A DNA stretch of 20,000 nucleotides from an uncultured virus (IMG/VR IMGVR_UViG_3300032093_000107) (Duplodnaviria > Heunggongvirae > Uroviricota > Caudoviricetes): IMG/VR virus record IMGVR_UViG_3300032093_000107; one strand, given 5' to 3'. Numbering within the stretch: position 1 is the stretch's first letter; the number at the start of each line of letters is the position of its first letter. The notes below the pieces were generated by a model, which saw nothing but the letters and a program-made list of their open reading frames with translations, was not told where the DNA came from and did no database searches. The translations under genes were made by a program, and so were the position numbers. Positions 1 through 20,000 of the stretch are shown here, in pieces.

Positions 1-1242
1 ATATTTAGGATTAACTAGAACTACTCGCCCTCCTTTCTCTTCGGCTTTATAAATCAATTGCCTTTTGAGTTCCCCAATCCCCTGATCTAAAATAGATTTG
101 TTTAGTCCTGATTTAGCAGAAGCTCCATTATGGGCATAAGTGCCATCCTCATTTTCCTTTACTCCTGCTCGCTTGGTCATGTTTTTAAGCTTTAAATCCT
201 CCATGGCAATATGGGAATACTTCTGAGTCAATTTGTGGCTAACTTGATGTAGATACCCTGCCCGACGGTCTTTAATTTGTTCGTGAAGCAATGCTAATTT
301 TTCTTTGCTCTTAAGATAATTAGCCGAGCCTTTTTCTTGCCTTGCCATTTTTCTTTGTAAGTGAGCAATCTTTCTTTCTTTATTCCGATAGTAAGCTTTA
401 GTCTCAATATGCCTTCCCTCACTATCAGTGTAAAGATTGACACATCCTACATCAATTCCTATCTGTCTGTCGGAAGGAAAGTGCATAGGAACAGGGAGAT
501 TAATTGTAAGGTGCAAATAATAGCCAGATGCCTTTCTAACTATAGATGCCATTCTTACGTCGGATTCTTTTGATAGTCGATTGATATCGTCAATGACCAA
601 CAGCCCTATCTGCTTATTAAGAAATATCCCACTATCTCGAATTTTAATTAGAGTAGGATGCCCAACTATTAAGCTTTGTACTGAGTCTAACTTTCCTTTG
701 TACTTAGGGAATCCTCTGATGCCTTTTTTTGCAGTCTCAAACGCTTTTGAAATAACATAACGATAAAAGCACCCTCTGAACTCCGATCCAATCTCAAATA
801 TTTTATCAGCTAAATCAGGATAAAAATATTTTTTAAGAGCCTCCTTATCAGGGGGTTTAGTTGTGTGCTTTTTAGCGTCAGGATTGCCTAGATATGGACG
901 TTTTTTCCTTTCCTCTAACTTAAGCAAAACGTATTCCTTTTTGTTTTTTAGATAAGCTATTTTGCAGCAAGGATTCCCTACCAATAGTTTTGTCTTGTCC
1001 TTGGGTAGTTTTTCGATATGAGGGAAGCTTGAATACAGACTAAGATAAGAAGTTTCCCAAAACTCAGGGGAAAACTCCTTAAACTCAAACTTATCCCTTA
1101 GTCGTCTTTGGTTAACTTCCTCTTGTAATCCTACGGCTAAATTCCAAAGATACTTCAATAGGCGCATCTTTTCGTCAATTAATGACTGCTGCTCCTCGGT
1201 TAGGGTTAGCCTAAATTTAACTACCCTTGTCATATTTTCCAT
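1..1242 (-). CDS. TnpB-family RuvC RNA-guided nuclease resembling CRISPR type V-U2 effector C2c8 (3' end outside the window)
   Basis: Hand-translated, 414 codons open from ATG 1242 (RBS GAGGACAAC) to base 1. Reads MENMTRVVKFRLTLTEEQQSLIDEKMRLLKYLWNLAV...GIRGFPKYKG...RKASGYYLHLT...IGIDVG (RuvC-I)...HLQRKMARQEKGSANYLKSKEKLALLHEQI...IAMEDLKLKNM (RuvC-II)...AKSGLNKSILDQGIGELKRQLIYKAEEKGGRVVLVNPKY. Has a long N-terminal insertion (SPEFW...LLVGNPCCKIAY) that I recall from cyanobacterial C2c8 proteins. Confidence 0.9.
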   Translation of the reverse strand, partial: MENMTRVVKFRLTLTEEQQSLIDEKMRLLKYLWNLAVGLQEEVNQRRLRDKFEFKEFSPEFWETSYLSLYSSFPHIEKLPKDKTKLLVGNPCCKIAYLKNKKEYVLLKLEERKKRPYLGNPDAKKHTTKPPDKEALKKYFYPDLADKIFEIGSEFRGCFYRYVISKAFETAKKGIRGFPKYKGKLDSVQSLIVGHPTLIKIRDSGIFLNKQIGLLVIDDINRLSKESDVRMASIVRKASGYYLHLTINLPVPMHFPSDRQIGIDVGCVNLYTDSEGRHIETKAYYRNKERKIAHLQRKMARQEKGSANYLKSKEKLALLHEQIKDRRAGYLHQVSHKLTQKYSHIAMEDLKLKNMTKRAGVKENEDGTYAHNGASAKSGLNKSILDQGIGELKRQLIYKAEEKGGRVVLVNPKY

Positions 1243-1265
1243 GTTGTCCTCATTTTTTAATTGAA

Positions 1266-1526
1266 TTATTCGACACCGTGCCACCTGATGCACAAAGTGG
1301 ATGGGTCAATTACTTTTACTGGCTTATCCCATTGATCTAAAAACTTTTCTAGATTCCAATCGTAGTTCAAAGCGTATTCCTCAATTGTGGCTTTTTCCTT
1401 TTCCCAATACGCCTCCCTGTCCCATTGCTCTTTAGCGAAGGAAGCTAATTCTATAGAATCAAATACCCCGACAGTGATTTTATCCTCGCACTCTCCTGCC
1501 GTCACGATGTAGATAGTTTTAATCAT
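1266..1526 (-). CDS. Phage hypothetical protein (86 aa; DUF7336-like 'IYIV..GE......GVF.S.E.A' pattern)
   Basis: ORF track 1266..1562. Start moved to ATG 1526 (MIKTIYIV) behind an AGGGGG RBS, overlapping the upstream stop. Confidence 0.65.
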   Translation of the reverse strand: MIKTIYIVTAGECEDKITVGVFDSIELASFAKEQWDREAYWEKEKATIEEYALNYDWNLEKFLDQWDKPVKVIDPSTLCIRWHGVE

Positions 1527-1773
1527 TATGCCCCCTTGTCCACGCATCAAATACCGTACCACAGCGAGGACATTCGATCTCCTCTTCTAGTTCCTTGACC
1601 TTACTTTTTAGTTTTCGATTCTCATCGGACAGAAGTTCAATTAATTGGTCTTTGTTTAGAGCTTGCTGCTCTAGCTTTTTTACGCGATCATCAATTACCG
1701 CGACTCGTTCTATTTGCCGTGTTAGTGCTTCATAAATAGAAGCTATTTCACTAAATTGGTTTTCATGGCTCAT
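1519..1773 (-). CDS. Hypothetical coiled-coil protein with C-terminal CPRCG motif (84 aa)
   Basis: ORF track 1519..1812. Start moved to ATG 1773 (MSHENQ) behind AGGAGG. Confidence 0.65.
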   Translation of the reverse strand: MSHENQFSEIASIYEALTRQIERVAVIDDRVKKLEQQALNKDQLIELLSDENRKLKSKVKELEEEIECPRCGTVFDAWTRGHND

Positions 1774-1823
1774 TTTTGTTTCCTCCTGTTTGTTTAATGG
1801 GGATGACGGCATCCCATAACTGA

Positions 1824-4136
1824 CTAAGCTAAATCTAGTAGGCTTAACTGCTCACATTTACCTTGATGCTCTGCCAGTCTCAAGTTTTGCTTGGCACATT
1901 CAAAGTACGAGCCTTTTAATTCAATTCCTATGAATTTACGTTTCTGTTCAAGGCTAACATAGCCTTCAGTGCCAATTCCTAGAAAGGGTGAAAAGACAAT
2001 TTCCCCAGGCATTGACCAAAGCTGTAAGCCACGGCGGACTACATCGAGTTGTAATGGACAAATATGCTTAAGATCGTCGTCGTCTTTGCCTTCACGGAAG
2101 TTAAGAGTATCGTTTTGACGGATATCCATCCAAATAGGACTGGCGTATCTTTGCCAGATTTCAATCGACTTGCTATTAGGATCTGAAGAAAATGGGAGTG
2201 TATTTTCGCCATAATATTCCGTCAATATTCCCTCCACTGGAACTTTATTTACCCCTGGCTTACGGAAAGTGATTAGATAGTCAGCAAGCCCCGCTCCTGA
2301 CATGGCGGAATCTTTTTTAAGTTGCTTGTGAAGAAGTGAGATCGCTTTTGTCCGTTGCATCGCAACTACGGGATCTTTCCAGATTGTCACTCTTGAATGA
2401 AAATAGAAGCCAGCATGTTCCATCAATCGGACTATCTGACAAGAGAAGTCTTTTAATCCTATATACCCATCCCATGCCTTAGTAGCTAACAGGTCTTGGC
2501 AATGGATGCTAACTAATCGCCCAGGTTTAATAATCCTGAATAGCTGTTCAGAAAGATAATTGTAATGTTCCCCGAATTGTTCCTCAGATGTCACATTGCC
2601 CATATCTCTGTCACTATCCGTATAAACGAATAGATTGCTAAATGGCGGACTAAATACCGAGTAGTCAATCCAATTATCAGGAATAGATTTGATGACCTCG
2701 CAACTGTCACCACGGAAGATGTTAAAATCATCCCCATGGCATTCATCTATTACTCTGATTTCCTCTTTGGGCTGGAATAGTTTAGGAGTCATGATTACCT
2801 CTGGATTATATCCGTTATTGCGTTTATCCTCTTGAACTGCTTTCATGTGTGCAGTAATTTCACGTTGCATTGTTTCAAAATCTTTTTGTTTCCTTTTTAG
2901 GTTTGCTAATACCCGTCCCTCAGTGTCAACGCAAATCATATAAGAATTGACTCGGCTTTTTTGCCCATACCTCCAACACCGCCTGATTGATTGATAGACC
3001 ATCTCAAACGAGTTGTTTAGCCCAACAAATACGATATTATGGCAGTTTTGGAAGTTAAGACCAAATCCAAAAATACTTGGCTTAGACACCAATACCCTGA
3101 TGTGACCCTCCGCAAAGTCAATGGCACTATTGGACTTGTGATCCTCCTTATCGCTTCCTCTTACCTCTACGGCTCCATTAAGAGCTTTTTTTAGTGCTTC
3201 TGATTCGGCATTCAAATCACAAAAGACTAACCATTGCTCATCTGAATTATTGACAAGTTTGGCTACTTCTGCGACTCTCAATGCTAATGTGGACTTTTTG
3301 GCTTCACGTTGTTCGGTCACTCCCGTGGCTTCCATCGTGAATATCTCCCCATCCCTCGTAATGCCTGAGATTACCTTTATTTCATGCTGATAGAGTGGAG
3401 GCAATTCAAATCCATCGCCATTAAAACCTAAATCAGCAGGAGATTGGAGCATACAAGACCACTGAGTTAGCCACTCCCAGAAAGCAACCTTGCCATATTT
3501 TTTGAGAGTCCATAATTTCTCAGCCATAGCCGCCTTGCCGTCTCTGACAAAGAAGGTGGCAAGCATTTCAGCCTGTAGCATCACTCCTAGGAACTCCGCA
3601 TGGTTGCCTAGTTCCGTGTAGTCGTTAGGGGACGGGGTGGCCGAGCAGCAAAGCCGATACTCAGTACGGGAAAACTGCTCGATTAATAGCTGTTTTGTAG
3701 TCCCTGAGAAACTTTTCAAAATTGAACTTTCATCTAGGACGATACCCGAAAAGATGGAAGTATCAAAGTTCCCCAATCTTTCATAGTTTGTGACGTTAAT
3801 TCCATCCGTCACATCCTCGCCCGATAGGCAGTAGGTCACAGGGATACCCCACTTGACTGATTCGGTGTTAGCAGTCTGACGGGCAACCCCTAAAGGAGCC
3901 AAGATTAATATGGGCTTTCCTGTATGCTTCACAACGCAATCAGCCCATACCAACTGCATCAGGGATTTTCCTAATCCAGTGTTAGCGAATACAGCAAACC
4001 GCCCCTTAGCTAAAGCCATCCTTACTATATGCTCTTGATAGTCGAATAGGCTAGGATGTAGCCATTCGCTAGGAACATCAAAGCCCACTGGCTCTAAAGT
4101 CTTTGTCTTGCTGTCTATAAAATCTAGATAATCCAT
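1824..4136 (-). CDS. SF2/SNF2-like helicase fused to an N4-C/N6-A DNA methyltransferase
   Basis: N-terminal Walker A ANTGLGKS, LDESS, SATPSPND, GFGLNFQ and QSIRRCWRYGQ. C-terminal FSPPF (motif IV) precedes VFSPFLGIGTEG (motif I) and FIGIELK, i.e. beta-class order. Confidence 0.9.
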   Translation of the reverse strand: MDYLDFIDSKTKTLEPVGFDVPSEWLHPSLFDYQEHIVRMALAKGRFAVFANTGLGKSLMQLVWADCVVKHTGKPILILAPLGVARQTANTESVKWGIPVTYCLSGEDVTDGINVTNYERLGNFDTSIFSGIVLDESSILKSFSGTTKQLLIEQFSRTEYRLCCSATPSPNDYTELGNHAEFLGVMLQAEMLATFFVRDGKAAMAEKLWTLKKYGKVAFWEWLTQWSCMLQSPADLGFNGDGFELPPLYQHEIKVISGITRDGEIFTMEATGVTEQREAKKSTLALRVAEVAKLVNNSDEQWLVFCDLNAESEALKKALNGAVEVRGSDKEDHKSNSAIDFAEGHIRVLVSKPSIFGFGLNFQNCHNIVFVGLNNSFEMVYQSIRRCWRYGQKSRVNSYMICVDTEGRVLANLKRKQKDFETMQREITAHMKAVQEDKRNNGYNPEVIMTPKLFQPKEEIRVIDECHGDDFNIFRGDSCEVIKSIPDNWIDYSVFSPPFSNLFVYTDSDRDMGNVTSEEQFGEHYNYLSEQLFRIIKPGRLVSIHCQDLLATKAWDGYIGLKDFSCQIVRLMEHAGFYFHSRVTIWKDPVVAMQRTKAISLLHKQLKKDSAMSGAGLADYLITFRKPGVNKVPVEGILTEYYGENTLPFSSDPNSKSIEIWQRYASPIWMDIRQNDTLNFREGKDDDDLKHICPLQLDVVRRGLQLWSMPGEIVFSPFLGIGTEGYVSLEQKRKFIGIELKGSYFECAKQNLRLAEHQGKCEQLSLLDLA

Positions 4137-4160
4137 AAGCCCTCAAATGTTTGTAAATTA

Positions 4161-4203
4161 ATCATCCCACCTATCCAATAAACTGTCATCTGTATAAATA
4201 CGG
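4161..4203 (-). promoter_or_regulatory. Repeated phage promoter, copy A (drives the helicase-MTase operon)
   Basis: Minus strand reads CCGTATTTATACAG-ATGACA-17 bp-(TGG)GATGAT, followed by ...GAGGGCTTATG at 4136. Confidence 0.75.
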
Positions 4204-4235
4204 ATATCCTATTCGTTCATTAAAGCTTAGGATTT

Positions 4236-4278
4236 AAGTATATTTACTGATGACAATTAGGCTAGGCTATGGGATATT
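4236..4278 (+). promoter_or_regulatory. Repeated phage promoter, copy B
   Basis: AAGTATATTTACTG-ATGACA(4250-4255)-17 bp-(TGG)GATATT(4273-4278), with RBS GAGGAC downstream. Confidence 0.8.
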
Positions 4279-4306
4279 AAAGATACAAACTTTTGAGGAC
4301 AGCTTA

Positions 4307-4627
4307 ATGACCGCTTCTAATTCTCGCTCTAATCTTTCTTTCCTAAAAAAAGCCATTGGGCTAAAATCCAAGGCTACAAAGTCTCAGACTTCTAAATGGG
4401 TTCTGGATGCTGTCTATCGGCTCCAGAACCAATACTCCGAAATTGCTTACGGCATTGCCCATGCTGACCAGACAGCGCGGATTGATGGTCAGATGTCCCT
4501 AGGACTTAGAAATATGCCAGCATCCACAATGGCAACTTTAATTGTAGCCATTCACTCCGCAGGGATTGAGTTATCGGGGGATGTCAGCGCGTGGCTGTGG
4601 CAGAACAGAGATTTGATAGTCTCTTGA
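4307..4627 (+). CDS. Hypothetical cassette protein (106 aa)
   Basis: The ORF track start at 4250 lies inside the promoter. ATG 4307 (MTASNS) follows GAGGAC, and the gene has its own terminator. Confidence 0.75.
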   Translation: MTASNSRSNLSFLKKAIGLKSKATKSQTSKWVLDAVYRLQNQYSEIAYGIAHADQTARIDGQMSLGLRNMPASTMATLIVAIHSAGIELSGDVSAWLWQNRDLIVS

Positions 4628-4649
4628 CTTATCCCTGTTTCAATCTTTG

Positions 4650-4669
4650 GAGCCGAAAGGCTCTTTTTT
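4650..4669 (+). terminator. Intrinsic terminator
   Basis: GAGCC-GAAA-GGCTC followed by TTTTTT. Confidence 0.85.
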
Positions 4670-4693
4670 ATTGCCCATATCTTTTTTTAATGC

Positions 4694-5221
4694 CTATATC
4701 CTTTTTAGGGCATCCTCTATCAATCTCTGATATTCAAGCACGATAGAGTCTTGAGTTAAAGTCCCGTCTGCATTTAGCCCGATATAGTTCCGTTTCTGGC
4801 TAAATCTATTAGTTCCCTGATTGGCTATTTTCCTCCCAATCAAGAAAGCGATCGCGCGAATCCTCTTAGGGTCTGTCTCTCCTAATTTCACCTCTACCCA
4901 CTCCCTTAGCGGTTCTAGTGGGGGAAACTTACCCTCACCCCTACCGACCACTCGATAAAGTGCCGCAGTAGTGCGATTTACTATCGACGCTCCTATCTCA
5001 AATCCGATAGTAGACTTCCTAGGGGCGATAATGTCCCACCCTTCGGCTAATGATGGCTTACCCTTCCTCTTGGAAGCACCCACGTAGGACCCGCTCTCTA
5101 ATTCGCTTGCCAAGTCTAGGAGTAGGTCAATAAAAATGTCATAAAGCTCTCGCTTGAGGATATCGGACTTAATCAACCCTGGGTTTGTGGTTACTTTTAA
5201 TCGGAGATCGGCTTTAGGCAT
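4694..5221 (-). CDS. Putative neck/tail-completion (HK97 gp10-like) virion morphogenesis protein
   Basis: The motif GRGEGKFPPLEPLREWVEVK...AFLIGRKIANQGT is typical of phage neck proteins. Start moved to ATG 5221 (MPKADL) because the upstream extension overlaps promoter copy C. Confidence 0.6.
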   Translation of the reverse strand: MPKADLRLKVTTNPGLIKSDILKRELYDIFIDLLLDLASELESGSYVGASKRKGKPSLAEGWDIIAPRKSTIGFEIGASIVNRTTAALYRVVGRGEGKFPPLEPLREWVEVKLGETDPKRIRAIAFLIGRKIANQGTNRFSQKRNYIGLNADGTLTQDSIVLEYQRLIEDALKRI

Positions 5222-5266
5222 GGTCTTAAAGGGATTTATCCTAATTCTAGCCAATCTAAAAAAGTT

Positions 5267-5309
5267 CAGTATATTTACTGATGACAAATAAATTGGACTA
5301 TGGGATATT
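5267..5309 (+). promoter_or_regulatory. Repeated phage promoter, copy C
   Basis: CAGTATATTTACTG-ATGACA(5281-5286)-17 bp-(TGG)GATATT(5304-5309), leader AAACAAACACAGAGGACAAAC. Confidence 0.85.
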
Positions 5310-5342
5310 AAGAGTATAGAAACAAACACAGAGGACAAACAC

Positions 5343-5546
5343 ATGGAAGCTTATATTTTATTAACAGGACCGCTAGAAGGAACAATTGTTGACCCATCTG
5401 GGCTATGGCTTTCCTACCATGAGGTAGAAGATGAGTACACCGAAGAGGAAATTAACTCTTGGCAGGATCGCCCCGCTACTCAGCACGAACTGAGTCTGTG
5501 TCCACCGCAATACCTAGAAGCGATCGGGCTTAAGTGGCGACACTAA
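5343..5546 (+). CDS. Small acidic hypothetical protein (67 aa), anti-defence candidate
   Basis: ORF with own promoter and strong RBS; 13 D/E versus 3 K/R. Confidence 0.75.
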   Translation: MEAYILLTGPLEGTIVDPSGLWLSYHEVEDEYTEEEINSWQDRPATQHELSLCPPQYLEAIGLKWRH

Positions 5547-5564
5547 ACCAAAACATCAAGCAAA

Positions 5565-5590
5565 GCCCCGCAAGGGGCAATTAAACCACA
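5565..5590 (+). repeat. GNRA hairpin element, copy 1
   Basis: GCCCC-GCAA-GGGGC-AATTAAACCACA, identical to 6054-6079. Confidence 0.85.
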
Positions 5591-5653
5591 ATCACATGCT
5601 AGGTTAGGAGCCATAAAACTTTTTTTATTGCCTATCCCCACCCTAAAAAAGTT

Positions 5654-5696
5654 CCGTATATTTACTGATGACAAATTAATTGAACTATGGGATATT
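5654..5696 (+). promoter_or_regulatory. Repeated phage promoter, copy D
   Basis: CCGTATATTTACTG-ATGACA(5668-5673)-17 bp-(TGG)GATATT(5691-5696), leader AAACAAACACAGAGGACAAAACG. Confidence 0.85.
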
Positions 5697-5727
5697 AAGG
5701 ATATAAACAAACACAGAGGACAAAACG

Positions 5728-6036
5728 ATGACCAGTAAATTAAAAGGATTAGCTACAGAATCAGAAAACTTTACTAAGTTTGCAAGCAATGGGCTATACG
5801 AAGGAACAATAAACAAGGTCTACATTAAAAAAGGTAACGATTTACTATTTGGATTTTATGCCCATTGTGGCTATTTTATCAGAATTGAAGATGGAAAAGG
5901 CAACTTAGTCAGAGAGCATTGGCTTAATGACGAACCTGATATGACGGACCCCACACTCCCTATCTATCCCCCCGTTGCCGACATAAGCACATTCGCACTA
6001 TTTGGGTACGAACTCAGAGAACTCACCTTTAACTAA
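5728..6036 (+). CDS. Hypothetical cassette protein (102 aa)
   Basis: ORF directly after promoter D and the RBS GAGGAC. Confidence 0.75.
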   Translation: MTSKLKGLATESENFTKFASNGLYEGTINKVYIKKGNDLLFGFYAHCGYFIRIEDGKGNLVREHWLNDEPDMTDPTLPIYPPVADISTFALFGYELRELTFN

Positions 6037-6053
6037 TCCCCGACTAGCAGCAA

Positions 6054-6079
6054 GCCCCGCAAGGGGCAATTAAACCACA
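6054..6079 (+). repeat. GNRA hairpin element, copy 2
   Basis: GCCCCGCAAGGGGCAATTAAACCACA, identical to 5565-5590. Confidence 0.85.
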
Positions 6080-6107
6080 TCAACCATAAACATAGAGGAC
6101 AAACATC

Positions 6108-6674
6108 ATGGCTACTTACGAATTAACTCAGCAGCAATTCATCGCATTTTTAGAATACACTTGGAACACTCATTTAGATTGGTACGATAATCTATTTCAT
6201 TCTATCCTCGCTTATGAGGAAAGCCGTACTTTCTCCGAGGGATGGCAATATTGTAAATCCAGCTTAACTATTAGCCTCCAAGCTCCCGACAAATATACCA
6301 AAAGATGGGAGTACGTCACAACTAGCGGGACGGAACTCAAGGTTATAAATTGCGATTATGACAACATCGGAGACGTTTATGAGGTAACGATCCCCGACCA
6401 TCGAAATCAGCCTGGGCGCACTGCCTATACTAATATGCAAGCCGTCCTAGCAGGCCACGCCTTTTGGTGGTGGTCGGAACAGCAAGACGAAAGCAACCCC
6501 GATGCCCTAGCTGCGGCAGCTTTCTTCCAGGGGGTGACAGTAGAGGAACTCATAGCAACTCGCAAAAAAGAAAAGGAAGAGTCGGCAATCCGTCAAGAAG
6601 AAAGCCGACAACAGTTGAATAGCAATGACGATTCCGACTGGGACGATTTTGGAGATGTCATAGAAGAGGAATAA
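6108..6674 (+). CDS. Acidic hypothetical protein (188 aa) with acidic C-terminal tail
   Basis: RBS AGAGGACAAACATC-ATG; tail NDDSDWDDFGDVIEEE; second gene of cassette D. Confidence 0.8.
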   Translation: MATYELTQQQFIAFLEYTWNTHLDWYDNLFHSILAYEESRTFSEGWQYCKSSLTISLQAPDKYTKRWEYVTTSGTELKVINCDYDNIGDVYEVTIPDHRNQPGRTAYTNMQAVLAGHAFWWWSEQQDESNPDALAAAAFFQGVTVEELIATRKKEKEESAIRQEESRQQLNSNDDSDWDDFGDVIEEE

Positions 6675-6692
6675 TCCTTATTCCCCACCATT

Positions 6693-6714
6693 AGAGCCAT
6701 AAGGCTCTTTTTTT
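6693..6714 (+). terminator. Intrinsic terminator
   Basis: AGAGCC-ATAA-GGCTCT followed by a T-tract; related to the 4650 terminator. Confidence 0.85.
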
Positions 6715-6718
6715 GTGG

Positions 6719-6859
6719 CTACCCTTCGGCGTGGGGGGCAGCCATTAGATAAATAGCCACGGACAAAAGGGAAGATACTGGAGCACCTGCCATGGCAAAG
6801 ATTGAACAGGACAACATCAGAAGACTAAAACAGGTAAGGGGGTAAGATTTGAGCTTCAT
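6719..6859 (-). CDS. Putative small membrane peptide (46 aa)
   Basis: Hand-translated MKLKSYPLTCFSLLMLSCSIFAMAGAPVSSLLSVAIYLMAAPHAEG. It fills the gap between two cassettes but has no clear RBS. Confidence 0.4.
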   Translation of the reverse strand: MKLKSYPLTCFSLLMLSCSIFAMAGAPVSSLLSVAIYLMAAPHAEG

Positions 6860-6928
6860 GGGGTGGGTAAATAGTATTTCTAAAATATCAGCCCCTATTT
6901 TGGGTTTTCTGATAATCGGTTAAAAGTC

Positions 6929-6971
6929 CCGTATATTTACTGACACAAAGATTACAAAAGGATGCTATATT
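6929..6971 (+). promoter_or_regulatory. Repeated phage promoter, copy E (drives the CRISPR-like RNA)
   Basis: CCGTATATTTACTG (6929-6942), diverged -35, then TGC-TATATT (6966-6971) at the same palindrome-to -10 spacing as the other copies. No GAGGAC RBS follows. Confidence 0.75.
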
Positions 6972-7006
6972 AAAGACATCAAAAATTTTTAACCAAGTTT
7001 TATTTT

Positions 7007-7105
7007 GTTCCGATCCACTCTCCACTAATCCCTGTAAGGGATTGAAACTATGTTATGTAGTCTTGAGAGTGCCCCATTTTTTAATCCCTGTAAGGGAACT
7101 TAAAG
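7007..7105 (+). CRISPR. CRISPR mini-array / crRNA-like element: two type I-D-like repeats and one short spacer
   Basis: Repeat 1 is GTTCCGATCCACTCTCCACTAATCCCTGTAAGGGATTGAAAC (7007-7048). Spacer is TATGTTATGTAGTCTTGAGA (7049-7068). Degenerate repeat 2 is GTGCCCCATTTTTTAATCCCTGTAAGGGAACTTAAAG (7069-7105). The 16-nt core TAATCCCTGTAAGGGA is identical at 7026 and 7082. Confidence 0.8.
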
Positions 7106-7132
7106 CCGCCAATACCCATAAGGCGGTTTTTT
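7102..7132 (+). terminator. Intrinsic terminator of the CRISPR-like RNA
   Basis: AAAGCCGCC-(11 nt loop)-GGCGGTTTTTT. Confidence 0.75.
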
Positions 7133-7160
7133 GGTATCTAGAGCCAATCCCTAAAAAGTT

Positions 7161-7203
7161 CCGTATATTTACGGATGACAATTAAGGGTAGGCATGAGAT
7201 ATT
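7161..7203 (+). promoter_or_regulatory. Repeated phage promoter, copy F
   Basis: CCGTATATTTACGG-ATGACA(7175-7180)-17 bp-(TGA)GATATT(7198-7203), leader AAACAAACCACAGAGGAAAC. Confidence 0.85.
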
Positions 7204-7239
7204 AAGGATATAGAAACAAACCACAGAGGAAACAACGCC

Positions 7240-7506
7240 ATGACTCCTTTAAAATTTGCTAAAAAACTAACTGAATTATCCGATTACAATATCTTGCCAT
7301 CGCAGGTTAAGCTTTGGAATTGTCATTACGCTGGAGATGATCACCTGACAGAGAAACTAGCCATTGAAATTGCCAATCAGTGGCGTGAAGAAGATCCCGA
7401 TGAGGTTGGAGATCCATACGGATTGCTCGAAATCCAAAGCCTACATCTAGAAAGCATTTTTGAGGAGTCGATAGTCAGAAGAGAGCCAGTTCCTTGGAGT
7501 CGATAG
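7240..7506 (+). CDS. Small acidic hypothetical protein (88 aa), anti-defence candidate
   Basis: Own promoter, RBS and terminator; 17 D/E versus 9 K/R. Confidence 0.75.
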   Translation: MTPLKFAKKLTELSDYNILPSQVKLWNCHYAGDDHLTEKLAIEIANQWREEDPDEVGDPYGLLEIQSLHLESIFEESIVRREPVPWSR

Positions 7507-7556
7507 CACCCCGCCCTGAGCATGGCACTAAAAGGCTTTTGATTTTTTTGCTCATA

Positions 7557-7587
7557 AGGTGGGATAGAAGTATCCCCCTCTTTTTTT
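7557..7587 (+). terminator. Intrinsic terminator
   Basis: GGGATA-GAAG-TATCCC stem with a downstream T7 tract, between convergent genes. Confidence 0.65.
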
Positions 7588-7589
7588 GC

Positions 7590-7784
7590 CTATCCATCAA
7601 GGAAGAAAGTTTTAGGTTTAGTGTCATGAGTCACGATTAAACCTTTTTCCGTTAAATCCTTGAGGTAGGACGCGATTATATTGGGGTAGCAGTCAATCTC
7701 AGCATCTATCTGGTCAATCGTCACTGGCTCGCATTGGGTAGCCAGAAAAGATAAAATCTTAACACCTATCGGGAGTCGGTTCAT
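7590..7784 (-). CDS. Small winged-helix DNA-binding protein (64 aa)
   Basis: KILSFL...PVTIDQIDAEI...IIASYLKDLTEKGLIV...PKTFF wHTH pattern. Start ATG 7784 overlaps the upstream TGA (ATGA coupling). Confidence 0.7.
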   Translation of the reverse strand: MNRLPIGVKILSFLATQCEPVTIDQIDAEIDCYPNIIASYLKDLTEKGLIVTHDTKPKTFFLDG

Positions 7785-7939
7785 TGTGAGAGCTTCCACA
7801 GGAGAAAGGATATATAAAAGGTAAGAAGAACCAATATCAGGAGAGCTTGAATCAGCCCTAACCAAAAATCAGCCCGATCCTGCCTTTCCTGTTCTTTGAT
7901 TTTCCGTCTGGTTTTTAGATTTAGTTTAAAATTGTCCAT
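7781..7939 (-). CDS. Small single-pass membrane protein (52 aa)
   Basis: Hand-translated MDNFKLNLKTRRKIKEQERQDRADFWLGLIQALLILVLLTFYISFLLWKLSQ, overlapping both neighbours. Confidence 0.6.
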   Translation of the reverse strand: MDNFKLNLKTRRKIKEQERQDRADFWLGLIQALLILVLLTFYISFLLWKLSQ

Positions 7940-8139
7940 TGGTGATTGTTGTGTTTTGCTGTTGCTAGTTTTAGTTGAGATTGGAGTCCTTTAATTTCTT
8001 TGCCCTCTCCCCTATTGGTTCTTTTTTGGGCTTTATCTATTTGGTCTTTTAGGTAATTTAGATAGCGCTCGGTGGGAATATAGCCACAAATTCGACAGCG
8101 ATCATGGTCGAGCCCTGGGCAATCGTTAATGTGTTTCAC
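7921..8139 (-). CDS. Hypothetical protein with Cys/His cluster (CPGLDHDRCRICG)
   Basis: ORF track 7921..8184. Likely GTG start at 8139 behind GGGGGA. Confidence 0.55.
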   Translation of the reverse strand: MKHINDCPGLDHDRCRICGYIPTERYLNYLKDQIDKAQKRTNRGEGKEIKGLQSQLKLATAKHNNHQWTILN

Positions 8140-8863
8140 GTTCCCCCCAGTACGCAGCATCACGACACTCGGTAATCCAATCAATCGTGTCTTGGGGGAT
8201 ATTTTTAAGCTGGCTATAGCCCGATATAGATTTAATCTTATCCAAAAATCTAAGCAAAGCAGAGGGTGATATCGAGTAATGATGGGTGTACCGACGAGCT
8301 TTAAGATCCTTTTTATAAATTGCCCTCAGGATTACGACATGATCCACCTCTAGGATTTTTGCCACGGCACAAGCAGACCAATCGCCTAACTCCGCCCTTG
8401 CCGATCCTACGTGATGGTCTTTCCTTAAATCAGACAGCTTTTTCTCCGTAGCAAAAATTGATCGCTTAAGTTTTTTGGCAATTCTGGGGACGCTCCACAC
8501 CCCACACTTTTCTATTAAAAATTCAATATCATTGTCAGACCATGGAACTCGCGGAAATTTATTTTGCTTTAGATTTCCCGCTTTGACTTGTCCTCTGATA
8601 GAATCTCGTGATATCGAAAAATGATCCATTACAGCATTTACCCCATCTGAATCAAGGATTTTTTGCGCGATCGCCAAATTTTCTTTAGACCAATTAAACC
8701 GCGATTGCAATCTCGGAACGTGGGGGAATCGCTTGTATCGAAGCTGATTTATAGCAGATTCCGATTTGCCAATCATTTTCCCAATTTTCTGGCAGGAAAG
8801 CCCATTCAATAGCCATGATTCAATCTGATTTAATTGTTCCTGACTGTAAATTTTTGTTGTCAT
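8126..8863 (-). CDS. Multi-HTH DNA-binding protein
   Basis: Repeated HTH/homeodomain-like units (GLSCQKIGKMIGKSESAI; WSDNDIEFL...SVPRIAKKLKRS) and a C-terminal excisionase-like HTH (SACAVAKILEVDHVVILRAIYKKDLKA). Confidence 0.7.
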   Translation of the reverse strand: MTTKIYSQEQLNQIESWLLNGLSCQKIGKMIGKSESAINQLRYKRFPHVPRLQSRFNWSKENLAIAQKILDSDGVNAVMDHFSISRDSIRGQVKAGNLKQNKFPRVPWSDNDIEFLIEKCGVWSVPRIAKKLKRSIFATEKKLSDLRKDHHVGSARAELGDWSACAVAKILEVDHVVILRAIYKKDLKARRYTHHYSISPSALLRFLDKIKSISGYSQLKNIPQDTIDWITECRDAAYWGERETH

Positions 8864-9501
8864 GTTGCCATCTCCTTTTTTAGTTGATATTCAAATCGTT
8901 TAATTGCCTGTATCCTAGTGTCGTAATTTTCCGACATTGCCTGATGATCAACAGATTTAGGTATTGCAGGAATTTCAACAGCATAAGAGGTATGCTTGCG
9001 CGGTGGTCTGTTTTCTTCGTATCTAATACCAGAATCCCTCGAACATTCCACACAGCATTTATTGCATTTTCTTCGTAATGAAGCCTCTAGCCCATTGTAT
9101 CTGTGTTCCCTTTTGCAAAGTTGCCCGACAAAAAAACGATCATCAATTTCGTCTGTCAAAACAATTTTGTCTAGCTTTCGTCTGCTTTTATCTGTTAGCT
9201 TTTTGCACTCTACACAGCTTCTGGTCTGAGTGTTTTTTAGAGAGAATCCCGTTCCGTTATAGTCGTGATTCCTTCCACACAACCCGCCTAAAAAATGTTT
9301 TTCCCCCTTAAGTTTAGCCTCTTTACGATTGGCTATTATTTTGTCAACATATTTCTGATCTTTGCCATCCCGTCTTTTCTCGAATTTAGTTCGATTGTGA
9401 CAAAGAACACAACCGAAATTAGAAATATATCGCAAGTTTTGCCCATTCTCGTCTTGATGCCCTTTTGGACATGGTTTGCCTAGGTAGGTTTTAGCGGTCA
9501 T
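8860..9501 (-). CDS. Protein with three tandem putative Zn-binding G-x2-C-x3-H...C-x2-C repeats
   Basis: YLGKPCPKGH..GCVLC, FLGGLCGRNH..SCVEC, FVGQLCKREH..CCVEC. Start at ATG 9501 is coupled to an upstream TGA. Confidence 0.7.
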   Translation of the reverse strand: MTAKTYLGKPCPKGHQDENGQNLRYISNFGCVLCHNRTKFEKRRDGKDQKYVDKIIANRKEAKLKGEKHFLGGLCGRNHDYNGTGFSLKNTQTRSCVECKKLTDKSRRKLDKIVLTDEIDDRFFVGQLCKREHRYNGLEASLRRKCNKCCVECSRDSGIRYEENRPPRKHTSYAVEIPAIPKSVDHQAMSENYDTRIQAIKRFEYQLKKEMAT

Positions 9502-9656
9502 GGTTCTATTTCCCCCGACGCTATTTTCCAATCAGTTTCCCACGCCAGAATGATTTCGTCGTCCGATAAATTTAGCACCTCTTCGGGATTAGTTGCCTGC
9601 CATTTTAGCCAGGCTTTTCTGTTTTGCTCTAGCGTTGTAATTTCATTTGAATCCAT
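9498..9656 (-). CDS. Small acidic hypothetical protein (52 aa)
   Basis: Hand-translated MDSNEITTLEQNRKAWLKWQATNPEEVLNLSDDEIILAWETDWKIASGEIEP. Fills the gap between nblA and the Zn-repeat gene with overlaps. Confidence 0.6.
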   Translation of the reverse strand: MDSNEITTLEQNRKAWLKWQATNPEEVLNLSDDEIILAWETDWKIASGEIEP

Positions 9657-9840
9657 TGTCAAGTCCCCACTTTTCTTTAATTATCTGCTTGTAAAAAACA
9701 TCAAGATAAATCATCTTGATATACTCTTGGACGATTGTATCCTTAAGAATATCGGTAGGCAAAGTAGATGATTTTACCCTTAAAATTTCGAGCTTGAATT
9801 TCTGCTCTAAAGTTAGTTCCCCAAATTTAGAATCTGTCAT
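9643..9840 (-). CDS. nblA: Phycobilisome degradation protein NblA
   Basis: ELTLEQKF...YIKM....FYKQIIKEKWGL matches the NblA signature (ELSLEQQF...YQELLKHQWGL) in sequence and length. Confidence 0.85.
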   Translation of the reverse strand: MTDSKFGELTLEQKFKLEILRVKSSTLPTDILKDTIVQEYIKMIYLDVFYKQIIKEKWGLDNGFK

Positions 9841-10142
9841 TTTCCTAACACCTCATAATCGTGACATTCTAAACAAGAGCCAGTAGGATTGATGGCGCAT
9901 TTAAGTTGAGTCATTTTACTCCAATTGCGACAGGAGCGCATAACTTTTAACTCTTGAATCTCAAGTTTTGCTCTAAGTTCAAAGTTTTCATGATTAAGCT
10001 CATTGGCTTGCCGATGTGATAAAATCACGTCACGGTTACAATCGGCTGATATTCTGTCTAATTCTGTCTCATAATTCCGTTTTTGAGCAGATAGAATTAT
10101 CAAAAACAGAATTATTAAGCTCAATAAAATTAACACGATCAT
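9837..10142 (-). CDS. DUF6464-like protein with N-terminal membrane anchor
   Basis: C-terminal CRNW....LKCAINPTGSCLECHDYE cyanobacterial motif and a hydrophobic N-terminus. Confidence 0.7.
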   Translation of the reverse strand: MIVLILLSLIILFLIILSAQKRNYETELDRISADCNRDVILSHRQANELNHENFELRAKLEIQELKVMRSCRNWSKMTQLKCAINPTGSCLECHDYEVLGK

Positions 10143-10366
10143 AATGCAATCTCTCCCTTTAGTTTTAGTTGCTTAATAATTTTCTCGGCAGTGTGATAAG
10201 GCATATCTTTCCCTTTGCCATAGGAAATTGTCGCAGTCCTTTTTCGCCCATTTGGTTCAGTGAGAGTGATTATTCTATGGGCAGTTTGTCCCTGCCTATA
10301 AGTAAAAATCCATCCCTTATCACTAGCATACTGGGCGATAATTTTCAGTAGTTCGTCTGGCTTCAT
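10139..10366 (-). CDS. HicA-like mRNA interferase (75 aa)
   Basis: MKPDELLK...KGW..TYRQGQTAH...PNG...TI..GKGKDMPYHTAEKIIKQLKL follows the HicA pattern. Start ATG 10366 is coupled to an upstream TGA. Confidence 0.6.
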   Translation of the reverse strand: MKPDELLKIIAQYASDKGWIFTYRQGQTAHRIITLTEPNGRKRTATISYGKGKDMPYHTAEKIIKQLKLKGEIAL

Positions 10367-10755
10367 ACTGCCTCCTGAGCATTTAGGATCGCAATAAGCC
10401 GTCTTAGCGCGGCGTTCCATGCCTCCGATCTTTGGAGGAAATTGTAAGCTCCTTTGTGAATAAATTTCCCATCTTGCCACAGGAAATAGGCATAATTTCC
10501 TTTAGAACAATCAAGGTAGATTCGATAGATTACCCCGTCTCTTTCCTCTTGATAGTTAGGAGTACGGGGTACTCCTGCTATTAATGCAGACTCTTTATAA
10601 GGGGCTGTTGGATTGATGTCTTCCCCTAGTAAAAAATAGATATACTGATTACTTTCTTTGTGCCATTGTGATTTATAAATCGTGGCACGTTTCCATAGTT
10701 TATTTATTTCTACGGGCGAACCTATAGGAAATTTAGAAATGTTAGGTAATTGCAT
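10363..10755 (-). CDS. Hypothetical protein (130 aa; N-terminal SH3/YorP-like 'KFPIGSPVEI')
   Basis: ORF track; RBS AGAGGAC; part of the operon. Confidence 0.65.
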   Translation of the reverse strand: MQLPNISKFPIGSPVEINKLWKRATIYKSQWHKESNQYIYFLLGEDINPTAPYKESALIAGVPRTPNYQEERDGVIYRIYLDCSKGNYAYFLWQDGKFIHKGAYNFLQRSEAWNAALRRLIAILNAQEAV

Positions 10756-10778
10756 TTTGTCAGTCCTCTATGTTTGTT

Positions 10779-11462
10779 TTACTGGTAGGCTTGAGGGTTG
10801 AAGTTGTCCTTTAGAGCAGAAAATCCATCCACTTGAGTAGGGATGTTTTCTACAAGTTCCGATTGCTCTAATCGTGCTTTGTTGAGCTTGGCCAGGAGTT
10901 CTTTGGGCATCCTTTTCTGTATAGTTTTATGCCACCAATCCATATCAATTTTAGGCATTTCGTCAACAAATGGGGACTTGTAAACTTCCCTGACTTCTGG
11001 CAGTTTTGGATTAGGCAATTGACGGGTTCCGTTGTTAAGGGACTCCTCATACATCAGCCAGAGCTTAACGAAGTTGTTGGCAGAGTAACTTAGCTTTTCT
11101 TGGGGTAGAGCCGATATGGTACGAATCCCTCCAATCGCTTCTAAGGCAAGTTCAGCCATGGGGGAGATAATTAAAGCATTGTCGGGAAACCGAATGGCAT
11201 TTTGAATTGACTTCCACTCTTCCCACGCGATTAAGTCACTCTTAGGAGTAGGCTTAAAATTCTCAATTACCTCTAGTGGGGATAGCGGCCGTCGGGCGAA
11301 CTTGGCTATTGCGGCTTTTAGGCAGGGGTAAAGCTCATCCTTTTCTAGTTGAGTGAATACCTCATACCACTGCTCAAAAGCCATCTCGTTAGTCGTGTAG
11401 TCGTAGTTGTAATATTCTCCAAACATAGCAATTGCTACAGTGAAATCTTCTTTAGAAATCAT
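10779..11462 (-). CDS. Putative helicase loader/inhibitor (G39P/DUF6475-like)
   Basis: Directly downstream of the initiator gene. N-terminal MISKEDF...W...L...A...F..P and ALEAIGG patterns. Confidence 0.6.
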   Translation of the reverse strand: MISKEDFTVAIAMFGEYYNYDYTTNEMAFEQWYEVFTQLEKDELYPCLKAAIAKFARRPLSPLEVIENFKPTPKSDLIAWEEWKSIQNAIRFPDNALIISPMAELALEAIGGIRTISALPQEKLSYSANNFVKLWLMYEESLNNGTRQLPNPKLPEVREVYKSPFVDEMPKIDMDWWHKTIQKRMPKELLAKLNKARLEQSELVENIPTQVDGFSALKDNFNPQAYQ

Positions 11463-11471
11463 GTTAATCCT

Positions 11472-12701
11472 CTAGGTGTGCTGATAATGCGGTTTTTGAC
11501 CCATTGACGCTACTCGATCTAAGGCATCGGAAATTTTGGTAGCCATAGCGTCGTAGGTTGCCCCCACAAAGTCTTTAAGCTCTCCTGATTCCCACATTTT
11601 GAGAATTGCGCGATCGCTAGGATTGGTAGCAGATGAGTTGATTCGCTTTAATGCAGCCAACGCTATAGCCTCAATATTCCCAGGTAGTAGCTTAGGATTG
11701 GTAGCCTTGAGGTAGTGACGATACTGCTCGTAAAATTCGTCTTCCTGCGCTATATCGGGAAATATCGTAGTTGAATTTTTGGCTATCTCCCTTTTGTACG
11801 ATATCGGACTTTTGGCAGGAAAGAAAGGATCTACCTTCTTTGTAGCTAGTTGAGAATTACTCGCAATAGTGGGAATGTCATCCACAATCGGATTTATTTT
11901 TTTGGCTAGAGAGACGGGTTGAGTAACAGCCTGTTTTATTTCACGATTTGGCTCTAGCGTGTCAATCTTGACCTGTTCGGATAAGATTGTGTGTGTTTGC
12001 TCATTTCCCTCCCATTTACCCAAATAGTGGACTTTCATTTGAGCCAGTACGGTTGGATTCTTGATCACAAGAGCCGTTCTGTCGTAAACGGCTTTAAAGT
12101 GCAGATATTCAGGATCTGAAAGATAAGCCGTATCTGAACTCCCCTCTTGGGGAGAAATTTCTTCCGAAAAAATTTCAATCGCACTTTCTAATTTTTTTTC
12201 TCTCGCGCGCTCCGGATCTAGAGAGAGATAAGTAAAATTATCTTCTTCTTTTATTTCTCTTTCTTTGAGAGGTTCTGAAACCCTTTCATATTGCGGGTTT
12301 TCAGGCGCGATTGTCTCATATTCGAGACAGTCAGTCTCAGATGTGGGGCACTCATTCCCAGATGTGGGGCACTCCAAATCAGAAGTTTTGTCCTGCTTTT
12401 TGGGCTTGACTTTAGCCGATTTTGGCTTAAGTACTTGGCAGGAGAATACGGACTCACCCGTCGGCTCTAATTTGCCGTGGCCGTTTTTCTCAAGCTTGGA
12501 TATCCCCCGGTAGAAGCTTGAGCGAGGCAGTTCCCACTCTTGGCAAAACCCCGATATCGAAGGGATTTTAAGATCGATGTTATCGGGAACCAAAATCCCT
12601 TTGATCGCTACTAGGTACCCTGCGGCGGTCAAGTAGCCATTTTGGTACATAGCTAGGGCTTTGTCCTTGGTTATTGCGAAAAATTTTTCATTAATCCTCA
12701 T
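11472..12701 (-). CDS. Phage replication initiator (lambda O-like architecture)
   Basis: Start moved to ATG 12701 (RBS AAGGAG). N-terminal wHTH (GFCQEWELPRSSFYRGISKLEKNG) followed by internal 21-bp iteron-like repeats. Confidence 0.7.
   Translation of the reverse strand: MRINEKFFAITKDKALAMYQNGYLTAAGYLVAIKGILVPDNIDLKIPSISGFCQEWELPRSSFYRGISKLEKNGHGKLEPTGESVFSCQVLKPKSAKVKPKKQDKTSDLECPTSGNECPTSETDCLEYETIAPENPQYERVSEPLKEREIKEEDNFTYLSLDPERAREKKLESAIEIFSEEISPQEGSSDTAYLSDPEYLHFKAVYDRTALVIKNPTVLAQMKVHYLGKWEGNEQTHTILSEQVKIDTLEPNREIKQAVTQPVSLAKKINPIVDDIPTIASNSQLATKKVDPFFPAKSPISYKREIAKNSTTIFPDIAQEDEFYEQYRHYLKATNPKLLPGNIEAIALAALKRINSSATNPSDRAILKMWESGELKDFVGATYDAMATKISDALDRVASMGQKPHYQHT
12313..12375. repeat. 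Three 21-bp iteron-like repeats; probable replication origin
   Basis: GTCTCATATTCGAGACAGTCA / GTCTCAGATGTGGGGCACTCA / TTCCCAGATGTGGGGCACTCC. CAGATGTGGGGCACTC is exact at 12338 and 12359. Confidence 0.7.
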
Positions 12702-12772
12702 GGGATAACTCCTTTTGTTCTGATTTATTGACTTTAGCAAAGACGGCAGGGTTTGTCTGCCATCCCTTAGCT

Positions 12773-13045
12773 TTATATTTTGTCCCATCCTATGACTGCA
12801 TTCAATATCCTTACGGTGCGACGTGACTTTATATTGAACCAATTACAGTTAATGGGGAACCGATAGAGCAAAGCCCCTTTATTAAAAAAATGAACGGATA
12901 TCCGCCTGTGGCTAGCAGTGTTATATATCCTCCAGTAATCACCCCGTTCGACGGTCCTGTAATCAATATCGTTGATATTCTCAAAAAGCACTTCATATAT
13001 CCCGACACGGAATCTTAAATGCTTTTCCTTGCTACAATCTCGCAT
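12773..13045 (-). CDS. Hypothetical protein (90 aa)
   Basis: ORF track, co-oriented within the operon. Confidence 0.5.
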   Translation of the reverse strand: MRDCSKEKHLRFRVGIYEVLFENINDIDYRTVERGDYWRIYNTASHRRISVHFFNKGALLYRFPINCNWFNIKSRRTVRILNAVIGWDKI

Positions 13046-13232
13046 TTTGCATCCTCTGCCACTTAAGGCTGTTTTTTAGTTCAACTTCGACTTTAGCTAG
13101 TTCTGCTTCAGCCTGTTCCCTTGTGAGATAAGAGTAATTGTGCCGATATAAAAAAAGGTTGGCACAAACAATCTCAAACGAGTACAATTTAGAGGCAGTG
13201 TGAATGATTCGCTTTTTTAGTTTTGTCCTCAT
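13032..13232 (-). CDS. Hypothetical protein (66 aa)
   Basis: ORF track; first ORF after the 13.3 kb promoter; start uncertain. Confidence 0.45.
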   Translation of the reverse strand: MRTKLKKRIIHTASKLYSFEIVCANLFLYRHNYSYLTREQAEAELAKVEVELKNSLKWQRMQNARL

Positions 13233-13280
13233 GTTTGACTTGTGCCCGCCACGCGCGGGTTTTTCTTTGCTTTGATTTTT

Positions 13281-13309
13281 ATAATTCCATACTAAAAAAG
13301 CCCTGTCAA
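13281..13309 (-). promoter_or_regulatory. Sigma70-type promoter of the replication operon
   Basis: Minus strand TTGACA (13309-13304)-17 bp-(TGG)AATTAT (13286-13281). Confidence 0.65.
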
Positions 13310-13317
13310 GGGTTTTT
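13294..13317 (-). terminator. Probable terminator of the structural operon, overlapping the -35 box
   Basis: Minus strand AAAAACCCT-TGAC-AGGGCTTTTTT. Confidence 0.55.
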
Positions 13318-13325
13318 CAAAAGTT

Positions 13326-13345
13326 CAGTAGAAACACTGATGACA
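13326..13345 (+). promoter_or_regulatory. Seventh, partial copy of the repeated palindrome + ATGACA motif
   Basis: AAAAGTT-CAGTAGAAACACTG-ATGACAAATTAA; the -10 box is absent. Confidence 0.6.
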
Positions 13346-13368
13346 AATTAAAATAAGGTATTTTTTGA

Positions 13369-15507
13369 CTAGATCAAAGATACTGAAACATCTAGGAATC
13401 TGCCTAGTGCTAGAGCGTAGGTATCACAGTACACCTGTTTGTCCTGCCTGACGGATTGAACTTCAGAAATAGATAAAATCGTCCACACTTGAGAGTTCCA
13501 TCTAATTCTTTCTCCTACAACCCAAGGTTTTCTATTGTGCAATTCAACGGTTATAGTATAGGCTTGTTCGGTGTTGGTGTGACTGATTTGAGTTTGCGCT
13601 CCTAGGAAAACTTTGGCGTAAGTTGTTCCCCCAGTAAAGCCAATTGATTCGGTTGTGATAGAGGCATTTAATTGGGGTAAAGCATCAGGAGTTTTAATTC
13701 TATATCTTCTATTGTCTACCGTCGGATTTCGTGGACCAGGGACTTCCCTAGAAAGCTTGGAAACCGTAGCAGGTCTTCCTGTAGAGGTTGAAACTTGATT
13801 AATCGAAGCTGAGTCTCTAAAACTTTGCCCGCTTGAATCGGTACTAAAGCTTCTAATCTGATATCTTTCTGGCACTTGAGGAGAATTACTAGATTGGGGA
13901 GATATTACCGTGGTATAAATTTCTTCTGTTTTGTTTTCTCCTGCCACGATAGGAGGCAATGGATCATCGTCTGTGCTTTCTGGATCTGGTACTAGCTGGG
14001 TATTTGATTGAGAAAAAAAGCTTTTTTTGACATACTTAGAATCATCTGTAATATCAGAATAATGATCGTCCATGCGCCCCAAAAAGTTTATCTGGCTGCT
14101 ACTAATTGGCAGTCTTTCGGCTGTGTAAAGGGCTATTAGTTGAGCAATGACTGTTAGGCGATCTGCGTCTGTAGTGGGATTTAATTCTTCTATTTTGAGA
14201 GCCAATAATTCTAATGATTCGCTTTCTTGCTTAAATCTTTGTAATTTCCAACCCGTAGAAGCAAACCCAGTATAATTCCCTTCTGAGTCATGGGAATATA
14301 CTTTTTGCTCATAAGATACTTGTTCCCAGTGAACGTCAATTGATGGATTTAAAAATTCTTGATTGTAACGGAATGGATTCGAGGATGTAACATTGATTAC
14401 AAAAACATCAAGGGAATTATATACGAATCCATAGGTTTCTTCTATTTCTTCTACAGTCTCCCCGTTAAAGCTTTTAATTGTTTTTTTGGTTTTTGTAATC
14501 CCTCCACTGTCAAAAGCATGGGTGGGAACTCTTAGGTAATCGCTAGGATAAGCTTCCTGAAAAAAGCCCCGATTAATAGTTGGGGGAACTTCTGGGGTTG
14601 GATCTCCTTCTATGTTTATCGCAAATCCTTGAGAATCTTCTCCTTCTTCTTCTTCTTCATTGTCTGCTACGGTTCTATCTATTATTAATTCTGCATTGTT
14701 GAGTTCTTTGGTCAACCTGACCCCATCTACGGAAGCACCAAACCCACCGGTTGATTCGTAGGTTAAACTTTTTATTTCCCAGTCGTAGAGGGTATAGATT
14801 GGTTCGGTTCTAAAGTCTTTTAAAGTAATTCCTGCCACATTATTCCAATCTGGGAATTTACCTTGAATTATGGCAATGTCAGGAATTAAATCCCTTAGCG
14901 TAATTGTTTCACTGCTATCGGGTTCAAGTCCACTAACAGGAATGAAATTATCAACGCCGCCTATGATCGTAACTTCGGATTGCCTAGCAACATAGCTAAA
15001 AGGATAGGATCTAATTCTATTGCTAGTTCCCCCTGTCCCACTAGATCCTAAATTGATTTGAATCGGTTTATCAACTGGACATCTAATGGTATCGCCATAA
15101 TTTGAGTAAGGGCTTTGTAGTGGGATTATTATTTGTACAGCTTCACGGGAAAAATCTACAGATGAAACACCACAGATAAAATCAATTCCATAGCAGGAAA
15201 TCGCTCTAGTTGGAGCGAAAAAAGTTAGAAGTTCTGACAGTTTGGACTTGTGGGATCTAATTGTTAGGTTTCCACTAGGAGGATTTCGCCACGATTGAGA
15301 GATAGAAAGATTAATAATTCTGGCAATGGAAAAAAGAGGATCTGGATTAATTATTAGATTGGTTTTAATCCTAGGTGTGCTAATTTCTAAAGGCTCAATA
15401 ATTTCTATCGAAGACGGTGTGGCAATGGGAGAGTTAAAGATTGTAAATCCTGCTACGGTAAAAGCTGCGACGTTGTAAGAGTTGCTAATAGTAAATCCTG
15501 CTGGCAT
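13369..15507 (-). CDS. Probable virion tail/baseplate hub-like structural protein (712 aa)
   Basis: S/T/I-rich beta-type composition; C-terminal 'VGERIRW...WTILSISE' pattern of tail hub proteins; lies in the structural operon. Confidence 0.5.
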   Translation of the reverse strand: MPAGFTISNSYNVAAFTVAGFTIFNSPIATPSSIEIIEPLEISTPRIKTNLIINPDPLFSIARIINLSISQSWRNPPSGNLTIRSHKSKLSELLTFFAPTRAISCYGIDFICGVSSVDFSREAVQIIIPLQSPYSNYGDTIRCPVDKPIQINLGSSGTGGTSNRIRSYPFSYVARQSEVTIIGGVDNFIPVSGLEPDSSETITLRDLIPDIAIIQGKFPDWNNVAGITLKDFRTEPIYTLYDWEIKSLTYESTGGFGASVDGVRLTKELNNAELIIDRTVADNEEEEEGEDSQGFAINIEGDPTPEVPPTINRGFFQEAYPSDYLRVPTHAFDSGGITKTKKTIKSFNGETVEEIEETYGFVYNSLDVFVINVTSSNPFRYNQEFLNPSIDVHWEQVSYEQKVYSHDSEGNYTGFASTGWKLQRFKQESESLELLALKIEELNPTTDADRLTVIAQLIALYTAERLPISSSQINFLGRMDDHYSDITDDSKYVKKSFFSQSNTQLVPDPESTDDDPLPPIVAGENKTEEIYTTVISPQSSNSPQVPERYQIRSFSTDSSGQSFRDSASINQVSTSTGRPATVSKLSREVPGPRNPTVDNRRYRIKTPDALPQLNASITTESIGFTGGTTYAKVFLGAQTQISHTNTEQAYTITVELHNRKPWVVGERIRWNSQVWTILSISEVQSVRQDKQVYCDTYALALGRFLDVSVSLI

Positions 15508-16928
15508 TAGATCGCCTCCTGATTACCTTGCACTTTATCTAGAATTGCCTGAATATCTACTGATGGTAATGCCCCCGAATTGCTTAGGATAGCCCATAGA
15601 TTCTCAATATCTAAAGCCCCTAGGGTAAAGAGTTCTGTTAGGACTCGAATCATTTCAGGTGACAGCCCCATCCAATACCCTTCTTTAATTACTATTCCCT
15701 GATCTGATGGCGGCTTTTTATTTTCCCACAGCGCCCAAAGGGTGAAAATCTCGTTAACTGCACTCATTTTATCGGAGCCGTAAAGACTTAGATTGGCTCT
15801 TGATACAGTTCCCCTTATGTTGGCTTCCGTGGCTGTCATCGTTTGTTCAGAGCCTAGGAAATTTAATGATTCTTGGGCTATTTCCTTCTCTATCTGTTCA
15901 TAAGCTTCTTTTTTTAGATTAATAGCGTTACCAGTTGTTTCTAATATTTGAAGCGTCTGATCCGCAGCCAAATCAACTACGGTATGGGGTGATATTAGTA
16001 GAGGAGTCAATACTTTATCATCAGATGTGCTTGCTACCCCAGTCCTGACGTATAAAGGGGCTTGGTAGTGCAAAGACTCTAAATAGTCAGTATGTAGTTG
16101 ATAGTGGCTTAAATTAGCTTCTGCAATGCCCAGTAAAGGCGGTTCTATCTCAAATGGATTATTGCAATTATTGGGGTAAAAAACCACAGGAATTATGGGT
16201 AAAGACGTTTCTCCTTCATCGACAATCGACAAAGTCCCATTAACTTTTTCCCATACCTGAAAAGATCCAGCTTTAAACTCGACAAATTGATCAGTTAATT
16301 TTACGATGTAATCATCTGAATTATCTTGCTTGTAGTAACTTCTTTTTATGACCAATCTATCAGTAATCGAAACCCCGTCCAAGCCATAACTTATTGACCA
16401 GTTCATGATATCTTCCCTGTCAACTCTGGTCAAAAACGGTCTTTTTTTTGAATTATCACTGCTACGACTATAATCTACAATAATCGCGCAAAAACCCTTA
16501 GATAAAGCCGATACATCAGCATCCACTAAGAACTGTTGCAAGCTTGTTCCATGCAAGTCAATATTATTTAAAATTGCTTCTCTTTGCTCTTGAGAATACC
16601 AGCTTAATGTATCTGGCTTGATGCTAAATTGACTTAATAATCCTGCAAAATTATTAACTGTTTTTTCAAATAGTTTTTTATAGCGACTTCTTTTTAATCT
16701 TCCATAATATTTTTCAGGTGACTCTCTTGTCTGTATTGGAATAAAAATATTTCTAATTGAAGCGTAATACTCATTAGGATCGCTATTCACTAATCCTAAA
16801 TTAGCTATTCCGTTGTCGCTGTATTGCTCGTAAGGATACCATGCCTGTTTTCCTTCATAGGAAGCAGTTAGAAACCTTAAGAGCGATTCAAATTGTTCGT
16901 ATTGCGGATGCTTAGAATCAATGGGCAT
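15507..16928 (-). CDS. Phage portal protein (DUF4055-like)
   Basis: HPQY, ESPEKYYGRLKRS, NIDLHGTSL, GFCAIIVDY, RPFL...IMNW, IPVV, PPLLGIAEANLSHYQ..DY...LH and TATEA motifs. Confidence 0.9.
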   Translation of the reverse strand: MPIDSKHPQYEQFESLLRFLTASYEGKQAWYPYEQYSDNGIANLGLVNSDPNEYYASIRNIFIPIQTRESPEKYYGRLKRSRYKKLFEKTVNNFAGLLSQFSIKPDTLSWYSQEQREAILNNIDLHGTSLQQFLVDADVSALSKGFCAIIVDYSRSSDNSKKRPFLTRVDREDIMNWSISYGLDGVSITDRLVIKRSYYKQDNSDDYIVKLTDQFVEFKAGSFQVWEKVNGTLSIVDEGETSLPIIPVVFYPNNCNNPFEIEPPLLGIAEANLSHYQLHTDYLESLHYQAPLYVRTGVASTSDDKVLTPLLISPHTVVDLAADQTLQILETTGNAINLKKEAYEQIEKEIAQESLNFLGSEQTMTATEANIRGTVSRANLSLYGSDKMSAVNEIFTLWALWENKKPPSDQGIVIKEGYWMGLSPEMIRVLTELFTLGALDIENLWAILSNSGALPSVDIQAILDKVQGNQEAI

Positions 16929-16932
16929 GGTT

Positions 16933-17721
16933 TTAATCTCTAACTAATGGGGGAATAAAACGATAAGGATGATTGGCGGCAAGCCGATTTTGATGATCAC
17001 CATCCCAAGCTATTACACCTTCAATCAGCGAAATATCTAGATTAGTAATTGAGGAATTAGTGATTATTATATTTCGGAATCCGCCGACCCAAGTCCTGTT
17101 AATGGAAGAAAGTTCGGCGCCAAAGCTCCAAGGAAGATTGGCGGTGTTTGTCCCTGGACGTAGAGCTAGAGTAGAGGCAGGAAGTGGCAACGGGGATGTT
17201 GCCTGGGTAAAGTACGCCCCCCCATTTTTGCTGTACGACCCAGTTAATAATAGCGATCCCCATGAACCTCCATTCCCAAAGACACGAGGATCGGAAGTTG
17301 TACTTCCCCCATGGACCAATCCGTTTACACTACTAAAACCAGACGCCAAGCCATCAGAATAGAAACAAGAAAGGATTATTCTTGCTTCTGTTGACAGGGA
17401 AATGCTGCCACCGCTTACCTCCAAACGTCGGCTGCCAGTAGTGGTAAGGCTTCCAAAGGAAGGCTTGCCTTTAAACTGCAAATCGCTAGGGAAATGCGTT
17501 AATCTCCTGCTCTCGGTTGCTTGTATCCCGTCGTTTCCTTTTCCAGTCAAGTCCGAGGCGCCAGAAACCAGCCCGTTAGCATCCACATTTAGAAAGTCTG
17601 CATTGTACCAGCAATGCAGCACTTTTCTAAGGTTTTGCGCTGCCATTACGGGAGTCAAAACTCTAGTCTGCCTTAATCCTTCTACCCCAAAATTCCCGTT
17701 AGCATTCCCAGTGTGAGACAT
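16933..17721 (-). CDS. Tail/receptor-binding-associated protein (LamG/concanavalin-like)
   Basis: WYNAD...VSGASDLTGKGNDGIQAT..R N-terminal motif and EGVIAW...LAANHPYR..PP C-terminal motif seen in virion lectin-like domains. Confidence 0.55.
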   Translation of the reverse strand: MSHTGNANGNFGVEGLRQTRVLTPVMAAQNLRKVLHCWYNADFLNVDANGLVSGASDLTGKGNDGIQATESRRLTHFPSDLQFKGKPSFGSLTTTGSRRLEVSGGSISLSTEARIILSCFYSDGLASGFSSVNGLVHGGSTTSDPRVFGNGGSWGSLLLTGSYSKNGGAYFTQATSPLPLPASTLALRPGTNTANLPWSFGAELSSINRTWVGGFRNIIITNSSITNLDISLIEGVIAWDGDHQNRLAANHPYRFIPPLVRD

Positions 17722-17726
17722 GGTTT

Positions 17727-18206
17727 TTATCCTAGGTAATCAAATCTTTCACCACTAAGGACGCATATTGTACTGGCGGTTAAATTTGCCAACGTTGACG
17801 CTTTCAAATCTTCATTCCTTCCCAACAAAATGTAAGGTTTTCTTCCGACTGCATCAACTTGTAATCCAGGTAAATTAGCAAAAGCTAACAAATCAGTGTT
17901 AACCCTAGCAGCGAAAGTATTACCAGCAGACAGGGGAATATTAACGAGTCCGATAGGACGAACAAAGTTTGACCCCTGTACATGCCCACTAGCTGTAAAT
18001 CCGTAAAGAAAAACGTTGACTGTTACAGTATCGTTTGTCATGCCAACTAAGGAAACAACTCTACCCCCAAAAGTAGTAGCAGGAGAAACAATAACTCCGT
18101 TAGTATCAGAGTTCAAGGCTCCGATTGTTGTGCCTGTTAAAAGTCCTTTAAAAGTATTTTGATTGATAGCGTACTTTGGACTCTGTGTATCTGGGTTAAG
18201 TGCCAT
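17727..18206 (-). CDS. Probable tail-fibre-associated structural protein (159 aa)
   Basis: G/T/N/A-rich, MALNP..P.Y start, context within the fibre cluster. Confidence 0.5.
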   Translation of the reverse strand: MALNPDTQSPKYAINQNTFKGLLTGTTIGALNSDTNGVIVSPATTFGGRVVSLVGMTNDTVTVNVFLYGFTASGHVQGSNFVRPIGLVNIPLSAGNTFAARVNTDLLAFANLPGLQVDAVGRKPYILLGRNEDLKASTLANLTASTICVLSGERFDYLG

Positions 18207-18208
18207 AA

Positions 18209-18583
18209 TTAATTTTCGTATCCTAAAATTGTGAGTAATGAAGAGTTGGCTGCTAGTCCCTGAACAATTCCCAAAATCGAGGAGTCTGTAACGGTGTTGT
18301 CGTCAAACGTCCCGTCTTTGTTATCAAGTACCGTAGCAGAAGAGGTAATAATTAATCCCTCCGAAATAGCAAATTTAATTGATTGCTGTACTAAAATTTG
18401 CATTGCACTAGAATCATTAGCAACGTTTTTAGCCAGTTTTATTAGCTGAGATGAGCTATTGCTATCTTGCAAGATAGCGGTGGCAACTATTGTAATAGCC
18501 GCCGAGAATCTATTCTGCAATGAGACATTGTTTAATGTCAAATTGACGTATTTTAGTTCGGTTCCTGTGGGAATTTCAATCAT
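18209..18583 (-). CDS. Hypothetical protein (124 aa), fibre cluster
   Basis: ORF track; overlaps the stop codon of the fibre gene. Confidence 0.6.
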   Translation of the reverse strand: MIEIPTGTELKYVNLTLNNVSLQNRFSAAITIVATAILQDSNSSSQLIKLAKNVANDSSAMQILVQQSIKFAISEGLIITSSATVLDNKDGTFDDNTVTDSSILGIVQGLAANSSLLTILGYEN

Positions 18584-20000
18584 AAATTACCTGTAAGAAT
18601 TAAAGTAGAAACTAGATAAGATAGTTCAACTTCGTCGGAGGGTTGATTACTAGACACTAAATCAAATTTATTGTCTAGGGAATTAAATCTAAAATAGAAA
18701 TAATCTTCAATGCCTCCCCCAGAAGTTGTGTTAGGTAATAATCCAGCGTAAGCAGAACCCCAAACTATTCGCCTTATAGAAGCCGAAGTAATTCTTAATA
18801 CTAATTCCTGATAATTTACAGGAGTACCCGTAGGGTTAGCTATTGTCGCATTTTGCGACAAAGAATTTAATATTCCTATTGTAGTTGTATCTACGTTAGG
18901 GGTGACAGTAGCAGCGTCGGTCAAAGTTGTTATTGTTGGGGAACCGCCACCACCGCCAGTAATTGTTAGATTTCCAGAGCCGAGTACAGATTGATTGTTA
19001 ATCGTTTTTATGGTTACTTCACTAACTAACAATGGCTGTAGTCCCGAAGTTAGTCCGGATACGGTTGTGACCCGATGGGCTGATTCTGATATTCCGTAGA
19101 TTAAAACCTGATCTACATTGGCAGGAACTGTTTTAGATTGTAGTGCTTGGATATTTAATCCTATTGTTCTGTCTGCTGATAAGTCACCTCCTCCTGTTAA
19201 TCCTGAAGCCGTAGCAATAACTCTAGAGCTTAAAACCCTAGAATCTAAATTGGTTTGAAGGTTGTTAATATCAGCAATCGAATGGGTATGTCCAGATGCC
19301 GTTTTGTTGTCAATTTGTCCTTGAATTAGTGACGTAACACCACTTAAGTAACTTAATTCAGTTGTTGTTATAGAAGATGCTGATAAGTGTCCTGACGCGG
19401 TGGAAATCGCTACTCTATTAGCTGTTTGATCGGCAGCCCATCTAGTACCATTGGCAAGGGAATATTGAGGGTGGTCATCGGCATTTAGTCCTGTTAGTGC
19501 GTTATGAGCAGTTACCCCGCCTCCGCCGCCAGAATAGCCCGTTATTCCCGATACGGTAGTCCGTCGATGAGTTGAAGTCGAAACGTCATAAATTAAAACC
19601 TCATCTAAAATAGAGGGATTTGTTTTAGCTTGAAGCCCTGAGATATTTAGAGCGATAGTCCTATCAGCCGATAAATCTCCCCCGCCTGTCAGTCCTGAAG
19701 CCGTAGCAATAACTCTAGAGTTAGAAACTTTTAGATCCAAACCTGCCTGTTGAAGAGTTGAAATGGGCTTATTTATATCACTCGTATTATCTACATTGGA
19801 CAGTCCTACCATTGCCTTGGTAATACCAGATACCGTACCTGTAAAGATAGGATTATTGATAGGAGCTTTTAGGTCTAAAGCTGTTTGTTGAAGAGTTGAA
19901 ATGGGCTTATTTATATCACTCGTATTATCTACATTGGACAGTCCTACCATTGCCTTGGTAATACCAGATACCGTACCTGTAAAGACAGGATTATTGATAG
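18580..20000 (-). CDS. Tail fibre protein (5' end outside the window)
   Basis: VGLSNVDNTSDINKPISTLQQ repeats, GLTGGGDLSADRTI repeats, HTHSIADINNLQ, HNALTGLNADDHPQY and IKTINNQSVLGSGN fibre motifs. The frame stays open to the window edge. Confidence 0.85.
   Translation of the reverse strand, partial: INNPVFTGTVSGITKAMVGLSNVDNTSDINKPISTLQQTALDLKAPINNPIFTGTVSGITKAMVGLSNVDNTSDINKPISTLQQAGLDLKVSNSRVIATASGLTGGGDLSADRTIALNISGLQAKTNPSILDEVLIYDVSTSTHRRTTVSGITGYSGGGGGVTAHNALTGLNADDHPQYSLANGTRWAADQTANRVAISTASGHLSASSITTTELSYLSGVTSLIQGQIDNKTASGHTHSIADINNLQTNLDSRVLSSRVIATASGLTGGGDLSADRTIGLNIQALQSKTVPANVDQVLIYGISESAHRVTTVSGLTSGLQPLLVSEVTIKTINNQSVLGSGNLTITGGGGGSPTITTLTDAATVTPNVDTTTIGILNSLSQNATIANPTGTPVNYQELVLRITSASIRRIVWGSAYAGLLPNTTSGGGIEDYFYFRFNSLDNKFDLVSSNQPSDEVELSYLVSTLILTGNL
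19748..20000. repeat. 138-bp-period tandem repeat within the tail fibre gene
   Basis: 19748-19862 and 19886-20000 are identical except for one base (GATAG versus GACAG). Confidence 0.9.

What the first reader, a model, noticed from the sequence alone, without database searches (positions are those of the whole stretch)
1..1242. Unannotated TnpB-derived, C2c8 (type V-U2)-like nuclease embedded in a phage operon
Seen in sequence: RuvC-I (GIDVG) and RuvC-II (MEDL) acidic residues are intact, and there is a long N-terminal insertion relative to ordinary TnpB. Only 23 nt separate it from the upstream phage gene, and it uses the phage-type RBS GAGGACAAC, leaving no room for tnpA or an IS left end. 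It is the fourth gene downstream of promoter copy A. From memory, the segments LLVGNPCCKIAY and AKKGIRGFPKYKG resemble Microcystis/Cyanothece C2c8 proteins. Inference: a domesticated compact RNA-guided effector of the phage, probably with an array or omega-RNA just left of the window, co-regulated with the cassette island.
Basis: partly seen in the sequence, partly recalled or inferred. Interest (0 to 1): 0.75.

Follow-up and report, generated by a model that had tools for sequence, protein, structure and literature searches.

The report
Cyanophage mini-CRISPR nuclease with hidden tracrRNA
The window's left end holds most of a small Cas12/TnpB-type nuclease gene of a freshwater cyanophage, and related contigs show that a CRISPR array follows it and that a guide-helper RNA seems to be written inside the gene's own tail, so it is a compact, still untested virus-borne CRISPR system.

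Summary
Window 1-1242 (- strand) encodes residues 1-414 of a 548-aa TnpB/Cas12-like protein with intact RuvC-I and RuvC-II. It starts 23 nt after the upstream phage gene.

Contigs identical to the window supply the rest:
- a zinc finger, RuvC-III and a 93-aa tail

The best family is C2c8 (type V-U2), at 295 bits against a 350-bit cut-off. In the tree the protein sits on a long early branch of the C2c8-like clade, far from ordinary TnpB.

A cyanophage V-U2 locus was already published (vB_AphaS-CL131, 30% identical), so the kind is known.
- The ORF tail holds a 22-bp anti-repeat, with one compensatory change between phage variants and suppressed synonymous change. This is a tracrRNA-over-ORF layout like Cas12n. 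CL131 and four genomic C2c8 loci lack it.
- Array alleles differ at the cas-proximal end and share distal spacers, yet no cas1/cas2 is seen.
- One spacer matches the phage's own tape-measure gene at 35 of 38 bases.
- The clade ends in a QLxL[F/W] motif resembling a sliding-clamp-binding motif.

Cleavage, tracrRNA, PAM and targets are all untested.

The parts
1..1242 (-). Codons 1-414 of the 548-aa effector gene (whole protein = P0272). Covers the N-terminal WED/REC-like part, RuvC-I and RuvC-II.
   Evidence: ORF and translation. Families. The full protein was found by exact cluster look-up on the 65.9-kb contig.
1243..1265 (-). 23-nt gap to the upstream gene. The RBS-like GAGGACAAC (1243-1251) lies directly before the ATG.
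   Evidence: Sequence read.
769..1092 (-). Lineage-specific N-terminal insertion, about residues 51-158. It is absent from ordinary TnpB and poorly conserved even within the clade.
   Evidence: NF040570 aligns only from residue 165 to model position 82. Alignment A1. pLDDT is below 50 for 53-160 of the 550-aa relative.
451..453 (-). RuvC-I catalytic Asp, D264, in GIDVG.
   Evidence: The column is invariant in 17 clade members (D266 of P0002).
199..201 (-). RuvC-II catalytic Glu, E348, in AMEDL.
   Evidence: The column is invariant (E350 of P0002).
1266..4136 (-). Three upstream genes of the same - strand run: a helicase-N6/N4 DNA methyltransferase fusion (1824-4136) and two small ORFs (1519-1812, 1266-1562).
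   Evidence: ORFs. PHROG helicase/methyltransferase and Pfam N6_N4_Mtase, Helicase_C.
4161..4189 (-). Promoter-like site ATGACA-17-GATGAT upstream of the four-gene run. It is related to a promoter-like element repeated on the + strand.
   Evidence: Consensus match only; there are not more such sites than in shuffles.
1..1 (-). PLACEHOLDER COORDINATE: this feature lies OUTSIDE the window, 1-405 nt beyond base 1 (= L002 1136-1540; window position = 1136 minus L002 position). Rest of the ORF:
- zinc finger CFNC...CVSC (L002 1148-1216)
- RuvC-III NADENAAKNI (Asp at L002 1235-1237)
- 93-aa tail and stop.
   Evidence: L002 is 100% identical to the window over residues 37-414. ORF. Protein. C421/C424/C440/C443 and D450 are invariant.
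1..1 (-). PLACEHOLDER COORDINATE: OUTSIDE the window, 127-337 nt beyond base 1 (= L002 1262-1472). Proposed tracrRNA-like scaffold overlapping the ORF tail. A sigma70-like TTGACA-17-TACGAT lies at L002 1259-1287. The anti-repeat is at L002 1438-1472, with its core at 1438-1459.
   Evidence: Anti-repeat. Duplex -39.7 kcal/mol against -22.1+-3.2 for shuffled repeats. Third-codon-position changes 4/71 here against 98/420 in the body, Fisher p=2.4e-4. Promoter-like site.
1..1 (-). PLACEHOLDER COORDINATE: OUTSIDE the window, 388-402 nt beyond base 1 (= L002 1523-1537). C-terminal QLTIW (QLTLF in the L003-type variant), a sliding-clamp-binding-like motif.
   Evidence: Literature note: PMC3971601.
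1..1 (-). PLACEHOLDER COORDINATE: OUTSIDE the window, 474-1466 nt beyond base 1 (= L002 1609-2601). CRISPR array of 14 repeats of 36 nt (CCGACAAACGACTAGAGTTGTCTAGGCAGTTGAAGG) and 13 spacers of 34-43 nt, preceded by a 68-nt leader (L002 1541-1608).
   Evidence: Array alleles.

Best explanation
Window 1-1242 is the first three quarters of the effector gene of a minimal type V CRISPR-Cas locus carried by a freshwater siphovirus-like cyanophage.

The effector
- It is 548 aa and is a divergent, early-branching member of the C2c8 (type V-U2)-like clade of TnpB descendants.
- It has an intact RuvC D-E-D triad and zinc finger, so it is most likely an active RNA-guided DNA nuclease (inferred).
- It is transcribed as the fourth gene of a helicase-methylase operon (inferred).

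The RNAs
- The last 93 codons of the gene do double duty. The same DNA appears to encode a tracrRNA-like scaffold whose 22-nt anti-repeat pairs with the CRISPR repeats. The sequence and its evolution show this; expression is not shown.
- The guide would therefore be a tracrRNA:crRNA duplex, as in Cas12n and Cas12f.
- For the first repeat-spacer unit, the guide could even be a single cis-folded, omega-RNA-like transcript.

The array
- It lies 68 nt after the stop codon.
- It gains or exchanges spacers at the cas-proximal end in natural populations.
- It probably directs the nuclease against competing related phages or other mobile DNA in the same host. This is inferred from one near-self protospacer in a tape-measure gene.

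The tail
- The disordered tail ends in QLT[IL][WF], which I read as a sliding-clamp-binding motif tethering the nuclease to replicating DNA (inferred, about 55%).
For: Identity
- NCBIfam C2c8 is the best family for the full protein: 295.2 bits against 223.9 for guided_TnpB.
- Ordinary TnpBs score the other way round: 147 against 300.
- In the FastTree of 110 rows, the C2c8-like clade (85 rows) has 99% local support. The phage proteins plus P0142 are sister (98%) to the other 81. P0142 itself passes the cut-off at 447 bits.
- The fold is TnpB-like: Foldseek TM to target 0.74 for ISFba1 TnpB.
- The catalytic and zinc residues are invariant.

Array
- 14 repeats in three contigs identical to the window (L002, L008, L010), 12-13 repeats in the 93%-identical variant (L003, L009), and 6 repeats in L007.

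tracrRNA
- All 6 loci carry the anti-repeat about 170 nt upstream of repeat 1.
- The duplex z-score is -7.8.
- There is one compensatory pair: repeat GACTAG with anti CTAGTA in the L002 type, against GGCTAG with CTAGCA in the L003 type.
- Nucleotide change is 7/213 in the tail against 137/1260 in the body, with no third-position excess.
- The minimum-energy fold of the mRNA tail, leader and repeat 1 pairs the anti-repeat with repeat 1 (z=-2.46).

Spacer turnover
- L007 has 2 unique leader-side spacers plus spacers 10-12 of L002.
- A DNA contig of run X3 joins the leader directly to repeat 10.
- The L003-type arrays share no spacer with the L002 type.

Target
- L003 spacer 6 matches the tape-measure gene of L009 at 35 of 38 bases. 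The mismatches are at positions 4, 5 and 8, next to the repeat.

Phage context
- Portal, tail-fibre-like and tape-measure genes are present.
- The best isolated relatives of the portal and the methylase are Synechococcus siphophages.
- A cluster member is binned in a Microcystis MAG.

Clamp motif
- 11 of 13 long-tailed proteins against 0 of 88 short-tailed ones carry it.
- 20 of 53 against 0 of 49 in the wider set.
- Codons differ among loci.
- Gomez et al. 2014 note a putative beta-binding motif at the C-terminus of cyanobacterial IS200/IS605 OrfB.
Against: - The C2c8 score is below the curated cut-off (295 < 350).
- No RNA ends, processing or cleavage are shown.
- The RNA-library contigs laid covered only parts of the array, and such libraries can contain DNA.
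- The low divergence of the tail could partly reflect recombination between the two phage variants rather than RNA constraint. Only two DNA variants were available.
- The single compensatory pair could arise by conversion between inverted copies.
- The repeat also has its own 5-bp hairpin. CL131 and 4 of 4 canonical C2c8 loci with arrays have no anti-repeat, so a tracr-independent mode is possible.
- No cas1/cas2/cas4 lies in the 20-kb window or in the two ORFs after the array, and spacer lengths vary from 34 to 43 nt.
- 27 of 28 distinct spacers have no credible match anywhere searched. The one match is to the phage's own kind.
- The clamp motif ends mostly in W rather than the canonical F/L, and it has never been tested.
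Confidence: 0.72

Rival explanations
1. It is the same phage CRISPR-Cas locus, but guide use is tracr-independent, as is assumed for canonical V-U2. The crRNA's own repeat hairpin is the protein handle. The anti-repeat in the ORF tail then has another role: an RNase III site for pre-crRNA or cas-mRNA processing, an attenuator coupling cas and array expression, or an evolutionary leftover of the omega-RNA stem.
For: - The repeat folds on its own into CTAGA-GTTG-TCTAG followed by GCAGTTGAAGG.
- Canonical C2c8 repeats show a comparable hairpin plus TTGAAAC and no anti-repeat.
- CL131 also has none.
- A 2024 review table lists V-U2 as crRNA-only, though uncharacterised (PMC11641405).
Against: - About 210 nt upstream of and including the anti-repeat show suppressed synonymous change. 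That fits a long scaffold RNA better than a bare pairing site.
- There is a compensatory change in the duplex.
- Cas12n offers a precedent for this layout.
Confidence: 0.15
2. The locus is not a defence or competition system. Either it is a decaying relic, or it is an RNA-guided device used on the phage's own or the host's DNA, for example for regulation, homing or recombination. In that reading the array varies through recombination rather than adaptation.
For: - No adaptation genes were seen.
- Spacer-repeat units are duplicated in L003 and L009.
- The only protospacer found is in the phage's own tape-measure gene, and the crRNA would be complementary to that gene's sense strand.
- The authors of the CL131 paper suggested a gene-regulatory role (PMC6293099).
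Against: - The body of the gene is under strong purifying selection: 90 synonymous against 28 non-synonymous codon differences.
- The catalytic triad is intact.
- L007's two unique leader-side spacers are hard to obtain by deletion alone.
- The self-match has 3 mismatches clustered at the repeat-proximal end, where type V seeds lie (established knowledge for Cas12 and TnpB).
Confidence: 0.08
3. It is an ordinary IS200/IS605 or IS607 tnpB that hopped into the phage, and the neighbouring array is unrelated to it.
For: - Pfam and NCBI name it OrfB/TnpB or transposase.
- TnpB copies do occur in many phages: 597 phage records matched the query.
Against: - Only 23 nt separate it from the upstream gene, and no tnpA is present.
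- It scores far below the IS200 and IS607 equivalog cut-offs: 164 of 425 and 101 of 350.
- It branches inside the C2c8-like clade.
- Gene, anti-repeat and array travel together in all 6 loci, and the anti-repeat inside the gene matches the array's repeat.
Confidence: 0.02

Closest known systems
[quoted passage not shown]
   Same: - A cyanophage carries a TnpB-like C2c8-type gene followed by a same-strand array of 36-nt repeats with spacers of variable length.
- No other cas genes are present, and the spacers are almost all orphan.
- It is the top hit among 50,697 phage records.
   Different: - Identity is only 30.4% over 82% of the protein.
- CL131 sits deep in the clade, whereas this phage lies on the early branch.
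- The CL131 ORF stops about 22 aa after RuvC-III and lacks the tail and the QLxL[FW] motif.
- The repeat sequence is different and there is no anti-repeat. The paper reports no tracrRNA.
- The genomic neighbourhood differs: terminase and antirepressor there, helicase-methylase and tail genes here.
Canonical C2c8 / type V-U2 loci of cyanobacteria (NCBIfam NF038192; Shmakov et al. 2017, recalled and cited through PMC6293099)
   Same: - It is the best-scoring family, with an end-to-end alignment to model positions 1-456.
- It falls in the same clade.
- The layout is cas gene followed by a downstream array on the same strand, and the repeat ends in a hairpin plus TTGAA-type 3' end.
- Many members share the long basic tail ending in QLxLW.
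   Different: - It scores 295 against a cut-off of 350. The genomic members scored 361-591.
- It has a lineage-specific N-terminal insertion.
- It has a strong anti-repeat (z -7.8) that 4 of 4 genomic loci lack (z >= -1.7).
- It is encoded by a virus.
Cas12n (type V-N, formerly V-U4/C2c9), e.g. RdCas12n, PDB 9J09 (PMC12216341)
   Same: - It is the closest full-length solved relative by profile: 193 bits, covering 3-440 of 522 profile positions.
- It is a compact TnpB-like nuclease.
[quoted passage not shown] That is the architecture proposed here.
   Different: - It belongs to a different clade and a different host range (Actinomycetota, per the paper).
- Its A-rich PAM and monomeric cleavage have been shown experimentally; nothing has been shown here.
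- Membership of Cas12n was not tested beyond the profile hit.
ISDra2 / ISFba1 TnpB with omega (re)RNA (PDB 8EXA, 8H1J, 8IAZ)
   Same: - It has the same fold (TM to target 0.71-0.74), RuvC triad and zinc finger.
- The guide scaffold overlaps the 3' end of the gene. This is established for TnpB: I recall it, and PMC12216341 says so.
- The cis-fold of tail, leader and repeat 1 mimics a single omega RNA.
   Different: - There is no transposon context, no tnpA and no IS ends.
- It has a multi-spacer array instead of one fixed guide.
- It has about 85 extra N-terminal residues and a 93-aa tail.
Transposon-CRISPR intermediates (TranC; LaTranC, PDB 9JFO/9JFQ) and the 'RNA splitting' model
   Same: The idea is that an omega-RNA stem split into anti-repeat and repeat. 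This locus still allows both the cis and the trans form.
   Different: - The sequence relation is weak: 76 bits, on the RuvC C-terminal part only.
- I saw the TranC work only as search listings and PDB titles. The model itself is recalled.

Membership tests
C2c8 / type V-U2 effector (NCBIfam NF038192) | Whole-protein HMM score at or above the curated cut-off of 350 bits | tested here: not met
   295.2 bits for the full 548-aa protein P0272. Close variants score 291-298. It is still the best-scoring family, and the alignment is end to end.
C2c8 / type V-U2 effector (NCBIfam NF038192) | Branches with C2c8 proteins rather than with transposon TnpB | tested here: met
   FastTree of 110 rows: the C2c8-like clade has 99% support, and the phage proteins plus P0142 (447 bits, above the cut-off) are sister to the rest. 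The root is arbitrary, support is local SH-like only, and only 25 canonical TnpBs were sampled.
C2c8 / type V-U2 effector (NCBIfam NF038192) | Adjacent CRISPR array and no other cas genes | tested here: met
   An array starts 68 nt after the stop codon in all 6 loci. No Cas1/2/4 hits appear in the window's ORFs or in the two ORFs after the array. The rest of the phage genome, at least 50 kb, was not seen.
Type V (Cas12) effector in general | Single split RuvC domain (D, E, D) with a zinc ribbon between RuvC-II and RuvC-III | tested here: met
   D264, E348 and D448, plus C419/C422/C438/C441 in P0272 numbering. These columns are invariant in alignment A1.
Type V (Cas12) effector in general | RNA-guided cleavage of PAM-flanked DNA | not testable with these tools
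   Only one near-protospacer was found. Its 5' flank is ...GTACTT. That is too little to call a PAM.
IS200/IS605 or IS607 transposon TnpB | Score above the equivalog cut-offs; tnpA and/or IS ends; multiple mobile copies | tested here: not met
   IS200_TnpB scores 163.9 of 425 and IS607_TnpB 100.6 of 350. The 23-nt gap to the upstream gene leaves no room for tnpA. IS-end hairpins were not searched for systematically.
RNA-guided endonuclease TnpB family (NF040570, broad subfamily) | Score at or above 100 bits | tested here: met
   223.9 bits, residues 165-456.
tracrRNA-dependent miniature Cas12 (Cas12n/Cas12f-like guide architecture) | An anti-repeat complementary to the CRISPR repeat, next to or overlapping the cas gene, on the same strand | tested here: met
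   A 22-bp duplex (one G:U) at -39.7 kcal/mol, against -22.1+-3.2 for shuffled repeats. One compensatory pair is seen, and the anti-repeat is present in 6 of 6 loci.
tracrRNA-dependent miniature Cas12 (Cas12n/Cas12f-like guide architecture) | The tracrRNA is expressed and is required for activity | not testable with these tools
   The RNA-library contigs laid covered only parts of the array. No raw reads were available.
Bacterial sliding-clamp (DnaN) binding proteins | A QL[SD]LF-type pentapeptide in a disordered terminus | tested here: met
   The protein ends in QLTIW (window type) or QLTLF (L003 type). The tail has pLDDT below 50. The motif is enriched in long-tailed clade members. The consensus is recalled (Dalrymple 2001) and is used in PMC3971601.
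Bacterial sliding-clamp (DnaN) binding proteins | Physical binding to the clamp's hydrophobic pocket | not testable with these tools
   No binding data exist. See Tried and rejected for the modelling attempt.

The most novel reading that the evidence does not exclude
This phage lineage preserves a living intermediate between a TnpB omega RNA and a CRISPR system.
- The guide scaffold is still written inside the nuclease gene.
- The primary transcript of gene tail, leader and first repeat-spacer folds as one omega-like guide.
- The same anti-repeat also serves the downstream repeats in trans as a tracrRNA.
- The array grows at the gene-proximal end without any Cas1-Cas2 of its own, by a host-borrowed or non-canonical and imprecise mechanism (spacers of 34-43 nt).
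- The nuclease is tethered by a C-terminal clamp-binding motif to replicating DNA, so that it preferentially destroys the replicating genomes of sibling phages co-infecting the same cyanobacterium.
Probability: 0.2. Interest if true: 0.8.

Novelty: new variant of a known kind. Interest (0 to 1): 0.6.

Why it matters
- **Untested subtype.** Type V-U2 is the one original 'V-U' group still without an experimental characterisation or a Cas12 letter in the review I read (PMC11641405, table passage).
- **A practical test case.** This locus offers a compact (548 aa), catalytically intact member with an unusually explicit guide layout: anti-repeat, repeat, leader and natural spacer series. That makes a PAM screen and guide reconstruction straightforward, and it could yield a small editor.
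- **Evolutionary interest.** Within one clade it places tracr-less loci beside a tracr-in-ORF locus. That bears on how omega RNAs became tracrRNA plus crRNA.
- **Ecological interest.** It adds a second, independent cyanophage lineage carrying such a system. Population-level spacer turnover and a hint of phage-against-phage targeting are relevant to bloom-forming cyanobacteria.
- **A cheap hypothesis.** The clamp-binding-like tail shared by the clade could link TnpB/Cas12 action to replication, and it is cheap to test.

Tried and rejected
**Access and context**
- The window's own assembly is not held. The nearest record, G001, is a 12-kb fragment equal to window 4645-16643 and lacks the gene.
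- Megablast of window 1-4200 against GenBank phages found no match.
- Handles for metagenome loci are not held, so the other roughly 50 kb of the 65.9-kb contig could not be read.

**RNA families**
- An Rfam scan of the tail and array region found 0 matches at E<=1.

**Spacer targets**
- GenBank phages: none for the L002 array. For the L003 array there were only 27-nt hits at E=0.9, which I treat as chance.
- Local BLAST of 28 distinct spacers against all loci and the window gave only the L009 tape-measure match.
- Three exact scans of IMG/VR returned only the spacers themselves.
- 401 genomes of the order of a Cyanobium MAG gave 0 matches.
- 401 genomes sampled from the phylum gave 7 weak matches (E 1.5e-4 to 8e-3 per genome). 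On inspection these were partial matches of 21-25 nt in AT-rich sequence, so I treat them as chance.

**Repeat searches**
- The repeat 20-mer in 185,579 species genomes gave 0 hits. No host array with this repeat was found.
- In IMG/VR only the two known contigs carry it.

**Complex prediction**
- I modelled the last 45 residues with Synechocystis DnaN. The verdict was 'no answer': score 0.68, but one control scored 0.51. This is neither for nor against binding.

**RNA libraries**
- Contigs of two metatranscriptome runs lie on parts of the array only, and none lies on the cas gene. Contigs cannot show strand or ends, and DNA carry-over is possible, so this is not counted as expression evidence.

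**Related loci**
- L016 (a Gloeomargaritaceae MAG) has an array right after a clade member, but no anti-repeat. Its repeat ends in CTGAAAC, so its link to the gene is unclear.
- L020's apparent array is a 12-nt coding tandem repeat, not a CRISPR.
- Ten distant phage relatives found through the helicase-methylase carry no C2c8-like gene and no array within 8 kb. They are too distant (38-50% identity) to count as empty-site alleles.

**Promoters**
- Promoter and terminator scans did not find more sites than in shuffled sequence, so the named sites are leads only.

**Report form**
In 'parts' they now carry the placeholder 1-1, with their true distance and L002 coordinates in the text.
Full report
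**1. The observation**

On the - strand an ORF starts at ATG 1242-1240 and runs off the left edge of the window, giving 414 codons. One search confirms the details:
- GIDVG is at residues 262-266, with D264 at window 451-453.
- AMEDL is at residues 346-350, with E348 at window 199-201.
- The 23-nt gap TTCAATTAAAAAATGAGGACAAC lies between the TAA of the upstream ORF (1266-1562) and the ATG.

Pfam gives OrfB_IS605 at 1.3e-20. NCBIfam gives C2c8 at 271.9 bits for the window part alone, over model positions 1-442 of 457. The gene is the fourth in a - strand run behind a helicase-methyltransferase fusion (1824-4136) and two small ORFs. A promoter-like site lies at 4189-4161. It resembles an element repeated on the + strand at 4229, 5260, 5647, 6922 and 7154, and more weakly at 13319.

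**2. What lies beyond the window**

The window's own assembly is not held. A search of IMG/VR with the protein found L002, which is 100% identical over residues 37-414 and continues 10 kb further, and L003, a 93%-identical variant. RC(window 1-36) equals L002 1100-1135, so window position = 1136 minus L002 position.

The ORF continues to L002 1540. It contains a zinc finger (CFNC...CVSC), RuvC-III (NADENAAKNI) and then a 93-residue tail. An exact cluster look-up gave the full 548-aa protein, P0272, on a 65.9-kb contig. Sixty-eight nucleotides after the stop codon comes a CRISPR array of 14 repeats of 36 nt and 13 spacers of 34-43 nt. A tape-measure gene of more than 2,500 codons follows.

A scan of metagenome contigs with a 20-mer from the repeat added four more loci:
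- L007
- L008 and L010, which have the same array as L002
- L009, which is L003-like.

The window itself carries a portal gene, a tail-fibre-like gene and other phage genes. The nearest isolated relatives of the portal and the methylase are Synechococcus siphophages, at 25-49% identity. One member of the protein's 90% cluster is deposited in a Microcystis MAG as a 'transposase'. The element is therefore a freshwater cyanophage. The exact host is not established.

**3. Family placement**

The full-length protein scores as follows:

| Model | Score (bits) | Cut-off (bits) |
|---|---|---|
| C2c8 | 295.2 | 350 |
| guided_TnpB | 223.9 | 100 |
| IS200_TnpB | 163.9 | 425 |
| IS607_TnpB | 100.6 | 350 |

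- Of 19 relatives scanned, 17 had C2c8 as the top family, and 12 of those were above the cut-off. Two ordinary TnpBs scored 147 for C2c8 against 300 for TnpB.
- A word-indexed search found only two close relatives, at 96% and 90% identity. The next hit is 44% identical over half the length.
- A profile search of 1.84 billion representatives found 45,722 relatives at E<=0.001.
- In a FastTree of 110 rows, the C2c8-like set of 85 rows is one clade (99% local support). The phage proteins plus P0142 are sister (98%) to the other 81. The rows were 3 phage variants, CL131, 7 cyanobacterial genome loci, 74 clade members and 25 canonical TnpBs. Members under 400 aa were left out. P0142 passes the C2c8 cut-off at 447 bits.
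- Eight genome loci were found with the alignment, and 7 of them are named as cyanobacteria.
- The AlphaFold model is moderate (mean pLDDT 62). The insertion 53-160 and the tail 493-550 are below 50. Foldseek's best matches are TnpB and Cas12f-type structures, with TM to target 0.74 for ISFba1 TnpB.
- By profile, the best full-length solved relative is 9J09, RdCas12n, at 193 bits.

My conclusion is that this is a divergent member of the C2c8-like radiation. It is not a canonical transposon TnpB, and it does not pass the curated C2c8 threshold.

**4. What is already known**

Sulcius et al. (PMC6293099; abstract and passages read) reported that cyanophage vB_AphaS-CL131 carries a putative V-U2 locus. 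It consists of a TnpB-like ORF061 and 10 spacers with 36-nt repeats. They found no tracrRNA, could not determine the array's direction, and found one weak spacer match.

CL131 is the best hit for this protein among 50,697 phage records, but identity is only 30.4% over 82%, and it sits deep in the clade, far from this lineage. Its ORF stops shortly after RuvC-III, and its locus has no anti-repeat. A phage-borne V-U2-like system is therefore not new as a kind. This is a second, independent and differently built case.

A 2024 review still lists V-U2/C2c8 without size, PAM or a Cas12 letter (PMC11641405). Altae-Tran et al. 2023 (PMC10691335, passages) define V-U6 to V-U45. I could not see their supplements, so this lineage may already have a label there.

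**5. A tracrRNA-like element inside the ORF tail**

- In all 6 loci, a sequence about 170 nt upstream of repeat 1 and inside the ORF tail (L002 1438-1472) is complementary to the repeat over 22 nt, with one G:U pair.
- The duplex energy is -39.7 kcal/mol, against -22.1+-3.2 for 500 shuffled repeats with a minimum of -35.0. In a second test with the 27-nt conserved repeat core, z = -7.8.
- The two phage variants differ by a compensatory pair. L002 has repeat GACTAG with anti-repeat CTAGTA. In L003 most repeats are GGCTAG with anti-repeat CTAGCA.
- Comparing L002 with L003 codon by codon, the gene body (420 codons) has 90 synonymous and 28 non-synonymous codon differences, and 98 of 137 base changes fall at third positions. 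From RuvC-III to the end of the anti-repeat (71 codons) there are only 7 changes in 213 nt, 4 of them at third positions. Fisher p = 2.4e-4 for both comparisons.
- The 22 codons after the anti-repeat are the most variable, with 11 changes in 66 nt. The last 45 nt of the leader are conserved again.
- The best sigma70-like match in the region, TTGACA-17-TACGAT, lies at L002 1259-1287, exactly where the conserved stretch begins. This is a consensus match only.
- The minimum-energy fold of tail, leader and repeat 1 pairs the anti-repeat with repeat 1 in cis (z = -2.46).
[quoted passage not shown] The layout proposed here therefore has a direct precedent in the neighbouring subtype.
- By contrast, four canonical C2c8 loci with downstream arrays in cyanobacterial genomes (L032-L035; repeats of 37 nt ending in TTGAAAC or CTGAAAG) show no anti-repeat (z between -1.7 and +0.5), and neither does CL131 (z +0.1).

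Three caveats apply. Only two DNA variants were available. Recombination could mimic the constraint. No RNA ends are known.

**6. Array dynamics**

L002, L008 and L010 share 13 spacers. L007 has two unique spacers next to the leader, then spacers 10-12 of L002, then the same trailer. A DNA contig of run X3 joins the leader directly to repeat 10, skipping 660 nt with 36 nt ambiguous, which is one repeat. Run X1 breaks after repeat 1 but holds spacers 10-13.

The L003-type arrays share no spacer with the L002 type. L009 carries one more, duplicated, repeat-spacer unit than L003.

Shared distal spacers with divergent gene-proximal spacers are the usual signature of polarised acquisition. However, no cas1, cas2 or cas4 appears in the 26 ORFs scanned, and spacer length is loose. 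How spacers enter the array is therefore unexplained. Sixteen DNA runs hold about half of the stretch's sampled words.

**7. Targets**

Of 28 distinct spacers, one has a credible match. L003 spacer 6 (which is L009 spacer 7) matches L009's own tape-measure gene at 35 of 38 bases. The three mismatches are at spacer positions 4, 5 and 8, next to the repeat. The 5' flank is ...GTACTT, and the crRNA sense equals the gene's antisense strand.

In Cas12 and TnpB enzymes the seed is at the repeat-proximal end (established knowledge). This looks like a spacer taken from a sibling phage, or a former self-target that escaped by mutation. It fits phage-against-phage competition, but it is a single case. 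All other searches were empty or at chance level (see Tried and rejected).

**8. The C-terminal motif**

Aligning 17 clade members showed variable, basic, low-complexity tails that end in a conserved [QE]Lx[LIV][WF]. The window's protein ends QLTIW, and the L003 type ends QLTLF.

| Protein set | Long tails (>=50 aa after RuvC-III) with strict motif in last 30 residues | Short tails with strict motif | Not classified (no RuvC-III pattern match) |
|---|---|---|---|
| 122 proteins in hand | 11 of 13 (the other two have ELDLW) | 0 of 88 | 21 |
| 146 representatives from the profile search | 20 of 53 (29 of 53 with a looser pattern; several more show QLxLxLW) | 0 of 49 | 44, of which 5 have the motif |

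- Outside the last 30 residues the motif occurs 3 times in 71,878 residues.
- Codons for the motif differ among five loci, which argues for selection on the protein.
- The pattern matches the bacterial sliding-clamp-binding consensus QL[SD]LF (recalled).
- Gomez et al. [quoted passage not shown] They did not list that peptide among those they assayed.
- A search for TnpB or Cas12 together with 'sliding clamp' or 'clamp-binding motif' listed no paper whose title or abstract makes this link for CRISPR effectors (listing only).

The reading is plausible and cheap to test, but it remains unproven.

**9. Mechanism proposed, with what is shown and what is inferred**

- Shown by sequence: the gene, its intact catalytic residues, the array, the anti-repeat with one covarying pair, nucleotide-level conservation of the tail, array alleles that differ at the gene-proximal end, and one near-self protospacer.
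- Inferred:
  - transcription with the helicase-methylase operon
  - a tracrRNA made from the ORF tail
  - a tracrRNA:crRNA-guided DNA nuclease acting on competing mobile DNA
  - clamp tethering through the tail.
- Unknown: the PAM, RNA processing, the route of spacer acquisition, and the host.

**10. Verdict**

The system belongs to a known kind, the phage-borne V-U2-like CRISPR-Cas, but it is a distinct variant. It sits on an early branch, scores below the family threshold, and has a Cas12n-like tracr-in-ORF layout that canonical V-U2 loci and CL131 lack. I score interest at 0.6.

Noticed in passing
window 4229-4292, 5260-5323, 5647-5710, 6922-6985, 7154-7217 (+), weaker 13319-13351; minus-strand relative about 4158-4201: A promoter-like element of about 64 nt is repeated (GTATATTTACTGATGACAA - about 17 nt - GGGATATTAAG, i.e. 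ATGACA/GATATT hexamers). It stands in front of short + strand ORFs, and in diverged form in front of the - strand helicase-methylase operon.
   Followed up: partly
window 5563-5590 and 6052-6079; 4647-4669 and 6691-6713: Two pairs of repeated GC-hairpin plus T-run sequences (AAGCCCCGCAAGGGGC...; GGAGCCGAAAGGCTCTTTTTT) stand at the ends of the small + strand cassettes. They look like intrinsic terminators.
   Followed up: no
window 10139-10480 (-): A small ORF has weak HicA-toxin-like matches: PHROG 353 'toxin' at 7e-10, and Pfam HicA_toxin at 19.6 bits, below its cut-off. It overlaps the ORF at 10363-10755.
   Followed up: no
window 19049-19249 / 19541-19741 and 19722-19997 (-): There are long internal direct repeats: 201 nt at 72% identity, and a tandem of 138 nt at 94% identity. 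They lie inside the tail-fibre-like gene 18580-19950, which has Phage tail repeat-like matches.
   Followed up: no
L003 976-1594 vs window 1519-1812: Between the methylase and the 98-aa gene, the 93%-identical phage variant has two different small ORFs (90 aa and 117 aa, the latter Cys-rich). The window has one 97-aa coiled-coil-like ORF in that place. This is a small cassette swap directly upstream of the cas gene.
   Followed up: no
L009 (native) 5972-6009, inside ORF 3852-9419 (-): The tape-measure gene of the L003-type phage holds a 35/38 match to a spacer of that phage's own array. The mismatches are at the repeat-proximal positions 4, 5 and 8.
   Followed up: partly
L032-L035 (cyanobacterial genomes G737, G723, G627, G606): Canonical C2c8 genes (492-591 bits) are followed at 150-820 nt by arrays of 37-nt repeats ending in ATTGAAAC or ACTGAAAG. 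No anti-repeat is detectable. L035's protein ends in QLTIWD, like the phage's sister P0142.
   Followed up: partly
L004 (CL131) 5484-5540: In the gap between the CL131 effector gene and its array, a copy of the repeat's 3' end (AGTTGGCAAG) is followed by a short hairpin that ends in CTTGCCA. This may be a remnant of an omega-like stem. No long anti-repeat is present.
   Followed up: no
L020 15757-16500: A distant phage relative has a tandem repeat of 12-nt period, about 42 units, inside a 489-aa ORF. A simple k-mer screen mistook it for a CRISPR array.
   Followed up: yes

Follow-up and report, generated by a model that had tools for sequence, protein, structure and literature searches.

A non-coding mimic of a cyanobacterial CRISPR unit in a probable cyanobacterial virus, a candidate viral crRNA-like RNA

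Why should a phage that has no cas genes of its own carry an intergenic stretch resembling a single CRISPR unit? The window (the whole stretch of 20,000 nucleotides of an uncultured virus analysed here) is phage DNA, with portal, tail-fibre and helicase/methylase genes, and the virus with the CRISPR-mimic RNA is probably a cyanobacterial virus. It is only distant kin of the cyanosiphoviruses: the nearest isolates are Synechococcus siphoviruses, at 25–29% identity, and portal homologues in 7 of 401 Cyanobacteriales genomes are merely 30–35% identical. Apart from one sub-threshold TNB match, a scan of 27 ORFs in the window detected no Cas family, in agreement with an earlier note on this DNA, which had seen no cas1, cas2 or cas6 gene. 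The TNB match is Cas12f-like and lies in a TnpB at positions 1–1293. The element itself (6963–7132, plus strand) comprises about 155 nt without a conserved ORF, with an extended -10 promoter in front and a strong terminator behind. It is best read, from its sequence features, as a viral crRNA-like RNA of the Racr or Cracr kind, because host type I-D units share its hairpin and because a second viral locus (L011) has much of its own guide in common with one such host unit. The anatomy of the element, its conservation and the host I-D counterparts of the same design are directly observed. The features are as follows.

6922..6943, plus strand: upstream half of a shared promoter box, an imperfect and operator-like palindrome, CCGTATATTTACTG, of the direct-repeat families D1/D4
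6928..7605, plus strand: accessory cassette (CRISPR-mimic RNA, next promoter and an 88-aa ORF at 7240–7506), absent in a related phage variant
6963..6971, plus strand: extended -10 element TGcTATATT, read directly, differing from the -10 of the box family
7016..7022, plus strand: 5' strand of candidate clamp helix P1 (CACTCTC), pairing with 7065–7071 according to RNAduplex
7027..7043, plus strand: hairpin 1 (AATCCCT-GTA-AGGGATT), a CRISPR-repeat hairpin and presumed Cas6 site, with the same form in cyanobacterial arrays of about 72-nt period
7041..7048, plus strand: 8-nt tag ATTGAAAC, the would-be crRNA 5' handle, read directly
7049..7082, plus strand: pseudo-spacer of 34 nt, comprising a conserved 18-nt part (7049–7066), the 3' strand of P1 (7065–7071) and a U-run (7077–7082)
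7083..7097, plus strand: hairpin 2, a degenerate second repeat reduced to its core, without the 5' repeat part and without the ATTGAAAC tag
7102..7132, plus strand: intrinsic terminator with a 9-bp GC-rich stem, an 11-nt loop and a U-run (T-run in the DNA), from RNA folds

The description of the element as a stand-alone, non-coding mimic of a CRISPR unit, bounded by promoter and terminator, is borne out by the sequence, by the folds and by the lack of a conserved ORF. The only ATG-started frame (at 7050, 17 aa) is reduced to ATG-TAA in the ortholog described below, and a small-ORF reading was rejected. An Rfam search of the element gave no matches at E<=1. The promoter had been thought to be common to the neighbouring cassettes, and this holds for its upstream palindromic half, whereas the -10 is different and extended. 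The 64-nt promoter box family has five copies (at 4229, 5260, 5647, 6922 and 7154), and the D1/D4 repeat families have an additional degenerate copy at 13319. The copy at 6922 has just 70% identity to the reference, with the upstream half (6922–6943) in common; this 22-nt stretch is 100% identical to positions 10719–10740 of a related phage contig, G002. The -10 aligns with TGgTATATT in the ortholog, which has no upstream box at this place. Transcription is predicted from the sequence to start near 6978. The terminator was missed by a simple terminator scan because of its 11-nt loop; it is kept in the ortholog with one loop change.

The hairpin core AATCCCTGTAAGGGA is found at 7027–7041 and again at 7083–7097, a spacing of exactly 56 nt, as had been noted earlier. 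No further copies were found in the window when up to 2 mismatches were allowed; the chance expectation is 0.04, and at least two copies occurred in 0 of 200 shuffles. The first copy runs on as ...GGGATTGAAAC to 7048, hairpin and tag together occupying 7027–7048, and the second runs on as GGGAACTTAAAG. The element is not a canonical array, as it has two copies of which the second is truncated, and a unit of 56 nt versus about 72 nt in host arrays. Neither is it a solitary repeat, since a partial repeat, the second hairpin copy of 15 nt, follows at a distance of 56 nt, within 100 bp.

Type I-D and type III systems dominate in cyanobacteria. Arrays of the form ATCCCT-NNN-AGGGATTGAAAC, with a period of about 72 nt, were found in four genomes, one of them a Calothrix MAG with 86 matches. 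In one genome (G015) arrays at L092 1561–2714 and 17184–18201 flank type I-D cas genes, and the hairpin plus ATTGAAAC form thus occurs in arrays adjoining cas3', cas10d, csc2 and csc1. The first repeat had been taken for a 37-nt type I-D repeat; its hairpin and tag have that form, and the form is found beside an I-D locus, while the 5' part is unconserved. The match to host repeats (e.g. CCACTAATCCCT...AGGGATTGAAAC of G065) is confined to the 3' 22–25 nt of the 37-nt repeat. Comparison with host loci likewise recovered the form (in G015, in G147 and in the Calothrix MAG) and, in the genomes scanned, no array of the exact 22-mer, which was present in one of the species-representative genomes scanned, as a two-repeat orphan unit. 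The repeat that is mimicked could also be of type III. According to a preprint, the I-D and III-D Cas6 enzymes of Anabaena cross-cleave such repeats, and the mature crRNAs begin with an 8-nt 5' tag (10.1101/2020.04.14.041012).

Two crRNA-like units, of solitary or mini form and with the same hairpin, were found in cyanobacterial I-D loci, each with a nearby GTN-flanked partial target. The first (G147, L094:7850–7943) is located in a confirmed I-D operon, with Cas3' on one side and Cas10d on the other (NCBIfam matches TIGR03158, TIGR03174, TIGR03157 and TIGR03159), and its guide has a 9-nt seed match behind GTC, 110 nt upstream. The guide of the second (G015, L092:7018, minus strand) matches GTT followed by ACGAGGTACTCAATA in 18 of 24 positions at L092:7230, a site just upstream of that genome's I-D operon, with a seed mismatch at position 6. 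In having such partial targets these units resemble the host CreR/CreA mini-CRISPRs (Liu et al., bioRxiv 10.1101/2023.03.10.532045), whose guides, as described in that preprint, have a partial PAM-flanked match to a promoter beside the cas genes; the same preprint mentions creA-like elements for I-D, also seen by manual search. The window element shares with CreR/CreA the single degenerate repeat-spacer-repeat unit. In contrast to these host mini-CRISPRs, which are chromosomal and lie within cas operons, it belongs to a virus, its second repeat is truncated, and no target for it was found.

An orthologous element is present in one related, syntenic phage contig (about 80% identical), G002, the core of which has 80.1% identity to the window over 6.1 kb; it is retained there despite exchanged neighbouring genes. 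In a hand count on the alignments, the hairpins agree in 27 of 27 stem bases and differ in 4 of 6 loop bases (about 4e-4 in a hand-calculated Fisher test, for phages at 80% identity). The earlier note had made its reading depend beforehand on both hairpins being conserved in related phages, and both are conserved in this contig; in hairpin 2 the stems are identical, and none of the 3 loop bases is the same. Of the first 18 guide bases 17 are identical, the sole change being at guide position 6, a conservation that by itself is insignificant against the background of about 80% (binomial P about 0.1, with a single ortholog). From guide position 19 on the pseudo-spacer diverges, with a 3-nt insertion. 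The tag of the ortholog, ATTGAAGC, is one base off (GAAAC versus GAAGC), and the 5' part of the first repeat (about 7010–7022) is replaced, so that the conserved part is hairpin plus tag. As far as sequence comparison goes, this pattern would be expected for Cas6-recognised hairpins with a short functional guide, and would be unexpected for a pure decoy.

Identical copies of the element are present in IMG/VR contigs, outside any CRISPR-Cas locus, and in a 65.9-kb metagenome contig (L068); a search for relatives through two flanking proteins recovered the identical contig alone. A BLAST search of window positions 4100–20000 against 251 genomes gave repeat matches and short matches without flanking repeats, and no spacer against the phage. 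In one related variant the accessory cassette is absent: a DNA contig from run X18, at depth 43.6, passes from 6927 directly to 7606 apart from 12 different letters in the gap. Dispensability in related variants is usual for counter-defence genes. Metatranscriptome contigs (2 of the 22 runs are RNA) cover 6642–6792 and 7229–7504 and not 6979–7133, a pattern to be read in the light of the usual loss of small RNAs from such libraries.

Folding suggests that part of the guide may be base-paired, in helix P1, in hairpin P2 or in a long-range fold. The upstream flank pairs with the pseudo-spacer better than expected (RNAduplex, p=0.007 versus 300 shuffles), and helix P1 is also present when the transcript, cut at the U-run, is folded to minimum energy; in the ortholog the support for the helix is weak (p=0.31). 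In a cross test the 5' strand of P1 from the window with the 3' strand from G002 gave -11.6 versus -10.9 kcal/mol for its own partner, and the reverse cross -6.4 versus -12.5; owing to indels, MAFFT misaligns the P1 partner bases by 2 columns. Given this ambiguous cross test, the claim is limited to the statement that the helix can form in both phages. The consensus fold of the two elements is a single long imperfect hairpin of about 19 bp, in which the tag pairs with the U-run with one compensatory change from A-U to G-C. This long hairpin is almost perfect in the ortholog, because hairpin 2 has its loop inverted there. Flank-to-spacer helices were also found in other single-unit viral elements (L011, p=0.023; L014, p=0.020; L001/L003, 25 bp, z about -8), and were absent from the five units of L018, a real viral array of 5 repeats (p 0.24–0.84).

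The viral locus L011, unrelated to the window element, has the same 56-nt unit with a degenerate second hairpin, and its pseudo-spacer has 26 of 34 bases in common with that of the G147 host unit, a number reached in 0 of 100,000 shuffles. The 56-nt design is thus one in which viruses carry copies of regulatory crRNA-like RNAs of host I-D systems. A short-unit pattern search of IMG/VR recovered this phage and the contig of L011, and nothing else. Phage arrays of the same repeat family in IMG/VR have 5 repeats (L018) or 2–3 repeats (L017, L021). A metagenome scan for the core of hairpin, tag and terminator yielded nine stretches: one was the element, and the others, five real arrays in which the terminator core occurs by coincidence and three chance matches, were rejected.

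The earlier idea that the start of the spacer resembles an extended -10 box gained no support. A target for the pseudo-spacer was sought at several levels. As had been said earlier from inspection by eye, it has no other match in the window, either at up to 3 mismatches or by seed scan; the 20-kb ortholog contig contains no target, INPHARED (50,697 phage records) no match, and a local scan of four I-D loci gave none. Exact 21-mer and 18-mer words in IMG/VR (2.9 million viral contigs) matched the element itself, the ortholog and six hairpin-free stretches, which are from giant-virus or other contigs, with the 18-mers at chance level. With up to 2 mismatches, the guide 21-mer matched in 3 of 401 Cyanobacteriales genomes versus about 11 matches for the reversed control, and a pattern of PAM plus segments in 0 of 401 genomes versus 6 control matches. 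BLAST of the element found it in 0 of 389 genomes of one family, with 2 candidates per genome scored. In the 401 and 389 genomes and the four I-D loci sampled, the guide neither shares at least 9 PAM-proximal bases with a CreR/CreA spacer nor matches a cas or toxin promoter, the two relations that mark a Cracr guide, a comparison of low power; these blank searches are weak evidence.

We tentatively favour, at rather less than an even chance, a phage-encoded crRNA-like RNA, i.e. a one-unit degenerate mini-CRISPR that would guide a hijacked effector to repress a defence promoter. During infection, host Cas6 would cut the transcript of about 155 nt at hairpin 1 and possibly at hairpin 2, giving a product with an authentic 8-nt AUUGAAAC tag. 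This product would compete with host crRNAs for loading into the type I-D effector of the host (Cas10d-Csc1-Csc2) or, possibly, into one of type III. The conserved 18-nt tag-proximal guide would most likely direct the complex to a partly matching GTN-flanked site in a cas or other defence promoter, which would be repressed and not cleaved, as with Cracr regulators; inevitably, Cas6 and Cas7 would at the same time be titrated, which is the Racr effect. The Cracr RNAs hijack CreR/CreA circuits, and viral crRNA-like regulators with guides of about 21 nt have been described for types V-A, I-B, I-C, I-E and I-F (Liu et al., bioRxiv 10.1101/2024.10.29.618823). Like these, the window element is phage-borne, lies outside a CRISPR-Cas locus with its own promoter and terminator, and consists of a pseudo-repeat, a short pseudo-spacer and a degenerate second pseudo-repeat, with a conserved tag-proximal guide of about 18–21 nt; the parallel viral element L011 is homologous to a host crRNA-like unit inside a cas operon. 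Unlike them, its second pseudo-repeat lacks the entire 5' part (hence the 56-nt unit), and its pseudo-spacer has no host CreR/CreA-like counterpart or target in the sequences searched. The set described in the preprint, moreover, is from Pseudomonadota, Bacillota and Actinomycetota (10.1101/2024.10.29.618823), and the terms I-D, type III, cyanobacteri- and cyanophage are absent from its main text, supplementary tables aside. No viral crRNA-like regulator or RNA anti-CRISPR for type I-D, for type III or for cyanophages was described in the literature searched. A more elaborate account, which we consider unlikely as a whole, would make the element the first type I-D viral crRNA-like regulator and a two-state molecule. 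A clamp helix (7016–7022/7065–7071) and an anti-tag U-run (7077–7082, against the AUUGAAAC tag) would then flank the conserved 18-nt guide; host Cas6 and Csc2 would build a short I-D complex that binds without cleaving; a host cas or defence promoter would be silenced; and at least one further cyanophage lineage would have come to the 56-nt design on its own, by taking over a regulator from a host cas operon.

The strongest competitor, which we judge somewhat unlikely, is a Racr-type decoy, whose hairpin and tag would be bound and cut by Cas6 to yield aberrant, non-functional Cas5/Cas7 sub-complexes, while the downstream sequence would serve as structure only (clamp helix, tag panhandle and second hairpin), setting the stability or the size of the dead-end complex. 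Repeat mimicry directly behind a promoter of its own, in a phage without cas genes nearby, is the setting of the solitary repeat units (Camara-Wilpert et al., Nature 2023, PMC10651486), an account that describes tests of Racr function for types I-C, I-E, I-F and V-A alone. The position of the window element among small early-type genes fits as well, and binding of Cas6 and Cas7 would be expected. A decoy would agree with the lack of a target in the sequences searched and with a strongly structured pseudo-spacer, given the compensatory change in the tag/U-run pairing and the probability found for P1; base-paired guide parts suit a structured decoy at least as well as a guide, and flank-to-spacer helices occur in the single-unit viral elements and not in the real array. 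However, a decoy requires neither a second hairpin nor a conserved guide, and the ortholog keeps both. The SRUfinder rules, as given in PMC10651486, bar a partial repeat within 100 bp, and with its second partial repeat 56 nt away and its conserved spacer-like segment the element would count as a mini-array in the pipeline of that paper. Finally, the closest structural analogue, L011, copies a host unit of regulatory type, guide included.

Two further explanations appear improbable, both to about the same degree in our estimate. The element might be a relic or have a non-CRISPR role, as a decaying, now functionless fragment of a captured host array, as a structured RNA or DNA element (a long hairpin, an RNase III site or a recombination site) that merely chances to descend from a repeat, or as a site for integration into host arrays. 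The long consensus hairpin, almost perfect in the ortholog, the dispensable cassette and the gap in metatranscriptome coverage would suit such an origin, but it is at odds with a conserved extended -10 and strong terminator of its own, with the retention of every stem base next to changed loops, and with persistence of the element through exchange of neighbouring genes. A working one-spacer mini-CRISPR, borrowing host Cas proteins to cleave a rival phage or plasmid (superinfection exclusion), a use that has been proposed for mini-arrays on viruses and for the array of cyanophage N-1, would explain the full first hairpin with its tag, the 34-nt spacer of normal array length and the terminal degenerate repeat, and arrays of the same repeat family do occur in IMG/VR phages (L018, L017 and L021). 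The freshwater cyanophage N-1 reportedly carries a real multi-spacer array of full repeats. The window element resembles that array in that it comes without cas genes, belongs to a cyanobacterial family of CRISPR repeats, sits on a probable cyanophage and would depend on host Cas6; it differs in being a single unit whose second repeat is degenerate and truncated, with a guide that related phages have retained. Virus-borne mini-CRISPR arrays are also said to act in inter-viral conflicts, with spacers that match related viruses. The element shares with them the one or two spacers and the host-type repeats on a virus without cas genes; unlike theirs, its pseudo-spacer has no viral match in INPHARED or among the IMG/VR words save itself, the ortholog and the chance-level 18-mers, and thus no protospacer in either collection. 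For N-1, transcription of the array and cleavage of its repeat by host Cas6, namely by Anabaena Cas6 enzymes, have been reported in a preprint (10.1101/2020.04.14.041012). Against a working spacer in the window element, two close phages differ in its 3' third, where one has an insertion, and agree in the 5' part, a divergence that would break a full-length match, and the 3' part is able to pair with the RNA's own 5' flank.

Should both the regulator reading and the decoy reading fail, the element would be an ordinary degenerate mini-array. Mimicry of CRISPR units by RNA has only recently been recognised as a form of phage counter-defence and has been tested just in Proteobacteria-type systems (I-C, I-E, I-F and V-A). 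The window element, its ortholog and the pair formed by the G147 unit and L011 (26/34) provide candidates with which to ask whether freshwater cyanophages silence or jam type I-D immunity with RNA, a question relevant to the ecology of bloom phages and to compact guide designs for I-D tools.

The element described in the earlier note as a CRISPR-mimic RNA could be recognized in the sequence between the ORFs for 188 and 88 residues. Its parts, and the other features referred to here, are as follows.

Features of the window (strand where assigned)
1-1293 (-): IS605-type TnpB gene, running past the window edge
1824-4136 (-): helicase fused to N6/N4 DNA methylase
6108-6674: 188-aa ORF, 5' neighbour of the element
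7016-7022 paired with 7065-7071: predicted clamp helix P1 of fold A
7027-7043: hairpin 1, AATCCCT-GTA-AGGGATT, ending in the tag ATTGAAAC, which reaches 7048
7049-7082: pseudo-spacer, 34 nt
7083-7097: hairpin 2, which repeats the 15-nt hairpin core and lacks the tag
7102-7132: terminator, 9-bp GC-rich stem and U-run
7240-7506: 88-aa ORF, 3' neighbour of the element
10139-10480 (-): HicA-like toxin-family ORF (phrog_353, E 7e-10)
13319-13351: degenerate copy of the promoter box

The 15-mer of the hairpin core has two exact copies in the 20 kb (0.04 expected), a number reached in none of 200 shuffles, and the predicted fold of a 161-nt stretch of the element is more stable than those of 199 among 200 shuffled sequences (z = -3.9). 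No Rfam match to the element was obtained, nor does it hold a conserved reading frame, as its sole ATG-started frame reads ATG-TAA in the ortholog from the related phage contig G002. Metatranscriptome contigs span the flanks and leave the RNA itself uncovered, which is uninformative where the RNA is small. On its sequence, the element can be classed as a crRNA-like RNA encoded by a virus.

The window encodes tailed-phage genes, including a portal (phrog_145, E 9.5e-66), tail-fibre repeats, the helicase-methylase fusion and the TnpB. The closest isolates by portal are Synechococcus siphoviruses (25–29% identity), and prophage portals with 30–35% identity to that of the window occur in seven of 401 Cyanobacteriales genomes. 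DNA runs containing the stretch are labelled as freshwater (or 'fungus') metagenomes. The phage is probably a cyanophage. Its tail-fibre gene (19049-19997) has internal DNA repeats, i.e. two of 201 nt (72% identical) and a 138-nt tandem (94% identical).

A 64-nt promoter box precedes small genes in five copies (4229-4292, 5260-5323, 5647-5710, 6922-6985 and 7154-7217), and is found in 14 IMG/VR viral contigs. It is built of a 16-bp palindrome, TCMGTATATTTACKGA, followed directly by ATGACA-17-GATATT and then by a conserved AAACACAGAGGA leader/RBS. The promoter had been claimed to be common to the element and the neighbouring cassettes; this holds for the palindromic half at 6922, the only part which that copy has in common with the others (70% overall identity), but the -10 of the element is a different, extended one (TGcTATATT, 6963-6971). 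Transcription would start near 6978. The G002 ortholog retains the extended -10 (TGgTATATT) and the leader, and the box in G002 drives an extra ORF inserted 5' of the RNA. The boxes form a regulon-like set with a palindrome resembling the operator of a phage regulator; genes for HTH proteins lie at 7590-7865 and 8126-8863.

The hairpin pair was found in one of the 13 non-identical box-bearing viral contigs, namely G002 (20.8 kb), a syntenic phage with core genes 80.1% identical over 6.1 kb and a mosaic early region. Its element reads ...CCCCCTCCCCT-AATCCCTGCAAGGGATTGAAGC-TATGTAATGTAGTCTTGAAAGGGGGATCCCATTCTTT-AATCCCTTACAGGGAAT...terminator. In counts made on two alignments with this one ortholog, all 27 stem bases of both hairpins are identical, in contrast to the loops, where four of six bases have changed (P about 4e-4, Fisher test by hand). 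One base of the tag is different. Pseudo-spacer bases 1–18 are identical except at position 6, though 17/18 is by itself not significant against the 80% background (P about 0.1); from position 19 the two phages diverge, including a 3-nt insertion. G002 has other sequence in place of what was taken for the 5' part of 'repeat 1', and the full first repeat that had been proposed is therefore not conserved. Searches with the flanking proteins (n=2) and the exact pseudo-spacer gave only an identical 12-kb IMG/VR contig, and a metagenome scan for the element gave one identical 65.9-kb contig; no further copy came from these searches.

Two mutually exclusive folds, A and B, of near-equal stability are predicted in both phages (-37.4 versus -39.4 kcal/mol in the window, -35.3 versus -39.4 in G002). 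Fold A has both local hairpins, a small hairpin inside the conserved guide (7047-7061) and the clamp helix P1; for the nascent RNA ending at the U-run it has the lowest predicted energy in both phages. Helix P1 has p=0.007 in the window and p=0.31 in G002; cross-pairing of its strands between the phages is ambiguous. The two strands differ in sequence between the phages, but indels preclude a column-wise count. In fold B, the choice of RNAalifold, AGGGAUUGAAA (7037-7047) is base-paired to UUUUAAUCCCU (7079-7089), as are the outer half-hairpins to one another, giving 28 pairs with one compensatory change (A7047 to G in the tag, matched by U7079 to C). Flank-to-spacer helices are also present in other single-unit viral elements (L011, p=0.023; L014, with a 64-nt unit, p=0.020; L001 and L003, in which a perfect 25-bp inverted repeat encloses the repeat and about 20 nt), whereas L018, a real viral array, has no such helix in any of its five units. 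Variants of the L004 type carry an extra insert.

The ATCCCT-NNN-AGGGATTGAAAC form of the repeat is common in arrays with a period of about 72 nt, with 86 matches in a Calothrix MAG and 120, 146 and 41 in three other genomes, one of which has the repeat GTTTCAAAAACCACTAATCCCTATCAGGGATTGAAAC and shares CCACTAATCCCT with the window. According to the available portion of 10.1101/2020.04.14.041012, the Anabaena I-D and III-D Cas6 enzymes each cut such repeats, the mature crRNAs begin with the 8-nt tag, and the array of cyanophage N-1 is a substrate of Anabaena Cas6. Since arrays of this form lie on both sides of the type I-D genes in the Calothrix MAG, but both enzymes cut, the earlier label of I-D-like remains a reasonable one on sequence grounds, and the repeat may instead belong to a type III system. 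An exact 22-mer of the window occurs in a single species-representative genome, this same MAG, in a two-repeat orphan unit. The unit is present twice (G015:C10:39983 and 55376, 15.4 kb apart; also L025), is the only genomic location of the 22-mer, and has a terminator behind it.

A scan of four I-D loci revealed units of one or two repeats, inside or beside the cas operon, that have the hairpin of the window. The guide of the solo unit of the Calothrix MAG (L092:7018, minus strand) matches GTT|ACGAGGTACTCAATA... at 18 of 24 positions at L092:7230 (+), a short way 5' of the first I-D gene, with its sole seed mismatch at position 6. In the cyanobacterial genome G147, a two-repeat unit (L094:7850-7943) lies between Cas3' and Cas10d (families confirmed by NCBIfam); 110 nt upstream of it, at L094 7759, its seed matches 9 nt that follow a GTC. 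Both units look like candidate autoregulators of I-D loci of the CreR/CreA type. Such units are not new, since a preprint, in the part available, states that creA-like elements were seen for I-D too by manual search (10.1101/2023.03.10.532045).

A viral counterpart is L011 (IMGVR_UViG_2914081374_000001, near locus position 1500, minus strand), which resembles the window element in its 56-nt unit, its U-run and the degeneracy of its second hairpin. Its pseudo-spacer is identical to that of the G147 operon unit in 26 of 34 bases (reached in 0 of 100,000 shuffles), and the second repeat of L011 lacks its first 17 nt at the 5' side, which were lost precisely as in the window element. Judged in this way, L011 is a stronger candidate than the window element for a Cracr (viral crRNA-like regulatory RNA). 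The short-unit pattern is rare, being found in IMG/VR only in the window phage and the contig of L011. A solitary-repeat family, AATCCCTACTAGGGATTGAAAC, occurs in nine IMG/VR contigs (L001-L005, L007, L009, L012 and L022), and L008, L010 and L013 are viral mini-arrays of two repeats, each with a pair of 'spacers' of almost the same sequence.

We tentatively favour a processed RNA with a guide that matters, i.e. a Cracr-like regulator, because both Cas6-type hairpins and the 18 nt next to the tag have been conserved amid the drift of all the rest, because the design is common to the window and to a viral copy (L011) of a host cas-operon regulator, and because published viral regulators carry short guides, as far as the available text of 10.1101/2024.10.29.618823 goes. 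Nearly as likely, if doubtful in itself, is a decoy of the RNA anti-CRISPR (Racr) type, for which the heavy internal pairing speaks, as does the lack of a target for the pseudo-spacer. With up to three mismatches the pseudo-spacer matched only itself in the window; scans for its seed in the window, in G002 and in the four I-D loci gave no match, nor did INPHARED phages. In IMG/VR its exact 21-mer was found only in itself, and an 18-mer in itself, the ortholog and six hairpin-free stretches of giant-virus and other contigs. Among the 401 Cyanobacteriales genomes, the 21-mer with up to two mismatches had three matches versus about 11 for the reversed control, and a pattern of PAM plus segments (up to one mismatch) none versus six for the control; BLAST on 389 genomes of one family (E<=1e-7), with two candidates scored per genome, gave none. 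These negative searches are weak, since they cover a sample of genomes that may not include the host. A guide against rival phages seems improbable, and a mere relic hardly less so; both are less likely than the Cracr-like regulator or the Racr-type decoy.

A CRISPR array of cyanophage N-1 was reportedly published in 2016. Viral crRNA-like RNAs are a known kind, going by the available parts of the Racr paper (2023, PMC10651486) and the Cracr preprint (2024-26, 10.1101/2024.10.29.618823), whose main texts, in those parts, name neither type I-D nor cyanobacteria except in a reference. A full-text literature search for I-D or cyanobacterial viral crRNA-like RNAs gave the Racr paper alone, and supplementary candidate lists may include some.

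In one DNA run, a related phage variant of higher depth lacks 6928-7605, with 12 other letters in place of this 678-nt stretch (RNA, promoter and 88-aa acidic ORF); the RNA together with the 88-aa gene is therefore a dispensable cassette. Neither the 88-aa ORF nor the small acidic ORF behind the RNA of G002 had a family match, and both are worthwhile candidates as anti-CRISPR proteins.
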